In this document: positions 1 to 64,000 of the stretch, piece by piece | Layout of the letters: each line of letters starts with the position of its first letter | Numbering within the stretch: position 1 is the stretch's first letter | IMG/VR virus record: IMGVR_UViG_3300027816_000052 | Location: 1 to 64,000 of that record | Direction: 5' to 3' (one strand) | Length of the DNA stretch: 64,000 nt | Translations under genes and position numbers: made by a program | Notes under the pieces: generated by a model | The model's input: only the letters and a program-made list of their open reading frames with translations | Told to the model about the DNA's origin: nothing | Databases searched by the model: none

Positions 1-1
1 A

Positions 2-622
2 AAGAGAAGTTTTACATTTTCTCCGGGAGCATTTGCATCTTTTATAACATCATCATCAGGTGAAAGATTTGTTAAACATCTTAATAACAAATATGATGAG
101 ATTGTTGTTAATGGGGGTTTGGATTTAGAAAAAACACAAATTCAATCCTTACCGGATAATCTTCATGTTGAAGGGAGTATGTATTTAAATAGATGCAAAA
201 ATCTTCAATCCTTACCGGATAATCTTTATGTTGGGGGAAGTTTGGATTTAGGTTATACACCAATTCAATCCTTACCGGATAATCTTTATTTTGAAAAAGA
301 TTTGGATTTAGGAGGAACACCAATTCAATCCTTACCTGATAATCTTTATGTTGAAGGGAGTATGTATTTAAATAGATGCAAAAATCTTCAATCCTTACCG
401 GATAATCTTTATGTTGGGGGATATTTGAATTTACATGAAACACAAATTCAATCCTTACCGGATAATCTTTATGTTGGGGGATATCTAAATTTAGATAAAA
501 CACCAATTCAATCCTTGCCGGATAATCTTGATGTTAAAGGGGTAATTTATATTCGTGGAACACCATTAAAAGATAATGATGAATTGGTTGCGAAATATAG
601 GAAAAAATATAGGATTTTATAG
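2..622 (+). CDS. LRR-like repeat protein, 5'-truncated by the window edge
   Basis: 20/21-aa repeats IQSLPDNLxVxGxLxLxxT. The frame is open back to position 2, and nt 1-118 closely match the 5' part of paralog 42879..43697. Confidence 0.85.
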   Translation, partial: KRSFTFSPGAFASFITSSSGERFVKHLNNKYDEIVVNGGLDLEKTQIQSLPDNLHVEGSMYLNRCKNLQSLPDNLYVGGSLDLGYTPIQSLPDNLYFEKDLDLGGTPIQSLPDNLYVEGSMYLNRCKNLQSLPDNLYVGGYLNLHETQIQSLPDNLYVGGYLNLDKTPIQSLPDNLDVKGVIYIRGTPLKDNDELVAKYRKKYRIL

Positions 623-634
623 AACTTTTTAATT

Positions 635-1114
635 ATGAAAAAGATTAAATTAACAGAATCCGACCTTTATAATATTATAGAGCGAGTTCTTCTTGAGCAA
701 GAGGAAAATAATAAACGTGTTTGGAATACAACTCCAGAACGTTTTATTATGGTTCTTAATAATGTTTTTAATGGAAATTCTGAAATGTTCAGAAAAATTC
801 TTAATAAAAAATATGATAACATTATTATTAATGAAGATTTGGATTTGAGTGAATCACGAATTAAAACCTTACCTGATAATCTTAAAGTTAAAGGTTATCT
901 TAATTTAAATTATACAAAAATAGAATCCTTACCGGATAATCTTCATGTTGAGGGGAATTTGTATTTAGCTTTTACACGAATTTATTCTTTACCGGATAAT
1001 CTTCGTGTTGGAGGTAAAATCTATATTCATGGAACACTATTAGTTAGAAATAGTGATTTAGTTGCGGAATATAGAAACAAACATAAAATTGAAGGATATT
1101 TTTGGTCATCATGA
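635..1114 (+). CDS. LRR-like repeat protein with MKKIKLTESDL leader
   Basis: Three LPDNLxVxGxLxL repeats; N-terminus shared with 26441..27148 and 42879..43697. Confidence 0.85.
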   Translation: MKKIKLTESDLYNIIERVLLEQEENNKRVWNTTPERFIMVLNNVFNGNSEMFRKILNKKYDNIIINEDLDLSESRIKTLPDNLKVKGYLNLNYTKIESLPDNLHVEGNLYLAFTRIYSLPDNLRVGGKIYIHGTLLVRNSDLVAEYRNKHKIEGYFWSS

Positions 1115-1506
1115 TATCAATAATAATTTTCATATTAATCGCATTATTTGCAAATAGAGAATCTTCTTTTGATTTTACCAAAATAAAAAATCATGAGAAA
1201 ATTAATCACATTCAATCATGGATATATCGAGCAACTTTTGTTATATTTATAATACTGCTTACGAACCTTTCAATCTTCAATAAAATAATTTTATCGATAG
1301 GTTCAGCATTTTTATTTTCATCAATATTCAGAGCAAGATTAAATCACAGAAGAAAAAAAGATTTAACATATATAAGCAATAGTAATTATTATGATTCATT
1401 TTTTATAAAACTTTTCCCAAAAAAACATGGTATGATGATATATGTTGTTGAAATCATTATCTTTGTAACCCCAACAATAATCTATATAGTAACAAACAAT
1501 GGATAA
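1102..1506 (+). CDS. Membrane protein, hypothetical
   Basis: Several hydrophobic segments; overlaps neighbours in operon fashion. Confidence 0.65.
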   Translation: MVIMISIIIFILIALFANRESSFDFTKIKNHEKINHIQSWIYRATFVIFIILLTNLSIFNKIILSIGSAFLFSSIFRARLNHRRKKDLTYISNSNYYDSFFIKLFPKKHGMMIYVVEIIIFVTPTIIYIVTNNG

Positions 1507-1750
1507 AAAAATATTATACTTTACAGCAGCATGGTGTGGACCATGTAGAGCAATGGCTCCAGCAATTGAAGAACTTTCATCGACTCTGAATATTGAAAAA
1601 ATTGATGTTGACTCAAAGGATGGTAGAATCTTTGATTATAAAATCAAAGCGGTCCCCTCTTTTGTGTTAGTTGACCAACAAAATAATGAATTAAAAAGAG
1701 TTGTCGGACTTCAATCAAAAGATACATTAAGAAATTTGTTTAACGATTAA
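1499..1750 (+). CDS. trxA: Thioredoxin
   Basis: YFTAAWCGPC active site and cis-Pro motif AVPSF. Confidence 0.92.
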   Translation: MDKKILYFTAAWCGPCRAMAPAIEELSSTLNIEKIDVDSKDGRIFDYKIKAVPSFVLVDQQNNELKRVVGLQSKDTLRNLFND

Positions 1751-1753
1751 AAA

Positions 1754-1930
1754 ATGTGGGTTATAGTTAAATTTATTAAAAATAAAGATGGAAAAGAACT
1801 TCCAGTAATTATTTTGGACTCTCAAGAAGAAATATTAGAATTTGAGAATGATGAGGACGCACAAAAACAAAAAAATTTGTTTTTGATTAATTCGGATTCT
1901 GGATATAGATATGAAGTAAAGAAAATTTAA
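1754..1930 (+). CDS. Small hypothetical protein (58 aa, not in ORF track)
   Basis: My translation MWVIVKFIKNKDGKELPVIILDSQEEILEF...YEVKKI; fills the gap between two co-oriented genes. Confidence 0.6.
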   Translation: MWVIVKFIKNKDGKELPVIILDSQEEILEFENDEDAQKQKNLFLINSDSGYRYEVKKI

Positions 1931-1936
1931 CTTCAT

Positions 1937-2131
1937 ATGGATGAATTAAAGAAAAAAATTAAAGAAAGTCACTATAGAAAATTTTTGGGTGTTGCACCTG
2001 AAGGTTTTATTATCATTCCTGAAGTGACATTTGAAAAATTAAAAGATTTTGATTTTTGGAAGGAATGGAAAAATAATCCTGAATATTTGAGGGAAGAAGC
2101 AATTAAAGACACTAAAGAAAATTTTTTTTAG
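1937..2131 (+). CDS. Hypothetical protein
   Basis: 64-aa ORF in operon context. Confidence 0.6.
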   Translation: MDELKKKIKESHYRKFLGVAPEGFIIIPEVTFEKLKDFDFWKEWKNNPEYLREEAIKDTKENFF

Positions 2132-2138
2132 AAAACAT

Positions 2139-2169
2139 TTGGAAGTTTGAAAAGAAGTATCTATCTTTG
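2139..2169 (+). promoter_or_regulatory. Bacteroidota sigma-70-type promoter for tRNA-Ile/Met
   Basis: TTG-N20-TATCTTTG matches the -33/-7 consensus (TTTG / TAnnTTTG). Confidence 0.8.
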
Positions 2170-2181
2170 TGTTGTTAAAAT

Positions 2182-2257
2182 GCTCCTATAGCTCAGTTGG
2201 TCAGAGCGCCAAGCTTATACCTTGGGTCTGTCACAGGTTCAAGTCCTGTTAGGAGTA
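2182..2257 (+). tRNA. tRNA-Ile(UAU)
   Basis: Cloverleaf: GCTCCTA/TAGGAGT; anticodon arm CCAAG-CTTATAC-CTTGG; T-arm ACAGG-TTCAAGT-CCTGT. Confidence 0.88.
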
Positions 2258-2265
2258 CGAAATAT

Positions 2266-2339
2266 TGTGGGGTGGAGCAGATGGTTAGCTCGGAGGTCTC
2301 ATAAATCTCAGGTCGCTGGTTCAAGTCCAGCCCCCGCAA
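2266..2339 (+). tRNA. tRNA-Met(CAU), fMet-like body
   Basis: TGTGGGG/CCCCGCA acceptor; GAGGT-CTCATAA-ATCTC anticodon arm; GCTGG-TTCAAGT-CCAGC T-arm. Confidence 0.9.
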
Positions 2340-2340
2340 C

Positions 2341-2438
2341 AAAATGTTGATTAGTAGTTTAGTGGTTGAACTAAAAAGAAAATCTGACGCTCAGTAGCAA
2401 TAAATACCACCAGTCAGCTTCGTTCTAATTAACATTTT
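2341..2438 (+). ncRNA. Candidate structured RNA with kissing-loop pseudoknot
   Basis: 14-bp closing helix, two internal hairpins, loop GTGGT complementary to ACCAC. Confidence 0.55.
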
Positions 2439-2480
2439 ATTTTTATTGTTCTTTGACATATTTATCTTAAAAAAATTAAT

Positions 2481-2684
2481 ATGCAAAAAATATCTTTTAT
2501 TAAATTTAATTTTAAAAATGGATTAATTCATTTATTGACATTATTTTTTGGTAGTTTAATATTATTACCAATAACAGGTAATGAGATTTTTGAATTTAAA
2601 ATTTGGTTCATTATTTTATTGTTTCTTAGTATCTTTATGACGTACTTCAATTATCGTGTTTGGAAAAAATTAAAAATTAAATAA
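2481..2684 (+). CDS. Small two-TM membrane protein
   Basis: Two hydrophobic helices; preceded by the ATATTTAT motif. Confidence 0.6.
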   Translation: MQKISFIKFNFKNGLIHLLTLFFGSLILLPITGNEIFEFKIWFIILLFLSIFMTYFNYRVWKKLKIK

Positions 2685-3348
2685 TAATTCTTTGATTTAT
2701 TATGTTTGTGATAATATCAAGATATTTTTGAGAGGTAATCTCTTTAAAATATTTTTGTGCTGATGTATCAATAACACAAAAATCAATTTTTGCGTCATGA
2801 CATGCTTTTGACTTTGATTTATCATTTTCTTGAATTTGATTTAATTTTTTAATGCCATAAATTGGTTCATAGTGAAAAATTCCATTAAGTTCAAATGCAA
2901 TATTTAATGATGGAATATAAATATCTAATTCTGAGTTAATAGCTAATTTATCATTAAATTTGATATCTAGGTTTGGGTATAAAAATTCTAACTGCGATTG
3001 AATCCAAATTTCAAGTTTTGATTTTCTGTTGCCGTGTTTTTTATTTTTATTGTTATATGTTGCGGCACAAGATTTCGAACAAAAATGATTTATAGATCTA
3101 GAAATTTGATTATTTGCTTTGATAAATTTTTTATCACAATTAGTACATGTAACCTCTTTTCTTTTTTTTGCTGACAAACCATTACATTGTATTGAACAAA
3201 AACGTAATTGATTTTTTTGTTTTTCAATATTATATTTAATATGTCTTTTTTCAATATAGAAAAAATTATCACAATATTCACATATTAATCTTAACTTATC
3301 AAAATGTTTTGCATTATAATAATCAAATTCTGAATACGCTTTTTTCAT
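2677..3348 (-). CDS. Putative homing endonuclease (Zn-finger repeats plus Vsr/DUF559-like PD-(D/E)xK domain)
   Basis: CxxC...FCSxxC repeats, then ELDIYIPSLNIAFELNGIFHY and a C-terminal K..K..AC motif. Confidence 0.7.
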   Translation of the reverse strand: MKKAYSEFDYYNAKHFDKLRLICEYCDNFFYIEKRHIKYNIEKQKNQLRFCSIQCNGLSAKKRKEVTCTNCDKKFIKANNQISRSINHFCSKSCAATYNNKNKKHGNRKSKLEIWIQSQLEFLYPNLDIKFNDKLAINSELDIYIPSLNIAFELNGIFHYEPIYGIKKLNQIQENDKSKSKACHDAKIDFCVIDTSAQKYFKEITSQKYLDIITNIINQRIII

Positions 3349-3414
3349 TTATACATATATTTATATATAAATATATTAAATTTAATTTTCGAATCTGAAG
3401 TACTTTGAAATTAT

Positions 3415-3499
3415 GGAGGATCCCACTGGCGCGGTACGTAGTCTTGAAAACTATGAGGTCGGTAATACCGATGTGAAGGTTCGAGTCCATCATCCTCCG
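3415..3499 (+). tRNA. tRNA-Ser(UGA)
   Basis: GGAGGAT/ATCCTCC; GTAGT-CTTGAAA-ACTAT; long variable arm; G73. Confidence 0.9.
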
Positions 3500-3510
3500 C
3501 TAGATAAAAT

Positions 3511-3541
3511 TTGGAAGTTTGAAATTTTAGTTGTATCTTTG
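3511..3541 (+). promoter_or_regulatory. Bacteroidota-type promoter for the ncRNA/tRNA-Thr/Gly operon
   Basis: TTG-N20-TATCTTTG. Confidence 0.8.
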
Positions 3542-3543
3542 TA

Positions 3544-3668
3544 GAGCGTGTGAAGCATGTGAGCTAAGTTATCGAGGTGCTTGGTACGATTCGCGGTCGT
3601 GTTGCGCTGGAAACCATCAAAGGTTAAAAGACGTGAAACCAAGTTAAATGGTAAAATCTGACACATTC
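3544..3668 (+). ncRNA. Candidate structured RNA upstream of tRNA-Thr
   Basis: GCTTGGT/ACCAAGT, ACGAT/GTCGT, TGG-AAA-CCA; imperfect closing stem GAGCGTGT/ACACATTC. Confidence 0.4.
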
Positions 3669-3682
3669 AGCCTTAAATTTAC

Positions 3683-3758
3683 GCCACTGTAGCTCAATTG
3701 GCAGAGCACTAGTTTTGTAAACTAGCGGTTAGCGGTTCGACTCCGCTCAGTGGCTCCA
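3683..3758 (+). tRNA. tRNA-Thr(UGU), CCA encoded
   Basis: GCCACTG/CAGTGGC; CTAGT-TTTGTAA-ACTAG; ends TCCA. Confidence 0.95.
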
Positions 3759-3777
3759 AGAGTTCTTTGAAAAAGTT

Positions 3778-3907
3778 TGAGAAAAAGCGGAAGTACGAAA
3801 GTACGGGAAGATTGTGATAAAAAGAACAAGGAAATAGTCCCTCCCATTGCAGTCACAAGCATAATTGGGTAGAGTGGAAAGGTGAGTCCACGAACCGCTT
3901 TTTCTCA
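3778..3907 (+). ncRNA. Candidate structured RNA A
   Basis: Perfect 13-bp closing helix TGAGAAAAAGCGG/CCGCTTTTTCTCA; GTAC-GAAA-GTAC and GTGGA/TCCAC hairpins. Confidence 0.65.
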
Positions 3908-3918
3908 TTTTACATGAA

Positions 3919-4097
3919 AATATAAAATTAGTGAGCAAAGAGAAAGTGACTTCACCAGTCAGCGTAGTATACAACGGAAGCACGGGCAAGAAAGTAGCAT
4001 GGTAGCTACCTGAAATAAAAATCGATTGCTGGGACAAAACTGAAAACGTTTAATTGGATACCCTTAAAATGAAGATATACCTCACTAACTTTATATT
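3919..4097 (+). ncRNA. Candidate structured RNA B
   Basis: 16/17-bp closing helix; internal TGACT/AGTCA and GTAGC/GCTAC hairpins. Confidence 0.65.
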
Positions 4098-4102
4098 AAA
4101 AA

Positions 4103-4246
4103 TTTGTGGTCAGTACGGATTGACGTACCTAGTAAGCTGGTAAATTACATTACGAAGAAACGCTGAAGCGACTAAGAAATGTACTAATATGTAATTATTA
4201 GTGGGTTGTTGTTAAGTCTTAGTATGTTAGTTTTTAACACCACAAA
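4103..4246 (+). ncRNA. Candidate structured RNA C, pseudoknotted
   Basis: TTTGTGGT/ACCACAAA closing stem, AATTACAT/ATGTAATT, loop-loop ACTAAGA/TCTTAGT. Confidence 0.6.
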
Positions 4247-4250
4247 AAAA

Positions 4251-4324
4251 GCGAGTGTAGCTTAGTTGATTAAAGCGCCGTCCTTCCAAGTCGGAGATCG
4301 TCAGTTTGAGTCTGACCACTCGCT
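4251..4324 (+). tRNA. tRNA-Gly(UCC)
   Basis: GCGAGTG/CACTCGC; loop CTTCCAA; U73; T-loop TTTGAGT slightly atypical. Confidence 0.88.
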
Positions 4325-4410
4325 CACTAATCCCCTCTAACCTCTGAAGAAATTCAAGTTATTGGGTAAAACAGTTTCTTTTCATATTTATAGAATAAAC
4401 ATCTATCAAT

Positions 4411-7400
4411 ATGATTAAGAAAATATTTTTATCATTAGCAATACTTGCTTCAATTTTAAGCAATGCTGCAACATATTATGTTTCACCAAACGGAAATGAT
4501 TCAAATAATGGGACTTCAATAACCACTCCGTGGAAAACAATAAGTAAAGTTAACACCAGACAATTAGTAGCTGGGGACCAAATTTTATTTGAACGAAATG
4601 GAACATACAGAGGTAATTTAACAATTAACTATTCGGGTACCGATGTCAACCCAATTCTAATTTCCACTTATGGTAGTGGAAATAACCCCATATTACTTGG
4701 TTCACAATTAATTTCAAACTGGATATTACATCAAGGAAATATTTGGAAGACTCAAGTAAATGCAACACAAGTTGTTCATTTGTTCTTCAATGACAGTTTA
4801 ATGCCAATTGCAAGATATCCAAATAATGGTTGGTTAAGAAATATACAAGGAACAAATTCTCAAATAACAGATAATCAATTAACACAACCAGCGAATTATT
4901 GGAATGGTAGTACAATGGTTATTCGTAGTTCTTCTTGGAGTTATGATACAAGTAGAGTTTTATCATATAGTCCGGGGGTTATTAACTTTAGACCTATTAG
5001 TTATAACTTAGGAAACAGTACGTGGGGTTATTTTATCCGAAATAAATTTCAAGAATTAGATGCCCCCGGTGAATGGTTTTTTGATAAGACCATCAACACA
5101 TTATATTTTTACTCCCCAACAGGAAACCCAAATTTAAACGCGATTGAAATAATAACAGCCAATCAATCAACAAATGGTGTAGGAATAAGGGTTACTTGGC
5201 AAAGAAATAATATTATTATTGAAAATCTTACAATTAATAAGTATGGTTATGCTGGTGTTAGCACAAGCGGTACATCTAATATAACTGTAAGAAATTGTAA
5301 TATTAGTCAATGTGATCATGGTATGTGGTTATATGGTAATAATCAAATTATTAGAAATAATTTCATCACAAAATGTCCCCAAATGGGTTTAAATGCTGTT
5401 TCTGGTGGAAGCCCAATTAGTTATGGAAACAACAATACATTTGAAGATAATACCATCCAAAATTGTGCATTATATCCCGGTCTTGGAAAAAGCTCATGGG
5501 GTTATTTCGGAATGACCGTCACTGGTTCCAATAATATAATAAGAAAAAATAATATTACAAATATTGGTTATATTGCATTATCTTTCGAATCAAACCCATT
5601 AATTGAAAATAACTTTATAAGTAATGCATGTTCAATTTTAAATGATGGTTCTGGTATTGCATTTGATAGAACAAATGGTGCTGTTATTAGAAATAACATT
5701 GTTTTAAATACAATTGGTAATATTGAAAGTTGTGCAACAAATACAACCAACTGTGACCCAAAAGGTAAAGGAATATATTTTGGAAATGTTAGCAATAAAA
5801 ATAATTTAGTTGATGGTAATACTGTCGCATATTGTAACGGTGCTGGTATTTGGTTTGATCATACTATGCTATCAGAAGGTAATCAAATTATTAATAATAC
5901 CTTATTTGGGAACAATTTATATCAATTAGGTATTTCAGATTTTTCAAACTATAATAGTCCCGGAGCAATTGCTCCTTATGCAGTTCCGGTGTATAGTAAC
6001 CAACTTGTTAGAAATAATATTTTTTATTCAAATAACCAACAACAGAAAACCATGTACCACATAAATAAGTGGTATTCTGGTGTTGATTTTGCAAATTTTA
6101 ATGAAAATAAATATATTAACCCTTGGGATACTGTTAGTATTCAAGTTTTTGATATAGCAAATAATGGTAATTCTTTAAATTATTCATTAAATCAATGGAA
6201 AAATGTTAGAGGTGATGACTCTTTATCTACAAACCAACCTTATCTCCCTCAATCCGAATCATCTGATCATATTTTGGTTTATAATAATCAAATAACAGAA
6301 CAATCAATTAGTTTACCAAGTGGTACTTGGTCAGATTTAAACGGTAATTTATATAATTCTTCAATTAATATACCAGCATTTGAATCAAAACCTTTATTTA
6401 ATTCATTATTACTTCCTCCACCACCCTCAACCCCAAGCACTATTGTTTCTTTATTGGTTCAAGCTAGTGTTAATTCAACAACACCATCAATTACACTTTC
6501 ATGGATTAGTTATTCCACTGCAACAGGTTATTCTGTGTTCAGAAAATTAAAAAATGCAACATCTTGGGGAAGCGCAATAGCTACCTTAGGGGGTAGTGCA
6601 ACTCAGTATGTTGATAATAACGTTTCTTTAAATACATATTATGAATATCGTGTTGTTAGAAACGCTTCTGTTGGTACTGCATATGGTTATGTTGCAACAG
6701 GTATTAATCTCAATACAATTGATTATAGAGGTAAGCTAATATTAGTTGTTGATAATACATTTACAAGTAGTTTATCTTCACAACTAACTCAATTACAAAA
6801 TGATCTAAAATTAGATGGTTGGAATGTTATTAGAGTTGATGTTTCAAGAACAACAACACCAGCGTCAGTAAAATCTCAAATACAGACAATTTACAATACT
6901 GATCCAACTAATGTAAAATCAGTTTTATTATTTGGGCATGTTCCGGTTTATCGTTCTGGTAATATTGCACCAGATGGACATAGTTTAATTCCTTGGGCAT
7001 GTGATTCCTATTATGGTGATATGAATGGTTCTTGGACAACACCTCCCACAGCATTACCTTCAGATTTGGAGTTACAAGTGGGGAGGATTGATTTATTTAA
7101 TTTACCCGCGTTTGGACAAACAGAACAACAATTATTGTCAAATTATTTAACTAAATTACATCAATTTAAAACAAAACAATTTACTCCTCAAAACAGAATG
7201 TTAATTCAGGATAATTTAACTTGGGTTAATAATCCACTAGCTGAAACTTCTTATAGAACTGGTGGTCCTTTAGTTGGTGAAGCAAATATTACAACAATAC
7301 CAGCAAATAATCAACCAAATTTTGTATCAAGAATGTCTGATGGTTGGTTATGGGGTTATTTTTCTGGTGGTGGAACATACAATTCCGCTGCTGGGATTGG

Positions 7401-8766
7401 TAATACATCAAATTTCGCAACAACACAAAATAATGTAGTTTTCAATATGAGTTTGGGTAGTTATTTTGGTAATTGGGATTCTAGTACACCAGTTCCGGAT
7501 TGGAATAATAACAATAATAATTTATTAAGAGCGGTATTAGCTAGCGGTCAAGCACTTACAAACGTTTGGGCGGGTTTACCAAATTGGTTTTTCCACCACA
7601 TGGGAATGGGAGATCCTATTGGTTATTCAACAATGTTAACCATTAATAATAGAACATCAAACGCATTATATCAATTACAAAATGGTGGTTGGCAAGGACA
7701 AGGATTAACAACAGTACATCTTGGTTTAATGGGTGATCCGTCATTAAGAATGAATTATGTTGCACCTCCAAGTAATTTAACAATAATTAATAATGGAAAT
7801 TCGTTAACATTTAACTGGACAGCATCAGCAGAGCAGGTTGATGGGTATTATTTATATGAAATTGTTTCTGGTGTACCAACAAGAATAACACCAAATCTAA
7901 TTACAACAAATACATTAACTGGGAATTTTAACTTAACCACTGGTACAGAATATATGGTTAGAGCGGTTAAATTGGTTAATAATTTTAGTGGTAGTTATTA
8001 TAATTTATCATTAGGTTCGGCAAATACGGTACCACAATCGGTAGCACCAACATTAATAGCAAAAGTTTTTCTAGGTGGTGCGTATGATAATGGTTTAATG
8101 TATGATTCATTACGTGTTAAAAATTTAATACCACTTTCTGATCCTTATCCCGCTTTAGGTTATACACATGTAATAGGTGGTGGACAAACGACAACGCAAT
8201 CCGTTTTAACAGTTTCAGGAAATTCAGCAATTGTTGATTGGGTGGTTATTGAATTAAGGAATGCAACCACACCATCAACCAGAGTATACACAAGAAGTGC
8301 TTTAATCCAAAGAGACGGTGATATTGTTGATATGGATGGTGTATCACCGGTTAGTTTACAAATAACTAGTGGTCAGTATTATGTTGCAATTAAACATCGA
8401 AATCACTTGGGCGTTATGACAGCGCAACCTATTTCTTTGCAGAACAACACAATAATTAATTTTACAACAATTGCAACATTTGGAACCGAAGCTCAAAAAA
8501 CAATTGGTTCTGTAAAAGTAATGTGGGATGGTAATTCTAATTTTGATGACATAATCAAATATACCGGTCAAAATAATGATAGGGATTTTATCTTATCTAG
8601 AATTGGTGGTGTAATTCCAACTAATGTTGTAACAGGATATTATTCAGAAGATTTAAATATGGATGGTTTTGTTAAATACACCGGTCAAAATAATGATAGA
8701 GATATTATCTTATTTAATATTGGTGGTACAACACCTACAAATACAAAAGTTCAACAGATTCCTTGA
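4411..8766 (+). CDS. Large secreted multidomain protein: right-handed beta-helix, FN3-like, C25 (gingipain)-like domain, FN3-like, Bacteroidota-type C-terminal domain
   Basis: Signal peptide; ATYYVSPNGNDSNNG and parallel beta-helix repeats; LILVVD...VLLFGHVP...YYGD...VGRID; C-terminal duplicated DxNxDGxVKYTGxNNDRD. Confidence 0.75.
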   Translation: MIKKIFLSLAILASILSNAATYYVSPNGNDSNNGTSITTPWKTISKVNTRQLVAGDQILFERNGTYRGNLTINYSGTDVNPILISTYGSGNNPILLGSQLISNWILHQGNIWKTQVNATQVVHLFFNDSLMPIARYPNNGWLRNIQGTNSQITDNQLTQPANYWNGSTMVIRSSSWSYDTSRVLSYSPGVINFRPISYNLGNSTWGYFIRNKFQELDAPGEWFFDKTINTLYFYSPTGNPNLNAIEIITANQSTNGVGIRVTWQRNNIIIENLTINKYGYAGVSTSGTSNITVRNCNISQCDHGMWLYGNNQIIRNNFITKCPQMGLNAVSGGSPISYGNNNTFEDNTIQNCALYPGLGKSSWGYFGMTVTGSNNIIRKNNITNIGYIALSFESNPLIENNFISNACSILNDGSGIAFDRTNGAVIRNNIVLNTIGNIESCATNTTNCDPKGKGIYFGNVSNKNNLVDGNTVAYCNGAGIWFDHTMLSEGNQIINNTLFGNNLYQLGISDFSNYNSPGAIAPYAVPVYSNQLVRNNIFYSNNQQQKTMYHINKWYSGVDFANFNENKYINPWDTVSIQVFDIANNGNSLNYSLNQWKNVRGDDSLSTNQPYLPQSESSDHILVYNNQITEQSISLPSGTWSDLNGNLYNSSINIPAFESKPLFNSLLLPPPPSTPSTIVSLLVQASVNSTTPSITLSWISYSTATGYSVFRKLKNATSWGSAIATLGGSATQYVDNNVSLNTYYEYRVVRNASVGTAYGYVATGINLNTIDYRGKLILVVDNTFTSSLSSQLTQLQNDLKLDGWNVIRVDVSRTTTPASVKSQIQTIYNTDPTNVKSVLLFGHVPVYRSGNIAPDGHSLIPWACDSYYGDMNGSWTTPPTALPSDLELQVGRIDLFNLPAFGQTEQQLLSNYLTKLHQFKTKQFTPQNRMLIQDNLTWVNNPLAETSYRTGGPLVGEANITTIPANNQPNFVSRMSDGWLWGYFSGGGTYNSAAGIGNTSNFATTQNNVVFNMSLGSYFGNWDSSTPVPDWNNNNNNLLRAVLASGQALTNVWAGLPNWFFHHMGMGDPIGYSTMLTINNRTSNALYQLQNGGWQGQGLTTVHLGLMGDPSLRMNYVAPPSNLTIINNGNSLTFNWTASAEQVDGYYLYEIVSGVPTRITPNLITTNTLTGNFNLTTGTEYMVRAVKLVNNFSGSYYNLSLGSANTVPQSVAPTLIAKVFLGGAYDNGLMYDSLRVKNLIPLSDPYPALGYTHVIGGGQTTTQSVLTVSGNSAIVDWVVIELRNATTPSTRVYTRSALIQRDGDIVDMDGVSPVSLQITSGQYYVAIKHRNHLGVMTAQPISLQNNTIINFTTIATFGTEAQKTIGSVKVMWDGNSNFDDIIKYTGQNNDRDFILSRIGGVIPTNVVTGYYSEDLNMDGFVKYTGQNNDRDIILFNIGGTTPTNTKVQQIP

Positions 8767-8806
8767 CGAAATAAAGATAATATTTTAAATTTAAAAAACC
8801 TAAAAC

Positions 8807-9082
8807 ATGTCGCACATATTTTTTGATTCTCCCACATATATTAATATAACTAATTTCTTAAACAAAGAAGAAGGTACACCTATTTCTTGGAATGAAATAA
8901 TGGAAGCATATTTTAAAATTTATCAAATTGAGTTGGAAAAAGTTAAAAGTCTTAAAGAATTGGAGATTTTTCACGCTCAATTAGCGGTAAAAAAACTAAA
9001 TGGTTCCCATAATTTTGAAATTTGGGCGAACACAATCGATAAGTTTTGCGAATCTTGGTTAAAATCAGCGGTTCTTCAATAA
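8807..9082 (+). CDS. Hypothetical protein
   Basis: 91-aa ORF. Confidence 0.55.
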   Translation: MSHIFFDSPTYINITNFLNKEEGTPISWNEIMEAYFKIYQIELEKVKSLKELEIFHAQLAVKKLNGSHNFEIWANTIDKFCESWLKSAVLQ

Positions 9083-9592
9083 TTCCAAAATGTCTTTTTT
9101 ACTTAACTGAGAAAAATGTTCTTTTATTTTTTGCTCAGGACTAATTGGTTTTGGTTTTATTATTTCCTTAATTGTTGATTTTTGCTTTGGTTTAGGTACA
9201 ACAGGTTTTACCGTTTCTTTAACAACTGGTTTTTGTTCTTGTTTAGCAACCTCAACTGTAATTTTTGGTTTGTCGTCAATTTGCTCCTGAACGATAACCG
9301 CAACCTTTTTATTTGTTTCTACAATATATTCCGAACTCCAAGGTTGGAAAAATACGTCATCAGCAATAACTTCTAATTTAACAATACCTGTTGATTTTTC
9401 AGGTAAAAAGTTTTTTGTTTTCGGTATTGTAACTTCACAGTTACCTCCTTCATAAATAATACCATCAAACATATAATTAATTCCCTCAGATTCAACAACT
9501 AATCTGACTTTTGAATTAGCTAATGATGTACCATCAACTTGAACGGTACAGCTAAACTTATTGACTTTATCTGTATATAATTTATAGCTCAT
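9065..9592 (-). CDS. Hypothetical protein (beta-rich N-terminus, charged tail)
   Basis: 175-aa ORF; ATATTTAT upstream. Confidence 0.7.
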   Translation of the reverse strand: MSYKLYTDKVNKFSCTVQVDGTSLANSKVRLVVESEGINYMFDGIIYEGGNCEVTIPKTKNFLPEKSTGIVKLEVIADDVFFQPWSSEYIVETNKKVAVIVQEQIDDKPKITVEVAKQEQKPVVKETVKPVVPKPKQKSTIKEIIKPKPISPEQKIKEHFSQLSKKDILELLKNR

Positions 9593-9594
9593 TT

Positions 9595-9930
9595 TTATTT
9601 CTGTTCATTTATAAATATCCCAACTTTTATATTTTTCACTTCAGAAATAAAATTAGCCACGTCTTTTATTGTTACTTTAACGTTTTTATTCTTTTGTTTA
9701 TTTACTCTTTTTTGAAAATTAACGTCTTGAGCGTGAATTTGAACAAATAATTCAATAAGTACTTTTTTTTCCTCTTTAGATAATTTTTCTAATTTTTTTC
9801 TTATTTGAGATGGCGGACCAGAACCAACCGTCTCAACCACCTTTTTTATAATACAGAAAAACGCCCAAGTTAGCTCAACGGTATTCCATTGAACATCAGC
9901 ATCATTCCATTTATAACAAAAAACACTCAT
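9595..9930 (-). CDS. Hypothetical protein
   Basis: 111-aa ORF abutting the downstream gene. Confidence 0.65.
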   Translation of the reverse strand: MSVFCYKWNDADVQWNTVELTWAFFCIIKKVVETVGSGPPSQIRKKLEKLSKEEKKVLIELFVQIHAQDVNFQKRVNKQKNKNVKVTIKDVANFISEVKNIKVGIFINEQK

Positions 9931-10027
9931 TTATTTATTTTGTATTTAAAAAGACTAAATTTAAAACTAATAAAGTTAAACATAGGTGTATATTTATAAT
10001 AAATACACAAATATTGAATAGTAAATA

Positions 10028-10741
10028 ATGTCAGATATATCGAATCTTCTTGTTAAAGATACATATGACTATGTTCTTCAATCTGACATTGTTACAGGTG
10101 TAGTATATAGAATTGGTGGTGCGGTACCCGTAAATCCTATATTTTCATCTGGTGCTACCTTTTTACAATCTTTAAGATATTCTGACGGAACAGAACAAAG
10201 TGGTTATGTTTTAACTTCAGATGTTAATGGTAATGCGTTTTGGGGTCCGGTATCTGGGGCAAGTTCAGGTAATTTTTTAAATCTAAGTGGCGGTACTGTA
10301 AGTGGATTAACAATATTCCAAAGCGGATTAACAACAAATTCATTTACAGCAACAACATTTACTTTTAATAATGGAAATCAACAAAATGGCTATATTTTAA
10401 CATCAGATATTAATGGCAATTCTGATTGGAAACCTAGTGGTGCAATAACCGGTATTACTTTATCAGGTAATACATTATTAATATATAATAATTCAGGTCA
10501 AACTATAAGTACTAATGGGTTTATACAAAAATTTGCAATAGATATTGGTGATAGCTCCGCAAATACAATAACAATAAATCATAATTTTAATAGTCGAGAT
10601 ATACAAGTTGAGGTTTATAGAAATACTAGTCCTTGGGATACAGTATTTTGTGATATTACTCGTTTAACCGTGAATTCGGTTAATTTAACTTTTGCAAATC
10701 CTCCGGGTATAAATGAATATAGAGTTGTTATAATTAGTTAA
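10028..10741 (+). CDS. Putative tail-fibre/virion structural protein
   Basis: GYVLTSDxNGN repeats, SGGT motifs; C-terminal INHNFNSRDIQVEVYR...EYRVVIIS module. Confidence 0.65.
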   Translation: MSDISNLLVKDTYDYVLQSDIVTGVVYRIGGAVPVNPIFSSGATFLQSLRYSDGTEQSGYVLTSDVNGNAFWGPVSGASSGNFLNLSGGTVSGLTIFQSGLTTNSFTATTFTFNNGNQQNGYILTSDINGNSDWKPSGAITGITLSGNTLLIYNNSGQTISTNGFIQKFAIDIGDSSANTITINHNFNSRDIQVEVYRNTSPWDTVFCDITRLTVNSVNLTFANPPGINEYRVVIIS

Positions 10742-10752
10742 TATATATTAAT

Positions 10753-11190
10753 ATGGCAACAACAGAACTTAAAATAGGTAATCTTGGTGATATTCAAATA
10801 CAAACCGGAAAAGGTAATCCGAATCATAGTTCATACCCCGGAACGGTTTATTTAGATAAAACTACTGGATTCTTATATAAAGGAATTAGTGGTACGACTT
10901 GGCAATATATTGGTTCCACATATTCTTATTTAATTTATGATTTTTCTGGTGCAACAACAAGTGGTGGTACAGTAAATAAATATGTACAAAATATTGGTGA
11001 TAATATATCTACAACAATAAATGTAAATCACGGATTAAATTCAGAAGATGTTTTGGTTGAGGTTTATAGAAATGGAGTACCTAAGGACACAATTTTTTGT
11101 GATATAGAAAGAGTTGATGCAAACAATATTCAATTACTTTTTGCAAACCCCCCAACAACAAATGAATATCGTGTGATAATTATATCATAA
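10753..11190 (+). CDS. Putative virion structural protein
   Basis: Shares the C-terminal VNHGLNSEDVLVEVYR...FANPP..NEYRVIIIS module with the preceding gene. Confidence 0.65.
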   Translation: MATTELKIGNLGDIQIQTGKGNPNHSSYPGTVYLDKTTGFLYKGISGTTWQYIGSTYSYLIYDFSGATTSGGTVNKYVQNIGDNISTTINVNHGLNSEDVLVEVYRNGVPKDTIFCDIERVDANNIQLLFANPPTTNEYRVIIIS

Positions 11191-11200
11191 TACATAATAT

Positions 11201-13555
11201 ATGCCAAAATTTTTAAAAGAAATAACATTTAGTGGTCAATCAACACCATCAATACCAGATCCCGGTTATGGTTCATTATATATTGATGGATTAACTAATT
11301 TATTATATTATATTGATGATGCTGGTGTTACATATAACTTAACGTCAGGTGGAACAGATACTTATGCTACAGGTTTTACATACAATAATGCAAATACGTT
11401 AACAATTCAACAAAATAACGCTCAACCTGATTTAACCGCATCAATAAACGTAATGACCGGATTAACAGTTAATGGTAACTTATCAGCAACAACAATTGAC
11501 ACTGAATATATTGATTTCTTACCACTAACCGCTAGACCAGCACATTCAGAAGCAAGAATTTATTGGTATGATGATGAAAATACCCTTGAACTTCAAACAG
11601 AAAATAATGATTTTAATATTGAAGTTGGTCATCAAACCGTTGTTAGAGTTAGAAATACAACCGGTGGTCCCTTAACAAAAGGGAGACTTGTCTACATTAA
11701 TGGTGGTTCAGGAAATAATCCGACAGTAACTTTAGCAAGTTATGAAAATGATTTAAATAGTGCAAGAACATTAGGTTTTCTTGGTACAAATATAAATGAT
11801 AATCAATTTGGATACGTAATTACAAATGGTATGTTACGTAATGTGAATACCTCAGCTTATTCTACTGGTACACAGTTATATCTATGGTCTGCTGGTACAT
11901 ATTCAAATCAAATTCCCGAAGCACCATTACACGAAGTAAGAGTTGGTATCGTAATTAGACAAAGTGCAACTGTTGGTATTATTTTCGTTGCAATAATGAA
12001 TGGTTATGAGTTAGGTGAACTTCACGATGTTTTAATTTCTGGTTTAACAAATAACGATTTATTACATTATAATTCCTCATTAAGTGCTTGGACTAATACA
12101 CAAAATATACAAATAAATTCTATTTCAGCAACAACTTATCAGAATTTACCAACTGATATTAGAGTAACTGGTGGAACATATTCTGATGGTTCTGCAACAT
12201 TTACAAATAATACTGGGGGAACATTTACTGTTAGTGGATTCCAAAATTGGAAATGGTATGCTGAAAATACAACTGCACCAATTGTTCCCCCACAAGCAAA
12301 CGGAAGTGGTTCAATTGCATTAGGTGATAATGCTTGTGCTAGAGGTGATAATATGTTTGTTTATGGTAACTGTGCTGGTATTGGTTCAGTTGTTACAGAT
12401 AATTCAAATTTCTTAGGTCATAATGCAGGAACAAATTCAGCATATGGATTTAGTTCAAATTTCTTTGGTTGTAAAGCTGGTAAAGATGCTACATTAGCTA
12501 ATAATTCAAATTTCTTAGGAGAAAATGCAGGTAATTTAGCAACAAATGCTGATAATTCAAATTTCTTAGGTACAAACTCAGGTTATTTAGCTACATCAGC
12601 TTGTCATTCTAACTTTATTGGTCGTAATGCTGGTTGTAACGCAAAAGGTGCAAATAATTCTAACTTTATTGGTGAAAATGCTGGACGTGAAGCTGATTTT
12701 GCAACTTATTCAAATTTATTTGGATATAATGCTGGTGCAACATTTGGTTCTAATGTTATTAAAGAAAATAATATTATTATTGGTACAAATATTTCATTAC
12801 CAAATGGTGCAATAAATTCATTAAATATTGGTGCTACAATATTTGGTACTGATTTATATGGTAATACAATTGGAGACCCCTCTATTACAGTTCAATCTTC
12901 AGGTAGAATCGGTATTGGTGTTCTTAATCCAACAACCACATTACACATATCAGGAGCAACCAATCCTTTAAGGATTGAGGGTTTATTAACATCGGCAAAT
13001 ACTGAATATCTTACAATCAGTCCAACAGGTGTTGTAACAAAAACATCCGGTGCAACTGGGGTTGATACATTTACAACGGGATTTACTTATTCAAGTAACA
13101 CGTTCTCAATTTTTAGAAATCAGGGACTCCCAAATCTAACTGCAACAATTAATTCTGTTACCGGATTAACATCTACAGGAACAATTTCATCAAGTATTAT
13201 TTCAGCAACAACTTATCAGAATTTACCATATGGTTTAGCTGGGATTAATAATCAAACAGTTACAGCATATACGTTTACTTTATTGGATTCTGGTTATTTA
13301 GTAACATTTAGTTCATCAACCTCTGTCCTAGCAACTATACCAACAAATATATCAGCACCGTTAGCAATTGGATCTCAAATTATGCTATCCCAACTTGGCT
13401 CCGGACAATTAAGAATTACTGGTGATACGGGTGTTACTTTATATTCTTACGGAAATGCATATAATTTAGTCGGACAATATTCTACAGCATTTTTAACTAA
13501 ACAAGGAACAAATACTTGGATTTTAGATGGAAATTTAACAACTTTAAATTTATAA
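11201..13555 (+). CDS. Putative tail fibre / receptor-binding protein
   Basis: DTYxTGFTY and ISATTYQNLP repeats; 14-aa NSNFLGxNAGxxA beta-roll repeats; RIGIG..NP...LHI motif. Confidence 0.7.
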   Translation: MPKFLKEITFSGQSTPSIPDPGYGSLYIDGLTNLLYYIDDAGVTYNLTSGGTDTYATGFTYNNANTLTIQQNNAQPDLTASINVMTGLTVNGNLSATTIDTEYIDFLPLTARPAHSEARIYWYDDENTLELQTENNDFNIEVGHQTVVRVRNTTGGPLTKGRLVYINGGSGNNPTVTLASYENDLNSARTLGFLGTNINDNQFGYVITNGMLRNVNTSAYSTGTQLYLWSAGTYSNQIPEAPLHEVRVGIVIRQSATVGIIFVAIMNGYELGELHDVLISGLTNNDLLHYNSSLSAWTNTQNIQINSISATTYQNLPTDIRVTGGTYSDGSATFTNNTGGTFTVSGFQNWKWYAENTTAPIVPPQANGSGSIALGDNACARGDNMFVYGNCAGIGSVVTDNSNFLGHNAGTNSAYGFSSNFFGCKAGKDATLANNSNFLGENAGNLATNADNSNFLGTNSGYLATSACHSNFIGRNAGCNAKGANNSNFIGENAGREADFATYSNLFGYNAGATFGSNVIKENNIIIGTNISLPNGAINSLNIGATIFGTDLYGNTIGDPSITVQSSGRIGIGVLNPTTTLHISGATNPLRIEGLLTSANTEYLTISPTGVVTKTSGATGVDTFTTGFTYSSNTFSIFRNQGLPNLTATINSVTGLTSTGTISSSIISATTYQNLPYGLAGINNQTVTAYTFTLLDSGYLVTFSSSTSVLATIPTNISAPLAIGSQIMLSQLGSGQLRITGDTGVTLYSYGNAYNLVGQYSTAFLTKQGTNTWILDGNLTTLNL

Positions 13556-13558
13556 ATA

Positions 13559-14482
13559 ATGTCAATATTTAGTTACGGAAATAGATATGCAAACATACCT
13601 CTTACAATAATAAGGGAGTATACTGGAGATACTACTTGGAATAAACCAGATGGGATTAAAGAAATTTTGGTTATATGTGTTGGCGCTGGTGGTGGTGGAG
13701 GCGGAGCCGGTCAGCGGAACGGTGCTGCTACTGGAGCATCAGGTGGTGGCGGAGGAATGGTCGGATGGCTTCGCATTGACGCTACTAGCCTTGGATTAAC
13801 AGAAACCATTGTAATCGGAGCGGGTGGAAATGGCGGTAGTGGAGGCACTGGAGCAGCAAGTGCTGGTGCAAATGGTGGTGCTGGTGGTACAACGTCATTC
13901 GGGTCATTTATCAGCGCAGGTGGTGGTTCAGGAGGATTGCGTGGTGAATCAACAGGTACTATTGCTGGTGGTGCTGGTGGAACTATTGCAAGTGTTCGAT
14001 TTTTTCTTCCGGGTGCTGCTGGTGGACAAGCAATAACCAACAATATCGGCTCACCCGGATTGAGTGGTTGGGGACAATTAACATCAGGTGCTGGTGGAGG
14101 TGGTGGTGGTGCGTGTTCAAGCGTTACTCCGTTTGCTTGGGCTGCTGGTGCTGGTGGTGGAGTTTTTGATTGGAATGGGTCAGCATGGACTCTTATTTCA
14201 GGCCCTTCCGGACCTGCTGCAAGCGCAGGTGCTGGTGGCAATGGTGTGAATGACCAATGCTTGTATCTTCTCCAGTCATTCTCACAGATTCCTACCATTG
14301 GACTTGGTACGGGAGGTGCTGGTGGATCCGGTCAGAATGGCACAGGATCAGCTACTGGCAACGCTGGCGGCAATGGAGGACGTGCGGCTGGTGGAGGAGG
14401 CGGCGGCGCTGTGCGATTTGGAACAGGCGGTAATGGAGGAAACGGAGGAAATGGTCTTTGTATTGTAGTTGAATACTATTAA
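13559..14482 (+). CDS. Glycine-rich tail-fibre-associated protein
   Basis: TWNKPDGIKEILVICVGAGGGGG...GNGLCIVVEY glycine-rich domain. Confidence 0.7.
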   Translation: MSIFSYGNRYANIPLTIIREYTGDTTWNKPDGIKEILVICVGAGGGGGGAGQRNGAATGASGGGGGMVGWLRIDATSLGLTETIVIGAGGNGGSGGTGAASAGANGGAGGTTSFGSFISAGGGSGGLRGESTGTIAGGAGGTIASVRFFLPGAAGGQAITNNIGSPGLSGWGQLTSGAGGGGGGACSSVTPFAWAAGAGGGVFDWNGSAWTLISGPSGPAASAGAGGNGVNDQCLYLLQSFSQIPTIGLGTGGAGGSGQNGTGSATGNAGGNGGRAAGGGGGGAVRFGTGGNGGNGGNGLCIVVEYY

Positions 14483-14499
14483 ATAATAAAATAAAAAAA

Positions 14500-14700
14500 A
14501 TGATTTACTCACTTATTATAAGAAATAATATTGTAATAAATAAGACGATAGGAAATGAATTGTTAACAACATACCCATTTCCTTATGATTTAATAATTCA
14601 AGATGTAAATGAAAATGTTTTAATTGATTCAACATACAATCCAGTGAATGGAACATTTACATTAATTGGTGCTCCGTATAACAATGAAAATGGAAATTAA
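14500..14700 (+). CDS. Small tail-fibre-associated protein
   Basis: 66 aa, follows the glycine-rich gene; IGxTYNPxxGTF-like ending. Confidence 0.5.
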   Translation: MIYSLIIRNNIVINKTIGNELLTTYPFPYDLIIQDVNENVLIDSTYNPVNGTFTLIGAPYNNENGN

Positions 14701-14773
14701 TAATTTAATAGAAAAAAACCTTATAGATTTGTAAAACAAATAAAAAACTTATAAATTTGTAAAAAAAATAAAA

Positions 14774-14950
14774 ATGGCGTTTTATAGAGAAAATTTTTCA
14801 GATTACGAAGATTTTAATCATGATTTTTCTTCAAGAAAAGGAAAGAAAAATTTTAAAAAAAGAAAAGGAGAAGATTTTGAAAGAGGTTTTGGTAATAATA
14901 AGAAAAAAAATAAACCAAAACGAGGTAATAGAGATTATGATGATTATTAA
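14774..14950 (+). CDS. Small highly charged protein (58 aa, not in ORF track)
   Basis: My translation MAFYRENFSDYEDF...KKNKPKRGNRDYDDY; two TAnnTTTG boxes upstream. Confidence 0.5.
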   Translation: MAFYRENFSDYEDFNHDFSSRKGKKNFKKRKGEDFERGFGNNKKKNKPKRGNRDYDDY

Positions 14951-15046
14951 TACTTTATTTATATTTTATTAAAAAAATAAGACATTTTTTATTTTTCTTT
15001 TTATGAATACGTAATCATCACGATATTTATATAAAAAGAAAAATAA

Positions 15047-15793
15047 ATGATAAAAAAATACATTATACTATTTTTAAGTTTTTTTATACATTTAAAAATA
15101 AATGCACAAAATAGTAATTGTTCATTAGCAATACCATTTATTGATAATGATTGTATATTATTTTCGCCCCCAACAGCAGGACCGATAACAAGATGTTATT
15201 CTTTCTATTTAGTGGATGATTCTGTTGATTTTAATTTTGTTTCATTTGCACCACTAAATACTTGTACTGATGCTATTGCTTGGTATACGTTATATGATTC
15301 AAATTGTGATACAATTACCACAAATTTAGACGGTAATTTTCAAAATCTAATAGAAAATTCTAATTATACTATTTGCTATACAATACAATGTCCAACAAAT
15401 GGTGTAATTAATTTATTATGTACATATGAATTAATTGTTTTACCAATAGAGTTATTATATTTTAATGCTCGTATTGAATATAACAACATAAGATTAATAT
15501 GGGAAACAACTACCGAAACAAATAATTGTTGTTTTACACTATACCACTCAACTGATTTTGTAAATTGGTTGAGTATCGGTAGAGTAGACGGTGCTGGTAA
15601 TTCAATAACACCGCTATCATATAGTTTTATTTTTAATAATCCAAGTAATGGTGTAAATTATTTTAAATTAATTCAAGAAGATTTTGATGGTAAACGCACT
15701 GAGTTTAATATTTTAGCGATTCCTTTTATAAAAAAAACCAAACCAAACGATATATTTCAAAAATACAATATATTAGGTCAACAAATTAAATAA
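15047..15793 (+). CDS. Secreted protein resembling Bacteroidota T9SS cargo
   Basis: Signal peptide, Cys-rich domain, LPIELLYFNA...WETTTETNN...GAGNS Ig-like module, ends YNILGQQIK. Confidence 0.7.
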   Translation: MIKKYIILFLSFFIHLKINAQNSNCSLAIPFIDNDCILFSPPTAGPITRCYSFYLVDDSVDFNFVSFAPLNTCTDAIAWYTLYDSNCDTITTNLDGNFQNLIENSNYTICYTIQCPTNGVINLLCTYELIVLPIELLYFNARIEYNNIRLIWETTTETNNCCFTLYHSTDFVNWLSIGRVDGAGNSITPLSYSFIFNNPSNGVNYFKLIQEDFDGKRTEFNILAIPFIKKTKPNDIFQKYNILGQQIK

Positions 15794-15808
15794 TAAAAAC
15801 CACCAACC

Positions 15809-16426
15809 ATGAACAAAGTTTTATTAATATTTTTAATGTTATTATCAGTCAATGTTTTTTCACAAAATATTGTTAATGCTAAAATAACACAAATAACATC
15901 ATCATATATTGATGTTACGTTATATCCCTCAATTTATGAAACTTCTGTATTATCCAATGTTGTATTTACTCTAAAATGGGAAAATAAACAAAATATATCT
16001 TTTGGTGAGCCGCAATTAGATAATTCATTAATTGTTAAAAAATCAGGACCGGTTTTAACAAATGACACTTGGAAATATCAAATATTTTGCGGATTTAGTT
16101 TTGTTATTACAAATATTGGTCAACCAATTATAATTCGCATACCAAAATCCGGAAACGCTAATTTAATAGTAGCAACAGATGAATTTGTTAAAAATATTAT
16201 GGTAAATGGTGATTATTATGTCTCAATTGGTGGACAAGATGTTACGGGTGAAATTTTGGAAGGAAAGTCCATTGAGTTTGAAGAAACTAATCAACATAAA
16301 ATGTATTTCGACCAGAGATTTAATAGATTTTTATTTGAGGTAAATGGTGTTTTTTTAACAACTTTAGGTCAGTACATTGATGTTCAAGATAAAACAAATT
16401 TAATTTTAGTTAAAAAAGTTAACTAG
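15809..16426 (+). CDS. Secreted protein, hypothetical
   Basis: Signal peptide MNKVLLIFLMLLSVNVFSQ; C-terminal TTLGQ reminiscent of a degenerate T9SS CTD. Confidence 0.6.
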   Translation: MNKVLLIFLMLLSVNVFSQNIVNAKITQITSSYIDVTLYPSIYETSVLSNVVFTLKWENKQNISFGEPQLDNSLIVKKSGPVLTNDTWKYQIFCGFSFVITNIGQPIIIRIPKSGNANLIVATDEFVKNIMVNGDYYVSIGGQDVTGEILEGKSIEFEETNQHKMYFDQRFNRFLFEVNGVFLTTLGQYIDVQDKTNLILVKKVN

Positions 16427-16429
16427 TAT

Positions 16430-16460
16430 TTGTAGCAATCACTTTTTTGTATTATCTTCG
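16430..16460 (+). promoter_or_regulatory. Bacteroidota-type promoter (variant -7 box)
   Basis: TTG-N20-TATCTTCG upstream of the PspC-domain gene. Confidence 0.65.
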
Positions 16461-16475
16461 CACAAAATAAAAACA

Positions 16476-16658
16476 ATGAAAGATAAACTTTATAGAACAG
16501 ATAATTGTATAGTTGGTGGTGTTTGTAGTGGATTGGGTGAATACTTTAATATCGATGAAAATATTATCAGGGTTGCATTTTTCTTAGCAATCTTCACACC
16601 CTTTCCAATCATTATCACATACCTTTTTATGTGGATGCTAGTTCCAAATCAAAGATAA
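16476..16658 (+). CDS. PspC-domain protein
   Basis: KLYR...IVGGVCSGLGEYFNID...IRV...YL..W motif. Confidence 0.9.
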   Translation: MKDKLYRTDNCIVGGVCSGLGEYFNIDENIIRVAFFLAIFTPFPIIITYLFMWMLVPNQR

Positions 16659-17269
16659 GTTAATAAACTTTGAGCTTCTTTTTGTAATTTAACTTTAAAG
16701 TCTTCTTTAAAGTTATCATTTTCACTTAATTCTACCGGTACTTCGGTAAATGACCAATCTAAAGCTAGTGTTGCAACTAGATTCTTATCTTTATCAAAGA
16801 TTGGAACAACAGCATGTGAATTTGTACCATGAGAACGAATAACTGATTTGGTTGCTAAATCATTAACATCATCATAGACCGAATAAAAAAATCCATTATT
16901 CTCAAGGGCTTGGTGATAATACCAAGAAAAATTACTAACTAAAATATTCTGATATTTTTGTGCTATTGGTTCAAGACCATCGGTCATTCTTTCATATGTC
17001 ATAGATGATTTTTGCATTGAGGAGTTTGTGTAAAAATTACCACCGTTATGAAATTGCGTTATTGTAATTCTATCAGCATCATAATTTCTTTTAATTTCTT
17101 TTAAAGAGAAGTGAATAATTTCGTCTTTTGCAAATTGTTCGGTTAAATCTTTTTTAGATTTTCTTTCTTTCCGCAAATCCATAATTTTTTTAAAATAACC
17201 AGCGGTTATTAATGCAACTGATATTGAAGTAAAAGCTGTTATTAATGATGTAATTATAGTCGTTCCCAT
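16649..17269 (-). CDS. Single-TM plus GAF-like domain protein, T4 gpT-type holin candidate
   Basis: N-terminal TM helix, then ADRITITQFHNG...VPIF...VATLALDW GAF-like fold. Confidence 0.55.
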   Translation of the reverse strand: MGTTIITSLITAFTSISVALITAGYFKKIMDLRKERKSKKDLTEQFAKDEIIHFSLKEIKRNYDADRITITQFHNGGNFYTNSSMQKSSMTYERMTDGLEPIAQKYQNILVSNFSWYYHQALENNGFFYSVYDDVNDLATKSVIRSHGTNSHAVVPIFDKDKNLVATLALDWSFTEVPVELSENDNFKEDFKVKLQKEAQSLLTYL

Positions 17270-17361
17270 TCACAAATCTTTTAATATAAATATATTAAAA
17301 ATGTAAATAGAAAAAAAAAATACCATCGAATGATGGTATTTATAAAACTTTTTTATTTAAT

Positions 17362-17535
17362 TTAGTTTTTTGTTGTGTCTACCGCTGTTGTGTCAACAGA
17401 AACCATTGTGGTATCAGCAACCATAGCAGAATCAACAGAAACCGCAGTAGTGTCTACAGTAGCGGTTTCTTCTGTTGTTACAGGAGTTCCGCATGATGCT
17501 AAAACTACTAAAGAACCAAGAACAATTTTTTTCAT
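17362..17535 (-). CDS. Small lipoprotein (57 aa) rich in D-(S/T)-X sequons; not in ORF track
   Basis: My translation MKKIVLGSLVVLASC-GTPVTTEETATVDTTAVSVDSAMVADTTMVSVDTTAVDTTKN; lipobox LASC. Confidence 0.85.
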   Translation of the reverse strand: MKKIVLGSLVVLASCGTPVTTEETATVDTTAVSVDSAMVADTTMVSVDTTAVDTTKN

Positions 17536-17646
17536 TTTTTGTTTTTTTATATGTTTATTTGTACAATAATTATCAAAAAAGATGAAAAAGTCAAATATTT
17601 TAAAAATTTTATTTTATTTGTGATATTTATAGTAAAATAATTCATT

Positions 17647-17979
17647 ATGAGTAAAATTGTTAAACTTAAAGAAAGAGATTTAACTGAGATAGTTAAACGT
17701 GCTTTAATCGGTAAAATGTTTATAGAAGAACAAAAAAAGGAAAAGATTGAAATACCGCAAAATTGTTTTGGCGGTCCAAAAACAGGTTTAGGTGGTTTAA
17801 TTTTATTTACAACAATGTTGCAAAAAGAAGCGGATAATGGCGATATGAATAGTGAAAAATTAATTGCTGATATGAAAACCTTTTTAAAAGGTATGAATAG
17901 AGCAAACCCCGAAATGATTGCAACGTTATTAAAAAAATATAATAAAGAAAAGTACCTGCCTTGGGTGGGTTGTTTTTAA
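17647..17979 (+). CDS. Hypothetical protein with KIVKLKERDL leader
   Basis: 110 aa; ATATTTAT upstream. Confidence 0.7.
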   Translation: MSKIVKLKERDLTEIVKRALIGKMFIEEQKKEKIEIPQNCFGGPKTGLGGLILFTTMLQKEADNGDMNSEKLIADMKTFLKGMNRANPEMIATLLKKYNKEKYLPWVGCF

Positions 17980-18015
17980 TATTCTAATCCCGTCGAATTC
18001 GAGGGGTTTAAAAGC

Positions 18016-18043
18016 AAAAAGGGTTCACAAAGGAACCCTTTTT
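18016..18043. terminator. Bidirectional intrinsic terminator
   Basis: AAAAA-GGGTTC-N6-GAACCC-TTTTT between a convergent gene and the tmRNA. Confidence 0.8.
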
Positions 18044-18046
18044 AAT

Positions 18047-18421
18047 TGGTGGAGATGGAGGGTTTCGAAACCCTCGTCTTCCGCTGTCAACCTAAAGAGA
18101 CTACACGCTTAGAACAACATTAGTTCTTAATGTTTCGAAATATCAAGTTTCACTATATACCAACTTGCAAAGGTTTTCTTTGGTTAATTTTAAGTATCAA
18201 CCACACTTTTTTTGGAATTTCTGTTGCTAGGTAAATTCCCAAATTACCCCTTGTAGGTGTTAGCCTTAGGCTACAGCTACTTCTTCAGTCTTGATGAGAC
18301 CCAAAACTGACATCTTGTCTAAAACGTTGCCGTTTACTTGTTTGAACCATTTTAACAAGGTTGATTCACCCTTGACGTGCCTATTTAACCTAATCATCGG
18401 AATCAAATCCAACTCATCCCC
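18047..18421 (-). ncRNA. ssrA: tmRNA, tag (A)GNVLDKMSVLGLIKTEEVAVA
   Basis: 5' GGGGATGAGTTGGATTTGATTCCG; 3' CGGAAGACGAGGG-TTTCGAAA-CCCTCCATCTCCACCA; G3:U70; tag frame 18331..18269 ending TAA. Confidence 0.93.
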
Positions 18422-18442
18422 ATATATTTTCAAAGAACAATG

Positions 18443-18472
18443 CAAAGATAAGAACAAATTTTAAACTGACAA
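18443..18472 (-). promoter_or_regulatory. Bacteroidota-type promoter for tmRNA
   Basis: TTG-N19-TATCTTTG on the minus strand. Confidence 0.75.
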
Positions 18473-18494
18473 GTACCAACCTAAAAATAAATAT

Positions 18495-18525
18495 TTGCAT
18501 AATAACAAAAGACTTTGTATATTTG
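18495..18525 (+). promoter_or_regulatory. Bacteroidota-type promoter for the peptidase
   Basis: TTG-N20-TATATTTG. Confidence 0.75.
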
Positions 18526-18546
18526 TGGTATAAAATATAAAAAAAA

Positions 18547-19368
18547 ATGAATAATTTTGAATTTTTAAAGGAAGTACTATCGGTACCAAGTTCTTCATAT
18601 AAAGAACATTTAATGATTGAGTTTTTGGAAAAATGGTTGACTGAAAATAATATCCCCCATTATACGGATGATTTTGGAAATGTATATGCAACAAAAAAAA
18701 CGAACTTAAAGGAAGGTGAGTTTTTTCCTTGCGTAGTGTCACACACCGATACCGTACATGATATTAGTAATATTAATATTTTAGAAAAGCAACTTCCGGA
18801 TTCAGATAATATTATTAAATTAGCTCTAACGTCTGTAAATGATGATGGAATACCTAACGGTATTGGTGGTGATGATAAATGTGGTGTTTATATTTGTCTT
18901 AGACTTTTAAAAGATTTACCGAATGTAAAAGCGGCGTTTTTTGTTAGTGAAGAAATTGGTTGTAGGGGTTCATTAAATGCTGACCCAAATTTCTTTAAAG
19001 ATGTTGGTTATGCGATTCAGTTTGATGCACCAGAAAACTGGATGGTTACATATACGTGTATGGGCGTGGAATTATTTGATATGAAATCAGAATTTTTTGA
19101 TAAATGTCATAATGTTCTTACCGAAAACTTTAACCATAAAAAAGATTATCTTAAACATCCATATACAGATGTTTACGCATTAAGAAAGAAATTTGACTTT
19201 GCTTGCATTAATATTTCATGTGGATATTACAATTATCACAGACCAAATGAATATGTTGTAGTTGATGATGTTGAGAACGCATATGATGTTGGAGTAAAGA
19301 TGATTAGTGATTTGGGATGTTGTAGTTATATTTTTAATAAATCAAAAAAAACAAAATTTATGTTATAA
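18547..19368 (+). CDS. Zinc metallopeptidase (M28/M20/M42 clan)
   Basis: SHTDTV, GIGGDDKCG, SEEIGCRGS, QFD and YH metal-ligand motifs. Confidence 0.85.
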   Translation: MNNFEFLKEVLSVPSSSYKEHLMIEFLEKWLTENNIPHYTDDFGNVYATKKTNLKEGEFFPCVVSHTDTVHDISNINILEKQLPDSDNIIKLALTSVNDDGIPNGIGGDDKCGVYICLRLLKDLPNVKAAFFVSEEIGCRGSLNADPNFFKDVGYAIQFDAPENWMVTYTCMGVELFDMKSEFFDKCHNVLTENFNHKKDYLKHPYTDVYALRKKFDFACINISCGYYNYHRPNEYVVVDDVENAYDVGVKMISDLGCCSYIFNKSKKTKFML

Positions 19369-19369
19369 A

Positions 19370-19398
19370 GAAAAGGGGGAAACTTATTTCCCCTTTTC
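19370..19398. terminator. Bidirectional intrinsic terminator
   Basis: GAAAAGGGG(G)A...TCCCCTTTTC between convergent genes. Confidence 0.75.
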
Positions 19399-21570
19399 AA
19401 TTTTAACCTTATCTTTTACGAATTTTAATTTATACTTTTTCATCTCAATCATCTCACCCTTTAGAATTTCCTCGGATATAAAATCTTCCACATATTCTTG
19501 TATTGCTCGTTTTAATGGTCTTGCACCAAACTGAGGGTCAAATCCAACTTTAGCGATGTGCTCGACCAATGAATTATCATATTTGATAAAATATTTTAAT
19601 TTATTTAATCTTTCTACCAATCTATCCAATTCAATCTTAACAATTTCCTTGACATCATCTTCTTTTAATGTATTAAAGACAACAACCTCATCAATTCTAT
19701 TTAAGAATTCTGGAGCAAAGAAATTCTTCATTTCTTTTTGAATTATATCTCGTTTAGCTTCTTCATTAGCAAATGAGTTTTTACCGAAGCCAATTCCAGA
19801 ACCAAAATCTTGTATTTTTTTAACACCAAGATTTGATGTTAAAATAATTAATGAGTTTCTAAAGTTTATTTTTCTACCTAAACTATCAGTTATAAAACCT
19901 TCGTCTAAAACCCTCAATAAGATTGAGAATATTTCTTTATTTGCTTTTTCAACCTCATCAAATAAAATAACCGAATATGGTTTGTTTTTTACTTGTTCGG
20001 TTAATTGACCACCTTTATCATAACCAACATAACCGGGGGGAGCACCAACCAATCTAGATACGCTATGTTTTTCTTGATATTCTGACATATCAATTCTAAT
20101 TAAGTTATCTTCGCTACCAAAGATTTCTTTCGCCATCTGTTTAGCTAAATGAGTTTTACCAACACCACTATTACCAAGCAATATGAACGCACCAATCGGT
20201 CTATTTGGGTCTCTAATACCTAATCTATTTCTGCGAATAGCTTTCGCCATTTTTGTAATTGCTTCTTGTTGACCAACAACTTTTTCACCCACATTCTTTT
20301 CCAAATTCAATAAATTCTTTGTATCGTCAGTGTTTAATTTGTTAATTGGTATTTTTGTCATTGTTGATACAACATCATAAACCAATTCAGTTGTAACTTC
20401 TTTTCTTTTGGTTAAAAGAGTTTCTTCAAATTTCTTTTTTTCTTCATTAAGTTTATCGACAATCTTTTTTTCTTTATCCCTTAATTCCGCAGCTTTCTCA
20501 TAATCCTGTTGTTTTACAACGATTAATTTTTCTTCCTTAATTTTATGTGCTTCATCTTTAAGGTGGTTAATAATTTCCGGTAATTCAATATCTACTTGAC
20601 TTCTAGCACCAACTTCATCAATAATGTCAAATGCTTTATCGGGAAATTCTCTGTCAGTTATATATCTATCAGCAAGGTTTACACATAAATCTAAAACCTC
20701 ATCATTGTAACTTACTCGATGATAAAATTCATATTTATCTTTAACGTTTTTTAAAATTTCTAATGTTTCTTCTTTTGAGGGTGAATCAACAACAACTTTT
20801 TGAAATCTTCGTTCTAATGCACCATCTTTTTCAAAATTTTCACGATATTCATCTAGCGTTGTTGCACCGATACATTGAATTTCTCCTCTTGCTAATGCTG
20901 GTTTAAAGATGTTTGACGCATCTAATGACCCAGATGAATTACCAGCACCAACTAATGTATGAATTTCATCAATAAAGACAATTATATCGGGGTTATTTTG
21001 TAATTCTTCAAGAATAACTTTAAGACGTTCTTCAAATTGACCTCTATATTTTGTCCCAGCAACAATAGATGTTAAATCAAGTAGTACAATTCTTTTATTT
21101 TCAAGGTTTCTTGGACATTCACCTAGATAAATTTTCATAGCAAGACCTTCAACTATGGCAGTTTTACCACAATTATGTGAAGATATGCCATTTGTTAAAT
21201 ATTTTCTTTCCTCATCTAATACTTCTAAATCAAAAGTATCGTGAACCCCAATATATTCTTTTTCAATAACATCATGTAATTGATTATCGTCATACCAAAC
21301 TAAATCTCCAATATTAATATTCTTTAATGATAACCAATATGTGTTATTCTGTTCTTCAACTAAATTATTTGCACAATCAAAAGATGTCTCAACTAAATGG
21401 GATTCTGAACCAGAAAGCTCAACGTTATTTGATAATGTTATTTTATAACACTCTTTTTTTGTTTTTTTAAACAAATTACCAATTAATTTGTAACCAGATG
21501 GGGTCTTTACTTTATAAGTTCCCCCGTTTTTTTCAACATCGTTAAAAAAATCTTCAATTTTTATTTTCAT
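19384..21570 (-). CDS. clpC: IntC (133 aa) fused to the C-extein of a ClpC-like AAA+ unfoldase
   Basis: ...SESHLV...TFDLEV...YLTNGISSHN|CGKTAIVEGLA; IVFIDEIH, ALERRF, UVR coil, GNSGVGKT, ILFDEVEKA, FGARPLKR. Confidence 0.92.
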   Translation of the reverse strand: MKIKIEDFFNDVEKNGGTYKVKTPSGYKLIGNLFKKTKKECYKITLSNNVELSGSESHLVETSFDCANNLVEEQNNTYWLSLKNINIGDLVWYDDNQLHDVIEKEYIGVHDTFDLEVLDEERKYLTNGISSHNCGKTAIVEGLAMKIYLGECPRNLENKRIVLLDLTSIVAGTKYRGQFEERLKVILEELQNNPDIIVFIDEIHTLVGAGNSSGSLDASNIFKPALARGEIQCIGATTLDEYRENFEKDGALERRFQKVVVDSPSKEETLEILKNVKDKYEFYHRVSYNDEVLDLCVNLADRYITDREFPDKAFDIIDEVGARSQVDIELPEIINHLKDEAHKIKEEKLIVVKQQDYEKAAELRDKEKKIVDKLNEEKKKFEETLLTKRKEVTTELVYDVVSTMTKIPINKLNTDDTKNLLNLEKNVGEKVVGQQEAITKMAKAIRRNRLGIRDPNRPIGAFILLGNSGVGKTHLAKQMAKEIFGSEDNLIRIDMSEYQEKHSVSRLVGAPPGYVGYDKGGQLTEQVKNKPYSVILFDEVEKANKEIFSILLRVLDEGFITDSLGRKINFRNSLIILTSNLGVKKIQDFGSGIGFGKNSFANEEAKRDIIQKEMKNFFAPEFLNRIDEVVVFNTLKEDDVKEIVKIELDRLVERLNKLKYFIKYDNSLVEHIAKVGFDPQFGARPLKRAIQEYVEDFISEEILKGEMIEMKKYKLKFVKDKVKIEKGK

Positions 21571-21576
21571 TTTAAA

Positions 21577-21870
21577 TTATAATATTTCAATATTATGCGT
21601 ATTAACATCAGAAATTTTTTCAACCTCTATGTACGTATCACCAAGTACACACCCCGGTTCACCAATTATAATTGGATTATTTTTCTTTCTTCTAGATAAG
21701 ATTTGAGCAATTCTGTTAATTTCATTTTCTCTACCAATAACAGGGTCAAGTTTTCCTTGTTCTGCCATTTTTATCAAATCTTTACTAAAATTATCTAAAA
21801 CCGGTGTTGAACCATCTTTTGTTTTTTCGGAACCAGATTTTTGGTTGCTATTTTCTTCAAATTCTATCAT
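21577..21870 (-). CDS. clpC: N-extein (73 aa) of the ClpC-like ATPase fused to IntN (24 aa)
   Basis: [33 protein letters not shown]|[10 protein letters not shown]...EIL-stop. Confidence 0.9.
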
Positions 21871-21986
21871 GATTTTATTTTAAAAATAAAATGTGGTTAT
21901 TTAAAATAAATAGTTCAGAAAAAACTAAAAAGTTTTCATCTCTATTGAAAAAATTTGTTATATTTGCAGAATAAAACAAAACAACC

Positions 21987-22547
21987 ATGAAAAAGTTAAT
22001 CATTATTCTAAGTTTATTTCCGAGTATTGTTTGTTCTCAAACAAGATTGGATACGCTCATTTTAAATGAGGTGAATAAATATCGAGCGGAAAATGGTTTA
22101 AATCTTTTAACGTTCACTGCGCAAGGTCAATGTGTTGCTGAAAACCAAAAAGACTATATGTTGCTAACTGGTTGTGTTAATCATGAACAAATTGAGGATG
22201 TTGATGATTTTGATGTTGAACCAGATTTTGCAAAAAGAAATTTTAAGTGTGGAATTGATACATTGGATACCAAAACAGTTTACATGGAAGTTCTTGTTGC
22301 TGTGTTGGACACAACAAATGCTTCATTAGAGGATATTGCAATTAAAGCTGTAAATGGTTGGAAAAGTTCAGAGGGACATAACTTCGCAATCTTATTACCA
22401 ATGATTAACTATGTTGGTGTTTCTAGCGGTACTAACCATAAACTAGTTGAATACTACGAAGACCTTTACACGGGTGAACTTACTATGGTTGTTACAGAAC
22501 AAAAATATTGGTTTGTATCTTTAAATGCTTATAATATTTATTATTAA
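21987..22547 (+). CDS. Secreted CAP (SCP/Tpx-1) domain protein
   Basis: Signal peptide; LNEVNKYRAENGL...H...AVNGWKSSEGHNFAIL...VGV. Confidence 0.8.
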   Translation: MKKLIIILSLFPSIVCSQTRLDTLILNEVNKYRAENGLNLLTFTAQGQCVAENQKDYMLLTGCVNHEQIEDVDDFDVEPDFAKRNFKCGIDTLDTKTVYMEVLVAVLDTTNASLEDIAIKAVNGWKSSEGHNFAILLPMINYVGVSSGTNHKLVEYYEDLYTGELTMVVTEQKYWFVSLNAYNIYY

Positions 22548-22564
22548 GAAAATATCATAAAAAC

Positions 22565-22595
22565 TTGCACAAGGATTTTTTTATATGTATCTTTG
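22565..22595 (+). promoter_or_regulatory. Bacteroidota-type promoter
   Basis: TTG-N20-TATCTTTG. Confidence 0.75.
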
Positions 22596-22631
22596 TGATG
22601 TTCTTAAATTAATAATTAAAAACAAAACAAA

Positions 22632-22907
22632 ATGAAAAAAACATTTTTTTCCGTGTCAGTAATTATTGGTCTTATGACATCGTGTAATAATCAGAATAAT
22701 CGGCAAGAAATCCAACAAACTGAACCGATTGTTGGGGTAAAGGAAATTAGAGCCGATACTTCATTTACTATTAATGAAGAAACTGGTGAACCAATGATGG
22801 TAATTGAGGAAAAAGTCGTAATTGTAAAGCGAGATACTTTCCATAGTATGGACGAAAAAACCGGATTTTTTAATATGGTTGTTGTTGAAACAATAATTTC
22901 TGAATAA
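22632..22907 (+). CDS. Lipoprotein, hypothetical
   Basis: MKK plus hydrophobic stretch plus MTSC lipobox. Confidence 0.75.
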   Translation: MKKTFFSVSVIIGLMTSCNNQNNRQEIQQTEPIVGVKEIRADTSFTINEETGEPMMVIEEKVVIVKRDTFHSMDEKTGFFNMVVVETIISE

Positions 22908-23468
22908 TTACTTTCTCTGATAAATGGGTTTTATGGTACCCGGTGTAGGTTCTATTGGTTTAGTATGTGTGGCTTTAACTTTTGATTCCTTAAAACTAAA
23001 AACTTTTAACATGTAATCTAAATACGCATCAACCGTATTTGTACCTAAGTTACCATCAACAAAATCTCTTTCTTGACCAGAACTATCTTTAAATTTTAAA
23101 GGTAAACCAGCAAGTTTCACTAAATCAGACTGAAGCGATTTAATTGCTTCTACGGAAACTCCCGATTTTTTTGCCATTTCAGTTAATTGATTCATATTAT
23201 ATTTCCTCAATTCAACTTTTGCTTTTTTTATTTCATTTTCTCTTTCCAATCGTCTTTCATCTGGCGATAAAGATGAAAATGGTACAGAAGAATATTTTCC
23301 TATTTTAAATAATTTATTAATAAACTCAATAGCAGGTGAACTTTCCTGACTCATAGATAGGGATATACTTTTCTGTTGTTCATCCAAATATTGTTGGTAA
23401 ATAGCTGTTTTGTGCATTTCCAATATTCTGGATTTTTCATTTTGGTCTATTGTGAATATTTTTTTCAT
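22908..23468 (-). CDS. Putative virion protein with PG-binding-like motif
   Basis: IKSLQSDL...DGNLGTNTVDA; leader KSRILEMHK; ATATTTAT upstream. Confidence 0.55.
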   Translation of the reverse strand: MKKIFTIDQNEKSRILEMHKTAIYQQYLDEQQKSISLSMSQESSPAIEFINKLFKIGKYSSVPFSSLSPDERRLERENEIKKAKVELRKYNMNQLTEMAKKSGVSVEAIKSLQSDLVKLAGLPLKFKDSSGQERDFVDGNLGTNTVDAYLDYMLKVFSFKESKVKATHTKPIEPTPGTIKPIYQRK

Positions 23469-23565
23469 TTTCCCTTTTTATATAAATATTTGTATTATAC
23501 AAAAACAACAATCCCCCACCATTTAATTTTGATAGGGGATTATTTATGTTGTGTATGTCGGAATT

Positions 23566-25728
23566 TTAAGAACCCATTAAGTTTTGTTTCAATTGTCCTG
23601 TTACGTCAGAGAACTTAGAACTAACTTTTGATAATTGGGGACAAACAAAACTCAATAATTTATCTTCAACTACCTTAACTAATTCAGATTTATCTCTAAA
23701 TAAGAGGTCAGAAATTGAGTTTCTAATGAGATCTTCAATGTAGTTTGTTTCACCAGTTTTACTCATTTTCTTTCTAAAAACTGTGTTTACAATTGTTTCA
23801 GCAATCCATTTAACTAATGTATTACAATCACCAGATAGTATTTTACCAATATTATCTAAATCGAAGCTAGCAAATCCGGTAATTAATAGATTTGATAAAT
23901 AACTATCTTTTGGTACATTTAATTTCTCTAATATCCAAGCCATTAATCTTTCTTGTAAAGTATCCGCAAAACCACCAAAACCTAATTTACCTAAGAAATT
24001 AAACCAGTTTTCTTGAATTAAATTTTCATTAAATCCTTGTTCCTTTAAGAAATTAGCTTCACTAATTAAAGATTCAAATAATTGATTGTAATCTGATTGA
24101 GTTTTTAAACCATTAGATGCTTCAACCAAAACGTATAATCTGTTTTTGATTATTTTGTTTTCTTTAATAAGTCTTTGTTTCTTCGTTTTTTCAACTATTA
24201 AGTTTTCTTTAATCATATTTTTTAAATTTTTCGTTGATTCCATTTTTAATTTTCTACCTTCTTTTCCGAGTTTTTTACATGATTCGGTTACATCGGCAAA
24301 AGGTATTCTATATTCACCAGCACTTGCTGATCTTAGGTCAACAATTATTCTATCAGCACTTTTTTCTTGTGGTGTTCTAAACATTCTCTTGAAACGTGTC
24401 TCATCTTTATTAATCAACTTACATTGATTATTGCAAGCCATAAGAAACTTTTTAGTTCGTTCTGTTGAACTTTGGTCGATTGGTTTTTTACCTAAGAAAT
24501 TTTTATACCATTGAAATAATGCTGTTAAACATTTTTCATCATTAATGTCTTCTATTTTTGTACTTATAGTAGAAGTGTCTATACCAGATTTAACGCTGGG
24601 CCAAATATACACAAGAATGCTTTCAGAAGTATTCCCTTGGGGGAATGATTGTATTAATTCTTTTAATGGAATTTGTTTGAAGCTACTTCTTTGTGATGTG
24701 GGATCATTTAATTGGTCTATTGAATTATCCTTACCTATTTCATCAATTGGATAGTTAATGAAATTATCAGATTTGACCATAGATGTTATTGTATTTGGGT
24801 CAAGATCGGTATACTTATCTGGATAAGTTTGTTTTAAAAGTTTAAGACCTTCTTTAAAGGTATAAAAAGCGTTTGATTGATAACCATTTTTAAGGGCGCT
24901 TAAAATTCCTTTATAAATAGAATTTATTCTATTTTCATCGGGCGGATTATCAAGAATTCCGAGATTCCTAAGAAATTGATTGTTAGTCTGTGTACCAGCT
25001 TGTTGTTGTGTGGTTGTTGTTTGTGTACCTGCTTGTTGTGTACCTGTTGGTGTGGCGGCTTGTTGTTGTGTGGTTACCGCTTGTTTTTTTCTTGATGTAA
25101 TAATTTGTTCCACCATTTCTTTTTTTTCTGGTTGAGTGTTTGTTTCATCAGGTATAAAATCTGCAAGTTCATATGTTCCGCGATCAGTTTCCGCATTATT
25201 AACATATTTTCTCCAAGTATTATTTTTAAAGAAATAATAAAATCCTTGCCCAATCGGTTCGGAATCACCATCAATTAAATTCGCAGCTTTTTTATAAGCA
25301 AGTTGACCAGTTTTAGCTTTTATTAATGAACCACCACTAAATGTACCATTTTTTATATTTTCTTCAAACCATTTTTGTTCTTCGGATTTTTCTTCCGTTT
25401 TTGTTTTTTCGGGTTCGGGGGTACTAAGTTTAGTTCCAGATTTTTTATATTCTTCACCATAAGAATTCCAAGCTGCGGTTGTTTTTGGACCAAATCTTCC
25501 ATAACCACCGGCTTTGTTTAAAACACCGTTTGGATAACCTGTTGCCCAACCCGGATGAGTTTTATCCAACCAATCTTGGAATTTTTTAACACCATCAACA
25601 TTACCTAAAAATTCAGGAATTGATGACGGTCTTGGTGTTTGAGTTGTTCCAGTTCCGGTTCCACTTGCGCGAGGTGGTTTGCCACTAGGTGTTGGCGGTT
25701 TACCTTCTTTAATTATTATAGGTTTCAT
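23566..25728 (-). CDS. Large putative virion protein (PG-binding-like N-terminus, TQQ repeats)
   Basis: VKKFQDWLD...GRFGPKTTAAW; TTTQQQAGTQ repeats; many LxE motifs. Confidence 0.65.
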   Translation of the reverse strand: MKPIIIKEGKPPTPSGKPPRASGTGTGTTQTPRPSSIPEFLGNVDGVKKFQDWLDKTHPGWATGYPNGVLNKAGGYGRFGPKTTAAWNSYGEEYKKSGTKLSTPEPEKTKTEEKSEEQKWFEENIKNGTFSGGSLIKAKTGQLAYKKAANLIDGDSEPIGQGFYYFFKNNTWRKYVNNAETDRGTYELADFIPDETNTQPEKKEMVEQIITSRKKQAVTTQQQAATPTGTQQAGTQTTTTQQQAGTQTNNQFLRNLGILDNPPDENRINSIYKGILSALKNGYQSNAFYTFKEGLKLLKQTYPDKYTDLDPNTITSMVKSDNFINYPIDEIGKDNSIDQLNDPTSQRSSFKQIPLKELIQSFPQGNTSESILVYIWPSVKSGIDTSTISTKIEDINDEKCLTALFQWYKNFLGKKPIDQSSTERTKKFLMACNNQCKLINKDETRFKRMFRTPQEKSADRIIVDLRSASAGEYRIPFADVTESCKKLGKEGRKLKMESTKNLKNMIKENLIVEKTKKQRLIKENKIIKNRLYVLVEASNGLKTQSDYNQLFESLISEANFLKEQGFNENLIQENWFNFLGKLGFGGFADTLQERLMAWILEKLNVPKDSYLSNLLITGFASFDLDNIGKILSGDCNTLVKWIAETIVNTVFRKKMSKTGETNYIEDLIRNSISDLLFRDKSELVKVVEDKLLSFVCPQLSKVSSKFSDVTGQLKQNLMGS

Positions 25729-26408
25729 TATTGTACGAATATAAATTTATTTCCTTCAAGTTTATAATTAAATCTAGCTTTATTCTCATCAATTACATAA
25801 TATAAGTCACCTTCAATACCAAAGACTTCATTACCTTTAAAATCATTTGCCCAATCATTTTTAACAAATGTTTTAAATAATTCAAAGTTGTTATTATTTG
25901 TTTGTTGTGGTGGATTATTTGTTTGTTGTGGCGAATTATCATATTTGTCTTTAAGATTTGAAAAGACATCAACAAAATTAATCCATTCATCGTCATAATC
26001 AATATCATCATCAATCCACGTAAAAAAATTATCGCCTTGACCATATCGTGTTTCAAAAAATGCATTAACCGCACATAAATCACCAAAAGTCCCTACTGAT
26101 AATTTATCTAACCCCTCTTTTACTTTATCTAAATCTGTTCCAGTTGGAATTCCAAGAGTAGCCCTTGAAAATGCATCATAAAAAGTACGTGCAATAATTT
26201 TAATCTCTTCATCAGTAAATGTTTTAGTTTTTAATACTTCTGTTGTGCAAGCATCTAAAATTTTTTCAACATCTTCGGGATGACCTTCATTTAAAAGACC
26301 TTTTATTTTTTCCTCATTTTCAGTTAACGTCATATCATTTTTATATGACATAAGGAGTTTAACTCTATTAAGAGATTCCAAACCCTCATCTAATTTATAT
26401 TTTTCCAT
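25728..26408 (-). CDS. Hypothetical virion-type protein (start re-called at MEKYKL)
   Basis: ATATTTAT lies just upstream of the ATG at 26408; the longer ORF call overlaps the previous gene. Confidence 0.65.
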   Translation of the reverse strand: MEKYKLDEGLESLNRVKLLMSYKNDMTLTENEEKIKGLLNEGHPEDVEKILDACTTEVLKTKTFTDEEIKIIARTFYDAFSRATLGIPTGTDLDKVKEGLDKLSVGTFGDLCAVNAFFETRYGQGDNFFTWIDDDIDYDDEWINFVDVFSNLKDKYDNSPQQTNNPPQQTNNNNFELFKTFVKNDWANDFKGNEVFGIEGDLYYVIDENKARFNYKLEGNKFIFVQ

Positions 26409-26440
26409 AATTAAAAAGTTTTTTATATAAATATATCGAC

Positions 26441-27148
26441 TTATAATAAAGTATTTGCTTTTCCGCGAGTTAAATCTGTTGACCATTTATTTTTTTGGTC
26501 AATTGTATTTGCTTTACCTCTTTTTATTGGATAAGTTTCAGACCATTTTTGTTTTGGATTAGTCGGATTTGCCGGTCCTCTTTTTACACCGCTATCCCAT
26601 TTTGTTACCGCAGGATATGCTGGGTTTTCACCACTTGTTGGTTCTTGTTCTTTTAATTCACTGCTTTTTTTTAAAATTTTTCCTATTATACTACCGCCAA
26701 TTTTAATCCCATCTGGTAAATTTTTTATTTTTGTCCCACCAATTCTCAAATCACCACTAACATTAAGATCGTTAGGTAAAAATTTAATTCCAGTACCAGA
26801 TAAATCTAAATTACCTATAACATTAAGATTTTTTGGTAAAGCAATTAATTGTTCACAACCATATAAAATAAAAGACCCATTTATGGTAAGATTATCTGGT
26901 AAAAATTCAATATCCCCAAAGATGAATTGAATTCCTCCATTAATAATAACCTTATCATATTGTTGATTAAAAACCCTTGTTAATTTCTCAGAATCATTTC
27001 TAAATACATTTTTAAGAATCATTTTAAAATATTCTGGATTCTTATTAAAAATTCTTCTGTTATTTTTTTCTTCTTCTTGCTCAAGAAGGACCTTTCTAAC
27101 AATCCTATATAAATCTGATTCTGTTAATTTTATCTTTTTCATAACCAT
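26441..27148 (-). CDS. LRR-like protein with MKKIKLTESDL leader and C-terminal KW..RG.AN repeats
   Basis: LPDNL/LPKNL/LPNDL repeats; three KW-x5-7-RG-x-AN units. Confidence 0.8.
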   Translation of the reverse strand: MVMKKIKLTESDLYRIVRKVLLEQEEEKNNRRIFNKNPEYFKMILKNVFRNDSEKLTRVFNQQYDKVIINGGIQFIFGDIEFLPDNLTINGSFILYGCEQLIALPKNLNVIGNLDLSGTGIKFLPNDLNVSGDLRIGGTKIKNLPDGIKIGGSIIGKILKKSSELKEQEPTSGENPAYPAVTKWDSGVKRGPANPTNPKQKWSETYPIKRGKANTIDQKNKWSTDLTRGKANTLL

Positions 27149-27178
27149 AAATAGTTTGGTTTATGAAAAATATGAATT

Positions 27179-27508
27179 TTAAAATATAACAGCGGTAGGA
27201 ATCTTATCCGGATTATCCAAATAAAATTCATTTATAAATGTCTTTAAATCTTCTTCTTGAATATCGTATATGTTTGTATCATTATCATAATGTGAGTCGT
27301 CCATATCCTCATCACTATATTCGTTGTTTACTTCCTCAAAAATATCATAATCATCAGAAAAAACGTTAAACCCATATTCTTCAATTAATGAAATATCAAA
27401 AGTGTCTTCTCTTATTTCAGAATCAGAATCTGTAGCAAATCTAAATTGCACTTCAATTGTTTTCGAAGATTCAATTATGTACTGCGAAACAATTTCTTTA
27501 ACTTCCAT
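27179..27508 (-). CDS. Acidic hypothetical protein
   Basis: Start re-called at MEVKEIV, directly after the stop of the upstream gene. Confidence 0.65.
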   Translation of the reverse strand: MEVKEIVSQYIIESSKTIEVQFRFATDSDSEIREDTFDISLIEEYGFNVFSDDYDIFEEVNNEYSDEDMDDSHYDNDTNIYDIQEEDLKTFINEFYLDNPDKIPTAVIF

Positions 27509-27509
27509 A

Positions 27510-27941
27510 TCAATACTTCTTAATTCGATTGAACATTTCAATGATTAAATTTCTTTGAGTGTTGAAACTTTCTTTAAGGTCTTCATCAATCTCTTCAAAG
27601 GTTTCAGCTTCACACTGCTCACAAACCTCATCTTCCTCAACATAATCAAATTTATCACCAAGTTCCGCTGTTTTATAGTTACATTCACAAACTTCTTCAT
27701 TTAACCCGCATTGTTCACAAACCTTAACCTTTTCTTCATTTATTCCGAAGTTTTTGTATGTACTAACATTACCTTTATTACTTAAAGTAATACCTCCCTT
27801 ATCTTTTGCTAAATCTTCAATTGTTAAAGGTTGTGAGTTTGATGTTTTGCTTAAAGTGACATAACCATCATAAAGAGTCTTATGTTGATTTTTAATTGCG
27901 TCTCTTTCTTCGTTTGAGATGTTAAAAAAGTATGCGTTCAT
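27510..27941 (-). CDS. Hypothetical protein with CEQC motifs
   Basis: 143 aa; two CEQC motifs; ATATTTAT upstream. Confidence 0.7.
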   Translation of the reverse strand: MNAYFFNISNEERDAIKNQHKTLYDGYVTLSKTSNSQPLTIEDLAKDKGGITLSNKGNVSTYKNFGINEEKVKVCEQCGLNEEVCECNYKTAELGDKFDYVEEDEVCEQCEAETFEEIDEDLKESFNTQRNLIIEMFNRIKKY

Positions 27942-27983
27942 GGTAATAAATTTAATAATAAATATGCGTTAATTAGAAAAAAA

Positions 27984-28253
27984 TTATTCCAAAATTTTAA
28001 TAATAAGTTCGGACGTTCCTTTTATTACTCGATGAAACATTTCTTTAGGAATAAAGATTTTTTCATTTTTAGCCAAACATTTTGGTAATTCATTATCCAA
28101 TTGGAGTTTCCAATCGTTTTCATTTAATGCAATTACAGTCCTATCCTTTTTATCACGATGCCATTTTAACTCAATAGGGTCAATATCATCGGAAAATTTC
28201 CGAATCATAACATCATTTTCTATTATTTGTGAATAAGGTCTTTCCATTACCAA
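27984..28253 (-). CDS. Small cupin-like protein
   Basis: ELKWHRD...WKLQLD...IFIPKEMFHRVIKG. Confidence 0.6.
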   Translation of the reverse strand: MVMERPYSQIIENDVMIRKFSDDIDPIELKWHRDKKDRTVIALNENDWKLQLDNELPKCLAKNEKIFIPKEMFHRVIKGTSELIIKILE

Positions 28254-28804
28254 TAACCCGGATATGTTTTACCTCCCCACAAGTGACCATAACGATTTAC
28301 TCTGCAAGCCCAATATCCTGCGGTCATTCTATCTTTTTTATCTTTGCATCGATGTCTTGATGCGAATCTTTTTCTAGCTTCAGGATTTGAAACTTTCGCA
28401 CTTAATCCTGTTGTATCACCAAAACTAATTTTTTTAACTTTTCCAGTTTTTGGGTTTTTAACGTATACATAATATTTTTTTGAACCCCCACGCATAGGAT
28501 ATCCAATCCTAACGTCTTTTCCTTGGTACTCAGCTTCGATTAAAAATTCAATTTCCTCTATTGGAAGATCCAAAGGAACAATGTTTCCTTCATATTCATC
28601 CCACATACCGATATCGGTACTTTCATATAGCTCTCTGTCAACACCATTTAATTCAATTTCTTCAGAATCATAAAGATTTCTTACTTCGGTTATTAAATTA
28701 AAATATGATTCAGAACCATGTCTGAAAACATTCTCGGTTATTTGAATATCATTTTCTAAATGATAATTTAAGTTTTCGGAAATTATTGTTTTTTTCATTT
28801 TCAT
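28247..28804 (-). CDS. Hypothetical protein with basic C-terminal domain
   Basis: EAEYQGK...KKYYVYVKNPKTGKVKKISFG...RHRC...AGYWAC. Confidence 0.75.
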   Translation of the reverse strand: MKMKKTIISENLNYHLENDIQITENVFRHGSESYFNLITEVRNLYDSEEIELNGVDRELYESTDIGMWDEYEGNIVPLDLPIEEIEFLIEAEYQGKDVRIGYPMRGGSKKYYVYVKNPKTGKVKKISFGDTTGLSAKVSNPEARKRFASRHRCKDKKDRMTAGYWACRVNRYGHLWGGKTYPGYW

Positions 28805-29286
28805 TCTATATTTGTTGATTCGATATCTGAACTATCAGAATCTTCTTGAATAAGGTCGCCATCCCAAGCATCGGTAGTACCCTGATTAATATCAAAGATT
28901 AGTGCCTCTCTAGCATGATTATAATCATACGCTTGAAATGTGTGTCTATATGTTCTAGTCCAGACTTCGGTTGTTGTTTGTGTGACATCAAAACTAAAAT
29001 CTTTTAATTCAGGAATAAAAATCGTTTCTTCGTTAAGTTTATTTTCTTTTATTAAATCAATGTTTTCTAGCACCAATAATGTATAAAATGATAATTCATC
29101 CAAATCATAATGGTCAATGCTTAACGCACTTGATGCTTTTTCTAATAAATCAAGCCATTCACCGGGAACATTAAAATCAAGATTTTCCAATTCATCCATT
29201 GGTATATTTCTTTTTAGGCTTACATTATAGAGTGCTTTAGCTATCTTTACTAAGGTTTGTTTGTCGCGTTCTCTTCCTTTCTTCAT
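28801..29286 (-). CDS. Hypothetical protein
   Basis: 161-aa ORF. Confidence 0.65.
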   Translation of the reverse strand: MKKGRERDKQTLVKIAKALYNVSLKRNIPMDELENLDFNVPGEWLDLLEKASSALSIDHYDLDELSFYTLLVLENIDLIKENKLNEETIFIPELKDFSFDVTQTTTEVWTRTYRHTFQAYDYNHAREALIFDINQGTTDAWDGDLIQEDSDSSDIESTNIE

Positions 29287-29318
29287 TTGTTTTTTTACAT
29301 ATAAATATATTTATAAAT

Positions 29319-29729
29319 ATGAATCTATCAAAAATTTTAAATAAAGAAACATTATCTGAAATTGTTAACTTTCTAAAAGAAAGAGGTTTAGATAATGATG
29401 AAATACGTTTTGGTATTAATAATGCAACAAATCTTCTTAAAGACGTACCAAAAAAATTTAAAATATATCGAATTATTTATTTAAATAATCCATCTGAATT
29501 AGATAAAGAAAAATTAGGCGCTCATTGGACCTTAAATAAGGAAAACCTACTTGAGTCGTACCGTATAATGGATGAAAAAAATTATTGCTTAGTCACAGCA
29601 AATGTAAGTGAAGAAAGAGTTATTCTTAGAAGAACATTTGAATTAAATGCTGAATATCCAAATGAGATGGAAATATTAATTGATAATGATGGGAAAAATT
29701 TAGATGTTGTTAGTATTGAATGTTTTTAA
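29319..29729 (+). CDS. Hypothetical protein (weak ADP-ribosyltransferase-like YR / HWT / ExE pattern)
   Basis: KIYRII...LGAHWTL...NEMEILI; the family assignment is only a pattern guess. Confidence 0.5.
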   Translation: MNLSKILNKETLSEIVNFLKERGLDNDEIRFGINNATNLLKDVPKKFKIYRIIYLNNPSELDKEKLGAHWTLNKENLLESYRIMDEKNYCLVTANVSEERVILRRTFELNAEYPNEMEILIDNDGKNLDVVSIECF

Positions 29730-29962
29730 TCGGGTTTAATCGTTTTCCAATTTGTTATTTTACCAGAAGGTAATTTTTCTGCTAACCAAATACAAATTTC
29801 TTGTTTTTTACCAGTCAATTTACAAATACGATATAGATATGGTATTTTATATCGTTCACCCTTTTTTTGAGGTAATTCAAAAGTAATTTTATGACGAATA
29901 TAATATTCCCAAATGTGAATGTTCAATTTGTCCATAAGAATGGCAAAAAGGGAACGTTTCAT
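29726..29962 (-). CDS. Hypothetical protein
   Basis: 78-aa ORF with HxW...RxCxxxG motif. Confidence 0.55.
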   Translation of the reverse strand: MKRSLFAILMDKLNIHIWEYYIRHKITFELPQKKGERYKIPYLYRICKLTGKKQEICIWLAEKLPSGKITNWKTIKPD

Positions 29963-30012
29963 GACAACTGGGAATCATTTTATTATTGGTTTAGTTTTTT
30001 TTAATAAATATA

Positions 30013-30696
30013 CTAATCTCTATTAAAATCATTCGTCTCAATATCAAAATCTTTTTCAAGAACACAATGTTGTATTGTCTTTACAGTAAAATGCATCATA
30101 CCGTCAGTTGGGTCATAATCACAGTTAATAGCATCTTTTAATTCCATATCACTTGGAAGTTCGGTATAACCACCAAAAGGGTTAAATCTTTTAATGATTC
30201 CCTTATGTGCTTTGCGAATATCAAATGCTTGAATACCATACGACGAATCGGCACCCCAAACACAACCAGCAACAAAAATGATTGGTAGATATTTTGTTTT
30301 TTCAATATCTTCTTTTTTTATTCCTTTTACTTCTTGATCACCAAGATAAACTTCATACCTAGAATCTTCAGCACGTTTAATCTTATGAACTTTTGGTTGG
30401 TAATAATGAACAGGACAAAACCCATATTCATTATATTCTTCACCACCGATATCCTCACATGAAGGAAGTTTCATAATACGAGTCATAACATATTTTGGTG
30501 AAAATAAAGCGTACCAATTACCATCTTCACCAACAAAAGGAATAAATGTTGTATTACCTCCGGTTGGATAATTTCTGGTATATTCACCAATTTTTTTCTT
30601 TTTATCAAAAACTTCAACTAACTGATGATTCCAATAACCGGTTTCTTCTCGATTAATGACTTTAGCTTCGACCCTGTATTCGTGTTTTGTTGCCAT
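30013..30696 (-). CDS. Hypothetical protein
   Basis: 227-aa ORF. Confidence 0.7.
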   Translation of the reverse strand: MATKHEYRVEAKVINREETGYWNHQLVEVFDKKKKIGEYTRNYPTGGNTTFIPFVGEDGNWYALFSPKYVMTRIMKLPSCEDIGGEEYNEYGFCPVHYYQPKVHKIKRAEDSRYEVYLGDQEVKGIKKEDIEKTKYLPIIFVAGCVWGADSSYGIQAFDIRKAHKGIIKRFNPFGGYTELPSDMELKDAINCDYDPTDGMMHFTVKTIQHCVLEKDFDIETNDFNRD

Positions 30697-30701
30697 ATTA
30701 A

Positions 30702-31016
30702 TTAATAATTTATTTCTTTTTCAATTGACGTTTCAATAAAAACATCATAACGACTGCAAATATACATAAAAAAACCATGCTTATCCACTGAAACTTTTCT
30801 AATGAAAGAATTTTTAAATTCCAAACCATTAACTTTAAAATTATAATCACCATCATCAATATGTTTTTCGGAATAAAAAACAAATTCTGGTAAGTCATCA
30901 CCATAATCATTATTGAGTTTTAAAAACTTATTTATTTTTCTTTTTTTTGAAAGTAATACGTTTTTAACTTCTTCAGCGTTATGATTTGTTGTTACAATTT
31001 TAAGATTTTTTGTCAT
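30702..31016 (-). CDS. Hypothetical protein (start re-called at MTKNLK)
   Basis: The longer ORF call runs through tRNA-Val(GAC). Confidence 0.6.
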   Translation of the reverse strand: MTKNLKIVTTNHNAEEVKNVLLSKKRKINKFLKLNNDYGDDLPEFVFYSEKHIDDGDYNFKVNGLEFKNSFIRKVSVDKHGFFMYICSRYDVFIETSIEKEINY

Positions 31017-31031
31017 GTTTATTATTTCTTG

Positions 31032-31106
31032 TAGTTCCTTTCGGACTCGAACCGAAAACCTTTTCCACGTCAAGGAAACGCTCTGAACCAATTGAGCTAA
31101 GGAACT
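31032..31106 (-). tRNA. tRNA-Val(GAC)
   Basis: AGTTCCT/AGGAACT; TTTCC-TTGACGT-GGAAA; TTCGG-TTCGAGT-CCGAA. Confidence 0.9.
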
Positions 31107-31208
31107 GTTAACAAAGGGGGTTAATGATAACCCCATTTGTTTTCTACCAACCTAAATCTTTCGAAACTTTGCCATGTCACCTGTAAATAGTGACACTTAT
31201 TCAGAAGT

Positions 31209-31225
31209 TGGTGGACCCGGTGAGG
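31209..31225 (-). pseudogene. 3' remnant of an Ala-type tRNA
   Basis: Minus strand CCTCACCGGGTCCACCA resembles the 3' end of tRNA-Ala at 35879; no 5' half. Confidence 0.45.
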
Positions 31226-31235
31226 CTCTTTTTTG

Positions 31236-31305
31236 TACTCCGTGAGAGATTCGAACTCTCAGCCTTCTCGTTAGGAGTGAGATGCTCATCCAGTTGAGAC
31301 GGGGC
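31236..31305 (-). tRNA. Degenerate tRNA-Arg(CCU)
   Basis: T-arm GAGAG-TTCGAAT-CTCTC and loop CTCCTAA present; nt 8-10 missing; C3xA70 mismatch. Confidence 0.6.
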
Positions 31306-31310
31306 ATGAA

Positions 31311-31814
31311 CTATCTATATCTGTTCTCCACGTACCAATATATGGCTTTATTTTTCACCTCAACACGTTCCTTGACTATACCACGAACTCCAGATGAAGT
31401 AGCATATTTTCTTGATAGAGACTTGTCAGACAATATAAGTTGTATTACATATCCACTCCACACACTATCATAGAGTCCGTCCGACTCCACAACTTCTTCC
31501 TCTTGTGTTGTTATTGGAGAGAATTCTGGAAGTCTACGAAACTCTTTCTCTGTTCCATCTTCCGCGTAGAAGCGGAAACCATCACTCTCGGCAATAATGG
31601 TCAAATCACCTTCCATAAGATCTATCAGACAAGATTGTATACCAACCCTGACCTTGTATAATCCAGATTCAAAATGCTTAGTGATTTCTCCTTTTCCATA
31701 TTCAACTTCTTTCAATTGATGATCTATTACAACAATTCTTAGATCTTCACTAGGAGCTTTCACGCGCAACTCATACTCGACAATGGTTTTAGTTGGTATT
31801 GTGGTCACTCTCAT
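31311..31814 (-). CDS. Hypothetical protein
   Basis: 167-aa ORF. Confidence 0.65.
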   Translation of the reverse strand: MRVTTIPTKTIVEYELRVKAPSEDLRIVVIDHQLKEVEYGKGEITKHFESGLYKVRVGIQSCLIDLMEGDLTIIAESDGFRFYAEDGTEKEFRRLPEFSPITTQEEEVVESDGLYDSVWSGYVIQLILSDKSLSRKYATSSGVRGIVKERVEVKNKAIYWYVENRYR

Positions 31815-31878
31815 TTGGCAGCGTCTTTTATGATGTGCTTGACCTCTTCGCTGGAGAAGCCCATTATGTGCTTGAGTA

Positions 31879-33072
31879 TCATTTTTGTTTCAAATCTAAG
31901 TTAAGATCTTTAGCCGATTTCATCATCATAATTTCCATGAAATTTGCCGCCGCATTGCTAGAACCACTTGAGTTACCACTCATATATTGAGGAACAACAT
32001 TTCCTTGATATTTCGAGAAGGCGTTTGCCCAATATTCTTGTGATTTAAGCCAAGCATCCAACTTTTGCTCAAGAGCGCCATTAGCAGACATTACAAGACG
32101 TTTCTTTTCAGCTTCACCTTGACCTTCAAGAATTTGTTTTTCTTTATTAAGTCTAGCAGTTTCAACATCAAGTTCAGCAACTCGTTTACGCGATTCAGCC
32201 TCAGTCACTTGTTTTGCTTTAATAACCTCTTGATCCCACTTAGCTTTAGCTGCTTCAGCTTCACCTTGTTTTGCGATGGTAATAGCATCTTGTTCGGCTT
32301 TTTTAGAATTTGCAATTGCCAATTGTACACTCATTAATGCTTGTTGTTGATTTTGAATTTGCTTTTCAACGGTCGCATCATATGTAATACCATTAATTGA
32401 AATATTATAGAGTCTAATTCCATATCCAGCAATTGGTGATTCTTCTTGTCGAATTGGTTGACCGGGAGTCTTTTCAACAATCTCAACTTTGGTTACTAAT
32501 TTTTCCTCACCAGTCAATGGATCAGCTTCTTTAACCTCAACTTGTTTAGTTTTATATACACCTCTAGAAGCTTGATCTTCAATATAGAAAATCAAATCAT
32601 TTCTTTTTTCCGCATACGACTCTTTAGATGTCATAAGCGGTCCAGTCATGTAAACTGATTTTTCAATGTTAGTTTTAATTAACTGATTCTCCAACGCTTC
32701 TTGCGAACCAAATGTTGAGTGTAATTTAATAATTTGTTCAGAAGATAAGGGAAGATCATAACGAACCGATCCTGAAATTGTTGCATGTCCACCATCATTC
32801 CATTTTACGGCAATTGATTTATCTGTTTCACCCTCCTCTTTTGGAGAAGAAAACCAAAATTGATTTGATTTACGATAATGTGTTGCCCTACCAAATAATT
32901 GCCAAACCCAACCCGGTTCAGTATATGTATGAAGATTACCATCAAATGGGTCTTGAATAACAACAACTTCTCCAGCATCAACATCTTCCCAAATAAGGGG
33001 AACAAAGATTAGACCAAGAACAATAAATACGCCAATAACAATTGCACTAATAGATTTTTTAAAGTTTTCCAT
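31879..33072 (-). CDS. SPFH/Band 7/prohibitin family membrane protein
   Basis: N-terminal TM, V.AGEVVV...G...EPGW, SPFH core, AE-rich coiled coil. Confidence 0.85.
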   Translation of the reverse strand: MENFKKSISAIVIGVFIVLGLIFVPLIWEDVDAGEVVVIQDPFDGNLHTYTEPGWVWQLFGRATHYRKSNQFWFSSPKEEGETDKSIAVKWNDGGHATISGSVRYDLPLSSEQIIKLHSTFGSQEALENQLIKTNIEKSVYMTGPLMTSKESYAEKRNDLIFYIEDQASRGVYKTKQVEVKEADPLTGEEKLVTKVEIVEKTPGQPIRQEESPIAGYGIRLYNISINGITYDATVEKQIQNQQQALMSVQLAIANSKKAEQDAITIAKQGEAEAAKAKWDQEVIKAKQVTEAESRKRVAELDVETARLNKEKQILEGQGEAEKKRLVMSANGALEQKLDAWLKSQEYWANAFSKYQGNVVPQYMSGNSSGSSNAAANFMEIMMMKSAKDLNLDLKQK

Positions 33073-33078
33073 GTTTTT

Positions 33079-33345
33079 TTAAATTTTTGTTTTGTTTTTA
33101 ATTTTATTAATTTTATTTACAGTTTGATTAACTTCATCATTCACCACATTATACTTCTCAACCGCCTTATCAACTTTTTCTTCCAGTTCATCTATCGTTG
33201 ATGAGTGTTGGATTTTTTCTTTATTTTTCTTTTTAAGAAACCAAAAAAATTCTAATTTGGGAATAAAAAGAGGTAGAATTATTTGTGTTATAATTGTTAG
33301 TATGCTTATAACTGTTAATAAAAATATTATAATTATTTTAGCCAT
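33079..33345 (-). CDS. Membrane-anchored coiled-coil protein
   Basis: N-terminal TM; adjacent to the SPFH gene. Confidence 0.6.
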   Translation of the reverse strand: MAKIIIIFLLTVISILTIITQIILPLFIPKLEFFWFLKKKNKEKIQHSSTIDELEEKVDKAVEKYNVVNDEVNQTVNKINKIKNKTKI

Positions 33346-33550
33346 TTTGGTTTTTAAATTTAAAAATTATATCATTTATATCATTTCTTATTGATTCCAT
33401 ATCATCTATGTCAAGATAAAATGAAAATGAATCATCACCTTGACTACAGGTTAACCATATTTCATCATCACCACCTTGAATAAAAAATTCCAAGTCTTTA
33501 TCTCCTTGTGAAAATTTATATGTTTTTATTGTTTTCATTTTATAGTACAA
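33338..33550 (-). CDS. Hypothetical protein
   Basis: 70-aa ORF; the start may be MKTIKT. Confidence 0.55.
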   Translation of the reverse strand: MYYKMKTIKTYKFSQGDKDLEFFIQGGDDEIWLTCSQGDDSFSFYLDIDDMESIRNDINDIIFKFKNQNG

Positions 33551-33578
33551 ATATAGTATATGTTTTTAACATAAACAA
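33548..33578 (-). promoter_or_regulatory. Bacteroidota-type promoter
   Basis: TTG-N20-TATATTTG. Confidence 0.7.
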
Positions 33579-33579
33579 A

Positions 33580-33765
33580 TCAAATGAAAATTTCACCAAA
33601 TAAGGAAATATATTCATTTTTTGGTATTTTACAATAAACATCACCAACCCAAAAAAATACATCGTCACCAATTTCATTCGGTTCGGTGATATTCCATTTT
33701 TTAACAATATTGACAGGTATTTTGTCGTAATCTAAATTAGGGAAAGCAACATGTACGTAGTCCAT
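33580..33765 (-). CDS. Hypothetical protein
   Basis: 61-aa ORF downstream of a promoter. Confidence 0.55.
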   Translation of the reverse strand: MDYVHVAFPNLDYDKIPVNIVKKWNITEPNEIGDDVFFWVGDVYCKIPKNEYISLFGEIFI

Positions 33766-33781
33766 TTTTTTTTAGTTTACA

Positions 33782-33812
33782 CAAAGATAATAACAAATAT
33801 TTAAATTTCCAA
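33782..33812 (-). promoter_or_regulatory. Bacteroidota-type promoter
   Basis: TTG-N20-TATCTTTG. Confidence 0.75.
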
Positions 33813-33844
33813 TAACTGATAATATTTATTTTAAAAGTTGGTAT

Positions 33845-34630
33845 ATGAGAAATCTAATCAAAAAAGTTTTGCGTGAATTTGTATTAAAAGAAGCGGAAGA
33901 GACAGACCACGCAAAATGTCGTTATGTTAATAGAGTTGCGAATGAAAGAAATCATAAAACAACAAATGTTAAGGACAAAATTGGTAAAGAAGGAATTGAA
34001 AACATTAAATTTATCATCGAACTTGTTAAAAAAATAGATTTTCCAAAAAATATCGATATTGCAATTAATTTAGCTTATTCACCATCAAGAGATGTTAACA
34101 ATCCAGAAGGTTTTGAAAACGCAAAAGGATTTTATTTTAATGACCCTAATGATAATTGTACTAAAAAAGAAAATATTGAACCTAGCTGGGGACATTATTT
34201 GTGGTTAATAATAAGAGATAATTCTATCACAACAATAATGATTCATAGAACCAAACCAAAAGATTTAAGAGAGGTTAATATAGATAGATTAATAAATAAT
34301 TTAAATAACTATTTTGGACTTAATATTAAAGAAAAAGAACTTTCGTCGGCTGAAAATTTAAAACAAATAGATTTAACAAATGAGAGACTTTTCTTTAAGA
34401 TGATTAGTAAACCAGAAAAAAAATCTGAGGAATCTCCTTTAAAAAATGAAGAAATACTTCTTGTTAAACAAAAAAAATATGTTATTGATAAAATTAAAAA
34501 AACAATTCATCCAAAAAATAAACCAAAAGAAATACAGAAAATAGAAGAATTTATCAATTTAATTTTAAATTTAGAACCTTTTACCCCTGAAGATGAGAAA
34601 GCTATTGAATACTTAATTTCTTTGATTTGA
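33845..34630 (+). CDS. Hypothetical protein with LIKKVLRE...LKE leader
   Basis: 261 aa; ATATTTAT upstream. Confidence 0.7.
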   Translation: MRNLIKKVLREFVLKEAEETDHAKCRYVNRVANERNHKTTNVKDKIGKEGIENIKFIIELVKKIDFPKNIDIAINLAYSPSRDVNNPEGFENAKGFYFNDPNDNCTKKENIEPSWGHYLWLIIRDNSITTIMIHRTKPKDLREVNIDRLINNLNNYFGLNIKEKELSSAENLKQIDLTNERLFFKMISKPEKKSEESPLKNEEILLVKQKKYVIDKIKKTIHPKNKPKEIQKIEEFINLILNLEPFTPEDEKAIEYLISLI

Positions 34631-34918
34631 TTTTATAATTAATCTGTCATAATGCGTGAAATAACCCCGTTTATTAGCCTCATCTAATATTTCATCAGTT
34701 GTTGGTCTTGGTTGTTTTTCCAAATAATATTTGATATTTTTTTCATCCATATATTCTCTAATGGTTTCTTCAACATTACTAAATAAGCGATAAATATTAT
34801 CAGCTAAAATATCAGCATCAACCAATCCGGTTACATTTTCCATCATATCATCAAAAACAAAATTTGATGATTCATCCTTTTTAATAATCAAGATATAATA
34901 GTCGTATTTCATCTGCAA
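34613..34918 (-). CDS. Hypothetical protein
   Basis: 101-aa ORF. Confidence 0.6.
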   Translation of the reverse strand: MQMKYDYYILIIKKDESSNFVFDDMMENVTGLVDADILADNIYRLFSNVEETIREYMDEKNIKYYLEKQPRPTTDEILDEANKRGYFTHYDRLIIKSNQRN

Positions 34919-35364
34919 TGATAATCCGCCGCTTTAGTTGCGATTTGAATATTTGGTTTTACATTAACTTGATACCCCAATGAATTCGCCCACCCCTTTG
35001 TTGCACTGATTAATTGATTACTTTTATAAAATTCATCCTCATTATAATCCATATCTAATTCAAGTTTTAGACTGACATTAACTTTGTTTTTAAACCATTC
35101 CGCAATTTCAATCGTGCTTTCAGCTTCCTTCCAAAGTCTAGTCCATAAATCATTAATTCTATTGATTCTTTCTTTTGTGAAAATATAATGGACACCCCTA
35201 GTACCATAACGATAGGCGATAACGGAAACATAAACGGTTTCATTTGACACGTTTTGTGAATCAGTACCGATATGGATTTTTACATCAGGATTTTCCCTGA
35301 TAACCTCAAGAGTATGTTTTACAACATCTACTGGAGTTCCATCTAATTTTCTAAACACTTTCAT
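34909..35364 (-). CDS. RNase H-like YkuK (DUF458) family protein
   Basis: IHIGTDSQ...YVSVIA...L..EAESTIEIA...D.N...A..AD pattern. Confidence 0.8.
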   Translation of the reverse strand: MKVFRKLDGTPVDVVKHTLEVIRENPDVKIHIGTDSQNVSNETVYVSVIAYRYGTRGVHYIFTKERINRINDLWTRLWKEAESTIEIAEWFKNKVNVSLKLELDMDYNEDEFYKSNQLISATKGWANSLGYQVNVKPNIQIATKAADYHCR

Positions 35365-35376
35365 TTTATAGTTATT

Positions 35377-35733
35377 TTATTCGTCTACACTGATGAGGGG
35401 GAATTCAATTTTAAGTCTATAATGAATAAAATCATTCATATCTTCCACTAAATCAAAATATTTTCTATAAGACTCACCATTTGACATTTTTATTTTTAAA
35501 AATGGTTTGTAATAAACAACATAATCCTCAATATATAAGTTTTTGTTTTTAAGAATCTCTTCTTCTGTTATAAAAAAAGTTCCATTGTAATACCAATCAG
35601 CGTAATAAAATCCTTCTTTTCTTTCTTTACAAAATAAACTTTTTTTTCTGCGATTTTGCCAAACAAATTTATCATTTTCTATTTTTTCAAATTTTCTAAT
35701 ACTACAAATTTGTTTGATATTAATTTCTTCCAT
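35377..35733 (-). CDS. Hypothetical protein
   Basis: 118-aa ORF; TATCTTTG box at 35750-35757. Confidence 0.6.
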   Translation of the reverse strand: MEEINIKQICSIRKFEKIENDKFVWQNRRKKSLFCKERKEGFYYADWYYNGTFFITEEEILKNKNLYIEDYVVYYKPFLKIKMSNGESYRKYFDLVEDMNDFIHYRLKIEFPLISVDE

Positions 35734-35878
35734 TTTTAAAAGTTTGGTACAAAGATATGAAAAGTTTTATGAAAAAAAAAATTGCAACGATTTTAGCCTA
35801 CGTTAATATTTTGTGGGAAGAGCTTATCGTTATTAAGTTTCGCTTATTATACCAACACAATTTTTAATTCATAATACA

Positions 35879-35954
35879 TGGTGGACCGGAAGGGATTCGA
35901 ACCCTCATCCTCCTGAGTGCAAATCAGGTGCTCATCCAGTTGAGCTACCAGCCC
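35879..35954 (-). tRNA. tRNA-Ala(UGC), CCA encoded
   Basis: GGGCTGG/CCGGTCC with G3:U70; CCTGA-TTTGCAC-TCAGG. Confidence 0.95.
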
Positions 35955-36063
35955 ATGTTCCCGTTTTTCTTCATCATTTAGTTCACCACCCAGATGAACA
36001 AGTGGTGGATTTTGCTTTTGGAAGTCTGCATTACAGACCGTCACCACGGGAAAACCAACGCAG

Positions 36064-36138
36064 TAGTTCCTGTGTGACTTGAACACACGCCCTTTCGAAT
36101 GTAAATCGAACGCTCTAAACCAACTGAGCTAAGGAACT
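36064..36138 (-). tRNA. tRNA-Val(UAC)
   Basis: AGTTCCT/AGGAACT; TTCGA-TTTACAT-TCGAA. Confidence 0.9.
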
Positions 36139-36146
36139 ATATTTCG

Positions 36147-36218
36147 CACCCCCTGAAGAATTCGAATCCTCACCAACGATGTTGGAGATCGTTACTCTAC
36201 CAATTGAGCTAAAGGGGT
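36147..36218 (-). tRNA. tRNA-Trp(CCA)
   Basis: ACCCCTT/AGGGGGT; ACGAT-CTCCAAC-ATCGT; G73. Confidence 0.9.
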
Positions 36219-36228
36219 ATGTATTTTG

Positions 36229-36304
36229 GGTGAATAACGAGACTCGAACTCGCAAAAATCCGGGACCACAATCCGGAGTGTATACCAATTCCACCATATT
36301 CACC
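36229..36304 (-). tRNA. tRNA-His(GUG) with encoded G-1
   Basis: G-GTGAATA/TATTCAC-C; loop TTGTGGT. Confidence 0.9.
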
Positions 36305-36312
36305 ATAATTCG

Positions 36313-36391
36313 TACTCCCGGTGAGAATCGAACTCACACCCTTTCGGATCTGTTCCTAAAACAGACGCGGCTACCGTTACGCCACAGGAGT
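36313..36391 (-). tRNA. tRNA-Leu(UAG)
   Basis: ACTCCTG/CGGGAGT; TCTGT-TTTAGGA-ACAGA; variable arm. Confidence 0.9.
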
Positions 36392-36402
36392 GTTTAACAT
36401 CA

Positions 36403-36433
36403 CAAAGATATAACTTTATTTTCTTATCTCCAA
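36403..36433 (-). promoter_or_regulatory. Bacteroidota-type promoter for the Leu-His-Trp-Val-Ala tRNA run
   Basis: TTG-N20-TATCTTTG. Confidence 0.8.
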
Positions 36434-36442
36434 ATTAAACTG

Positions 36443-36514
36443 AGGTCGAAGTGAGAATCGAACTCACGTAAGAAGTTTTGCAGACTTCCGCCTAAACCAC
36501 TCGACCATTCGACC
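36443..36514 (-). tRNA. tRNA-Cys(GCA)
   Basis: GGTCGAA/TTCGACC; GAAGT-CTGCAAA-ACTTC; U73. Confidence 0.92.
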
Positions 36515-36700
36515 TTACTTTTCACCTAATTTTCTAATAATACCTCCCTTAGCTTCATACCAAGTACCCTGATAATTAAATTCAAATCCGGTATCTCTCA
36601 TACAAATACCCATAAATTCACCGTCTCTTGTTTTTAAACCAACCCCTGAAAAAACATCTTCAAGAATTATTTCACCGTTTTCATCTGTTGTTAATTTCAT
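36515..36700 (-). CDS. Small hypothetical protein (start re-called at MKLTTD)
   Basis: The longer call overlaps tRNA-Arg. Confidence 0.6.
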   Translation of the reverse strand: MKLTTDENGEIILEDVFSGVGLKTRDGEFMGICMRDTGFEFNYQGTWYEAKGGIIRKLGEK

Positions 36701-36717
36701 AATTTTAATTTTTTTTG

Positions 36718-36789
36718 TATCCCCCGAAGGATTCGAACCCTCACCAACTGAGTCGAAATCAGGTATGCTATCCATTACACTAGAGGGAC
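36718..36789 (-). tRNA. tRNA-Arg(UCG)
   Basis: GTCCCTC/GGGGGAT; CCTGA-TTTCGAC-TCAG; GAGGG-TTCGAAT-CCTTC. Confidence 0.85.
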
Positions 36790-37049
36790 TTTTTCTCTTT
36801 TCTTTTTTTCCATTCTACAGCAAGTGCTGCTCCAATAAAAGCGCCTAACATTGCAGCACCAAATAAACGTGTATCATTTACATAATTTACAGTGGTGAAA
36901 GCACCAAATAAAACAATTAATGCTGACCATATTCCGGATGCGATAGTTTTTCTTTCCTCCACTTTAATAAAATATAAAGTCCATGCAATATCAGCTAAAA
37001 TCATGGAAAACATAACCAGCAAAAATTTTAATTCAAAGGGTATATTCAT
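36780..37049 (-). CDS. Small three-TM membrane protein
   Basis: Three hydrophobic helices. Confidence 0.65.
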   Translation of the reverse strand: MNIPFELKFLLVMFSMILADIAWTLYFIKVEERKTIASGIWSALIVLFGAFTTVNYVNDTRLFGAAMLGAFIGAALAVEWKKRKEKKSL

Positions 37050-37492
37050 CTTTTTAATAATTTATCACATTTATTTTTCCAATTTGATGAGAGACATGAA
37101 ATTGGTGTTACTTTTGTAAGTTGATTAATTAATCTAATTTCTTGTGGATTATCATCCAAATGAAATACAAAATCATTTCCATTCTTTTTAAACCACCAAG
37201 CCTTTGGGTCGTGGTTTGTAAAAATCACTCGTTCCCTTGGGATTCCTAAATCTTTCGCCACCAAAAACAAATCTTCTTCATTTGACCACCAAAGAACATC
37301 ATCGTCTCTTTTAAAAGTTTCATCATCAGGATATTTCTTTCTGAAAAATTCTTTTGGATTTTCCGGTCTTGAGGTAACAATCCATACCTCAATGTTGGAA
37401 TCTTCAATTAATTCCTTACAATAATTTTGTATGAACAGCGAATGACCAAGACAATCATCAAAATCAAAACTTACTTTTTTCATGCTAACCAA
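37046..37492 (-). CDS. HAD-superfamily phosphatase/nucleotidase-like protein
   Basis: VSFDFDDCL, VWIVTSR and HLDDN motifs. Confidence 0.75.
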   Translation of the reverse strand: MVSMKKVSFDFDDCLGHSLFIQNYCKELIEDSNIEVWIVTSRPENPKEFFRKKYPDDETFKRDDDVLWWSNEEDLFLVAKDLGIPRERVIFTNHDPKAWWFKKNGNDFVFHLDDNPQEIRLINQLTKVTPISCLSSNWKNKCDKLLKR

Positions 37493-37782
37493 CGAATTAA
37501 ATATTTTGCTTGCATTTGAGATGTAAAATCAGCCTCACCCATATCTGTAACAGGAATTTCAAAACTTATCACTTCAGTATCCTCACCACCATCTCCCAAA
37601 AATAATGAATAATAAGCAACACCGAGTCTGATTTTATCAAAAAACGCTATTGGATTGTTTTTATATAGCATTTTTTTAATTTCGTTTTTTCTTATTGTAT
37701 TTAATTTTTTATCCATTTTATCTAAAGTTATTTTATCAACGCTATCCATTGCTTCTTTATATAATTCTTCGTCTGTCTTCAT
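37480..37782 (-). CDS. Hypothetical protein
   Basis: 100-aa ORF. Confidence 0.6.
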   Translation of the reverse strand: MKTDEELYKEAMDSVDKITLDKMDKKLNTIRKNEIKKMLYKNNPIAFFDKIRLGVAYYSLFLGDGGEDTEVISFEIPVTDMGEADFTSQMQAKYLIRWLA

Positions 37783-39296
37783 CGTATTAAATTAATATTA
37801 CCAATTTTATTAATTAAGTTATTAGCTATAATTCCGCTAAATTTATAAACATAAACACCATTCTGACAATTAAGCCCATCCCATGATTCGTTTTGATTGG
37901 TAAATTCATAAATTTTCTCACCCCAACTATTATAAATTTGCATTTTAAAATTTTCAATTTTTGAAATTGTTGTTACTTTAAATGAATCATTTATATTATC
38001 ATAATCGGGTGAAAATGTGTTAGGAATATAAATATCTCCACAAATTTCTGAATAAATTTCTAATGTTGTTAAATCGCCAAAACAACCAAATTCATTTATC
38101 TCATAAACACTTAATATGTTTTCAAAATTAGAAATGTTTGGTAAATTTATTGTTATAGTATTTTGTGTCAAATTTAATGTATCTTGATTTAAAATCCAAA
38201 TATATGAAGAATTTATATTACCAGTTGTTAAAAATTGTAAAGTTCTATCGAATTCTGAGCAATTTACAAAACTATTTTCACCGATAATAATAACATCTTC
38301 AGGATTTGGATTCACAACAACTAATATCGAATCGTTGTTTCTACAACCAAAAGAATCAATAAATGTATATTCAACCCAATTTGTTCCAAATTGTGGTAAA
38401 TAATTAGGACCAATATTCCAAGTACCACCAATAGGGAATGCTTGCATTTGAACCGGTGAATCATTAAAACATAGTGTGTCAACAGGATTAATTAATACTA
38501 CAGGTAATTGATTTACGTTTACAGTAAAAATAGTTGTATCTATACAATTATTAATTGTTTCTTCAATAATACTAATTTGTTGAGTCCCTATATTATTCCA
38601 AATATTTATTTGGGGATTACCTGTATAAAAAATTGAGTTATTTGTTGGATTTGCTAATTCATGAATTGTCGTATCCCCAAGACATACGGTTTGGACCAAT
38701 GGGGTTATTGGATTACTTTCAAAGTCTAAAGGAATATTGGTACCATTAAATAAATTAAATGGTGATAGATTACAGTTATTATTTCCCCAAGATCCCCAAG
38801 TACCGTCAGCACCAGCGGTTATTTGAATTATAATGTCCTCAGAGGAACATGTCTCAACAACTGTGGTTGTAAAACAAAAATTCCATGTACAATTTCCAAA
38901 ATCACCCCAATCATTACCGGGATTTCCATCAATAACACCACCTTGATTTGTTTCAAAAAACCAACCCGGTCCAGCAGAAATACCCGTTGATGATGATGTT
39001 ACCGTACCAGAAATCCAAACCCAATTACCAGAACCACCATTACAATTGGTAGGTGATGCTTGCGGAATAGGGGGTGTTAAAGAAGGACTTAGATTAATTT
39101 CAAATCCCTCAACCCAATTTGAACTAACGTTCAAACCGTTCCAACCATTCATTGTATAACACACATTTAAAACAGTTCCACTAGCGTATTGACCATTAAT
39201 TGGGGTTGGGTTTATTGAAAAACTTTCAATCCCATTACATTGATTAAACGCTAAATTACTAATTAAAGTAAAAATTATTAATAATACTTTTTTCAT
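37779..39296 (-). CDS. Secreted protein with gliding-motility-associated (T9SS type B) C-terminal domain
   Basis: Signal peptide; Ig/PKD-like repeats; C-terminal IYIPNTFSPDYDNINDSF...IYNSWGEKIY...WDG...GVYVY...GNINLIR. Confidence 0.85.
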   Translation of the reverse strand: MKKVLLIIFTLISNLAFNQCNGIESFSINPTPINGQYASGTVLNVCYTMNGWNGLNVSSNWVEGFEINLSPSLTPPIPQASPTNCNGGSGNWVWISGTVTSSSTGISAGPGWFFETNQGGVIDGNPGNDWGDFGNCTWNFCFTTTVVETCSSEDIIIQITAGADGTWGSWGNNNCNLSPFNLFNGTNIPLDFESNPITPLVQTVCLGDTTIHELANPTNNSIFYTGNPQINIWNNIGTQQISIIEETINNCIDTTIFTVNVNQLPVVLINPVDTLCFNDSPVQMQAFPIGGTWNIGPNYLPQFGTNWVEYTFIDSFGCRNNDSILVVVNPNPEDVIIIGENSFVNCSEFDRTLQFLTTGNINSSYIWILNQDTLNLTQNTITINLPNISNFENILSVYEINEFGCFGDLTTLEIYSEICGDIYIPNTFSPDYDNINDSFKVTTISKIENFKMQIYNSWGEKIYEFTNQNESWDGLNCQNGVYVYKFSGIIANNLINKIGNINLIR

Positions 39297-39462
39297 TTTT
39301 TATAAAAAATTAAGAGTTTAAACCACCACTTCCACCACATGAATTTTAATGTTAAAAGACCTTCTGGGTCATGGTAGTATATGATTGTTGGAATTAAAGG
39401 TTTATGGTCCTCGATAATAAATCGCTTTGACCTATCTGTTCTAATTTTCATGTTTGTTAATT

Positions 39463-39735
39463 TTATCGTTTACAATAATTCCATATTTCTTCCGCTGTAT
39501 TCCATTCCGAACCAACGTTTAACATACCGATTGGGTCTTCTTTAAACCACATTCGTTCTTTCCATTCACCAGTACCATTTAATCTAAAATAACTTATAAT
39601 TGAGAGTGAGATATTACTTGGTTCTAGTTCATTTGGGTCATTTGCGGAATTACCAATCCAATGGTCGATAAATCCATCTTTACAATAAATTCGTCGAAAT
39701 TTAACCCACCCTTCTTGTAGTTTTTCGGTTTTCAT
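39463..39735 (-). CDS. Hypothetical protein
   Basis: 90-aa ORF. Confidence 0.55.
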   Translation of the reverse strand: MKTEKLQEGWVKFRRIYCKDGFIDHWIGNSANDPNELEPSNISLSIISYFRLNGTGEWKERMWFKEDPIGMLNVGSEWNTAEEIWNYCKR

Positions 39736-39989
39736 ATAATTTCTAATGATATTAAACTCATAAATCTATCATGTGAGTCTAAAGAATAATAAATTCTAAC
39801 TTTTTGACCTTGTTCACTTATTAATTCTTTAAAATGTTTATGAATTAAAATTTTAACATCTTTATTTATCACCATAAATAAATGATTTTCTTTAAAATCA
39901 AGTTCAGATGGAATTTCTGTGTAATAAACATTTTTAATAATCAACTCAATAAAAGGGAATTTGTTTGTGTATGATGTTTCAATATTCAT
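39732..39989 (-). CDS. Hypothetical protein
   Basis: 85-aa ORF. Confidence 0.55.
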   Translation of the reverse strand: MNIETSYTNKFPFIELIIKNVYYTEIPSELDFKENHLFMVINKDVKILIHKHFKELISEQGQKVRIYYSLDSHDRFMSLISLEII

Positions 39990-40005
39990 TATTATTAATT
40001 TTTAG

Positions 40006-40079
40006 TTGTCCCACTCTGACTCGAACAGAGAACCTCCACATTATCAGTGTGACGATCTAACCAATTGATCTATGAGACA
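40006..40079 (-). tRNA. tRNA-Ile(GAU)
   Basis: TGTCTCA/TGGGACA; TCACA-CTGATAA-TGTGG. Confidence 0.92.
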
Positions 40080-40321
40080 ATAAGTGGTTATTTTATCGCT
40101 TTTATCCCTTGATCAGAGGGGAAGTGCTCGTAAAATAACCAAAACCAAACTTCAAATATCATTATATGTTCTATATAAAATTCGACAAAAGATAAACCCT
40201 AAAAAGCAACAAATCAAATTTATAATGGTAACATCATAAGATTGGGGATATAATATTTGTGTATATACACCAGCTAGGAATAAGGTAATGTAAGATAATA
40301 CTTTAAGTACGTGTTTCATTT

Positions 40322-40570
40322 TTATATAAAATAAGGTCCGTAGATAACACCCCCTGACTCAACAACACCCTTTTCCATTTCCCAAGCTTTTTTTAATGCT
40401 TCTTTAAGGGTATATACAGGACTAGCACCATTACCCCTAATTAACATGTGTGCGTGTTTGAAAACTCTTTTCTTTGAGATTTCTTTGGGAAAAATGATTA
40501 AGCTATTATCGCTATTTTTTTGATTTAAATAACGAGTTAACATTCCTTTTTTTGGTTCCATATCATTCAT
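40322..40570 (-). CDS. Hypothetical protein
   Basis: 82 aa; VFKHAH...EALKKAWEMEK motif. Confidence 0.6.
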   Translation of the reverse strand: MNDMEPKKGMLTRYLNQKNSDNSLIIFPKEISKKRVFKHAHMLIRGNGASPVYTLKEALKKAWEMEKGVVESGGVIYGPYFI

Positions 40571-40717
40571 TGTTTTTTTCTTTATCTTTAATTTCTTCTA
40601 TACGTCTGATGGTTGAGGGTTTAGTACATCTTCCACCGTAACCACAAAGATACGAAAGATTTCTGGTTTTTCTACGCACAATTTTACCTTGTTTACTCAT
40701 TTTGATTTTTTTATATG

Positions 40718-40789
40718 CGGTCTATGACGGGTTCGATCCGTCTACTCTACCGTGACAGGGTAGGATGATAGCCATTTCACCAATAGACC
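40718..40789 (-). tRNA. tRNA-Asp(GUC)
   Basis: GGTCTAT/ATAGACC; CTACC-CTGTCAC-GGTAG; T-loop ATCGAAC. Confidence 0.88.
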
Positions 40790-40800
40790 AAAAGAAATTG

Positions 40801-40872
40801 AGGACTCGGAGAATTACGATATCTCGACCTAAAAGTTAACAGCTTTTTGCTCTGCCCCTGAGCTACGAGTCC
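40801..40872 (-). tRNA. tRNA-Asn(GUU)
   Basis: GGACTCG/CGAGTCC; AAAAG-CTGTTAA-CTTTT; atypical T-arm. Confidence 0.82.
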
Positions 40873-40878
40873 TTATTG

Positions 40879-40951
40879 TGGTACTTCGTGGTTCCGAGCC
40901 ACGCTCCTCCCGTCTTCAGCGGGATGCTTTCACCAGATTAGCTTAAGTACC
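40879..40951 (-). tRNA. tRNA-Phe(GAA)
   Basis: GGTACTT/AAGTACC; TCCCG-CTGAAGA-CGGGA; T-loop CTCGGAA. Confidence 0.85.
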
Positions 40952-41006
40952 GTTATCAGTTACAAAACCTCTCAAATTAGGAACTTCACCGATGTAGTTT
41001 TTTTAG

Positions 41007-41090
41007 TGGAAGTAGTAAGACTCGAACTTACGAACCCCTTTCGGAGAAGTGATTTACAGTCACTTGGAATTGCCGCTATCCGATACTTCC
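41007..41090 (-). tRNA. tRNA-Tyr(GUA)
   Basis: GGAAGTA/TACTTCC; AGTGA-CTGTAAA-TCACT; long variable arm. Confidence 0.92.
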
Positions 41091-41094
41091 ATTT

Positions 41095-41158
41095 GCTGTC
41101 TCTCCATGCTGTCAATGCGGATGTTTTATCATGAATTTAGGTACCTCGCATTGCTCCC
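41095..41158 (-). ncRNA. Small RNA with TGACAG-N3-GGAGAGAC motif (copy 1)
   Basis: CAATGCG/CGCATTG stem followed by a motif shared with 42034..42103. Confidence 0.55.
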
Positions 41159-41164
41159 ATATTG

Positions 41165-41236
41165 TAGTCCCGACGAGAATCGAACTCGCATTACCGGAGT
41201 GAAAATCCGGGTTCCGAACCATTAGAAGACGGGACC
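41165..41236 (-). tRNA. tRNA-Glu(UUC)
   Basis: GGTCCCG/CGGGACT; CCGGA-TTTTCAC-TCCGG. Confidence 0.9.
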
Positions 41237-41260
41237 ATTTAAAATTTTAATGAACTAAAG

Positions 41261-41334
41261 CTGTCCCGGAAGGGGTCGAACCTTCAAACTTCCCCTTCAA
41301 AGGGGGATGACTTTGCCAATTTGTCTACAGGACA
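41261..41334 (-). tRNA. tRNA-Gln(UUG)
   Basis: TGTCCTG/CGGGACA; TCCCC-CTTTGAA-GGGGA; G73. Confidence 0.9.
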
Positions 41335-41339
41335 ATAAG

Positions 41340-41473
41340 CGGGGGAGGTTGGATTCGCACCAACAATCGTTACATTTCAGAGTAATTGCTTTACTGTTTC
41401 GAAGTATCTCATATTCTCACCACTCGGACGAGGGAAAATGAAATGAGTTTTTCTTTTTATTAGCTTCTCCCCC
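41340..41473 (-). ncRNA. tRNA-like RNA with large D-loop insertion and 8-nt anticodon loop
   Basis: GGGGGAG/CTCCCCC, GCT/AGC D-stem, TTAC/GTAA, GTTGG-TGCGAAT-CCAAC. Confidence 0.7.
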
Positions 41474-41485
41474 AAGAAATTATAG

Positions 41486-41568
41486 TGGATGTTGACGGAA
41501 TCGAACCGCGTTTCCAAACAGCACCCCCAACCTCATCATGAACGGTCGGTCAAGGTTTAGCAACACCC
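41486..41568 (-). ncRNA. tmRNA-TLD-like / Ala-acceptor tRNA-like RNA (83 nt)
   Basis: GGGTGTTG/CAACATCC with G3:U70, A73, T-loop TTCGATT, no D-stem. Confidence 0.7.
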
Positions 41569-41579
41569 AAAAAAGTTAG

Positions 41580-41653
41580 TTCTCCCAGCGAGACTCGAAC
41601 TCACAACTCCCATATTAAAAGTATGGTACTCTAACCAATTGAGTTACAGGAGA
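41580..41653 (-). tRNA. tRNA-Lys(UUU)
   Basis: TCTCCTG/TGGGAGA; CCATA-CTTTTAA-TATGG. Confidence 0.9.
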
Positions 41654-41658
41654 TTATG

Positions 41659-41792
41659 TGATGAGTGATGGATTCGAACCACCATAAGCTGCTTCGTTTA
41701 GGATATCCTCTAAGCAACAGCGGGATATGTATAGTGTTGGGTAACTATATCACTAATATCCACCGCAACCCGTTCCCTTGGGCTATCTCATC
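41659..41792 (-). ncRNA. tRNA-like RNA with extended anticodon and variable arms
   Basis: GATGAG/CTCATC, GCCC/GGGT D-stem, GGTGG-TTCGAAT-CCATC T-arm, no canonical anticodon loop. Confidence 0.7.
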
Positions 41793-41797
41793 AAATT

Positions 41798-41942
41798 GAG
41801 AGGACACCGATACCTCCTCTCTGGGTGGGTCTAATTTCGAATTCTTTTATGACTTGTTCTGAAAGTCGCCAACATACTCATCATTTCTGATTTAGTCATT
41901 GCACGTCCCACTTAACTTTAAACGCGGTCGGTTTTAAGGTAT
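41798..41942 (-). ncRNA. Candidate structured RNA downstream of tRNA-Pro
   Basis: GTGGG/CCCAC, GACTT/AAGTC, GAGAGGA/TCCTCTC, ATACCT/AGGTAT. Confidence 0.45.
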
Positions 41943-41950
41943 GTATTGTG

Positions 41951-42026
41951 TCGAGGTGAGAGGATTTGAACCTCCATGATATCTTCGCCCCAAACGAAGA
42001 GACTTAGCCAATTAGTCCACACCTCG
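41951..42026 (-). tRNA. tRNA-Pro(UGG)
   Basis: CGAGGTG/CACCTCG; CTTCG-TTTGGGG-CGAAG. Confidence 0.9.
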
Positions 42027-42033
42027 ATAATTA

Positions 42034-42103
42034 ATCGTCTCTCCGATCTGTCACACTTATTCATTGTTACGTCGATTGACACTAAGTGTTTAAATTCAAT
42101 CGA
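42034..42103 (-). ncRNA. Small pseudoknot RNA with TGACAG-N3-GGAGAGAC motif (copy 2)
   Basis: TCGATTGA/TCAATCGA stem, ACACTT/AAGTGT pseudoknot, ATCG-GAGAGA-CGAT hairpin. Confidence 0.6.
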
Positions 42104-42168
42104 ACATGATAATAATCAAATTATTATTATCTAAATTTCTTGGTATTACAATATGTCAACGAACGTCA

Positions 42169-42199
42169 CAAAGTTATGTCTTATTCTTCAAACTACCAA
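42169..42199 (-). promoter_or_regulatory. Bacteroidota-type promoter for the main tRNA/ncRNA operon
   Basis: TTG-N20-TAACTTTG. Confidence 0.75.
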
Positions 42200-42220
42200 A
42201 ACTTTTTTGGTATAAAATTT

Positions 42221-42247
42221 AAAACCCCGGATTTTTTGTCCGGGGTT
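42221..42247 (-). terminator. Intrinsic terminator
   Basis: AACCCCGGA-N7-TCCGGGGTT followed by U-rich sequence on the minus strand. Confidence 0.7.
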
Positions 42248-42414
42248 ACATTTTCTTTGTGTTAAAAATTATTTCACAAAAACCCCGGAATACATAATGG
42301 GAGCATAAAACCAATCACACTGATTTGGTTTTACTACCTCAAGATTATGTTTACGTAGATTGTTCATTTAAAATAATTTTCAATAAATATATACAAGTTT
42401 TGAAAAAAGTCAAA

Positions 42415-42819
42415 TCATTCTAATTTTTTTTCTAAATTTAAATAATCGATTGCTTTTTGTAATAATTTTACATCATCATTAAATCTACCCAAACCCAAGT
42501 TGCAGTTGTTGCATATATAACCCCTAAACGTATCAGTAAAATGACAATGATCTAAAACCCATGATGTTGTATGTTTATCACATATTGGACAATTTCCGGA
42601 TGGTGGTGGTGAATACTTAATTTTTAAATGTTTTCTTATTTCAGCTAATTTTTGATTGCAACTTTTGCATGTATTTTTTCTTCCAGCATCGATTGTTGAG
42701 AAGAATGGAAATTCGTCAATTTGTTTTTCAATATTGCAATTTCTGCATGTTTTTGTTTCTCCTGAAATAACTGGTTTTATGTTTTCTTCAGGTTCAAATA
42801 AATTTAATTGATTCATCAA
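42415..42819 (-). CDS. Endonuclease VII-like (His-Me) nuclease
   Basis: CPICD...VLDHCH...FRGYICNNCNLGLGRFNDD; N-terminal CxxC zinc motifs. Confidence 0.85.
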   Translation of the reverse strand: MMNQLNLFEPEENIKPVISGETKTCRNCNIEKQIDEFPFFSTIDAGRKNTCKSCNQKLAEIRKHLKIKYSPPPSGNCPICDKHTTSWVLDHCHFTDTFRGYICNNCNLGLGRFNDDVKLLQKAIDYLNLEKKLE

Positions 42820-42878
42820 ATTTTATTTGAACATAATGAGGTTCTGTGTTAAAGTAAACTATTCATATATTTATGGTT

Positions 42879-43697
42879 ATGAAAAAGATTAAATTAACAG
42901 AATCGGATTTATATAGAATTGTTAGAAAGGTTCTTCTTGAGCAAGATGAAAAAAAGAAAAGTTTTACATTTTCTCCGGGTTCATTTGAATCTCTTATAAC
43001 ATCATCATCAGGTGAAAGATTTGTTAAACATCTTAATAACAAATATGATAGGGTTATTGTTAATGAAGAGTTGGATTTAAGTGAAACACCAATTCAATCC
43101 TTGCCGGATAATCTTCATGTTGAGGGAAATTTGGATTTAGAAGGAACGCAAATTCAATCCTTACCGGATAATCTTCATGTTGGGGGGAATTTGTTTTTAT
43201 ATGGATGCAAAAATCTTAAATCCTTACCGGATAATCTTTATGTTGGGGGAAATTTGGAGTTAGATGGAATACCAATTCAATACTTAGGGAATAATATTCA
43301 TGTTAAGGGAAATTTGGAGTTAGATGGAATACCAATTCAATCCTTACCGGATAATCTTCATGTTGGGGGAGATTTGAGTTTAGTAGGAACACCAATTCAA
43401 TCCTTACCGGATAATCTTCATGTTGGGGGATATTTGGATTTATATGGAACACCAATTCAATCCTTACCGGATAATCTTCATGTTGGGGGAAGTTTGTATT
43501 TAAGAGGAACACCAATTCAATCCTTACCGGATAATCTTCATGTTGAGGGAGATTTGTTTTTAGGTAAAACACCAATTCAATCCTTACCGAATAATCTTGA
43601 CGTTAAGGGGACAATTTATATTAAAGGAACACCATTAAATGATAATGATGAATTGGTTAAGAAATATGAAGAAAAATATAGAATTATTAGAGTTTAA
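42879..43697 (+). CDS. LRR-like repeat protein with MKKIKLTESDL leader
   Basis: About nine tandem 20/21-aa repeats; start re-called because ATATTTAT overlaps the ATG at 42873. Confidence 0.88.
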   Translation: MKKIKLTESDLYRIVRKVLLEQDEKKKSFTFSPGSFESLITSSSGERFVKHLNNKYDRVIVNEELDLSETPIQSLPDNLHVEGNLDLEGTQIQSLPDNLHVGGNLFLYGCKNLKSLPDNLYVGGNLELDGIPIQYLGNNIHVKGNLELDGIPIQSLPDNLHVGGDLSLVGTPIQSLPDNLHVGGYLDLYGTPIQSLPDNLHVGGSLYLRGTPIQSLPDNLHVEGDLFLGKTPIQSLPNNLDVKGTIYIKGTPLNDNDELVKKYEEKYRIIRV

Positions 43698-43724
43698 TAA
43701 TAAACACATAACACACATAAAAAA

Positions 43725-44033
43725 ATGGGAATATTTGAACTAGTTAATACATTATTTGTATTATCATCGTTAGTTGTCGTTGCTTCAGAATATGCAAGCA
43801 AATATACAAAAGTTAAAGGAACGTTATCACAAATCCAATCTTGGGTAATTTCAATCCTAATTGGTATTTTTTGTGCATGGTTAAACTTTGGAGTATTCAA
43901 TGGTGTGGACACCAAAGGGGGCATTCTCTATGGAATATTAATCGGATTAATATCAAATGGAATATTTGACATGTCATTCGTTAAACAAATCTTAACAATG
44001 ATTGGTGCTAGAGCAAATACTTTAAAGGATTAA
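43725..44033 (+). CDS. Three-TM holin-like membrane protein
   Basis: Three TM helices, GLISNGIFD motif, basic tail; convergent with a lysin candidate. Confidence 0.55.
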   Translation: MGIFELVNTLFVLSSLVVVASEYASKYTKVKGTLSQIQSWVISILIGIFCAWLNFGVFNGVDTKGGILYGILIGLISNGIFDMSFVKQILTMIGARANTLKD

Positions 44034-44638
44034 ACGATATCTTTACTTTCAATTAAGGTGTAGGTAAATCTATTACCGTGGATATTTCTTGCTTTATTTA
44101 AAATTGTCATAAATTCATTAAAGTCTTTGACTCTTTTAAATACAGAACATCCTTCGCTCCAATCGTTTACAAATTGTGATTCAGTTTTTGGATTTGAACG
44201 ATGTATATTAATACCAAAAACACCCTCATGAATTGTTGCGGGGTCCATATCAAATTTCATATCTTTATTTTTATCACGATAAACTTTAACAGGTCTGTCT
44301 TGACATAAAGCATCATATTTTCCTTGGTGCTTTCTTATAATATATGCACTTCTATATTGACCCGGAACAAGAATTGCAACACCCCTTGTATTACTAAATT
44401 CTCTCACAGCTTTTGTTCCCGGATCTGTGGTAATATCCCACTCATGATATTTCCACACACCATTTTCTTTATATGTTAATGTTAATTTATCATCAAAAAC
44501 ATTTGTAACTCTTGAACCCGGTCCTGAGTTTCTAATGCTAACAACGTTAACATCAAATCCTTTATTTGAATCATCATTAAACCAAACATAACCTTTTGAT
44601 TTAAGAGCGTTTTCTATTTTTTCTTTTGAGTATAACAT
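44030..44638 (-). CDS. L,D-transpeptidase (YkuD)-like cysteine enzyme, putative lysin
   Basis: GINIHR...NDWSEGC catalytic His/Cys motif. Confidence 0.7.
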   Translation of the reverse strand: MLYSKEKIENALKSKGYVWFNDDSNKGFDVNVVSIRNSGPGSRVTNVFDDKLTLTYKENGVWKYHEWDITTDPGTKAVREFSNTRGVAILVPGQYRSAYIIRKHQGKYDALCQDRPVKVYRDKNKDMKFDMDPATIHEGVFGINIHRSNPKTESQFVNDWSEGCSVFKRVKDFNEFMTILNKARNIHGNRFTYTLIESKDIV

Positions 44639-44713
44639 GTGATATATAGTTTAACCATAAATATTATTGATTTATTTTTTATATAATTTATTTTTTCATA
44701 AAAACTTAAACAA

Positions 44714-44956
44714 ATGTCAATATTAAAAGAAGAAATCAAAGGAACGAAGATTTATAATGAAATTCAATCTTCAAATATTGTGAGAACAGAATATGATACA
44801 CAAACTGAAATTATGATAGTTGAATTTAAAAATGGTTCTAGGTTTGAGTATGAAAAAGTACCCCATAAAATATATTCTCAATTTAGATTAGCTGAATCGC
44901 AGGGAAAGTTCTTTTCATCCTCAATATCAAAAGCATATAAGTATAAAAAAATTTAA
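44714..44956 (+). CDS. KTSC-domain protein
   Basis: SSNIVRTEYD...VEFKNG..YEY..VP...AESQGKFF. Confidence 0.9.
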   Translation: MSILKEEIKGTKIYNEIQSSNIVRTEYDTQTEIMIVEFKNGSRFEYEKVPHKIYSQFRLAESQGKFFSSSISKAYKYKKI

Positions 44957-45012
44957 TAAATTTAAAAACTTATTGGTTACCATATATTTATGGTTAAAGC
45001 TTTTTTAAATAT

Positions 45013-47004
45013 ATGAGTGAAGAATCGAAAATAATTTCATCGTTTTCATTACAAGAAACATTAAATCCGAAAATTTGGGATAATTATAAAAATCCTGAAA
45101 AAGCTTCGCTTAAACCAGAAATAAGAAAGAAACTTCTTGAGATTGCTCATGAGTTTATGGATTTTATTGATATTGAGTTTTTTGTTGATGATATTATTTT
45201 TACCGGTTCTCTTTCAAATTTTAATTGGTCAGATTTTTCTGACGTTGATTTACATCTTGAAGTTGATTTTACCCAGTTTGATACTGATTCAGTTGAGTTA
45301 TATCGTGAACTGTTTAATTTAAAAAAACTCTTATTTAATACCAATCATGATATTACCATAAAGGGGTTTGAGGTTGAGCTTTATGTTCAAGATATTATTG
45401 AACCCCACACAAGTGGTGGGATTTATTCGGTTCTTTTTGATGAATGGACGGTTGTACCACAAAAAAAAGATGTTAAAATAGATAGGAATCTTTTAAAGAA
45501 AAAAATTAAAACGTGGACCAATAAAATTGATGAAATTACCGAACAAGTTAAAAATGGTGATTATGACGAATCAATTTTATTAATTAAAGAATTAAGAGAT
45601 AAGATTAAAAAATATAGAAAAGCTGGTCTTGAAAAGAATGGTGAATTTTCATATGAGAATTTGGTATTCAAATACTTAAGAAGGGGTAAATATATTGAAA
45701 GATTAATAGACTTATCCAATCAATTAAAAGATAAAAAGCTGTCTTTAGAATCGTTAAATGAAGCTAAATTAATTGGTGGTGATTTTAAATGGGGTGGTGG
45801 ACCAAAAGAACACGGTAAAAGAGCATTCGGTAATTGGCAATCTGATAACGCTTATGATTTAATGGCTCCGGTAGGTACGCCCGTTTATTCATTAACTGAT
45901 GGGACAATCACAAAAACATATTTCACTGAAGGAGGTGAAAGTGGAAAACAAACTAAAATCTATGGTTGGCAAGTAACTATAAAAGGTGATGATAATAATT
46001 TTTTTTATACCCATTTAGGTGAAATAAATCCAAACATAAAGGTTGGTAATAGAATTTCTAAAGGTGATTTAATTGGTACAATTGGCGCACCTACAAGTGG
46101 TAGAAAATGGTATCCACATTTACACATTGCGGTTCAAAATGGTGATTTAAAATCATACATAAATGATACGGCAATTATAAAAAAAGAAGAAAGTATTTTT
46201 GATAAGATTTTAAAGTTTTTAGGTCTTGAAGGATTAATAACATCAGAAGAAACAAATTTTGTTAAAGAGTTAGAAAGTTTAATACAGTCAAATACTGAGT
46301 TAAAATGGGAAAAAAATAAAAAGATAGAATATAATGATAATACTAAAACACTGCAAAGCATTCTACAATTATTAGGATATTCTTTACCCAAATGGGGTGT
46401 TGATGGAAAGTTTGGTCCTGAAACAAATACGGCTGTTATTAATTTCCAAAAAGAAAATAATTTAACACCAAATGGTGTTGTTGATAACATCACACTTAAA
46501 GTAATTCTTAAAGAATTATCAAAAATTGATTTGAATCAAGATAAAATTAGTGGAATTCAAAAAAATAAAGAAAATCTAAAAATAAACCCAACAAGTAATA
46601 AAAATAAAATTTTAAAGTTTTTAACCGATAAGGGATTAACAATAGAACAAGCATCTGGAGTAGCTGGTAATTTACAAGCAGAATCTAATTTTAATCCGAG
46701 TGCTGTTGGCGATAATGGAACATCTTTAGGTATTGCTCAATGGCATAAAAGTAGAAAAGATAATTTAATTAATTTTTGTAATTCAAAAAAACAAAATTCA
46801 GAATCACTTGATTGTCAATTAGATTTCTTGTGGAGTGAGTTAAATACAAAATATTCAAATGTTTTATCCTCTATTAAGGCAAGTAACTCTGCTGGTGATG
46901 TAGCTGAAATTTTTGCATCAAAATACGAAAAACCAAGTAGTACAGATTATAGTAAAAGAATAAATTTTGCAGAAAAAATATATAGTGATACAACAATTTC
47001 TTAA
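45013..47004 (+). CDS. Nucleotidyltransferase + M23 peptidase + PG-binding + tail-lysozyme fusion
   Basis: FTGSLSNFNWSDFSDVDLHL; YDLMAPVGTPV...YTHL...HLHI; LQLLGY...VDGKFGPET; AGNLQAESNFNP...GIAQW. Confidence 0.8.
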   Translation: MSEESKIISSFSLQETLNPKIWDNYKNPEKASLKPEIRKKLLEIAHEFMDFIDIEFFVDDIIFTGSLSNFNWSDFSDVDLHLEVDFTQFDTDSVELYRELFNLKKLLFNTNHDITIKGFEVELYVQDIIEPHTSGGIYSVLFDEWTVVPQKKDVKIDRNLLKKKIKTWTNKIDEITEQVKNGDYDESILLIKELRDKIKKYRKAGLEKNGEFSYENLVFKYLRRGKYIERLIDLSNQLKDKKLSLESLNEAKLIGGDFKWGGGPKEHGKRAFGNWQSDNAYDLMAPVGTPVYSLTDGTITKTYFTEGGESGKQTKIYGWQVTIKGDDNNFFYTHLGEINPNIKVGNRISKGDLIGTIGAPTSGRKWYPHLHIAVQNGDLKSYINDTAIIKKEESIFDKILKFLGLEGLITSEETNFVKELESLIQSNTELKWEKNKKIEYNDNTKTLQSILQLLGYSLPKWGVDGKFGPETNTAVINFQKENNLTPNGVVDNITLKVILKELSKIDLNQDKISGIQKNKENLKINPTSNKNKILKFLTDKGLTIEQASGVAGNLQAESNFNPSAVGDNGTSLGIAQWHKSRKDNLINFCNSKKQNSESLDCQLDFLWSELNTKYSNVLSSIKASNSAGDVAEIFASKYEKPSSTDYSKRINFAEKIYSDTTIS

Positions 47005-47046
47005 TTTTTTTAAAATCAACTATATTTATATATAAAAAATAATAAA

Positions 47047-47220
47047 ATGCCAGAAACAGTATCAGCGGGAACTTATAACTATGTAATACAAGATTGCGCT
47101 TGTACGGGTAATACTCAGTTTTATTCACCACATCCTGAATATGTTAACCCAAAGAATGGTGATACCGTTGTTCAAATCTCTTCCATTGAGCTTGGTGGGT
47201 TCAATGGATTAAATAATTAA
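47047..47220 (+). CDS. Small hypothetical protein (57 aa, not in ORF track)
   Basis: My translation MPETVSAGTYNY...PHPEY...IELGGFNGLNN; ATATTTAT upstream. Confidence 0.65.
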   Translation: MPETVSAGTYNYVIQDCACTGNTQFYSPHPEYVNPKNGDTVVQISSIELGGFNGLNN

Positions 47221-47232
47221 AAATATAAAAAA

Positions 47233-48420
47233 ATGGGAACATTAAAACCAGTAGGTAGTGAAAAATTACAGGGGGCGGATAAAATCGCTCGTATTATGGA
47301 AATTGCCAGATATAAAGAAGCTTTACCTAATCAAGAAAAAAATTTACAAACAGAATCATTTTCAGTTCAGTTAGCTGATGGTAATACCTATAGAATTTTA
47401 TACGAGAAGAACGGCTATATTATTCAGAAATCTGTAAATGAATCATTTGATTATATTGAACCGATGAAGAATAGAAAATATTATTCATCATATTCTGACG
47501 CATTTAAAAGAGTAAATTTGATTGCTAAGGAATTAAATACTTTGTATGAAAATAAAGACGGTGTTTCATTATTTGGTGAACAAAAAAAGTTCGTTTTAAA
47601 GGCTCCAACACCTCCCGCACCAGAAATGGCTCCCGAAATTAGTGCTCCAGCACCTAATTCCGGAATACCAGAAACACCTGCGGTTGATGATATTTCTTTA
47701 GATATTGAAACACCTTCTACTGATTTAGCGGAACCAATGACCGGTGAAGTTCCTTCAGAAACAGGTGAAGTATCGTTTAAACAAATACAAAAATTAACCG
47801 GAAAACTTGCTCAAAAATTAAGAGAATTTAAAGTTTCTGGTGAAATGTCATCAAAAGATATAAAATACGTTGTTAATTCAATATTATCTGCTTTGGATTT
47901 AACATCGCTTGAGGAGGAAGATAAAGAAGAAATTTTATCAAGATTTGATAGTGAAGATATGGATATTGACATAGAAACTGACATGAGTGCTGAAGCTGGT
48001 CTTGAAACACCGGAAGAGGAAATTCCTATGGGTGAAGGTTGGGATGTTGAGGAATCATATGAGGAGGTTGAGGAGGAAGAATCACCTGAAAATAAATTCA
48101 CAAAAGATATTATGGATTCAATTTTTTCAGAATCAAAAGTTGAATCTACATTAACAAAGTATTTTGAAAAAACAAAATCAGAAATTTTAAGTGAACAGAA
48201 AAAATATAATCAATTTAAGGAAAGTTTAAAAACTAAAATTAAACAAGAATTAAGTGAAATTAAAAAATTAGCTGAGAATACTAATCAAGAAAAAAATGCT
48301 AAAACTTTCTTACGTGAGAACCCTACTTTTAACTTTGTTGGAAAAACTAATAAGAAAAGTTTAGTGTTTGAAAATAAAGGCGAACAAATAAGAATCACAA
48401 AGGAAGGTAATGTATTATGA
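47233..48420 (+). CDS. Hypothetical acidic/Pro-rich late protein
   Basis: 395 aa in the late operon upstream of terminase. Confidence 0.7.
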   Translation: MGTLKPVGSEKLQGADKIARIMEIARYKEALPNQEKNLQTESFSVQLADGNTYRILYEKNGYIIQKSVNESFDYIEPMKNRKYYSSYSDAFKRVNLIAKELNTLYENKDGVSLFGEQKKFVLKAPTPPAPEMAPEISAPAPNSGIPETPAVDDISLDIETPSTDLAEPMTGEVPSETGEVSFKQIQKLTGKLAQKLREFKVSGEMSSKDIKYVVNSILSALDLTSLEEEDKEEILSRFDSEDMDIDIETDMSAEAGLETPEEEIPMGEGWDVEESYEEVEEEESPENKFTKDIMDSIFSESKVESTLTKYFEKTKSEILSEQKKYNQFKESLKTKIKQELSEIKKLAENTNQEKNAKTFLRENPTFNFVGKTNKKSLVFENKGEQIRITKEGNVL

Positions 48421-48818
48421 GTCATCTAGTATATGTGAACGGGTTAGGACCAAATTATAAAGGTGAACATATATATGAATTTATTTTTTCAGAATCTGAT
48501 GAAATTAGTGGTGATTATTGGGACGCAAAACCATCGCATGGTCAACCAAAACCTCCAGATTTGGAGTATGTAAAAAAAGTTGGTATACTTAGAAATAGTG
48601 GTGTTATTTTTGACTTAATACAGAACTCTGACGTTTTTGGAATGGAAGACGCTGTAGATGGTATTATAGCATTAGCTTGGGAAAACGACGAAACTAAAAC
48701 TAATTTTAAAAAATTGGTATTCTTATTTGGTGAAGAAGAAAAAATTATAAAAGATAAACTATATTCAAGAGATTTAATTCTTGAATTTGAAAAAGAAATG
48801 AGTTATGAAATCGATTAA
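48417..48818 (+). CDS. Hypothetical protein
   Basis: 133 aa, overlapping operon gene. Confidence 0.7.
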   Translation: MSHLVYVNGLGPNYKGEHIYEFIFSESDEISGDYWDAKPSHGQPKPPDLEYVKKVGILRNSGVIFDLIQNSDVFGMEDAVDGIIALAWENDETKTNFKKLVFLFGEEEKIIKDKLYSRDLILEFEKEMSYEID

Positions 48819-49503
48819 AGAAAAATACAACGAATTAATTCAAAAAGGTTTTTCCAAAAAAACCCTTTATTCTTTAAATGAGACTGAACTTTCAGATCTT
48901 CATAAGCTAATTACTGAACAAGTAAAACAAACAACTAAACAAGTTACAACCACAACAATTCCCTCGTCTGTTGCAAAATCAACCGGTGCTAATGTTGGTA
49001 ATGTCGATATAAAACAGGACGCTTCCGGAAATATTGTTGCAACAAAAATGGAGGGTGAAATGAAAGAAGGTGGAAAGAAAAAAGTAAATCCTTGGGCGGT
49101 TTGTACTTCAAATATGGGTAAAAAGTTTGGTACAACTGAAAGAAGTGAGTGGAATAAAGAACAAATGGATGAATATGAGCGTTGTATTATGGATGTTAAA
49201 AAATCCGCAAAAAAATATAAGAAAAAAATTGATGAAGAATTGGAAAAACAACTTGTAAAGTTAGTTGAAAAGCATATCTCACCAAGAATGACTAAGGGTG
49301 ATTTACTTAATTTAATTGAGCAAGGAACAAAAGAAGCGCCAACAAAACCTAAAGAAAAGGAAAAGGAGCGTACAAAACCTTGGCATCCCGGAAGAGATCC
49401 CCGTCCCGGTGTTGAACCAGCACCGAAAGCTAAAAAATCGGATGAGAAGAAAAAAGAGGATATTATGAAAATAATTGCAAAAATATTAAACAATAATGAG
49501 TAA
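48805..49503 (+). CDS. Hypothetical protein
   Basis: 232 aa; NPWAVC...YERCI motif. Confidence 0.7.
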   Translation: MKSIKEKYNELIQKGFSKKTLYSLNETELSDLHKLITEQVKQTTKQVTTTTIPSSVAKSTGANVGNVDIKQDASGNIVATKMEGEMKEGGKKKVNPWAVCTSNMGKKFGTTERSEWNKEQMDEYERCIMDVKKSAKKYKKKIDEELEKQLVKLVEKHISPRMTKGDLLNLIEQGTKEAPTKPKEKEKERTKPWHPGRDPRPGVEPAPKAKKSDEKKKEDIMKIIAKILNNNE

Positions 49504-50740
49504 AAAATTTAAATTATCTGAAGCTCCGGTTGATTATGGTGATTATCCGGAAAGAATGGACCCAGAAACTGAAAGAAAAGTTTCAAGTCCCGAAAATCCA
49601 TTTGCAAAAGCATTAAGAGGTGGTGTTTCTGATGTTGAAAAATTAATCGGTTCTCGATTTAAAAAAGTCGTTGATAAACTCAAAGCTGCGACTGGAATTG
49701 AGGATTTGAGCAATCATGAGGTTACTAGTAGCTTGGTCAAAGATTTGTTTAATAATATAAATAGCGTTGTTCAAATTGAATCGAGATATAAAGAAGAGTT
49801 AACAGAATTAGCGATTAAATTAGCGATAGACGCTGCTGATGCTGAAGAAGATTGGTATGAGATTGAGGCTCGTCTTAATCCGATTGGGATTGATACTTCA
49901 AAGTTTAGATTGAAAAAAGAAGCGCCGCCCAAATTTCAACCCTCAACTTCATTTGAAATGGATACTTTAACAGATGAGGAAAAATTTGAATTAGAAAAGG
50001 CAAAAAGAAATATAATTAATGCTATTGTACAAGGCTCATCAAAAAAAGGACATTATATTTTTCAATTACCAGAAGTTAAAGAAAAGTTAGATGAAATTAA
50101 TCCTTCGTTATATGATTTTTACTCTAAAATAATGGCGGTTAATGATATTATGTATTTTACTATGGATAAGCTTATTGAAGCTGCGAGTAAAACTGGTCGG
50201 GGTGTTGCTGGTAAAGTACAAACAATGAGTAATGATGATGAAGACGATGAAAATGCACCAGACATAAAAATTGTTGCTGAAGGATTAATGTTTCCGATAT
50301 TAGTTCATGAAATAATAAAAGGTATTGAGGAAGCAAAAGCTAAATATGGTTTACCCGAAGACCCTGAAATGGCGATGAAAGTTATGGGTCAAACAGATGT
50401 TCTTTCTCAGGAACCCATGCAATTAAGAATTGGACCTGAATTAGTGGAGAAAATAAAGTTTGCGTTACCCGCAGAAATTTTTGAACCCGAAAATAAAGGT
50501 TTAATTAGCTTTTTCCAAACTGAACTTTATTCTTTACCAGCTAAAGAATTCTTAGATGTTATTAGTGATATTGTTTCTGAAAATGATGCTGAGAATAGAA
50601 ACGGAATAAAAAAATTCAATGATTTATTGAAAATTGCAAAAAACAAAAAAAACCAATACGACAAATCAAAAAAATCAACTGATTCGGGTGATGATGAGGA
50701 TGAGGAATTTGGTTCATTTTTAAAGGACTTAGGTTTATAA
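49496..50740 (+). CDS. Hypothetical protein
   Basis: 414 aa immediately upstream of terminase. Confidence 0.7.
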   Translation: MSKKFKLSEAPVDYGDYPERMDPETERKVSSPENPFAKALRGGVSDVEKLIGSRFKKVVDKLKAATGIEDLSNHEVTSSLVKDLFNNINSVVQIESRYKEELTELAIKLAIDAADAEEDWYEIEARLNPIGIDTSKFRLKKEAPPKFQPSTSFEMDTLTDEEKFELEKAKRNIINAIVQGSSKKGHYIFQLPEVKEKLDEINPSLYDFYSKIMAVNDIMYFTMDKLIEAASKTGRGVAGKVQTMSNDDEDDENAPDIKIVAEGLMFPILVHEIIKGIEEAKAKYGLPEDPEMAMKVMGQTDVLSQEPMQLRIGPELVEKIKFALPAEIFEPENKGLISFFQTELYSLPAKEFLDVISDIVSENDAENRNGIKKFNDLLKIAKNKKNQYDKSKKSTDSGDDEDEEFGSFLKDLGL

Positions 50741-50776
50741 AATCACTCTATTAGTTATTCTAATAGATAATATATA

Positions 50777-52546
50777 ATGCAAGGATTAACAAAAGAGCAA
50801 TTAGCGTTAGAGTATGTTAGGTGTTTAAAAAGCACACCATATGCACTTAAAACGTATTTACAAACATATGATAACACGGTACAAAAATATGTCCCTCTTG
50901 AGCTATTCAAAGACCAGCAACAACTAATCAACGATTATGATACGTTTGAAGAAAACATTGCGTTAAAATATCGTCAAGCTGGCGTATCAACAGCTACAGC
51001 GGGTTGGGCTTCAAAAATACTTGCTTTTGCGAAAAAAGAAAAACCTGAAAAAATTCTAATTATTGCAAACAAATTGGATACCGCCGTTGAGATGGCGAAT
51101 AAGATTAGAAGTTTTATTGACCAGTGGCCTAAATGGGTTGGTATTGAGTTTTCAGATGAAAAGAACGCTGCTAGACATTTTAAATTAAATAATGATAGTG
51201 AGGTTAAAGCTGTTGCCACTTCTAAAGATGCTCTTAGAGGTTATACACCAACAATTCTTATTTTTGATGAGGCAGCTTATATTGAAGCTGATGATGATTT
51301 CTGGGCTGCTTGTATGGCATCTCTTTCCACCGGTGGTAAAGTCATTGTAATATCAACACCAAACGGATTTGATCCAATTTATTATGAAATTTATGACCAA
51401 TCAATTCGTAATATGAATAACTTCAAAATTACAGAAATGTATTGGTATAGAGATCCCAGATATACAAAAGATTTATATCTAGTTAAAACAAATGATATCG
51501 TGGATTATCTTTTAAATAGAGAAGAAAGAAAAGATTTAGAAATTATTGATTTTTCACATATAAGTCCACATGAAAGAGATTTTAATATAATCAAGGATTA
51601 TATTGGTCAAGGGTTCAAACCATGCTCAACATGGTTTGAAAATATGGTTAAAAAATTAAAATATGATAGAAGAAAAGTTGCACAAGAACTAGATTGTCAG
51701 TTTTTAGGTTCAGGTGACAACGTTGTAGATTCAACAATTCTTGAAGATATTAGAGAAAATCAAGTTTGTGAGCCAAAATATAAAACAATGGGAGGTTCTT
51801 TATGGGTTTGGAAAGAACCCGAACTTGGTCATAAGTACGTTTGTGGCTTGGATGTCTCAAGAGGAGACAGTGATGATTTTTCAGCTTTTCAGATAATTGA
51901 TTTTGAAACCAGAGAACAAGTTGCGGAATATCTTGGTAAAGTACCACCAGATGTGATGGCGGAAATAGCGTATAAGTGGGGAACAACATATAACGCTTAT
52001 ATTGTTATTGATATTACCGGTGGTATGGGGGTTTCTACTGCTAGAAAATTACAAGAATTAAATTATAAAAATTTATATATCGATGGGCTTGAGCTTGGTA
52101 ATAAATGGAAATATGATGCAAAAGCACTTGATAAAATTCCCGGTATTAATTTCAATAATAAAAGAGTTCAGATTATTTCTTCATTTGAGGAGGCTTTAAG
52201 ACATAAATTTAAAGTTTATAGTAGTAGATTATTAAATGAGTTAAATTCATTTGTTTATATTAATGGTAGACCTGATCACCAAAAGGGTCGTCATGATGAT
52301 TTAATCATGTCAATTGCTATGGCAATTTATGTTTCCGAATTTTCTTTCACACAATTAGAAAAAGTTACGGAACATACGAAAGTTATGATTGAATCATGGC
52401 AAGTTAATACATATGAACCAAAACAAACTTCACAATTCTTTAATCCAAGCGTATCTTTTACTGATGATAAAAGTATATATAGAAATAACCCAACAAGAAA
52501 AGACTATGAACAACATTCTTGGTTATTTGGTGGGATAAGAAGGTAA
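50777..52546 (+). CDS. gp17: Terminase large subunit (T4 gp17-like)
   Basis: LKYRQAGVST Walker A, LIFDEAA Walker B, ISTPNG, GLDVSRG and HDDLIMS nuclease motifs. Confidence 0.93.
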   Translation: MQGLTKEQLALEYVRCLKSTPYALKTYLQTYDNTVQKYVPLELFKDQQQLINDYDTFEENIALKYRQAGVSTATAGWASKILAFAKKEKPEKILIIANKLDTAVEMANKIRSFIDQWPKWVGIEFSDEKNAARHFKLNNDSEVKAVATSKDALRGYTPTILIFDEAAYIEADDDFWAACMASLSTGGKVIVISTPNGFDPIYYEIYDQSIRNMNNFKITEMYWYRDPRYTKDLYLVKTNDIVDYLLNREERKDLEIIDFSHISPHERDFNIIKDYIGQGFKPCSTWFENMVKKLKYDRRKVAQELDCQFLGSGDNVVDSTILEDIRENQVCEPKYKTMGGSLWVWKEPELGHKYVCGLDVSRGDSDDFSAFQIIDFETREQVAEYLGKVPPDVMAEIAYKWGTTYNAYIVIDITGGMGVSTARKLQELNYKNLYIDGLELGNKWKYDAKALDKIPGINFNNKRVQIISSFEEALRHKFKVYSSRLLNELNSFVYINGRPDHQKGRHDDLIMSIAMAIYVSEFSFTQLEKVTEHTKVMIESWQVNTYEPKQTSQFFNPSVSFTDDKSIYRNNPTRKDYEQHSWLFGGIRR

Positions 52547-52558
52547 AAAAGATATAAA

Positions 52559-55500
52559 ATGGAAGATGAAAAACTAACAATATGGCAACGACTTTCTAAA
52601 GGATTTGGTCCAAACTCATTACTTGGACAAGAAAGTCCAACATTTAAATTTGATAAGAAGGTTTTATTAAAAACACCGAATAAGCAAGAGTACGAAAGAG
52701 AAAAACTCCAAGCACAACAAACAGCTTATTTAACATACCAATGGAGTAAGATTGAAAATAATTTATATACACAATCAGTATATTATGAACCCACTAGATT
52801 AGCATCATATTATGATTATGAGAGTATGGAATATTTTCCGGAAATTTCAGCAGCATTAGATACATTTTCGGAAGAATCTACAACGCCAAATCAAGATGGT
52901 CAAATGTTACAGATTTATTCTGAATCAAAAAGAATTAAATCAATTTTAACAGATTTATTCTATAATCAATTAGATATTAACACAAATCTACCCATGTGGA
53001 CAAGAAATACTTGTAAGTATGGTGATAATTTTGTGTTTTTAAAACTAGACCCAGAAAAAGGTATTGTTGGTTGTTTTCAACTACCAAATATTGAAATTGA
53101 ACGTATTGAAAAGGGGATGGTTAAACGTCCGGGTGGGACACCAAATAGCGACCCAGAAAATAAACAAATGAAATTCTCTTGGAAACAAAAAGATTTAGAT
53201 TTTAATACTTGGGAGGTCGCACATTTTAGATTATTGGGTGATGATAGAAAATTACCATACGGTACTTCGATGTTAGAAAAAGCGAGAAGAATTTGGAAAC
53301 AATTAGTTCTTGCTGAAGATGCAATGTTAATTTATAGAACATCTAGAGCACCGGAAAGAAGAGTATTTAAAGTTTTTGTTGGTAATATGGATGATAAAGA
53401 TGTTGAAGCATATGTGCAAAGATTTGCAAATAAATTTAAGCGAGACCAAGTAGCGGACCCAAAAACGGGTAATGTGGATTTACGTTTTAATCAAATGGCG
53501 GTAGACCAAGATTATTTTGTACCGGTTAGGGATATTGCTGCACCTAATCCGATTGATACATTACCGGGAGCGTGTATTGATTTAAATACCAGAATTCCCC
53601 TTCTTGATGGTAGAACTTTAACTTTACAACAAATAATTAATGAGTGGGATAATGGTAATAGAAACTTATGGGTTTATTCTTGTGACCCAAATACAGGGTC
53701 CGTACATCCGGGTATGGTAACTTGGGCTGGTGTAACAAGAAAAGACGCTGAAGTTATTAAAATTACATTAGACAATGGTGAAGAGGTGATTACAACTCCA
53801 GACCATAAATTTGTTCATAGAACTAGAGAATTTGTTGAAGCGAAAGATTTAATTGTTGGGGATAGTTTAATGCCTTTTTATTCAAGAACCGAAAAAATAA
53901 AGACCAACACTAATGATTATCACCAAATTTTTGATAATGAAAAAAATCAATGGGTTTTTACGCATAGAATGGTAAAAAACAGTACTGTTGGTAGTTCTTT
54001 AGTAAAAGAATGGGTTTTTAATTCTGAATTTAAAAATAAAGATAAAAAAATAATTCACCATAAAGACCATAATCGCTTTAATAATAATCCAAATAATTTA
54101 CTAATAATGAATGGTGAAGACCATTTAAAATATCACCAACATATCATAAAAGAAACGATTTGGAAAGATATTGAACTTAATAAGAAAAAAATTTCAGAAG
54201 GTATTAAAAATTATTTAAATAATCTTTCTTCAGATGAATTACAAAAAAGACATGAAAGAATTAATAATCCAATATCAAAAGCTAAAACAACTAAAAAGTT
54301 ATTGGAATGGAATAAAAATGATGAAAATTTAAAAAATAAAGGTAAAAAAATTTCAAAAGCTTATACAGAAGAAAGAAAAAATAAGATAAAGGAATTAAAT
54401 TTAATAAGGTGGTTGAATGATGATTATCGAAATAAAGTTTTTTCTAAAAAACAAACAATAACATTTGATGATTATATATATAATTCATTTGTTAGTGAAT
54501 TTAAAAAGACTTTACGTGCTGATTTAGCGTTAAAGAACTTAAATAATTCTTTTGAATTTATTTCACATTTTAAACAAATTAATGAGGAAATTAGAAGTTC
54601 GTTAACAAACTTAAATGAATTCACGCAAAACCATGTAGATAAAATGGTTAAACAACAAGGGTTTAAAAATTTTACTGAATGGAAACATTTTGAGTGTAAA
54701 AAGAGAGGATTTAAAAATATTCGTCAATGGAAATATAATGTTGAGAAAGAAATTTATTTTAACCATAAAATAACAAAAATTGAATGGTTAACAAATAAAA
54801 TTGACACTGGTACGATTACGGTTGATGGTAATGAATTATATTCAAAATCTCACACTTTTGCTATTGAAAGTGGTATTTTTATTAAAAATTCTAACCTTTC
54901 TGAAATTGCAGATATAGAATACATCCAGAAAAAACTTTTAACAGCATTAAGGATACCAAAAGCGTTCCTTGGGTTTGAAGAAGTTGTTGCTGATGGTAAA
55001 AATCTTGCGTTACAAGATATTCGTTTTGCTAGAACAATTAACAGAATACAAAAAAGTATGTTAGCGGAATTAAATAAAATTGCTATTATACATTTATTTA
55101 TTTTAGGTTTTGAAGATGAACTTTCTAACTTTACATTAGGATTAACAAACCCATCAACACAAGCTGATTTATTAAAGGTTGAGGTTTGGAAAGAGAAAAT
55201 CTTACTTTATAAAGACGCTGTTGCAGGAATTGAGGGTATTGCACCAACTTCACATTCTTGGGCTAAAAAACATATTCTTGGTTTCTCGGATGATGAAATT
55301 AAACTTGATATTCAACAACAAAGAATTGAAAAGGCGGTCGCAAAAGAACTTGAGAACACACCAAATGTGATTGTAAAAACAGGTATTTTTGATAGTGTTG
55401 ATGCAATCTACGGTCAAAAAGGTGGTGGTACTCAAGCTGGAACTCCCCCTCAAGAACCAACATCTGATATGACAATGCCTGAAACTAGTCCAGCATCATC

Positions 55501-55699
55501 ACCATCAATAACTCCACCAGAAGCTCCTGAGAGCGCACCAACTGAAACTCCAACAACAGTACCTGAATCAAAACAGGAAAGAGTAAATATTTTACTTGAA
55601 GGTGGTCTTTTAAATGAAGATGAAGAAATCGATTTGAGTAAAGCTAGAATTCAATTAGGTGAAATGGAAGAACATTTAAATAAACTTCTAAAGTCGTGA
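52559..55699 (+). CDS. gp20: Portal protein (T4 gp20-like) containing an intein
   Basis: YPEISAALD, MLIYRTSRAPERRVF, DYFVP, IDTLPGA|...|SNLSEIADIEYIQKKL. Confidence 0.92.
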   Translation: MEDEKLTIWQRLSKGFGPNSLLGQESPTFKFDKKVLLKTPNKQEYEREKLQAQQTAYLTYQWSKIENNLYTQSVYYEPTRLASYYDYESMEYFPEISAALDTFSEESTTPNQDGQMLQIYSESKRIKSILTDLFYNQLDINTNLPMWTRNTCKYGDNFVFLKLDPEKGIVGCFQLPNIEIERIEKGMVKRPGGTPNSDPENKQMKFSWKQKDLDFNTWEVAHFRLLGDDRKLPYGTSMLEKARRIWKQLVLAEDAMLIYRTSRAPERRVFKVFVGNMDDKDVEAYVQRFANKFKRDQVADPKTGNVDLRFNQMAVDQDYFVPVRDIAAPNPIDTLPGACIDLNTRIPLLDGRTLTLQQIINEWDNGNRNLWVYSCDPNTGSVHPGMVTWAGVTRKDAEVIKITLDNGEEVITTPDHKFVHRTREFVEAKDLIVGDSLMPFYSRTEKIKTNTNDYHQIFDNEKNQWVFTHRMVKNSTVGSSLVKEWVFNSEFKNKDKKIIHHKDHNRFNNNPNNLLIMNGEDHLKYHQHIIKETIWKDIELNKKKISEGIKNYLNNLSSDELQKRHERINNPISKAKTTKKLLEWNKNDENLKNKGKKISKAYTEERKNKIKELNLIRWLNDDYRNKVFSKKQTITFDDYIYNSFVSEFKKTLRADLALKNLNNSFEFISHFKQINEEIRSSLTNLNEFTQNHVDKMVKQQGFKNFTEWKHFECKKRGFKNIRQWKYNVEKEIYFNHKITKIEWLTNKIDTGTITVDGNELYSKSHTFAIESGIFIKNSNLSEIADIEYIQKKLLTALRIPKAFLGFEEVVADGKNLALQDIRFARTINRIQKSMLAELNKIAIIHLFILGFEDELSNFTLGLTNPSTQADLLKVEVWKEKILLYKDAVAGIEGIAPTSHSWAKKHILGFSDDEIKLDIQQQRIEKAVAKELENTPNVIVKTGIFDSVDAIYGQKGGGTQAGTPPQEPTSDMTMPETSPASSPSITPPEAPESAPTETPTTVPESKQERVNILLEGGLLNEDEEIDLSKARIQLGEMEEHLNKLLKS
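53573..54889 (+). mobile_element. Intein (439 aa) with HNH homing endonuclease
   Basis: CIDLNTRIPLLDG, TTPDHKF block B, WVFTHR...IHHKDHNRFNNNPNNL, HTFAIESGIFIKN|S. Confidence 0.9.
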
Positions 55700-55726
55700 T
55701 ATTTATTTAAAAATATATTTTGAAAA

Positions 55727-56434
55727 ATGAAAACCTTTGGAACTATAAAAACAAAAATTGAGGATAAATTAACTGATTCCTACAAAAAAAATACATTTAA
55801 AAAAGAATTAAAGAAATTTAAAACACTTGTTTTAGAAGATAAAAATGTTGTGCAAATTTATCACATTTATGACAATTTATCTAAACCTCAAGGATATTCC
55901 GAAGAAACATCAAAATTATTTTTAGATGAAGCAATTAATATGGTTAAAAAATCAATCGAAAAAACTGATTTTAAAAAATTAAATGAATGGATAAGTGATG
56001 TAAAATCTGAAAACAGATATTCACATATTGATATGATTGTTGAGGGTAAAGTCCAACAAATTGAATCTATTATTAATAGTAAAAAATTAATAATTGAAAA
56101 TTTACAGAAAAAACAAGATAAGAAAGAGGTAATTAATCTACCACTAAAAACTATGTTAGGTGTAGCAAATAAAGCATTAAATTCAATTGTGTCTAATTTG
56201 AATGAGGAAGAGAAAAAAGAGTTAACTCATATTATTTCTTTATCTGAAAATGATATAAAAATTCAATTTAGTGATTTAAAGGAAAGTACAATAAAAAAAT
56301 TAGAAAGTTTATTATTAGAACAAACTGATGTCGAGTTGGTTAATAAGATTCAAGATACTATTACAAAAATAAAAGATGAGACTCCCGGAAGTTTAAGTCT
56401 ATATAAGTTACTAACGTTAAATAAAACATTTTAA
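55727..56434 (+). CDS. Hypothetical head-module protein
   Basis: 235 aa after portal; ATATTTAT upstream. Confidence 0.7.
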   Translation: MKTFGTIKTKIEDKLTDSYKKNTFKKELKKFKTLVLEDKNVVQIYHIYDNLSKPQGYSEETSKLFLDEAINMVKKSIEKTDFKKLNEWISDVKSENRYSHIDMIVEGKVQQIESIINSKKLIIENLQKKQDKKEVINLPLKTMLGVANKALNSIVSNLNEEEKKELTHIISLSENDIKIQFSDLKESTIKKLESLLLEQTDVELVNKIQDTITKIKDETPGSLSLYKLLTLNKTF

Positions 56435-56504
56435 AAAAAATTTGTTAATTCAGTATTTGTTTTCTATACTTTAAAAAATAAACTTTTATGTGAGATGAGT
56501 ATAG

Positions 56505-56975
56505 ATGAAGACAGGAAAAACATTAAAACTAACCGGTTATAATAATATAAAAGTTAGTTACGGTACGGTGGATTTTAAAAATTTTAAATCGTTATATTTA
56601 AATATTCAAAGTTGGTTGCAACCAAAGATTGATTTGGAAGATTGGGATCGAGTCGTGGGTAATTTACGAAAAGATGTAAAGCACGTAATTCATGATATAT
56701 TAAATCCAATTTTTTTTGAAAATAATTATATTGTTGATTTGGATTTAAGAACTAGCGGAATCCAATATGGAAAAAGGAGTTTTATGAATTTAGAAATAAC
56801 ACTTTACGTTAAAAACAATATAAACTTTAAATCAAGTGAACTTAGAAATGAACTTAATTACATTTCAAGAACAATAAATGATAATGTCTTTTTAAATAAT
56901 AAATATTTTACATATTCAATAACAAAAAAGATTACACAAGAAAATATATTAGAAAATACACATATTTATAGATAA
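56505..56975 (+). CDS. Hypothetical protein
   Basis: 156-aa ORF. Confidence 0.7.
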   Translation: MKTGKTLKLTGYNNIKVSYGTVDFKNFKSLYLNIQSWLQPKIDLEDWDRVVGNLRKDVKHVIHDILNPIFFENNYIVDLDLRTSGIQYGKRSFMNLEITLYVKNNINFKSSELRNELNYISRTINDNVFLNNKYFTYSITKKITQENILENTHIYR

Positions 56976-56985
56976 AAAATTATCT

Positions 56986-57708
56986 ATGAAAATCTTAGGA
57001 CCAAACGAAATAGGACAAAGAGGTATTCTTATTGAAATGGATGCTGGTTATATTTCACCAAGTGATGAACGTAATTTAGCAATCATTAAAGAATCTAAAA
57101 ACTTATTGGATTATTCAAAACCATTTGAATTTTATGCTGTATTACAAAAATACGGAGTACCAAACAGAAATGGTAGAATTTATCCTGAAAGTATATTAAA
57201 AAGAGAATCTGAAAATTATTTAAAATTAATCAAACAAGGGAAAGCTATGAGTGAATTAAATCACCCAGAATCTTCCCTTATTGATTTGGATAGAGTTTCA
57301 CATCTTATTACAGATATGTGGTGGGACGGTCATATTTTAATGGGTAAATTAAAGTTATTAACATCACCCGGATTCCATGAAAGAGGTATTGTATCAACAA
57401 AAGCGGACATTGCTGCTAATTTGTTAAGACACGGTGCAACTTTGGGTATTTCCTCAAGAGGTGTTGGTTCATTGGTTAAAAAGGGTGAACAAAATGAGGT
57501 TCAATCAGATTTTGAATTAATTTGTTTTGATTTGGTATCATCACCTTCAACACCGGGTGCGTATCTCTTTAGTGATGTTAATGATAGAAACAAATTTGAA
57601 GAGAATATTGAGGAAGAGAAAAAATTGAGACAGCAGCCTATTTCAGATAAAAAAGAAATTAAGTCACTTGACTTAATGAAAAGATTATCCGATTATTTGG
57701 GAAAATAA
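56986..57708 (+). CDS. gp21: Prohead core protease (T4 gp21-like)
   Basis: NRNGRIYP, ELNHP, GISSRGVGS, FDLVSSPSTPGA. Confidence 0.93.
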   Translation: MKILGPNEIGQRGILIEMDAGYISPSDERNLAIIKESKNLLDYSKPFEFYAVLQKYGVPNRNGRIYPESILKRESENYLKLIKQGKAMSELNHPESSLIDLDRVSHLITDMWWDGHILMGKLKLLTSPGFHERGIVSTKADIAANLLRHGATLGISSRGVGSLVKKGEQNEVQSDFELICFDLVSSPSTPGAYLFSDVNDRNKFEENIEEEKKLRQQPISDKKEIKSLDLMKRLSDYLGK

Positions 57709-57725
57709 TCTAAAACATTTTAAAA

Positions 57726-57941
57726 ATGAACGAAAATCAAAAGTATTTTGTGGCAAAAGTTTCTTTGGACATTCCAGATCTTGACAGCGGTAGAATTAAA
57801 ACAAAAAAAGAAGAGAAATTAGTTATGGGATATTCCGTAACTGATGTTGAAGCTAAAATTACAAAAAAATATGAAGGATTTCCTAGTGATTGGAGAATTA
57901 CTGCGGTAGTTGAGAGTAAAATAGATGAGGTGATAAGTTAA
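57726..57941 (+). CDS. Small hypothetical protein
   Basis: KYFVAKV...EEKLV.GYSVTDVEAK. Confidence 0.7.
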   Translation: MNENQKYFVAKVSLDIPDLDSGRIKTKKEEKLVMGYSVTDVEAKITKKYEGFPSDWRITAVVESKIDEVIS

Positions 57942-57962
57942 TAACTTTATAAATAATTTAAT

Positions 57963-57991
57963 AAAAAGAGGACATTTTGTCCTCTTTTTTT
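57963..57991 (+). terminator. Intrinsic terminator
   Basis: AAAAA-GAGGAC-N5-GTCCTC-TTTTTT. Confidence 0.8.
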
Positions 57992-58045
57992 GTTTTTTTA
58001 TGATTTTTTCAAATTAGCACATATTTATTGTTAAAAATATAATAA

Positions 58046-59593
58046 ATGTCAGAAAAAAAATCATTAGTAGAAGATACTCTAATCCAAATGAGAAATTTGG
58101 AGGAAGCTATCCAAGAAAATGCAAAAGGAATACTTGCTTCAACCATGAAGGAAGAAATCAGTGATTTAGTAAAAGAGTCTTTAAATGAGACTGAAACAGA
58201 AGAGGAAATGGATGAAATGGAAATGGAGTCCAAGACCGATGATAAAGTTGACGAGCAAGAGTCATCCGATTTAGAAATGGACATGGATATGGAAGATGAA
58301 GTTAGTGACGAATCTGAAGAAGAGTCTGATGAAGATTCAGAAGAGATGATGGGCGCTGAAATGAATCTTGACATGGACGTAGAAGATGAAGTCCCGATGG
58401 ACTTAACAAACGCATCAACAGAAGAGCTTTTAAAAGTTTTTAAAGCTATGGGTGAAGAAGATGGTATTATCGTTAAAAAAGAAGATGATAAAATCCATCT
58501 AAAAGATGATTCAGAAGGTGTTGAATATATGATTGATTTAGGAGAAAGCATTAATGAACAACCTCTTGATTTGGGCGATGAGTCTGAGGAAGAAGAATTT
58601 GACTTTAATTTAGATGATGAATCTGAAGATGAGGAATTTGAATTCGATGAGTTTGAAGAAAGAATGCCAATGCGTAAATCACATAGAATTCGCAAAATGA
58701 AAAGAGATGAAGAAATGCATGAACAATCATTTGCGGATGAGACAGAGTCTGAAAAACAAGCCGATATTGATGCGATGTTAGACGATATCTTTAATGAATC
58801 AGAAGTATCTGAGGAGGAAGAGGTTGTCTATGAAATTGAGCTAGATGAAGAGGATGATAATGAAGATATGACGGAAGAAACTGAAGAAACAGATGAGGAA
58901 ATGAATGAAACCTATGATTTAGAGGAAGCATTCAAACCAAAAATGTTCAAAGGTAAAAATCCTGAAAATAAAACAAATAAAGGTCCGAAAAAGATGTTAA
59001 TGAAAAAACCTACCGGAAAAATGTTTGGTATGACACCAAAAATCGGTAAAACAACAAAAACATCGGAATCTGATGTAAAGAAAGTTGAGACCAAAGAAGC
59101 AGCAAGAACCTTGGGTATGGGTAGTAAATTTAGAAAAGGTGGTTTACCAAAACCTAAAGCTGCCCCAAGACATCTCGGAGAAGATTTTGATTTTGAAGCG
59201 ATGAACGCTGAGTTAGTTTCTTTAAGAGAAAAAAATGAAGAATATAGAAAAGCATTAAATATCTTCAGAGAAAAACTTAATGAGGTTGCTATATTCAATT
59301 CAAATCTTGCTTATGCGACAAGACTTTTCACCGAACATTCAACTTCTAAGCAAGAAAAAATTAATATTCTTAGAAGATTTGATGGTGTTGAGACAATTAA
59401 GGAATCTAAAAATCTTTACACAACAATAAAAGAGGAATTAAGTTCCAAGGGTGTTACACCAATAACCGAATCGATTGAGTCAAAAATTGAAAAAACTCCA
59501 TCTAGCGGTTCTGCGGCTAATTTGATTGAGTCAAAAACTTATGAGAATCCGCAGTTCTTGAGAATGAAAGACCTCATGAATAAAATAAAATAA
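58046..59593 (+). CDS. Prohead scaffold/core protein (T4 gp22-like role)
   Basis: Very acidic; many LxE/IxE sites; directly upstream of the MCP; C-terminal coiled coil. Confidence 0.75.
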   Translation: MSEKKSLVEDTLIQMRNLEEAIQENAKGILASTMKEEISDLVKESLNETETEEEMDEMEMESKTDDKVDEQESSDLEMDMDMEDEVSDESEEESDEDSEEMMGAEMNLDMDVEDEVPMDLTNASTEELLKVFKAMGEEDGIIVKKEDDKIHLKDDSEGVEYMIDLGESINEQPLDLGDESEEEEFDFNLDDESEDEEFEFDEFEERMPMRKSHRIRKMKRDEEMHEQSFADETESEKQADIDAMLDDIFNESEVSEEEEVVYEIELDEEDDNEDMTEETEETDEEMNETYDLEEAFKPKMFKGKNPENKTNKGPKKMLMKKPTGKMFGMTPKIGKTTKTSESDVKKVETKEAARTLGMGSKFRKGGLPKPKAAPRHLGEDFDFEAMNAELVSLREKNEEYRKALNIFREKLNEVAIFNSNLAYATRLFTEHSTSKQEKINILRRFDGVETIKESKNLYTTIKEELSSKGVTPITESIESKIEKTPSSGSAANLIESKTYENPQFLRMKDLMNKIK

Positions 59594-59616
59594 ACCTAAA
59601 AAACAATTAAAAAACA

Positions 59617-61476
59617 ATGGGTGCATTATTAGAAAGCGGTCTTGTTGGTAACATTGGTCTTAAGCATCTTAAGGTTATCAAGGAAGACACAATTAACAAG
59701 TGGGACAAATTAGGATTCTTAGAGGGTCTTAGAGGTCACTTAAAGGAAAACATGGCTCAGTTGTATGAAAACCAAGCTTCACATCTTATTAACGAAGCTG
59801 CTTCAACAACTGATAGCGGTTCATTTGAAACCGTAGTTTTCCCGATTATCAGAAGAGTTTTCTCAAAACTCTTGGCGAACGATATCGTATCAGTTCAAGC
59901 CATGAACCTTCCTATCGGTAAGTTATTCTACTTTATTCCGAGAATTCAGGGTTATACCGGCGCTACTGCTGATGCCGCTATCCCCGGTGGTTTCTCAGAT
60001 TCAGGTCAGCACTACGCTCCGGTTGGTTCTCCCGGTAACTATCCCGGAGATCCTAACACTGGATATCCCCCTGCTTCAAATGCTTATGGAAAGAATCTTT
60101 ACGATCTCTTCTATGAGGGTAATGAGCCGGGATTAAATCCTGCCGGTCTTTTCGATTACTCAAAGGGTAGATTCCTCATCGTAACTGCTAACACACAAAC
60201 TGTTGCTTGGAGCGGTTCTGACCTTATCGCTTCTGCTTACACCGCTGGTGAATTCAGAAAGATTTTAGTCGCTCTTTCAGGTTTCTCAACTGTAGGTGCT
60301 GGTAAGCTTATTGGTCCTGATGGTCAAGAAATGGATACAGAGTCATTCTTGTCAGATCTTACTCTTTATACTTCAAACGCAACAGTTGCTTCACAATTAG
60401 GTACTTCGACAATAACTCCTCTTCTTTACAGAGTTGTAACTCAGAAGTATGGTAAGGGTATTGTTGAGTACGGTACCACAACTCAGGCTCCGTTTAACAG
60501 AACTACAACTGGTGGAAATGGTGGTTACTTTGATAACATCTGCTCACCGACCGGTATCATTTACCTCGAAGTTGACGCTCAAGTCCCTGTTTGTATTTCA
60601 TGTAATAACGCTAACACAATTGATGGTTACTCTGGTGCCACTATTACATCTGCCGCTTGGTCAGGTTCATCTGGAAGTGGTCAAATTATGGCAGCTTGGA
60701 AGCGTTACGAAGAACTCGAATTTGAAGACAAGATTGGTGAAGTTTCGTTTGACCTTCAGTCAGTAACTGTTTCAGTAACTGAAAGAAAGTTAAGAGCACA
60801 ATGGTCACCTGAACTCGCTCAAGACGTTGCGGCTTTCCACAACATTGATGCTGAGGCTGAATTAACCGCTCTCTTATCTGAACAAGTTGCTGCTGAAATC
60901 GACAGAGAAATCTTAAGAGATTTAAGAAAGGGTGCTGCTTGGACATTAAGATGGGATTACAATGGTTGGAAGAGATTAGGTACCGCTGCTGTTCCTTATA
61001 CCCAAAAGGACTGGAACCAGACCCTCATCACCGCTATCAACCAAATCTCAGCACAAATCCACAAGTCAACCTTAAGAGGTGGTGCTAACTGGATTGTTGT
61101 ATCATCTGAAATCTCAGCTATCTTCGACGATCTCGAATACTTCCACGTTTCAAACGCTGCTCCTGAACAGGATCAGTACAACATGGGTATTGAGAAAATC
61201 GGTACATTAGCTGGAAGATATCAGGTTTACAGAGATCCTTACTTCCCACCCAACACTGTGTTGCTCGGTCACAAGGGAACCTCTCTCTTAGATACTGGTT
61301 ACGTCTACGCTCCGTATGTACCTCTCCAGTTAACTCCGACAATGTACAATCCGTTCAACTTTACCCCGATTAAGGGTATCATGACCCGTTACGCCAAAAA
61401 AATGGTAAATAACCGGTTCTATGGTAGAATTACTGTTGACGGTGTTCGTTCATTTGACTTAAGAGAATTGAGATAA
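59617..61476 (+). CDS. gp23: Major capsid protein (T4 gp23-like)
   Basis: FPIIRR, VSVQAMNLPIG, RKLRAQWSPELAQD, IDAEAEL, YAPYVPL, IMTRYA motifs. Confidence 0.96.
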   Translation: MGALLESGLVGNIGLKHLKVIKEDTINKWDKLGFLEGLRGHLKENMAQLYENQASHLINEAASTTDSGSFETVVFPIIRRVFSKLLANDIVSVQAMNLPIGKLFYFIPRIQGYTGATADAAIPGGFSDSGQHYAPVGSPGNYPGDPNTGYPPASNAYGKNLYDLFYEGNEPGLNPAGLFDYSKGRFLIVTANTQTVAWSGSDLIASAYTAGEFRKILVALSGFSTVGAGKLIGPDGQEMDTESFLSDLTLYTSNATVASQLGTSTITPLLYRVVTQKYGKGIVEYGTTTQAPFNRTTTGGNGGYFDNICSPTGIIYLEVDAQVPVCISCNNANTIDGYSGATITSAAWSGSSGSGQIMAAWKRYEELEFEDKIGEVSFDLQSVTVSVTERKLRAQWSPELAQDVAAFHNIDAEAELTALLSEQVAAEIDREILRDLRKGAAWTLRWDYNGWKRLGTAAVPYTQKDWNQTLITAINQISAQIHKSTLRGGANWIVVSSEISAIFDDLEYFHVSNAAPEQDQYNMGIEKIGTLAGRYQVYRDPYFPPNTVLLGHKGTSLLDTGYVYAPYVPLQLTPTMYNPFNFTPIKGIMTRYAKKMVNNRFYGRITVDGVRSFDLRELR

Positions 61477-61502
61477 TAGACTCAAAAACAACAAAATAAA
61501 GA

Positions 61503-61529
61503 AGGCGGGAGATTTCTCCCGCTTTTTTT
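61503..61529 (+). terminator. Intrinsic terminator after MCP
   Basis: GCGGGAGA-TT-TCTCCCGC-TTTTTT. Confidence 0.85.
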
Positions 61530-61595
61530 ATTTATATTTTTCATGGTTAATTGACGATTCTATGGATTAATGTTATATTTATTAAAAAGGTAAAA

Positions 61596-63023
61596 ATGAA
61601 AAAAATAGAACCAACAAAAGAACAAGTAGAAGAAATGCTACATTTATATAATGTCGAGTTACTTGGTTCTCCGACAATAGCGGAAAAAATGGGGCTATCA
61701 AAACCAACTGTAATACGTATCCTAAAAGAAAATGGTGCTAAGTTTGGACCGTCTGGTAGAAAATTTAAAGGGGGTAAATCAGTTTCCGATAAAAAATACC
61801 GAACTAAAAAAGAAGTTGTTGATAGAATAAAAAGTTATTTTAAAAATTGGTCAAAAGAAAACAAAGAACATTTAAATGAATATTGTAAAAATTGGACTGA
61901 AAAAAACATAGAAAGGGTAAGAGCAAAAAAAGCCCAATATGAGCGAGAGAAAAAAGCAAAAGACCCCAAATACAAAATATCCAGCGTATTTAGAACCGCA
62001 CTATATACAGCGTTAAAAGAAAAGGATATTCTTAAAGATAAAAAATGTTTTGAGTTATTAGGTTACACTAAAAATGATTTAATAAAACATTTAACTAAAT
62101 TACTAGAACCCGGAATGACCTTAGAAAATTATGGTGAGTGGCATATCGATCATATAATTCCAATATCTAAATTTAATTACACCTCAACGCAAGATGATGA
62201 ATTTAAGGAATGTTGGTCATTAAGTAATTTAAAACCCATGTGGGGTCCAGAAAACATTAGTAAGAGTGATAAGATTATTGCGCATCAATATAAAATAAGA
62301 CAACAAAAAGAAATCGAACAACAAAATGCAATTGATTTTAATATTACAAAAGTAAGTTTAAAGAATTGTGAAATTAGACAGATAACTAGAAAAGAATGTG
62401 AACCAATCATAAATGAATATGAATGGTTAGGTTATCTTCCAAGATATACAAATTATTATTTTGGTATTTTCTTTAAGATTGACGATAGAGAAATTCTTGG
62501 GGGTGTTGTCGCATATCAACCCGAATATGGTGAGAATATGGGGGTATGGGATAAATATGGTTATACGGGTAAAATAATACAATTAAGCAGAGGTGTTTGT
62601 CTTTGGTGGACACCAAAAAATACAGCATCTTTCTTTATTACAAGAACAAATGAATGGTTAAAAAAGAATACACACTATAAGGTAGTTACAGCAACCGTGG
62701 ACTCTTCCGCTGGTGAAATTGGTACTATATATCAATCAATGAATTGGTATTATGTTGGTACGTTTGGTGGTAATATAACAAAAACCGGTAAAGAGAGAAT
62801 TCGTTATGGTTATATTATAAATGGTAAGACATACAATCAAAGACATATAAGAAGTATGATTGGTACAGCAAAAAAAGAAAATGTGTTAAAGCATTTTCCA
62901 GATGTTAAAATGGTTAATTTGGGTAGGAAAAAAAGATATTTTACTTTCTTAGGTAATAAGAAAGAAAACGAAGAACTATTCAAACCAATAAAAAATTTAA
63001 TTAAGGAATATCCGAAACGATAA
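61596..63023 (+). CDS. HTH + HNH endonuclease + Mom-like GNAT fusion
   Basis: SPTIAEKMGLSKPTVIRIL; WHIDHIIPIS...NLKPMW...N; IIQLSRGV...TASFFI...DSSAGEIGTIYQSMNWYYVG. Start re-called at MKKIEP. Confidence 0.7.
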   Translation: MKKIEPTKEQVEEMLHLYNVELLGSPTIAEKMGLSKPTVIRILKENGAKFGPSGRKFKGGKSVSDKKYRTKKEVVDRIKSYFKNWSKENKEHLNEYCKNWTEKNIERVRAKKAQYEREKKAKDPKYKISSVFRTALYTALKEKDILKDKKCFELLGYTKNDLIKHLTKLLEPGMTLENYGEWHIDHIIPISKFNYTSTQDDEFKECWSLSNLKPMWGPENISKSDKIIAHQYKIRQQKEIEQQNAIDFNITKVSLKNCEIRQITRKECEPIINEYEWLGYLPRYTNYYFGIFFKIDDREILGGVVAYQPEYGENMGVWDKYGYTGKIIQLSRGVCLWWTPKNTASFFITRTNEWLKKNTHYKVVTATVDSSAGEIGTIYQSMNWYYVGTFGGNITKTGKERIRYGYIINGKTYNQRHIRSMIGTAKKENVLKHFPDVKMVNLGRKKRYFTFLGNKKENEELFKPIKNLIKEYPKR

Positions 63024-63025
63024 TA

Positions 63026-63268
63026 TTACCAAATTATTTTTTTCCAATCATCAATAAGTTTTTTTCTTTTTTCTTGGTCAATTCCAAGACTTTTTAAATC
63101 GTCCTCAATTTTTTGAACTAGTGTTGTTCTTTGTTCAATGATATTATCAACACCACCACCAAATGAAATTACCTTTCCAATTTTTGTTACATTAGATAAA
63201 ACTTCATGGTATTCTTGGGATGTTAATCCGGTTAAATGAAAGTTTGCTTGATATAATTGTTCACTCAT
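63026..63268 (-). CDS. Hypothetical protein
   Basis: 80-aa ORF. Confidence 0.55.
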   Translation of the reverse strand: MSEQLYQANFHLTGLTSQEYHEVLSNVTKIGKVISFGGGVDNIIEQRTTLVQKIEDDLKSLGIDQEKRKKLIDDWKKIIW

Positions 63269-63473
63269 TGGTCATTATATATCTTAAAGCTTTGGATACA
63301 ACTTCACTCTCCTCAAGAGAAAAGACTCCTCTTGAGTGTGCTGCTTTTATTGCTTGATTTAAACAATAAATTGCTTGTTCATTTGTCATTCCATTTGAAA
63401 AAGCATCCAAATCATTATTTGAATAATAATTTATTGAATTAAATAACGTACCTATTGGTGTTTTTTCTTCCAT
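63261..63473 (-). CDS. Hypothetical protein
   Basis: 70 aa; LFNSINY...GVFSLEESEVVSKALR. Confidence 0.65.
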   Translation of the reverse strand: MEEKTPIGTLFNSINYYSNNDLDAFSNGMTNEQAIYCLNQAIKAAHSRGVFSLEESEVVSKALRYIMTNE

Positions 63474-63532
63474 TTTTATTTAAATATATAAAAATTTATC
63501 TCGCATTCAAGATATTTATTGTAAAAACTTTT

Positions 63533-64000
63533 ATGAAAGTTAAAAAAGAAATAATTTTTAGATTTTTGGATTTAAGATTTAGTCGATATACGTTGGTTAA
63601 ATCAAAATGTTCTGTTACTGGTGATTTGAGTTTTATCGTACCAGCTTGGGCAATGTATGCAATTGAATGCGGTAATTACGAGACATTAAGTGAAGAGGAA
63701 ATTGAAAGTCTTAATGATTTTTTGGATGATTTGGTTAAAACTTATGGTAATGCTGTGTTAGCTTTTGGGGATGAATCATATTTTTCAACAATCAATGATA
63801 TTGATAATTTAGGTGGTGACGTTTTTCAGGCTAGTTTAGTTCCAAGTGTAGTAAATACCTATATTGTGGATTTAAATAACGATAAATTAATAATGAAACA
63901 CGAATTTAAAAGTAATTATGTTTTTTTTAAGGATATAATATTTGAAATGAATTCTATTTTTAGTTTAAAAGAAGACGATTACAATTCACTTAGAGAAATT
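63533..64000 (+). CDS. Hypothetical protein, 3'-truncated by the window edge
   Basis: MKVKKEIIF... open to the end of the window; ATATTTAT at 63512. Confidence 0.55.
   Translation, partial: MKVKKEIIFRFLDLRFSRYTLVKSKCSVTGDLSFIVPAWAMYAIECGNYETLSEEEIESLNDFLDDLVKTYGNAVLAFGDESYFSTINDIDNLGGDVFQASLVPSVVNTYIVDLNNDKLIMKHEFKSNYVFFKDIIFEMNSIFSLKEDDYNSLREI

What the first reader, a model, noticed from the sequence alone, without database searches (positions are those of the whole stretch)
41659..41792. 134-nt tRNA-like RNA with greatly extended anticodon and variable arms
Seen: acceptor GATGAG/CTCATC with A73, D-arm GCCC-AAGGGAAC-GGGT, canonical T-arm GGTGG-TTCGAAT-CCATC. The anticodon arm is a long irregular helix (GCGG/CCGC, GATAT/ATATC, TATAGT/ACTATA) capped by TACCCAAC. 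The variable arm is also long (GTTGCTT/AAGCAGC enclosing AGGA/TCCT). I could not excise a segment that restores a canonical U33 loop. Inference: the elbow and acceptor are kept for RNase P and CCA processing, while the arms carry another function (protein binding, decoy, tRNA-like regulatory RNA).
Basis: partly seen in the sequence, partly recalled or inferred. Interest (0 to 1): 0.7.

Follow-up and report, generated by a model that had tools for sequence, protein, structure and literature searches.

The report
Phage tRNA-like RNA without an anticodon
This is a real, conserved tRNA-shaped RNA gene in the tRNA cluster of a giant phage; it keeps every part a cell uses to recognise and trim a tRNA but has no usable anticodon, so it is probably a tRNA mimic, not a decoder, and its role is unknown.

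Summary
It has a 6-7 bp acceptor stem with A73, a D arm, a canonical T arm, a long hairpin in the anticodon position and a 31-nt variable arm. It lies 5 nt from tRNA-Lys in the tRNA array of a 256-kb metagenomic jumbo phage.

ARAGORN misses it. Rfam's tRNA model scores it below threshold (20.6 bits, cut-off 29). No single excision gives a canonical anticodon arm.

I found four diverged homologues. One is a 113-nt copy in a ~90% relative. Three are 106-nt copies in otherwise unrelated phage tRNA arrays. Across the five sequences 97% of modelled pair cells are paired, and 12 pairs show changes on both sides, in the acceptor stem, the basal anticodon stem and the base of the variable arm. The D arm and T arm are invariant. 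A7·A66 (A·G in one copy) and A73 recur.

None of the five has an ordinary 5-bp stem with a 7-nt U33 loop. The window's extra length comes from a 21-nt apical hairpin that one near-identical relative lacks.

Metatranscriptome contigs cover the array unspliced.

Verdict: a new, small family of non-decoding tRNA-like RNAs. A role as a decoy or mimic is inferred, not shown.

The parts
41659..41792 (-). The whole 134-nt tRNA-like RNA gene (RNA position p = 41793 minus the window coordinate)
   Evidence: Sequence. Rfam tRNA 20.6 bits, full-length with a 75-nt insert. Cloverleaf MFE. Model R2, built from other phages, scores it 62 bits.
41786..41792 (-). Acceptor stem 5' strand GAUGAGA. The first 6 nt pair; A7 faces A66.
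   Evidence: Four of 6 pairs show changes on both sides across the 5 homologues. A7·A66 is kept in 4 of 5 and is A·G in L126.
41659..41666 (-). Acceptor stem 3' strand ACUCAUC plus discriminator A73. The next base is C and no CCA is encoded.
   Evidence: most tRNAs of this array likewise end in a discriminator followed by C. A73 is invariant in all 5 homologues.
41768..41783 (-). D arm GCCC-AAGGGAAC-GGGU
   Evidence: UAGCCCAAGGGAACGGG is invariant in all 5 homologues. This is partly a consequence of the search pattern used to find them.
41720..41766 (-). Hairpin in the anticodon position (47 nt). The basal stem is GCGG/CCGC, followed by an AU-rich extension.
   Evidence: The basal stem covaries across the family: GAGCG/UGCUU, GGGCG/UGCCU, GACAG/UUGUU. 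There is no U33-type loop, and no single excision restores one.
41729..41749 (-). Apical 21-nt hairpin (UAUAGU-UACCCAAC-ACUAUA-C): a lineage-specific, dispensable extension
   Evidence: Absent from the 113-nt copy in L126. Apparently present in the run X20 relative, whose contig piece shows 2 gaps against 24 in X21. Not repeated elsewhere in the genome.
41688..41718 (-). Variable arm (31 nt): 7-bp stem, asymmetric internal loop (AG / AAACG), and an inner AGG-AUAU-CCU hairpin
   Evidence: Identical in L126. The basal 4 bp covary in the 106-nt homologues, which keep the same stem / A-rich internal loop / small hairpin layout.
41667..41687 (-). UUAU linker and T arm GGUGG-UUCGAAU-CCAUC
   Evidence: CUUAUGGUGGUUCGAAUCCAU is invariant in all 5 homologues. 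The last U of the linker could pair with A66, which would give a 6/6 acceptor/T arrangement in place of the usual 7/5.
41798..41821 (-). Upstream hairpin GAGAGGA-(10 nt)-UCCUCUC, 5 nt before the 5' end. It may or may not belong to the functional unit.
   Evidence: Kept in L126 with two compensatory pairs (G-C to A-U, A-U to U-A) although the spacer is only 86% identical. It cannot be present in L159, where only 3 nt separate the copy from the preceding tRNA; the upstream sequence of L143 and L144 was not examined.
41579..41653 (-). tRNA-Lys(UUU), 5 nt downstream: array context and the source of the 3' processing site
41950..42026 (-). tRNA-Pro(UGG), 157 nt upstream: array context

Best explanation
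The element is a functional, non-decoding tRNA-like RNA. It belongs to a small family carried in phage tRNA arrays.

Shown:
- It is co-transcribed with the array.
- It folds into a cloverleaf with an extra long (class II-like) variable arm.
- Selection keeps the acceptor stem, A73, the D/T elbow, the basal stem in the anticodon position and the variable arm.
- No member has a normal anticodon stem-loop.
- The window's extra 21-nt apical hairpin comes and goes between near-identical relatives.

Inferred:
- Because it looks like a tRNA from the acceptor end to the elbow, it is probably cut out by RNase P at the 5' end, and by the tRNA 3'-trimming and CCA-adding enzymes of the host at the 3' end. 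This would yield a stable RNA of about 137 nt.
- It cannot place an anticodon in the ribosome. Its job must therefore rest on the parts that are kept.
- My preferred mechanism is a molecular mimic or decoy. The RNA would occupy a protein that recognises class II tRNAs by acceptor end, elbow and long variable arm, without reading the anticodon. Candidates are a host tRNA-targeting defence effector or a synthetase.
- Charging with an amino acid by an anticodon-independent synthetase is possible. It is not needed for this model.
For: Position and expression:
- It lies in the tRNA array on the same strand, 5 nt from tRNA-Lys, with the same 'discriminator + C' 3' context as its neighbours.
- Metatranscriptome contigs from 4 runs cover 40997-42250 without any joint. 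In run X11 the depth is about 45, against 0-4 in the flank 42323-42827.

Conservation in the close relative:
- The ~90% relative L126 is 111/113 identical within the element, against 127/147 in the adjacent spacer (Fisher p = 5e-4) and 61/74 in tRNA-Lys.

Distant homologues:
- Three 106-nt copies (L143, L144, L159) lie in tRNA arrays on contigs that share nothing else with this phage.
- Among those three, 96.8% of pair cells are paired and 10 pairs change on both sides; 0 of 500 shuffles reach this, and slid controls give 35-52% paired.
- With all five sequences, 97.2% of cells are paired and 12 pairs change on both sides.
- Model R2, built without the window, finds the window element at 62 bits, against at most 28 bits for real tRNAs.

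No decoding loop:
- No single deletion yields a canonical anticodon arm.
- The hairpin in that position is about 20 bp of interrupted helix with an 8-nt loop (window), about 9 bp with a 7-nt loop (L126), or 5 bp with an invariant 13-nt loop that can extend to 8 bp with a 6-nt loop.

Background for the decoy idea:
- This phage carries a cREC-NUDIX-Rnl1 RNA-repair cassette, so RNA damage, possibly to tRNAs, is plausibly an issue for it.
Against: - No experiment or read-level data show the mature ends, CCA addition, stability, charging or any partner. The RNA evidence is assembled contigs, which drop rare spliced forms and hardly capture mature tRNA-sized RNAs.
- Only five distinct sequences from three lineages are known. 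Three of them were retrieved with a pattern that fixed part of the D loop and T loop, which inflates the apparent conservation of those parts.
- The five-sequence alignment was fitted to the model.
- The 13-nt loop is invariant in the 106-nt subgroup but completely different in the window subgroup. A single shared function resting only on the conserved core does not explain this.
- The phage encodes no recognisable partner: I found no CCA-adding enzyme, class II synthetase core, FemAB or Ro/TROVE protein.
- The host is unknown, so no defence system can be named.
Confidence: 0.55

Rival explanations
1. It is a genuine decoding tRNA (a class II type with A73, such as Leu, or Arg as ARAGORN guesses). 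Its anticodon loop carries a short intervening sequence that is removed after transcription, for example by an endonuclease together with the phage's Rnl1-type ligase.
For: - The phage lacks tRNA-Leu(UAA), Arg(UCU) and Ser(GCU).
- The 13-nt loop of the 106-nt homologues reads CUU-GUCUGA-AAGA. Removing 6 nt leaves CUUAAGA, a good Leu(UAA) loop, and the insertion then lies between positions 34 and 35. From my own knowledge, not checked here, the cyanobacterial tRNA-Leu group I intron lies at that position.
- With the threshold lowered, ARAGORN calls tRNA-Arg(CCU) with a 58-nt intron.
- Other long Leu-like tRNA genes with inserts of about 40 nt occur in related arrays.
- The phage has an Rnl1-family ligase.
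Against: - For the window and L126 copies no single excision gives even 4 pairs plus U33 and R37. ARAGORN's model has only 3 standard pairs out of 5.
- Inserts of 6 to about 37 nt are far too small to self-splice, and no group I or II intron or ribozyme is found by Rfam.
- The phage has no splicing endonuclease (EndA) and no RtcB.
- With several possible cut positions in a 13-nt loop, finding some canonical-looking loop is expected by chance (rough estimate of mine, not computed).
- RNA contigs show only the unspliced form.
- The one substitution in the arm between close relatives (G40A) would change the 'anticodon' of any loop reading.
Confidence: 0.1
2. It is charged with an amino acid by an anticodon-independent synthetase (LeuRS, SerRS or TyrRS, via A73 and the long variable arm). 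It then serves as an amino-acid carrier for a non-ribosomal reaction, or as a sink that alters the charging balance.
For: - A73 is invariant, the acceptor stem is intact and covaries, the shape is class II-like, and C11-G24 is present.
- There are precedents for charged non-decoding tRNA-like RNAs. B. cereus tRNA-Other is cited in PMC5389517. Non-proteinogenic tRNA-Gly for Fem transferases is from my own knowledge.
Against: - No aminoacyl-tRNA transferase (FemAB) and no class II synthetase core is encoded by the phage.
- The identity rules of the unknown host cannot be checked.
- The D arm (4 bp with an 8-nt loop) is class I-like, unlike bacterial Leu, Ser and Tyr tRNAs (my knowledge).
- The variable arm (27-31 nt) is longer than any known class II arm (my knowledge).
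Confidence: 0.15
3. It is a decaying tRNA pseudogene that has picked up hairpin insertions and has no function of its own. At most it serves as an RNase P/Z 'punctuation' signal in the polycistronic array transcript.
For: - It sits in a fast-changing accessory array that close relatives lack altogether.
- The 21-nt indel shows the arm tolerates large changes.
- Odd, long tRNA-like genes are common in these arrays.
Against: - It is 98% identical where the adjacent spacer is 86% and tRNA-Lys is 82%.
- Compensatory changes maintain three helices in homologues from unrelated phages, including the non-tRNA variable-arm stem.
- At least L159 is packed 3 nt from the preceding tRNA, so nothing there needs extra punctuation.
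Confidence: 0.1

Closest known systems
Canonical class II tRNAs (Leu, Ser, Tyr), Rfam RF00005
   Same: Acceptor stem, D arm with GG, T arm UUCGAAU, discriminator A73, a long extra arm between the anticodon arm and the T arm. It lies in a tRNA array and has tRNA-like spacing and 3' context.
   Different: No 5-bp stem with a 7-nt U33 anticodon loop in any of the five members. Below the Rfam cut-off (20.6 and 22.4 bits against 29). A conserved A7·A66 mismatch. A 4-nt linker after a 27-31-nt variable arm that contains an internal loop. A class I-type D arm.
Phage T4 species 1 RNA (rnaC, 139 nt) and species 2 RNA (rnaD): stable RNAs of unknown function in the T4 tRNA cluster
   Same: Made from a phage tRNA cluster. 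About 140 nt. Contains a perfect T arm and a tRNA-like 3' domain, with long extra helices. The function is still unknown (PMC3014915).
   Different: No sequence or model homology: R2 scores rnaC 10.3 bits, E 0.63. rnaC has a 45-nt 5' extension and an 8-bp acceptor-like stem. The present RNA is a complete cloverleaf starting at position +1.
tmRNA tRNA-like domain
   Same: Acceptor and T arm are kept while the anticodon arm is replaced. The phage also encodes a real tmRNA (18047-18421).
   Different: No G3·U70 (here U3-A70), no mRNA-like tag region and no pseudoknots. No Rfam tmRNA match was reported for the element, even at an E-value limit of 10.
Bacterial and phage Y RNA-like YrlA (tRNA-mimicking partner of Ro/Rsr)
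   Same: A tRNA-mimicking non-coding RNA with a long helix where the anticodon stem would be. Known from phages.
   Different: In YrlA the RNA ends lie in the long stem and the acceptor is closed by a loop (my knowledge). Here the ends form the acceptor stem. No Rfam YrlA hit on the element. No TROVE protein in the phage.
allo-tRNAs and other irregular tRNAs (8/4, 9/3) and B. cereus tRNA-Other (PMC5389517)
   Same: Non-standard cloverleaves with long variable arms, found in bacteria and phage tRNA clusters. Some are proposed to be regulatory and not decoding.
   Different: Those keep a normal anticodon loop and have a lengthened acceptor stem with a shortened T stem. Here the acceptor and T stems together are 12 bp, as 7/5 with a mismatch or as 6/6, and the anticodon loop is missing.

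Membership tests
tRNA (RF00005) | Score at or above the curated Rfam gathering threshold (29 bits) | tested here: not met
   20.6 bits for the window element. 22.4 bits for L159; L143 and L144 are below E = 1.
tRNA (RF00005) | Cloverleaf with acceptor stem, D arm, T arm and the elbow-forming GG / UUCGAAU loops | tested here: met
   Helices are supported by covariation.
tRNA (RF00005) | A 5-bp anticodon stem with a 7-nt loop carrying U33 and a purine at 37 | tested here: not met
   Absent in all five homologues. ARAGORN at default settings makes no call.
Intron-containing tRNA | Removing one contiguous segment restores a canonical anticodon arm | tested here: not met
   Exhaustive enumeration gave 0 solutions. 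ARAGORN's low-threshold model has only 3 standard pairs out of 5.
Intron-containing tRNA | A splicing mechanism is available (group I/II ribozyme, or EndA plus ligase) | tested here: inconclusive
   No ribozyme family in Rfam. No EndA or RtcB in the phage. An Rnl1-type ligase is present. Host enzymes are unknown.
Intron-containing tRNA | A spliced RNA form exists | tested here: inconclusive
   Four metatranscriptome runs show only the unspliced form and no joints. These are assembled contigs, which would miss small mature RNAs.
tmRNA | G3·U70, a tag-peptide reading frame and pseudoknots | tested here: not met
   The 3-70 pair is U-A. No Rfam tmRNA match was reported for the element even at an E-value limit of 10. 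At 134 nt it leaves no room for a tag region.
YrlA / bacterial Y RNA | Rfam RF02553 match; a Ro (TROVE) partner; RNA ends in the Ro-binding stem | tested here: not met
   No YrlA hit on the element. No TROVE protein in the phage. The RNA ends form the acceptor stem.
T4 rnaC (species 1 RNA) | Sequence and structure homology to T4 rnaC | tested here: not met
   R2 scores rnaC 10.3 bits, E 0.63. Only the generic T arm is shared.
The new family defined here (models R1 and R2) | Invariant UAGCCCAAGGGAACGGG and CUUAUGGUGGUUCGAAUCCAU; A7·A66; A73; two covarying hairpins between the D and T arms; located in a phage tRNA array | tested here: met
tRNA decoy against tRNA-targeting defence | Binds or is cut by a defence effector, and its presence rescues phage growth | not testable with these tools
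   The only support is the analogy to variable-loop-cutting Septu and retron-Eco7 (PMC13096335) and the presence of an RNA-repair cassette.

The most novel reading that the evidence does not exclude
Phage tRNA arrays carry a previously undescribed class of 'anticodon-less' tRNA mimics. This family is one well-defined example. It keeps a class II tRNA outline (acceptor end, elbow, long variable arm) and has moved between unrelated phages. It may work by titrating or mis-directing host proteins that recognise tRNAs without reading the anticodon, for instance variable-arm-directed defence nucleases or 3'-end-modifying toxins. If so, phage tRNA clusters would hold counter-defence RNAs as well as tRNAs, and this would suggest a role for the long-unexplained T4 species 1 RNA.
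Probability: 0.25. Interest if true: 0.8.

Novelty: new variant of a known kind. Interest (0 to 1): 0.55.

Why it matters
Phage tRNA clusters are usually read as codon-usage helpers or as spare parts against tRNA-cleaving immunity. This element shows that such clusters also hold RNAs that are selected to look like a tRNA without being able to decode. The family has a defined, covarying fold and is shared by unrelated phages.

That makes a 50-year-old puzzle testable in a new system: what do stable tRNA-like RNAs from phage tRNA clusters do, T4 rnaC and rnaD among them? It also points to a blind spot in annotation. ARAGORN and Rfam both skip these genes, and several other long tRNA-like genes turned up in the few related arrays I inspected.

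Tried and rejected
1. Simple intron. I enumerated every single deletion and found none that gives a canonical anticodon arm. ARAGORN's intron mode gives inconsistent identities across homologues (Arg-CCU, Thr-UGU, Arg-CCG, Asn-GUU).

2. Mobile palindromic insert. Neither arm nor the 21-nt hairpin recurs anywhere in the 256-kb genome.

3. Homologues in GenBank phages. Only T-loop-sized matches were found.

4. IMG/VR pattern scans. They returned only two identical copies (L002, L003). Two early scans used gap ranges that would have missed the shorter forms; searches corrected this.

5. Relatives found through the capsid protein and the 663-aa lysin-like protein, and through endonuclease VII. They lack the element, and the closest ones lack the whole array.

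6. Bacterial genomes (GTDB species representatives). The pattern hits there are ordinary tRNAs at 22-31 bits.

7. Partner genes in the phage. RtcB, EndA, CCA-adding enzyme, class II synthetase core, FemAB and TROVE are all absent.

8. Homology to T4 rnaC. Rejected.

9. The reading 'CUU-GUCUGA-AAGA = Leu(UAA) loop with a 6-nt insert'. I kept it only as a weak lead, because one of about eight possible excisions looking canonical is roughly what chance gives (rough estimate of mine, not computed).

10. Which of the two central hairpins is 'the anticodon arm' and which is 'the variable arm' cannot be settled from secondary structure. The 4-nt UUAU linker would also fit a class I tRNA with an extra arm inserted after position 26. 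Neither hairpin has an anticodon-type loop, so the conclusion does not change.

Full report
**Where it is.** The window is the first 64 kb of a 256,029-bp IMG/VR virus record. It encodes portal, major head, tail and lysin proteins, a protein with a type IX secretion CHU_C domain that hints at a Bacteroidota host, a tmRNA, and at least 22 tRNA genes, all within the first 42 kb. The finding lies on the minus strand, 41792 to 41659. It sits in the array Pro - X - Lys - (odd 86-nt RNA) - Gln - Glu - Tyr - Phe - Asn - Asp - Ile, 157 nt after tRNA-Pro and 5 nt before tRNA-Lys.

**Checking the observation.**
- RNAfold gives the same cloverleaf (-41.7 kcal/mol, z = -2.7).
- Rfam's tRNA model aligns end to end but must skip 75 nt, and scores 20.6 bits against a cut-off of 29.
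- ARAGORN at default settings is silent. With a lowered threshold it proposes tRNA-Arg(CCU) with a 58-nt intron, but that anticodon stem has only three standard pairs.
- I enumerated every single deletion that keeps the D and T arms. None gives five pairs, or four pairs plus U33 and a purine at 37.

**Expression.** Assembled contigs from four freshwater metatranscriptome runs cover the array as one unspliced stretch: 40997-42237, 41265-42250, 41549-42365 and 41692-41923. In run X11 the depth is about 45, against 0-4 in the flank 42323-42827, and there are no joints. The uneven depth argues for RNA and against contaminating DNA. These are contigs, however, so they show precursors and cannot exclude a small processed or spliced product.

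**Close relatives.**
- IMG/VR holds two identical copies, which carry no information.
- Phages related through the capsid protein, the 663-aa lysin-like protein or the neighbouring endonuclease VII lack the element. In the nearest ones endonuclease VII abuts the CHU_C gene directly, so the whole array 40005-42026 is an accessory insertion.
- Two DNA runs from 2025 hold a ~90% relative. I recovered one of its contigs (L126) through its endonuclease VII protein.
- In L126 the element is 113 nt long. It matches the window copy at 111 of 113 aligned positions. The adjacent spacer matches at 127/147 (Fisher p = 5e-4) and tRNA-Lys at 61/74.
- The two substitutions are G40A, in the internal loop of the anticodon-position arm, and A127G, at the A7·A66 mismatch.
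- The one large difference is that the apical 21 nt (41749-41729) are missing. That leaves a stem of about 9 bp with a 7-nt loop.
- The other 2025 run shares the same two substitutions, but its contig piece has only 2 gaps against 24. It therefore seems to keep the hairpin (inferred from gap counts).

So the core and the variable arm are under strong constraint, while the distal anticodon-position arm is variable.

**Distant homologues.** One scan of JGI metagenome contigs used a D-loop ... T-loop pattern and returned 21 loci.
- Model R1 recognised three of them as homologues of 106 nt: L159, L143 and L144, at 57, 49 and 48 bits.
- Each lies in a tRNA array. BLAST shows these contigs share nothing with the window phage except the two ends of the element.
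- In all five sequences UAGCCCAAGGGAACGGG, CUUAUGGUGGUUCGAAUCCAU and A73 are invariant. A7·A66 is kept in four and is A·G in L126.
- The 5-bp stem after the D arm covaries: GAGCG/UGCUU, GGGCG/UGCCU, GACAG/UUGUU.
- The acceptor stem covaries, and so does the basal 4 bp of the variable arm.
- Counts for the three sequences: 96.8% of pair cells paired, 10 pairs changed on both sides, 0 of 500 shuffles as high, slid controls 35-52% paired.
- Counts for all five: 97.2% paired and 12 pairs changed on both sides. This alignment was fitted to the model.
- Model R2, built from the three 106-nt copies alone, finds the window element at 62 bits and L126 at 64.5 bits. Every real tRNA in about 480 kb of phage loci scores at most 28 bits.
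- No member occurs among GTDB species-representative genomes.
- Rfam has no family for these RNAs.

**What the family looks like.**
- Acceptor stem of 6 pairs followed by A·A. The U before the T stem could pair with A66, which would give a 6/6 acceptor/T arrangement.
- A 4-bp D stem with an 8-nt loop.
- Hairpin 1: a 5-bp covarying stem. In the 106-nt group it carries an invariant 13-nt loop, CUUGUCUGAAAGA, which can extend the helix to 8 bp with a 6-nt loop. In the window group it continues as an AU-rich extension.
- One U.
- Hairpin 2, the 'variable arm' (27-31 nt): a basal stem, an asymmetric A-rich internal loop and a small apical hairpin.
- The UUAU linker.
- A canonical T arm.
- A73, with no encoded CCA.

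No member has a 7-nt U33 loop on a 5-bp stem.

**Interpretation.**

Shown:
- It is a conserved, transcribed, tRNA-shaped RNA without a decoding loop.
- The variable arm is a family trait.
- The window's extra-long arm is a lineage-specific add-on.

Inferred:
- It is matured by RNase P and the 3'-end/CCA machinery. This rests on its tRNA-like spacing and on the same 'discriminator + C' context as the neighbouring tRNAs.
- It acts through the acceptor end, the elbow and the variable arm. The model I favour is a mimic or decoy for a protein that recognises class II tRNAs without reading the anticodon.
- Two pieces of background make this plausible. [quoted passage not shown] This phage also carries a cREC-NUDIX-Rnl1 RNA-repair cassette (the cREC-ligase linkage is described in PMC7824862).

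Nothing ties this RNA to any particular effector. Charging by LeuRS or SerRS is possible but unsupported, because no partner enzymes are encoded by the phage.

**Rivals.**
- A spliced decoding tRNA is unlikely. No excision works for the window group, the inserts are too short to self-splice, the phage has no EndA or RtcB, and no spliced form was seen.
- The reading CUU-GUCUGA-AAGA as a Leu(UAA) loop, together with the missing Leu(UAA) gene, keeps that idea alive at about 0.1.
- A pseudogene is contradicted by the conservation contrast and by the compensatory changes.

**Comparison with known RNAs.** The nearest concept is phage T4 species 1 RNA (rnaC). It is also about 140 nt, comes from a tRNA cluster, carries a perfect T arm, and still has no known function (PMC3014915). 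It is not homologous (10.3 bits). tmRNA, YrlA, allo-tRNAs and tRNA-Other share single traits but fail their defining features; see the membership table.

**Limits.** There are only five sequences from three lineages. Three of them were retrieved with a pattern that fixes 22 core bases. The host is unknown, and there are no read-level RNA ends.

Noticed in passing
window 41483-41568 (-): A second non-canonical tRNA-like gene of 86 nt. It has an 8-bp acceptor stem with a 4-bp T stem (an 8/4, allo-tRNA or Sec-like shape) and a 6-bp stem with an 11-nt loop GUUCAUGAUGA. ARAGORN misses it and Rfam gives only a 13.6-bit tmRNA match. The L126 homologue keeps it at 81/86 identity, with a compensatory T-stem change (C-G to U-A) and a G·U to G-C change.
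   Followed up: partly
window 41798-41821 (-): A hairpin (7-bp stem, 10-nt loop) lies 5 nt upstream of the element. It is preserved in L126 by two compensatory pair changes, although the spacer is only 86% identical. It could be a processing or regulatory signal, or part of a small RNA released between tRNA-Pro and the element.
   Followed up: partly
G000 (same genome) about 227582-229469, locus L182:552-2439: Three adjacent genes encode a cREC (cyclic-phosphate processing receiver) domain protein, a NUDIX hydrolase and an Rnl1-family RNA ligase. This is a predicted RNA-repair cassette.
   Followed up: partly
L120:1501-1604(-); L084:1009-1129, 811-935, 593-690 (-); L126:2205-2325(+); L161:10234-10335 and 11558-11677 (+): Other long (about 100-125 nt) tRNA-like genes occur in the tRNA arrays of related freshwater jumbo phages. 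They have good acceptor, D and T arms but long hairpins or inserts of about 40 nt in place of the anticodon loop. Some have a Leu-type D arm and one carries two T arms. They are not homologous to this family (R1 and R2 scores at most 28 bits). The phenomenon looks common and is not annotated.
   Followed up: partly
window 40005-42026 versus loci L132-L142: Close relatives have endonuclease VII directly next to the CHU_C-domain gene. This half of the tRNA array is therefore an accessory insertion. In the L126 and X20 relatives it is further rearranged, with inserts of 600-1500 nt that include an HNH gene.
   Followed up: partly
window 18047-18421 (-): The phage encodes a full-length tmRNA (Rfam 100.4 bits). 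A relative (L121) also has one, with the tag peptide GETFAKLQTIGLIRTADVTVA.
   Followed up: no
window 31236-31305 (-): A 70-nt tRNA found only by Rfam, at exactly the threshold (29.3 bits). It has a CUCCUAA (Arg-CCU-like) loop and a shortened 5' part, and ARAGORN does not call it.
   Followed up: no
window 52559-55699 (+): The portal protein ORF is 1046 aa long and has HNH endonuclease matches at residues about 448-579, inside the portal homology. This suggests an inserted intein or homing-endonuclease domain.
   Followed up: no
window 42223-42247: A perfect 10-bp GC-rich palindrome with T-runs on both strands, resembling a bidirectional terminator, lies between endonuclease VII and the tRNA array. 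Two RNA contigs end within it or a few bases beyond (42237 and 42250).
   Followed up: no

What the first reader, a model, noticed from the sequence alone, without database searches (positions are those of the whole stretch)
42879..43697. LRR-like family with invariant scaffold and hypervariable concave-face residues
Seen: four dispersed paralogues (2..622, 635..1114, 26441..27148, 42879..43697). In the 60/63-nt tandem units the scaffold IQSLPDNLHVGG is near-invariant at DNA level, while the xLxLxx positions vary (DLSLVG, YLDLYG, SLYLRG, DLFLGK, NLELDG, NLFLYG). Whole units are duplicated exactly (GSMYLNRCKNL twice; NLELDGIPIQ twice). Known: these positions form the ligand-binding surface of LRR solenoids. 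Inference: a recombination-shuffled binder repertoire, for example against host defence proteins.
Basis: partly seen in the sequence, partly recalled or inferred. Interest (0 to 1): 0.62.

Follow-up and report, generated by a model that had tools for sequence, protein, structure and literature searches.

The report
Phage family of variable LRR binders
A large freshwater phage carries about a dozen scattered copies of a small leucine-rich-repeat protein whose framework is identical down to the DNA while four exposed residues per repeat differ, which looks like a virus-encoded set of diversified binding proteins whose targets are still unknown.

Summary
ORF 42873..43697 (274 aa) is one of at least 12 paralogues in a 256-kb T4-like jumbo phage record, four of them in the window.

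- **Fold:** AlphaFold gives a confident solenoid (pLDDT 92). The only solved sequence relative is the Vibrio flagellar LRR protein FlrP (E 1.7e-28).
- **Variation:** In 52 twenty-residue units, four codons (6, 10, 12, 14) hold 58% of the nucleotide diversity. Scaffold codons are almost invariant, although several are rare codons. Silent sites are more uniform in the scaffold (pS 0.04) than in the N-terminal domain of the same genes (pS 0.15). This points to homogenisation plus diversification, not neutral drift. No reverse transcriptase was found, so a DGR is unlikely.
- **Shuffling:** Exact 60-323-nt blocks are shared in different orders. Other assemblies show chimeric paralogues and repeat-number differences. 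Contigs also break at these genes, so assembly chimeras cannot be excluded.
- **New:** A 25-residue N-terminal tag (MKKIKLTESDL...) also heads about 10 non-LRR ORFs. With the T4-type prohead protease present, I infer a capsid-targeting signal; this is untested.

The target (host defence or host surface) is unknown. I rate it a new variant of a known kind, interest 0.6.

The parts
42873..43697 (+). LRR family gene of the finding (274 aa): N-terminal tag, cap, 8 internal units plus terminal unit, C-cap
   Evidence: ORF; AF2 model pLDDT 92.2, pTM 0.82; FlrP match E 1.7e-28 over residues 85-248
42860..42872 (+). Conserved 13-nt upstream motif (tatttatggtt-type). Similarity among paralogues begins only here
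   Evidence: Alignment of 9 upstream regions; homology of contig L024 to the genome starts 13 nt before the ATG of the 116-kb paralogue
42879..42953 (+). N-terminal 25-residue tag MKKIKLTESDLYRIVRKVLLEQDEK, with (L/I)-x-E motifs
   Evidence: Most conserved stretch across the metagenomic family; the profile also hits about 10 non-LRR ORFs of the genome; helix 10-24 at pLDDT 61-71
42954..43070 (+). N-terminal cap domain (strand plus two helices) ahead of the repeats
   Evidence: DSSP of the AF2 model: E30-33, H35-42, H47-57, E60-63 at pLDDT above 90; two sequence types of this cap exist among paralogues
43071..43598 (+). Tandem array of 60/63-nt units; variable codons 6, 10, 12, 14 in register L1 P2 D3 N4 L5 x6 V7 G8 G9 x10 L11 x12 L13 x14 x15 T16 P17 I18 Q19 S20
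   Evidence: TRF; unit segmentation; entropy and diversity
43584..43694 (+). Last unit and C-terminal cap (IYIKGTPLNDNDELVKKYEEKYRIIRV)
   Evidence: Conserved across the family; helix 259-266 and strand 270-273 in the model
2..622 (+). Paralogue cut at its 5' end by the start of the record (206 aa seen; full form 231 aa in contig L015)
635..1114 (+). Short paralogue (159 aa, 3 units), directly downstream of the previous one
26441..27148 (-). Divergent paralogue (235 aa): tag, cap, about 4 units, then a C-terminal extension with three KW...RG.AN motifs
63455..64000 (+). Start of a 559-aa ORF that runs out of the window. Its C-terminal 156 residues (genome 64664..65134) are a tag+cap+LRR module
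17647..17979 (+). Non-LRR ORF (110 aa) whose N-terminus matches the tag profile (MSKIVKLKERDLTEIVKRAL)
   Evidence: Iterated profile search, E 1.9e-8; weak in the first round, E 0.31
56986..57708 (+). T4-type prohead protease (Peptidase_S77), the inferred processing enzyme for the tag
   Evidence: PF03420, 78.8 bits, above cut-off. The link to the tag is inference only
58046..59593 (+). Acidic scaffold-like protein between protease and major capsid protein, the inferred docking partner of the tag
   Evidence: Position and composition; complex prediction gave no answer
42415..42819 (-). Endonuclease VII-family (HNH-type) gene immediately upstream. The flank 41500-42840 that contains it is not covered in three of four runs that hold the downstream flank
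   Evidence: PF02945, E 9.3e-16; depth table

Best explanation
The finding is one member of a phage-specific multigene family: at least 12 genes in a 256-kb T4-like jumbo phage, and hundreds of relatives in viromes.

**Shown**
- The proteins are small, lack a signal peptide and are leucine-rich-repeat solenoids.
- Each has a 25-residue N-terminal tag, a small cap, 3-14 units of 20 or 21 residues, and a C-terminal cap.
- The structural residues of the units are kept identical at the DNA level across units and genes.
- The outward-facing residues of the two short strands (unit positions 6, 10, 12 and 14) differ by non-synonymous changes rich in D, N, S, Y, W and R.

**Inferred**
- Unit duplication, unequal crossing-over and gene conversion between paralogues homogenise and reshuffle the units.
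- Selection keeps and renews diversity on the exposed face. The phage therefore carries a repertoire of different binding surfaces on one scaffold.
- The N-terminal tag is shared with about 10 unrelated small ORFs. Its invariant [ILV]-x-E core matches the (L/I)-x-E cleavage motif of T4-type prohead proteases. I take it to be a common targeting signal, most likely into the prohead core, as with the capsid-targeting sequence of T4 internal proteins.
- On that reading the binders would be delivered with the DNA and meet host proteins such as defence proteins early in infection.

The targets are unknown.
For: **Fold**
- AF2 pLDDT 92.2, pTM 0.82.
- Foldseek: FlrP 8z5u at 34% identity and TM 0.78 normalised by target, then Leptospira LRR proteins and SspH1/IpaH LRR domains.
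- phmmer to FlrP at E 1.7e-28. FlrP is an experimentally seen LRR binder.

**Family size**
- At least 12 genes in the genome.
- 581 proteins in the word search and 302 IMG/VR stretches.
- The nearest ESM Atlas clusters are predominantly viral and unnamed.

**Pattern of variation**
- Entropy peaks at positions 14, 12, 10 and 6, and codon entropy is about equal to amino-acid entropy.
- At x10/12/14, pN is 0.55. In the scaffold, pN is 0.05 and pS 0.04.
- Four codons hold 58% of the diversity. Diversity at first and second positions of the x codons is 0.50, against 0.025 at scaffold third positions. The N-terminal domain of the same genes has pS 0.147 and pN 0.061.
- The invariant scaffold codons CCG, GGG, TCC and TTG are rare in this genome (13, 7, 5 and 11% usage), so codon bias does not explain the invariance.

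**Shuffling**
- Exact 60-323-nt blocks are shared between and within paralogues.
- There are 34 signatures in 58 units; 10 are shared between genes, in different orders.
- Four genes are reproduced at 100% with both flanks in independent contigs.
- The syntenic orthologue in a phage 92-94% identical in the flanks has a different 5' half and 3 more units.
- Chimeras appear in other assemblies. In one case all 50 differences lie in the gene and none in 2,985 nt of flank.

**Tag**
- Profile hits on about 10 non-LRR ORFs.
- A T4-type protease, portal and capsid protein are present.
- T4 capsid-targeting-sequence biology is described in PMC7411985 and PMC3012670.
- The Edno5 homologue sits in an early accessory region, not among structural genes.
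Against: - No binding partner, expression data or virion proteome exists for any member.
- The dN/dS-type figures compare paralogous repeat units, not alleles. They rest on short-read metagenome assemblies of a repetitive gene.
- Contigs of this phage end inside these genes in at least five assemblies. Chimeras and repeat-number differences may therefore be assembly paths through exact repeats of 100-189 nt.
- Logan unitigs could not resolve this.
- Variable non-consensus positions are a generic property of LRR families.
- The tag-as-capsid-signal idea rests on analogy only: (L/I)-x-E is a short motif and conservation extends well beyond it.
- The complex prediction of the tag with the scaffold gave no answer.
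- Pfam LRR models are matched only below threshold.
Confidence: 0.55

Rival explanations
1. The proteins are virion-anchored adhesins or accessory host-range determinants. The conserved N-terminal tag and cap dock them on the particle. The variable LRR face binds variable host surface structures, giving a multivalent cloud of binders.
For: - A conserved N-terminus with a variable distal part is the usual architecture of phage receptor-binding proteins.
- In phage Goslar a shared N-terminal DUF7941 module carries LRR/beta-helix, carbohydrate-binding or hydrolase domains on tail-associated filaments (PMC13742148).
- Several paralogues neighbour structural genes. The 161-kb paralogue is next to a gp25-like baseplate gene. 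42873 is near a tail-lysin-like peptidase. 2..1114 is near a 1451-aa beta-helix protein.
- One tag-bearing non-LRR ORF lies in the baseplate module.
Against: - The proteins are small and give no sign of trimerisation.
- The paralogues are scattered through replication and accessory regions as well.
- The Edno5 homologue lies in the early region next to the repressor and exo/RecT genes.
- The tag is only 25 residues and contains a protease-type motif.
Confidence: 0.25
2. The proteins act in the cytoplasm and are not packaged. The LRR face selects host proteins, and the shared N-terminal helix recruits a common phage partner, for instance the phage's own Lon-like protease, for removal or re-use of the target.
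For: - There is no signal peptide.
- A Lon-type ATP-dependent protease is encoded at 19384..21570 (phrog_4871, E 4e-211).
- LRR-plus-effector logic is known from IpaH/SspH1, whose LRR domains are fold matches.
- Other architectures fuse the same LRR to a conserved C-terminal domain.
Against: - No link between the tag and the protease was tested or seen.
- The fused C-terminal domain has no recognisable fold.
- The idea is by analogy only.
Confidence: 0.1
3. There is no selection for binding diversity. The units are recent duplicates kept uniform by gene conversion, and the x positions are simply unconstrained, so the pattern is a by-product of concerted evolution in a dispensable repeat protein.
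For: - Non-consensus positions vary in every LRR family.
- Scaffold silent sites are more uniform than the N-terminal domain of the same genes, which shows that homogenisation operates.
Against: - Neutral sites embedded in conversion tracts should be homogenised together with the scaffold. Instead, pN at x10/12/14 is 0.55 against pS of 0.04-0.15.
- Almost all nucleotide differences are non-synonymous.
- The residues found there are the binding-prone D, N, S, Y, W and R.
- The family is kept in many copies across hundreds of viral contigs.
Confidence: 0.08
4. The diversity is made by a targeted mutagenesis system of the diversity-generating-retroelement (DGR) type acting on the x codons.
For: Variation is confined to a few codons. 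Many x codons are one step from AAT (AGT, GAT, TAT).
Against: - No reverse transcriptase was found in the 256-kb record, while controls rang. The record is only 85% complete.
- The x codons also vary at the third position (TGG, AGG, TTG, GAG, AGA, GTA), which adenine-specific mutagenesis of an AAT/AAC template does not give.
- Dozens of dispersed targets with no template repeat do not fit a DGR.
Confidence: 0.02

Closest known systems
FlrP of Vibrio alginolyticus (PDB 8Z5U/8Z5W/8Z60), an LRR protein bound to the rod of the polar flagellar motor
   Same: It has the same 20-residue LRR subtype (LP-x-x-L-x-V-x-G-x-L-x-L-x-x-T-x-I). phmmer gives E 1.7e-28 over residues 85-248. Foldseek gives 34% identity and TM 0.78 (normalised by target). 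It is a beta-solenoid that works by binding other proteins.
   Different: - FlrP is a single-copy bacterial periplasmic protein with a Sec signal peptide.
- The phage proteins have no signal peptide.
- They carry a different N-terminal tag and cap.
- They form a multigene family with unit-level hypervariability.
LRR domains of IpaH/SspH1 type III effectors (YopM, named from my own knowledge, is of the same type)
   Same: They have short bacterial-type LRR units with an LP motif. Fold matches have probability 1.0 and E 1e-4 to 1e-3. The LRR serves as the target-recognition module.
   Different: - No NEL ligase or any other catalytic domain follows the repeats.
- There is no secretion signal.
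- Sequence identity is only 17-20%.
- NCBIfam XopL and XopAC hits are far below cut-off.
Diversified LRR receptor repertoires (lamprey variable lymphocyte receptors, plant NLR/RLP LRRs, Listeria internalins)
   Same: They have an invariant scaffold, hypervariable exposed x positions of the xLxLxx strand, and module shuffling between copies. This is established knowledge; an engineered VLR-based scaffold appears among the weaker fold matches (3rfs, E 5.8e-3, below the E <= 0.001 set).
   Different: - The carrier here is a bacteriophage.
- Units are 20 residues long with two short strands.
- There is no somatic assembly machinery.
- The copies are complete dispersed genes.
T4 internal proteins IPI/IPII/IPIII and Alt, with their capsid-targeting sequence
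   Same: Heterogeneous, fast-evolving small proteins share only a short N-terminal peptide that ends in a prohead-protease site. In T4 they are packed in the head, injected with the DNA, and at least IPI* blocks a host restriction enzyme (PMC7411985, PMC3012670). This phage has the T4-type protease, portal and capsid protein.
   Different: - There is no sequence similarity of the tag to the T4 sequence.
- The conserved stretch is longer (25 residues).
- Packaging and cleavage are untested.
- The T4 proteins are not LRRs.
Goslar (Chimalliviridae) DUF7941 proteins
   Same: They form a paralogous family in a jumbo phage. A shared N-terminal module carries different C-terminal binding domains, including LRR/beta-helix ones.
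   Different: - DUF7941 is a large globular module found only in chimalliviruses.
- The tag here is a 25-residue helix.
- This phage is T4-like.
- No Pfam match to DUF7941 was seen.

Membership tests
Leucine-rich repeat superfamily | Tandem units of 20-30 residues with the consensus LxxLxLxx(N/T/C)xL | tested here: met
   Units of 20 or 21 residues read ...V-G-G-x-L-x-L-x-x-T-x-I-x-x-L-P-D-N-L, or C-x-x-L in the 21-residue units. The first L of the motif is displaced by one residue (V7).
Leucine-rich repeat superfamily | Solenoid fold with one coil per unit and a parallel beta-sheet | tested here: met
   AF2 pLDDT 92.2 with regular short strands every 20 residues. Foldseek probability is 1.0 to many solved LRR proteins. 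This is a prediction, not an experiment.
Leucine-rich repeat superfamily | Match to curated LRR profiles above threshold | tested here: not met
   Pfam LRR_4, LRR_14 and LRR_EndoS matched only at E 0.06-0.1, below gathering scores. Some relatives carry precomputed LRR_1/LRR_4/LRR_14 hits.
Leucine-rich repeat superfamily | Significant sequence similarity to a solved LRR protein | tested here: met
   FlrP (8z5u_0), E 1.7e-28, residues 85-248.
FlrP-like periplasmic flagellar LRR proteins | Sec signal peptide and periplasmic location | tested here: not met
   The N-terminus MVMKKIKLTESDLYRIVRKVLLEQDEKKK is charged throughout, with no hydrophobic core (sequence). FlrP has signal peptide M1-A19.
FlrP-like periplasmic flagellar LRR proteins | Binding to the flagellar rod and FliF loops | not testable with these tools
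   No host or flagellar proteins are known for this phage.
T4-type capsid-targeted internal (ejection) proteins | A short N-terminal peptide shared by otherwise unrelated proteins of the phage | tested here: met
   The tag profile hits 11 LRR genes and about 10 non-LRR ORFs.
T4-type capsid-targeted internal (ejection) proteins | A T4-type prohead protease in the genome and a matching cleavage motif in the peptide | tested here: met
   Peptidase_S77 at 78.8 bits. The tag holds K-L-T-E|S and L-L-E|Q. The (L/I)-x-E specificity of T4 gp21 is from my own knowledge. Cleavage itself is untested.
T4-type capsid-targeted internal (ejection) proteins | Presence in the mature head and ejection into the host | not testable with these tools
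   There is no isolate and no proteome. The complex prediction with the scaffold protein gave no answer.
Diversity-generating retroelement targets | A reverse transcriptase encoded nearby | tested here: not met
   PF00078: no match in the 256-kb record, while controls rang. The record is 85% complete.
Diversity-generating retroelement targets | Variation restricted to positions that are adenine in a template repeat | tested here: not met
   The x codons vary at all three positions (diversity 0.19-0.49 at third positions) and include TGG, AGG, TTG, GAG, AGA and GTA. No template repeat was identified.
IpaH/SspH novel-E3-ligase effectors | C-terminal NEL ligase domain after the LRR | tested here: not met
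   The protein ends 25 residues after the last unit. No Pfam or NCBIfam domain was found.

The most novel reading that the evidence does not exclude
A jumbo phage packs a diversified arsenal of LRR binders, together with other tagged small proteins, into its head by means of a common N-terminal capsid-targeting tag. It injects them with the DNA to neutralise variable host defence proteins. This would be a virus-side counterpart of LRR-based immune repertoires. The same dispersed paralogues would also serve as recombination sites that rearrange the genome between strains.
Probability: 0.2. Interest if true: 0.85.

Novelty: new variant of a known kind. Interest (0 to 1): 0.6.

Why it matters
LRR repertoires with an invariant scaffold and hypervariable exposed residues are a hallmark of cellular immune receptors and of some bacterial effectors. 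A phage-borne, dispersed multigene version has not been described in the papers I could search, yet it is abundant in viromes.

If the proteins are binders of host defence or host surface molecules, the family would be:
- a ready-made natural library for finding phage-host interaction targets;
- a marker of arms-race loci in uncultured jumbo phages;
- a compact 20-residue LRR scaffold for binder engineering.

The shared N-terminal tag may point to a general protein-targeting signal in this phage group, which virion proteomics could test directly.

There is also a practical consequence. These genes fragment, and possibly mis-join, short-read assemblies of such phages.

Tried and rejected
- **Curated families:** PHROGs, PADLOC and NCBIfam gave no family for the LRR genes.
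- **Cultured phages:** megablast gave nothing. tblastn gave only Edno5 (two database records of that one phage), Vibrio phage 367.14 and EBPR podovirus 1.
- **DGR:** no reverse transcriptase, and the codon pattern does not fit.
- **Reads:**
  - Only Logan k=31 unitigs were on offer.
  - The array is shattered into 46-94-nt pieces, so neither repeat number nor junctions could be resolved.
  - Three of the four runs lack the left flank 41500-42840.
- **Record of L012:** The genome search on it failed because the record is not held.
- **GTDB genomes:**
  - The single-protein scan found no close relative.
- **Complex prediction:** tag plus cap (residues 1-66) with the scaffold-like protein gave no answer, score 0.00. 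This is not evidence either way.
- **Second architecture:** the C-terminal domain of the P0005 type folded at pLDDT 82 but has no PDB fold match. It gave no functional clue.
- **Literature:** searches for a phage LRR multigene family, the LTESDL motif and Kyanoviridae gp96 gave nothing specific.
- **Upstream regions:** they share only about 13 nt, so no common promoter could be named.
- **Antisense ORFs:** those inside the arrays (43303..43575, 108..506) are by-products of the repeat.
- **Not run:** the large representative search, because the word search had already found hundreds of relatives.
Full report
**1. What is in the sequence**

The window is the first 64 kb of a 256,029-bp virus record (IMG/VR type, linear, estimated 85% complete, 29.9% G+C).

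It is a T4-like jumbo phage. The evidence from the window:
- large terminase at 50777..52546;
- a T4-type portal carrying an intein at 52559..55699;
- Peptidase_S77 prohead protease at 56986..57708;
- an acidic scaffold-like protein at 58046..59593;
- a gp23-like capsid protein at 59617..61476;
- a Lon-like protease at 19384..21570;
- 22 tRNA genes.

The finding's ORF is 42873..43697 on the + strand, 274 aa. Tandem Repeats Finder reports 43071..43598 with period 60, 8.8 copies and 83% matches, and similar arrays at 117..541 and 867..1014.

- 2..622 is cut by the start of the record.
- 26441..27148 is on the minus strand.

The family is larger than reported. The whole record has at least 12 members, including 63455..65134, 91139..91900, 116421..117539, 146925..147656, 152088..152861(-), 161166..162308(-), 221577..222626(-, divergent) and 226947..227534(-).

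**2. Anatomy**

Each protein has four parts:
- a 25-residue N-terminal peptide, MKKIKLTESDLYRIVRKVLLEQEEE;
- a cap of about 40 residues that comes in two sequence types;
- 3 to 14 units of 20 residues, or 21 residues where C-K-N-L replaces T-P-I;
- a C-terminal cap, IYIxGTPLxDNDELVxKYxxKY.

The unit register is L1 P2 D3 N4 L5 x6 V7 G8 G9 x10 L11 x12 L13 x14 x15 T16 P17 I18 Q19 S20.

Similarity between paralogues begins only about 13 nt upstream of the ATG. The duplicated entity is therefore essentially the ORF.

**3. Fold and relatives**

Curated libraries do not claim the protein.
- Pfam gives only sub-threshold LRR_4, LRR_14, LRR_EndoS and pAdhesive_15 hits.
- PHROGs, PADLOC and NCBIfam give nothing useful.

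AlphaFold2, run on an alignment of 30 family members, gives a confident model: pLDDT 92.2, pTM 0.82. Two short strands recur every 20 residues (L5-x6-V7 and L11-x12). The first 30 residues score lower, at 61-71.

Foldseek against the PDB finds, in order:
- chain 8z5u_0 (34% identity, TM 0.78 normalised by target);
- Leptospira LRR proteins;
- the LRR domains of SspH1 and IpaH effectors;
- SHOC2.

By sequence, 8z5u_0 is the only solved relative, at E 1.7e-28 over residues 85-248. It is FlrP of Vibrio alginolyticus, a periplasmic LRR protein found bound to the rod of the polar flagellar motor (bioRxiv 10.64898/2025.12.04.692373).

The LRR assignment is therefore sound. The hypervariable x10, x12, x14 and x15 correspond to the exposed positions 3, 5, 7 and 8 of the canonical LxxLxLxx strand. 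This mapping is my reading of the consensus. I had no coordinates, so I could not measure curvature or solvent exposure.

**4. Is the variation non-random?**

I took 52 twenty-residue units from the seven closely related paralogues.

- *Entropy.* Amino-acid entropy is 3.24, 2.63, 2.25 and 1.71 bits at positions 14, 12, 10 and 6. It is 1.45 at position 15 and 1.0 at position 8. It is at most 0.63 elsewhere. Codon entropy is almost the same as amino-acid entropy, so nearly every nucleotide difference changes the protein.
- *Pooled comparisons of the 38 distinct units.* pN is 0.55 at x10/12/14. In the twelve scaffold codons pN is 0.05 and pS 0.04.
- *Concentration of diversity.* The four x codons hold 58% of all nucleotide diversity, which is the top of 4,845 possible four-codon sets. 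Diversity is 0.50 at their first and second positions, against 0.025 at scaffold third positions.
- *Internal control.* In the N-terminal domain of the same genes, pS is 0.147 and pN 0.061. That is ordinary purifying selection, with more silent divergence than in the repeat scaffold.
- *Codon bias.* The invariant scaffold codons include CCG, GGG, TCC and TTG. These make up only 13, 7, 5 and 11% of their codon families in this genome, so bias cannot explain the invariance.

Together these results mean two things. The scaffold is kept uniform by common descent or gene conversion. The exposed positions are kept or made different.

Under neutrality, sites embedded in conversion tracts would be homogenised too. 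I therefore take this as diversifying selection.

Two caveats apply. These are comparisons of paralogous units, not of alleles. They also rest on short-read assemblies.

A diversity-generating retroelement is unlikely.
- No reverse transcriptase was found in the record.
- The x codons vary at third positions too.

**5. Shuffling**

Evidence within the record:
- Exact blocks of 60-323 nt are shared between and within paralogues. A 243-nt block is present three times in the 161-kb gene.
- Among 58 units there are 34 xLxLxx signatures. Ten are shared by two or more genes, in different orders.

Evidence from other assemblies:
- Four genes (91, 146, 152 and 226 kb) are reproduced at 100% identity with both flanks in independent IMG/VR contigs, so their unit order is trustworthy.
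- At the syntenic locus of the 146-kb gene, a phage whose flanks are 92-94% identical has the other type of N-terminal cap and three more units. The last five units are conserved.
- A phage whose flanks are 77-81% identical holds a different family member at that same locus.

Chimeric junctions in near-identical contigs:
- the 5' part of the 161-kb gene joined to the 3' part of 42873, seen in three ENA samples, with 178 or 158 residues;
- the 5' part of the 152-kb gene joined to the 3' part of 2..622;
- the first 460 nt of 42873 joined to the 3' part of the 116-kb gene.

In the last case all 50 differences from the record lie inside the gene, and none lies in 2,985 nt of flank. One contig has one 243-nt block fewer in the 161-kb gene.

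The first two chimeric pairs are in inverted orientation in the record. Real recombination between them would invert segments of about 118 and 152 kb.

There is a strong reservation.
- IMG/VR contigs of this phage are colinear pieces that begin and end inside these genes: 415-43288, 43361-116827, 116761-152721 and 161740-227443.
- The crossover points coincide with exact repeats of 100-189 nt.
- Assembly chimeras would therefore look exactly like recombinants.
- The only read data on offer were k=31 unitigs, which shatter in the array.
- They show only that three of four runs hold the right flank without the left flank 41500-42840.

I therefore count unit-level shuffling as supported, and strain-level genome rearrangement as open.

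**6. The N-terminal tag**

A profile of the first 27 residues, iterated on all ATG ORFs of 80 or more residues in the record, recovers the 11 LRR genes. It also recovers about 10 unrelated small ORFs:

| Genome start | Strand | Length (aa) | Note |
|---|---|---|---|
| 152029 | - | 157 | |
| 207944 | - | 133 | |
| 67994 | - | 145 | |
| 87716 | + | 94 | |
| 225373 | + | 115 | |
| 88002 | + | 137 | |
| 67537 | - | 143 | Kyano_Gp96 homologue |
| 17647 | + | 110 | inside the window |
| 165181 | + | 252 | in the baseplate module |
| 246508 | + | 105 | |

The common core is [ILV]-[TNK]-E-[SK]-x-[LF].

In T4, the internal proteins and Alt share only a short N-terminal capsid-targeting sequence.
- The sequence brings them into the prohead core and is then removed by the prohead protease.
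- The proteins are ejected with the DNA, and they are a diverse set of counter-defence proteins (PMC7411985, PMC3012670).

From my own knowledge, that protease cuts after (L/I)-x-E. The tag contains L-T-E and L-L-E, and this phage has the T4-type protease.

I therefore propose that the tag is such a targeting signal. This is inference only. A complex prediction of the tag with the scaffold-like protein gave no answer.

**7. Distribution**

- The word search found 581 relatives, almost all metagenomic and unnamed.
- An IMG/VR scan found 302 stretches.
- The nearest ESM Atlas clusters are predominantly viral.
- Among cultured phages, tblastn found a 50%-identical relative in Edwardsiella phage Edno5 and weaker hits (24-25% identity) in Vibrio phage 367.14 and EBPR podovirus 1. 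The Edno5 gene lies in the early accessory region between the repressor and the exo/RecT genes.
- A second architecture occurs in other contigs and in Flavobacterium sp. SUN046: a short N-terminus, the same LRR, and a conserved C-terminal domain of about 150 residues. That domain has no recognisable fold.
- The 20-residue 'LPDNLxVGG' LRR is therefore a widespread, uncharacterised phage module.

**8. Verdict**

- The LRR and exposed-face reading is supported.
- Recombination shuffling is supported at the unit level and unresolved at the genome level.
- The proposed target, host defence proteins, is untested. A virion-adhesin role remains a serious rival; phage Goslar offers a precedent of a shared N-terminal module carrying LRR domains (PMC13742148).

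I rate it a new variant of a known kind.

Noticed in passing
window 1 and genome end 256029: The record starts inside an LRR paralogue, which is an assembly break in a repeat. It ends in a run of C that looks like a sequencing or assembly artefact. Contig L015 continues upstream of position 1 through an LRR gene into sequence 98.9% identical to genome 152241..158846.
   Followed up: partly
window 2182..4325 and 31031..42026: There are 22 tRNA genes in clusters. The last one (tRNA-Pro, 41950..42026) lies just upstream of the Endonuclease VII gene and the LRR gene.
   Followed up: no
window 52559..55699: The T4-type portal gene is interrupted by an intein (Intein_splicing plus an HNH-like stretch), giving a 1046-aa product. 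Contig L015 shows ribonucleotide reductase genes with inteins and LAGLIDADG domains in the same phage.
   Followed up: partly
window 26441..26650 (C-terminal part of the minus-strand paralogue): The divergent paralogue ends in three copies of a short motif, KW-x(5-8)-RG-x-AN. The motif is also present in metagenomic relatives P0026 and P0109. Its function is unknown.
   Followed up: no
window 43303..43575 (-) and 108..506 (-): Long antisense ORFs with their own 20-residue periodicity run through the repeat arrays. They are by-products of the repeat, not genes.
   Followed up: yes
window 19384..21570 (-): A phage-encoded Lon-like ATP-dependent protease (phrog_4871, E 4e-211). It is a possible partner for tagged proteins, but nothing links them yet.
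   Followed up: no
window 12399..12595: A 51-nt tandem repeat (about 3.4 copies) lies inside the 784-aa ORF that has a minor-tail-protein-like C-terminus.
   Followed up: no
window 61551..63023: An ORF combines Mom-like DNA-modification and endonuclease VII-like PHROG matches, directly after the capsid gene.
   Followed up: no
L024 1..2993 (IMG/VR contig 3300027806_000037): The 3 kb upstream of an otherwise 99.95%-identical copy of the 116-kb paralogue has no match anywhere in the 256-kb record. It could be part of the missing 15% of the genome, a strain-specific insertion, or a mis-join.
   Followed up: partly
genome 221577..222626 (-), locus L019: A divergent 349-aa member has no tag and only 2-3 recognisable units at its N-terminus. 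These are followed by an acidic C-terminal region of about 220 residues with no family match.
   Followed up: partly

Follow-up and report, generated by a model that had tools for sequence, protein, structure and literature searches.

The DNA analysed here (hereafter the window) is a 64-kb stretch of a 256-kb marine phage record. It contains a gene for a protein of 663 aa, P0001, in which a nucleotidyltransferase (NT) domain is followed by an M23-type metallopeptidase, a PG_binding_1 domain, and a PF18013 domain (Table 1). These four domains had been named in a first-pass annotation made from the sequence, and the calls are correct: Pfam recovers the three C-terminal domains, and homologues together with a structural model identify the nucleotidyltransferase. 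All motifs listed there were also found (TGS at 64-66, DVD at 77-79, SLESLNEA at 244-251, HLH at 369-371, GNLQAES at 552-558, and GIAQW at 573-577). In the full-length AlphaFold2 model (pLDDT 85.4, pTM 0.40), four folded modules are connected by flexible links, and a TM scan predicted no transmembrane (TM) segment or signal.

Table 1. Features of the P0001 locus; coordinates are positions in the 64-kb window.
Feature	Position	Strand	Basis
Holin-like gene, 102 aa, two hydrophobic helices, ~1 kb upstream of NT	43725..44033	+	phrog_1299 holin at 3e-6; TM scan
202-aa gene, weak endolysin-family match	44030..44638	-	phrog_3000 at 1e-30; phrog_33083 'endolysin' at 6e-10
KTSC-domain gene, 80 aa, directly upstream of NT	44714..44956	+	PF13619 at 3.6e-16
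P0001, whole gene, 663 aa, four modules	45013..47004	+	Single stop-free ORF
NT domain, aa 1-243 (nucleotidyltransferase core ~aa 20-150, four-helix bundle 154-243)	45013..45741	+	phrog_36119
NT catalytic motif span (G65-S66, D77-x-D79, H81, E122)	45205..45378	+	Invariant in 141 homologues and 69 fused homologues
Junction, aa 244-257 (SLESLNEAKLIGGD), including L248-N249-E250 followed by A251	45742..45783	+	pLDDT <50 in full-length model
M23-type metallopeptidase module, aa 258-384 (D278-x3-D282, H334, H369-x-H371)	45784..46164	+	PF01551
PG_binding_1 module, aa 442-497, preceded by helical stretch 393-426	46336..46503	+	Pfam
PF18013 Phage_lysozyme2 module, aa 529-658 (putative catalytic E557)	46597..46986	+	Pfam, 2.9e-35
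Four genes (395, 133, 232, and 414 aa; no function call), then terminase large subunit	47233..52546	+	Same order in relatives
T4-type prohead protease (Peptidase_S77)	56986..57708	+	78.8 bits, over cut-off

P0001 is the product of a genuine gene; its four modules fold independently and are joined by flexible links. Independent ENA/JGI assemblies contain an 83%-identical gene with the same neighbours in the same order, and more than 700 fused homologues were found. Relative to the 83%-identical homologue, Ka/Ks is ~0.10 overall and 0.05-0.15 in every module, the NT domain being the most constrained (0.045); every module is under purifying selection. An assembly or annotation artefact, as the first-pass annotation had envisaged, or a decaying read-through of two genes, has a negligible probability, being contradicted by the same fused ORF and synteny in independent assemblies from several sources, by the low Ka/Ks of each module, and by the conserved catalytic residues. 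Among cultured phages, a nucleotide search with the gene gave no match, and a protein search returned free-standing NT proteins or separate lysins and no fusion.

The first 250 aa of P0001 had no direct sequence match in Pfam, NCBIfam, or PDB, and a direct search against PADLOC yielded nothing usable. The domain matches phrog_36119, a family with no annotated function, at 4e-40. P0001 itself has no Pfam nucleotidyltransferase match, whereas of 141 homologous domain-only sequences, 116 hit PF01909 NTP_transf_2 (E ≤ 0.01), 72 MTPAP-like, and 55 Polbeta. The Pol-beta superfamily motif, hG[GS] x9-13 Dh[DE]h with a third carboxylate on the next strand, is present as G65-S66, D77-V-D79, and E122. 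Across the 141 sequences, G65, S66, D77, D79, E122, R202, N216, K220, and R223 are invariant; the family's own invariant set comprises H81, W145, R202, N216, K220, and R223, in addition to N- and C-terminal motifs of its own. The AlphaFold2 model of the domain (pLDDT 96.2) shows a nucleotidyltransferase core and a four-helix bundle. Its top Foldseek matches are all Pol-beta nucleotidyltransferases (AAD(9), CdnE/CdnD, AadA, LinB, and MNT), of which the best, 6xz0, is weak (E 3.4e-4, TM 0.25, rmsd ~15 Å). Further structure matches are MNT (2rff and 1ylq, Z 6.8), FAM46 (Z 6.2-6.4), and AadA (Z 6.0-6.2). A PDB profile search gave marginal matches only, to DrrA/SidM (E 0.018) and MNT; in a VIA-wide structure search, most matches were generic helical bundles aligned to aa 154-250, and all BFVD and Atlas matches were unnamed phage proteins. 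Judged by its motifs and modelled fold, the domain is a Pol-beta-superfamily nucleotidyltransferase. Its catalytic residues, whose inactivation had been considered in the first-pass annotation, are intact.

Antibiotic nucleotidyltransferases (AAD(9)/AadA/LinB), minimal nucleotidyltransferases (MNT), and TENT5/FAM46 enzymes likewise consist of a GS...DxD...E core followed by a helical domain, with a total length of ~250 aa, although the similarity found to the NT domain is one of fold. An RNA or tRNA 3′ end is the leading guess for the substrate because a gene of RNA-binding type (KTSC) adjoins and because of the TENT/MTPAP-like similarity. KTSC and NT may constitute a new phage pair for RNA/tRNA 3′-end tailing or repair; a KTSC-NT complex prediction scored 0.02 against a mark of 0.32, which speaks neither for nor against binding. 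It had also been remarked that most tRNAs here do not encode CCA, and indeed the CCA is missing from 19-20 of the window's 22 tRNA genes. The PF01743 head of class II CCA-adding/poly(A) polymerases was found neither in P0001 nor elsewhere in the record. A PF01743 domain is fused to one distant member of the NT family. For RlaP, the RNA-ligase-associated nucleotidyltransferase (PMC7824862), the expected genomic association with an RNA ligase is missing: the Rnl1-type and Rnl2-type ligases of this phage lie at ~228.5 kb and 248 kb, ~180-200 kb from NT. The RlaP-named family is also absent from the Pfam matches of the 141 NT domains.

With regard to the lytic modules, Peptidase_M23 was detected at aa 279-377 (48.9 bits, cut-off 28.7) and is the sole M23 domain in the record. 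H369-x-H371, D282, and H334 are conserved, while the first His of the canonical HxxxD is replaced by D278; 42 of 56 aligned rows have Asp at this position, and canonical relatives have HxGVD. PG_binding_1 (50.6 bits, cut-off 23), also the only one in the record, is the best-conserved C-terminal module, with invariant Q448, L451, G455, D464, G465, G468, and T471. The PF18013 match is strong (121.9 bits, cut-off 28.2), and 51 of 64 aligned rows retain E557 of GNLQAES, the residue assumed to be catalytic. The PHROG matches of this module are tape-measure, tail, and endolysin families.

The NT family (3,929 clusters at 50% identity) is restricted to phages and was found in jumbo marine phages, Lak megaphages, T4-like cyanophages, and Caulobacter phage Cr30. 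The 80 nearest IMG/VR loci were compared by means of phmmer searches. In 69 of them NT stands alone in identical synteny, and a FastTree tree of NT places the fusions in one clade with one free-standing member nested within it. The gene order KTSC, NT, four genes, TerL, and portal is kept in the clade; KTSC lies directly upstream of NT in 71 of the 80 loci and is absent from this position in the Molly and cyanophage loci. NT is thus a conserved core gene of this marine jumbo-myovirus clade and is normally free-standing. Fusion variability, for which a check had been proposed, is seen: the C-terminal modules of fused homologues differ and include M23, Amidase_2, GH19, VanY, PF18013, and glucosaminidase. 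Since NT stands alone in most of the nearest loci, the lytic modules are a shuffled, swappable C-terminal add-on without counterpart in most relatives. In one sub-lineage, a peptidoglycan-lytic cassette has been fused in frame to the 3′ end of NT and kept by purifying selection.

In phages outside the clade, the neighbours of NT are replication and nucleotide-metabolism genes, a setting that characterises NT as a cytoplasmic enzyme, and the homologues of T4-like phages are located in early or middle regions. An association with lysins as a family-wide property was rejected: among 81 immediate neighbours in 43 diverse loci, the top 25 Pfam families included no peptidoglycan hydrolase. Independent associations do occur and hint at functional coupling: M23 lies upstream of NT in P0200 and P0222, and in Cr30 the NT gene is overlapped by that of an endolysin. 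Long non-lysin fusion partners of NT remained mostly blank in PHROG and Pfam scans. In relatives with a stand-alone NT, PG_binding_1+GH19 occurs as a separate protein of 270-283 aa, in one case encoded immediately upstream of KTSC-NT. The idea that the fused cassette simply replaced this endolysin of the clade was dropped because one record has both an NT fusion (NT-VanY) and a separate PG_binding_1 protein.

The P0001 gene lies at the start of the late head and packaging block. A tail sheath gene identifies the phage as a myovirus and, being 75 kb away, places the P0001 gene outside the tail module. The holin-like gene is kept in the closest relative (L186), but none is found near NT in the 80 IMG/VR loci. 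The 202-aa gene has no name in Pfam, PDB, or Atlas, and PDB sequence searches with the 202-, 395-, and 414-aa neighbours gave no match. Another lysis candidate, at 225.7-226.6 kb, is an SLT protein that follows a TM protein and whose N-terminus carries a hydrophobic anchor; gp5-type lysozyme (PF00959) was not found in the record. Searches of the genome for the Gp5_OB and GH19 families were blank, but gave no signal in any control genome either, so these blanks carry no weight. A late-promoter test found TATAAATA enriched in the window (26 observed vs 13.9 expected) with no copy before KTSC or NT, and a sigma-70 promoter scan stayed at chance level.

The first-pass annotation regarded the union of a nucleotidyltransferase with wall hydrolases as functionally odd. 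Canonical endolysins, however, have no signal peptide and are held in the cytoplasm, and P0001 likewise has no predicted TM segment or signal, so the topological oddness is weaker than claimed. P0001 is an atypical lysin and not an established head-packaged polyprotein, because the enzyme is the conserved part and the cassette a swappable add-on mostly missing in relatives. We weakly favour, with less than even confidence, a late bifunctional protein in which a cytoplasmic NT is joined to an endolysin-type cassette acting at lysis. Briefly, P0001 would be made late and, having no export signal, would accumulate in the cytoplasm, where the NT module would use NTPs on its own substrate; the cassette, with its binding domain and two catalytic domains, would gain access to the wall once the inner membrane has been opened at lysis. 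The two activities would be co-expressed without mechanistic coupling, and linker cleavage would not be required.

Several observations are consistent with a late bifunctional protein. The domains and their catalytic residues are present, all modules are under purifying selection, and the model predicts flexible linkers with no fixed inter-domain packing. The prevalence of free-standing NT, the single fusion clade with its nested free-standing member, and the swapping of C-terminal modules as in modular endolysins point the same way, as do the strong conservation of PG_binding_1 among the add-ons, the free-standing PG_binding_1+GH19 proteins of relatives, and the lack of a second PG_binding_1 or M23 in the record. 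The lack of a predicted TM segment or signal next to a two-TM holin-like gene 1 kb upstream, the position outside the tail module, and the replication and nucleotide-metabolism context of NT outside the clade also fit. On the other hand, PF18013 is mostly a tail or tape-measure domain, the genome offers other lysis candidates (the SLT protein and the 202-aa gene), one relative pairs its NT-VanY fusion with a separate PG_binding_1 protein, and the holin-like neighbour is not conserved beside NT. The independent NT-lysin associations hint at a coupling that a late bifunctional protein does not need. A literature search found no endolysin with an unrelated cytoplasmic enzyme.

The next candidate, which we consider rather unlikely, is a virion-borne 'polyvalent' protein whose lytic cassette opens the wall locally at infection while NT enters as a ready-made early effector that acts against defences or modifies RNA ends or proteins. 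Polyvalent proteins join lysozyme or peptidase domains to effector enzymes and are delivered with the DNA (PMC5512222). The PF18013 and PHROG matches indicate tape-measure and tail proteins, and the gene opens the late head and packaging block, whereas T4-like NT homologues occupy early or middle regions. The other lysis candidates in the genome, the separate PG_binding_1 protein kept beside the NT-VanY fusion, and the lack of gp5-type lysozyme in the record also favour virion carriage. However, the phage is a myovirus with its sheath gene 75 kb from the gene, the conserved part, NT, is a compact enzyme without a structural or anchoring domain, and the 69 relatives with a free-standing NT infect without an NT-borne hydrolase. 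In addition, PG_binding_1 is typical of endolysins rather than of virion hydrolases, and no processing peptidase domain was detected in P0001. It is similarly doubtful, though conceivable, that particles throughout the clade contain the NT protein and inject it as a pre-made effector, here with its own wall-opening cassette; if so, it would be the first phage-type polyvalent protein built on a Pol-beta nucleotidyltransferase.

The first-pass annotation had itself proposed a head-packaged polyprotein that is cut at LxE by the prohead protease, which would free a nucleotidyltransferase effector and wall-penetrating enzymes. A T4-type protease (S77) is indeed encoded, LNE followed by A lies within a predicted disordered linker of 14 residues, and [LIVM]xE occurs in the junction of all 69 fused homologues examined. 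But the motif was not created by the fusion, since free-standing NT homologues end with the same tail: throughout the family the domain ends with a DKxLS[LIV]E-type sequence, free-standing proteins stop 0-6 residues beyond it, some of them directly after it, and [ST][LIVM]xE is found at this tail in 82 of 141 sequences (~2.5% expected). P0001 as a whole contains nine [LI]xE sites, about the number expected from composition. No T4-type capsid-targeting peptide (N-terminal and removed at (L/I)xE) is evident, because the N-terminal segment is built into the NT fold (pLDDT >90 from residue 11 onwards) and the family shows no conservation of LQE15. Head-packaged wall hydrolases are also an awkward model and a poor fit to a contractile tail, because, by analogy with T4, the head contents of myoviruses are thought to exit through the tail tube and not into the wall layer. 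Given that 69 of the 80 nearest relatives have a free-standing NT at this locus, P0001 is an accretion and not a designed polyprotein, and the head-packaged scheme appears very improbable.

It is just as hard to credit that all four modules attack the wall, with NT nucleotidylylating a peptidoglycan precursor or amino sugar in the cytoplasm to stop synthesis while the cassette degrades the existing wall. ANT-type enzymes and the UDP-GlcNAc-phosphorylating zeta toxins serve as comparison here. Antibiotic (amino-sugar) nucleotidyltransferases (AAD(9), AadA, ANT(6), and LinB) are the best Foldseek matches; within the NT family, one protein carries a fused Zeta_toxin-type kinase and a second has one next to it, and lysin associations recur. 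The Foldseek matches are nevertheless weak (E 3e-4, TM 0.25, Z ~6), RNA or protein nucleotidyltransferases match at least as well, and the kinase links are single cases of a P-loop type that includes polynucleotide kinases too. Most family members sit amid early replication genes with no lysin near, so that a block of wall synthesis would be premature.

Among known systems, the modular endolysins of Gram-negative jumbo phages share with P0001 the PG_binding_1 and muralytic domains, the lack of a signal peptide, and swappable catalytic modules. The phiKZ gp144-type enzymes, composed of PG_binding_1 and a catalytic domain, belong to this group. P0001 differs from them in its N-terminal nucleotidyltransferase of 243 aa, its two lytic catalytic domains with the binding domain between them, and the lack of a conserved holin beside the gene. 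Virion-associated hydrolases of the phi29 gp13 type, with lysozyme plus M23 domains, resemble P0001 in pairing a glycosidase with an M23 endopeptidase, but they are encoded in the tail module and have neither PG_binding_1 nor a nucleotidyltransferase. Polyvalent proteins (PMC5512222) likewise unite peptidoglycan-attacking domains with an unrelated intracellular enzyme, and P0001 holds such disparate activities, a nucleotidyltransferase and three peptidoglycan modules, in one polypeptide. In that survey (Iyer et al. 2017, PMC5512222), Pol-beta nucleotidyltransferases were found only in proteins of conjugative elements, fused to ArdC-N, and lysozyme only in phage-type proteins. P0001 also differs in having no processing metallopeptidase, and its virion delivery is only proposed.

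The NT domain is the hallmark of a very large enzyme family confined to phages, with a perfectly conserved active site, and its gene is a core gene beside the packaging genes in a widespread clade of marine jumbo phages. The lysin fusions provide a natural handle on where and when NT acts: if the fused protein is present in virions, NT would be an injected effector, and if not, the fusion would represent an endolysin of new architecture. A catalogue of lytic domains directed against marine Gram-negative hosts is also provided by the shuffled M23, amidase, VanY, GH19, and PF18013 modules.

The gene for P0001 is a single open reading frame (663 aa) without stop or frameshift, in which a nucleotidyltransferase domain (NT) is followed, as the first-pass annotation had read it, by three peptidoglycan modules that exceed the curated Pfam cut-offs (see table). 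The fusion is real and not an assembly artefact: 742 homologues of similar length were found, with NT and lytic modules in all 120 matches listed, and an 83%-identical fusion gene occurs in independent ENA/JGI assemblies in the same gene order (holin-like gene, 202-aa gene, KTSC gene, fusion, 57-aa ORF, four genes, the terminase large subunit (TerL) gene and intein-bearing portal gene). The full-length model (pLDDT 85.4, pTM 0.40) comprises four folded units with disordered links at aa 244-257, 385-392 and 521-523. Conserved residues are H334, H369, H371 and D282 in the M23 module and E557 in the lysozyme module; M23 has Asp278 in place of His as its first zinc ligand, a clade-wide trait.

The window covers the first 64 kb of an IMG/VR virus record (256,029 bp, linear, CheckV 85%, 30% G+C). 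The phage is a jumbo myovirus, because the window encodes TerL, portal and prohead protease (S77) of T4 type and a tail sheath gene lies at ~122 kb. Its TerL is at most 30% identical to those of cultured phages, which are therefore distant kin. The intein-split portal is shared with the closest relative (L186), and farther relatives have an unbroken portal of ~600 aa.

Features of the window, the whole 256-kb record (G000) and loci in other phages (L-numbers); Ka/Ks by Nei-Gojobori, P0001 versus the 83%-identical copy, with Ks near saturation
Feature	Location	Strand	Ka/Ks (Ks near saturation)	Remark
tRNA genes	window 2182-4325 and 31031-42026			22, in two clusters
Gene preceding two-TM holin-like gene	window 42873-43697	+		pair spans 42873-44033
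Fusion gene (P0001)	window 45013-47004	+
NT	aa 1-243		0.045
DKxLS[LIV]E tail	window 45730-45765			outside last NT helix
Peptidase_M23	aa 279-377		0.09
PG_binding_1	aa 442-497		0.10
Phage_lysozyme2 (PF18013)	aa 529-658		0.15
Helical link			0.31
57-aa ORF, Cys-containing	window 47047-47220	+		between fusion gene and next; called likewise in L186
Portal, T4-type, 1046 aa	window 52559-55699	+		split by intein with HNH endonuclease
Second lysis-like cassette (putative)	G000 225704-227534	-		includes 195-aa paralogue of window gene 42873-43697
RNA ligases, T4 Rnl1-type and Rnl2-type	G000 228531-229097 and 248085-248570	+
Ribosomal protein S21	L004 20952-21143	-		clade relative; inside head gene block
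Acb5 (PF26761)	L013 12266-12661			directly preceded by P0200
Zeta_toxin/AAA_33-type P-loop kinase	L014 3172-3966			directly upstream of NT-containing 1026-aa protein
gp179-gp180	L104 2877-4212			Caulobacter phage Cr30

With regard to the NT domain, no direct match was found in Pfam, NCBIfam, PADLOC or PDB sequences; it matches phrog_36119 (247 positions, function unknown), and 3,929 clusters at E<=0.001 were retrieved from 1.84 billion representative proteins. The earlier call of a GS...DxD nucleotidyltransferase is right, because profile matches of homologues, invariant residues and fold matches all bear it out. Domain-only homologues match PF01909 (116 of 141), an MTPAP-like palm (72) and Polbeta (55), and G65, S66, S76, D77, D79, H81, E122, W145, R202, N216, K220 and R223 are invariant in 141 aligned domains. 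The AlphaFold2 model (pLDDT 96.2) is comprised of a nucleotidyltransferase core and a four-helix bundle; Foldseek returned only Pol-beta nucleotidyltransferases, with AAD(9) best (3.4e-4) and further matches to CdnE, CdnD, AadA, LinB, MNT, TENT5 and the archaeal CCA enzyme head, and structure matches over the core have Z-scores of 6.0-6.8. The enzyme looks active, and its assignment holds at the superfamily level.

The gene order KTSC, NT, three or four further genes and TerL is nearly universal among the 80 closest loci in IMG/VR, and NT is free-standing (240-260 aa) in 69 of them. In the other 11 the NT ORF is longer: a local search detected lytic modules in seven, one more is an NT-VanY fusion, and no partner domain was detected in three of 304-308 aa; exact-protein look-ups agree with this picture. 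In the NT tree, the lysin fusions group into one clade, in which a free-standing member is nested; in a separate and distant group, NT is C-terminal and M23 lies upstream of it. The C-terminal modules of fused homologues vary (M23, Amidase_2, GH19, VanY, glucosaminidase or PF18013, with or without PG_binding_1). Since NT is mostly free-standing and its partners are shuffled, P0001 is a conserved enzyme with an accreted, shuffled lytic cassette and not a purpose-built polyprotein. The site directly after NT holds another gene in ~20 relatives (L016, L023, L024, L028, L031, L036, L047 and others), encoding a product of 166-733 aa whose Cys-rich N-terminus is combined with extended Thr-Pro repeats and a conserved C-terminal block, which makes this position a variable cargo site. 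In many relatives, a ClpB-like AAA+ gene, encoded on the other strand, also lies upstream of KTSC.

Outside the clade, NT is always free-standing in cultured phages; it adjoins a NUDIX gene in Maribacter phages Molly and Colly, lies upstream of the DNA polymerase gene in T4-like cyanophages, and is also found in Lak megaphages, huge uncultured phages and Cr30. At 43 diverse non-clade loci it directly adjoins genes for replication and for nucleotide and sugar-nucleotide metabolism (among them 5'-3' exonuclease, NUDIX, DnaB, glycosyltransferases, CTP_transf_like, ThyA, Zeta/AAA_33 kinase), and lysins are absent from the 25 most frequent Pfam families of immediate neighbours. Among the other partners to which NT is fused are ankyrin and MORN repeats, GNAT and a Zeta-type kinase, with a single case of a class II CCA-adding enzyme. 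Because of these neighbours and partners, NT looks like a cytoplasmic enzyme. Its association with lysins is for the most part peculiar to this clade. One family member (alignment A1) is fused to a Zeta_toxin/AAA_33-type kinase. P0200, a distant M23-NT protein, lies among small early-type genes. In Cr30, the first 8 nt of the gene for the NT homologue gp180 are shared with the gene for gp179, an annotated endolysin; tRNA-Pro and tRNA-Met genes flank this pair, with a small cytidylyltransferase-like gene just upstream.

The cassette may, tentatively, act at the lysis stage. Its plan of a binding domain plus catalytic domain is that of modular endolysins, and relatives with free-standing NT encode PG_binding_1+GH19 proteins separately, in one case directly upstream of KTSC-NT. 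In the whole 256-kb record, the M23 and PG_binding_1 of P0001 are the only ones; a gene for a two-TM holin-like protein is located 1 kb upstream, and the fusion gene lies well away from the tail module. Since endolysins stay in the cytoplasm until lysis, no export signal is needed for this role. Delivery with the virion is rather unlikely. Points in its favour are that PF18013 is found mainly in tail or tape-measure proteins, that a further lysis candidate is encoded (an anchored SLT protein after a small TM protein, 225.7-226.6 kb), that an NT-VanY fusion coexists with a separate PG_binding_1 protein in one relative, and that polyvalent proteins provide a precedent (PMC5512222). The SLT region, in which a 103-aa one-TM protein is followed by an SLT protein of 184 aa whose N-terminus has a hydrophobic, signal-anchor-like segment, looks like a second lysis-like cassette.

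Packaging in the head with cleavage at the junction by the prohead protease, as the first-pass annotation proposed, is highly improbable. The T4 protease cleaves after (L/I)xE, and the junction motif SLESLNEA does lie in a disordered linker and fits this rule (LNE|A), but nine [LI]xE sites occur in P0001 and a DKxLS[LIV]E-type tail closes the NT domain across the family. [ST][LIVM]xE is present there in 82 of 141 sequences versus ~2.5% expected, and free-standing clade members have the same tail, with a stop codon a few residues later. The motif is thus inherited from the NT family and gives no evidence of cleavage; it could have been co-opted. The tail could serve as a tail contact, recognition site or processing site.

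Regarding the substrate, the conserved upstream KTSC gene (regarded as an RNA-binding domain; PMC7824862), the resemblance to MTPAP and TENT5, the CCA-enzyme fusion and the tRNA genes hint at an RNA 3' end. Most tRNAs indeed have no encoded 3' CCA (19-20 of 22), and a class II CCA-adding enzyme was not found in the 256-kb record. On the other hand, ANT-like and CD-NTase-like folds and SidM/DrrA matches hint at small molecules or proteins. Neither of the two RNA ligases lies near the NT gene; together they point to an RNA-repair toolkit.
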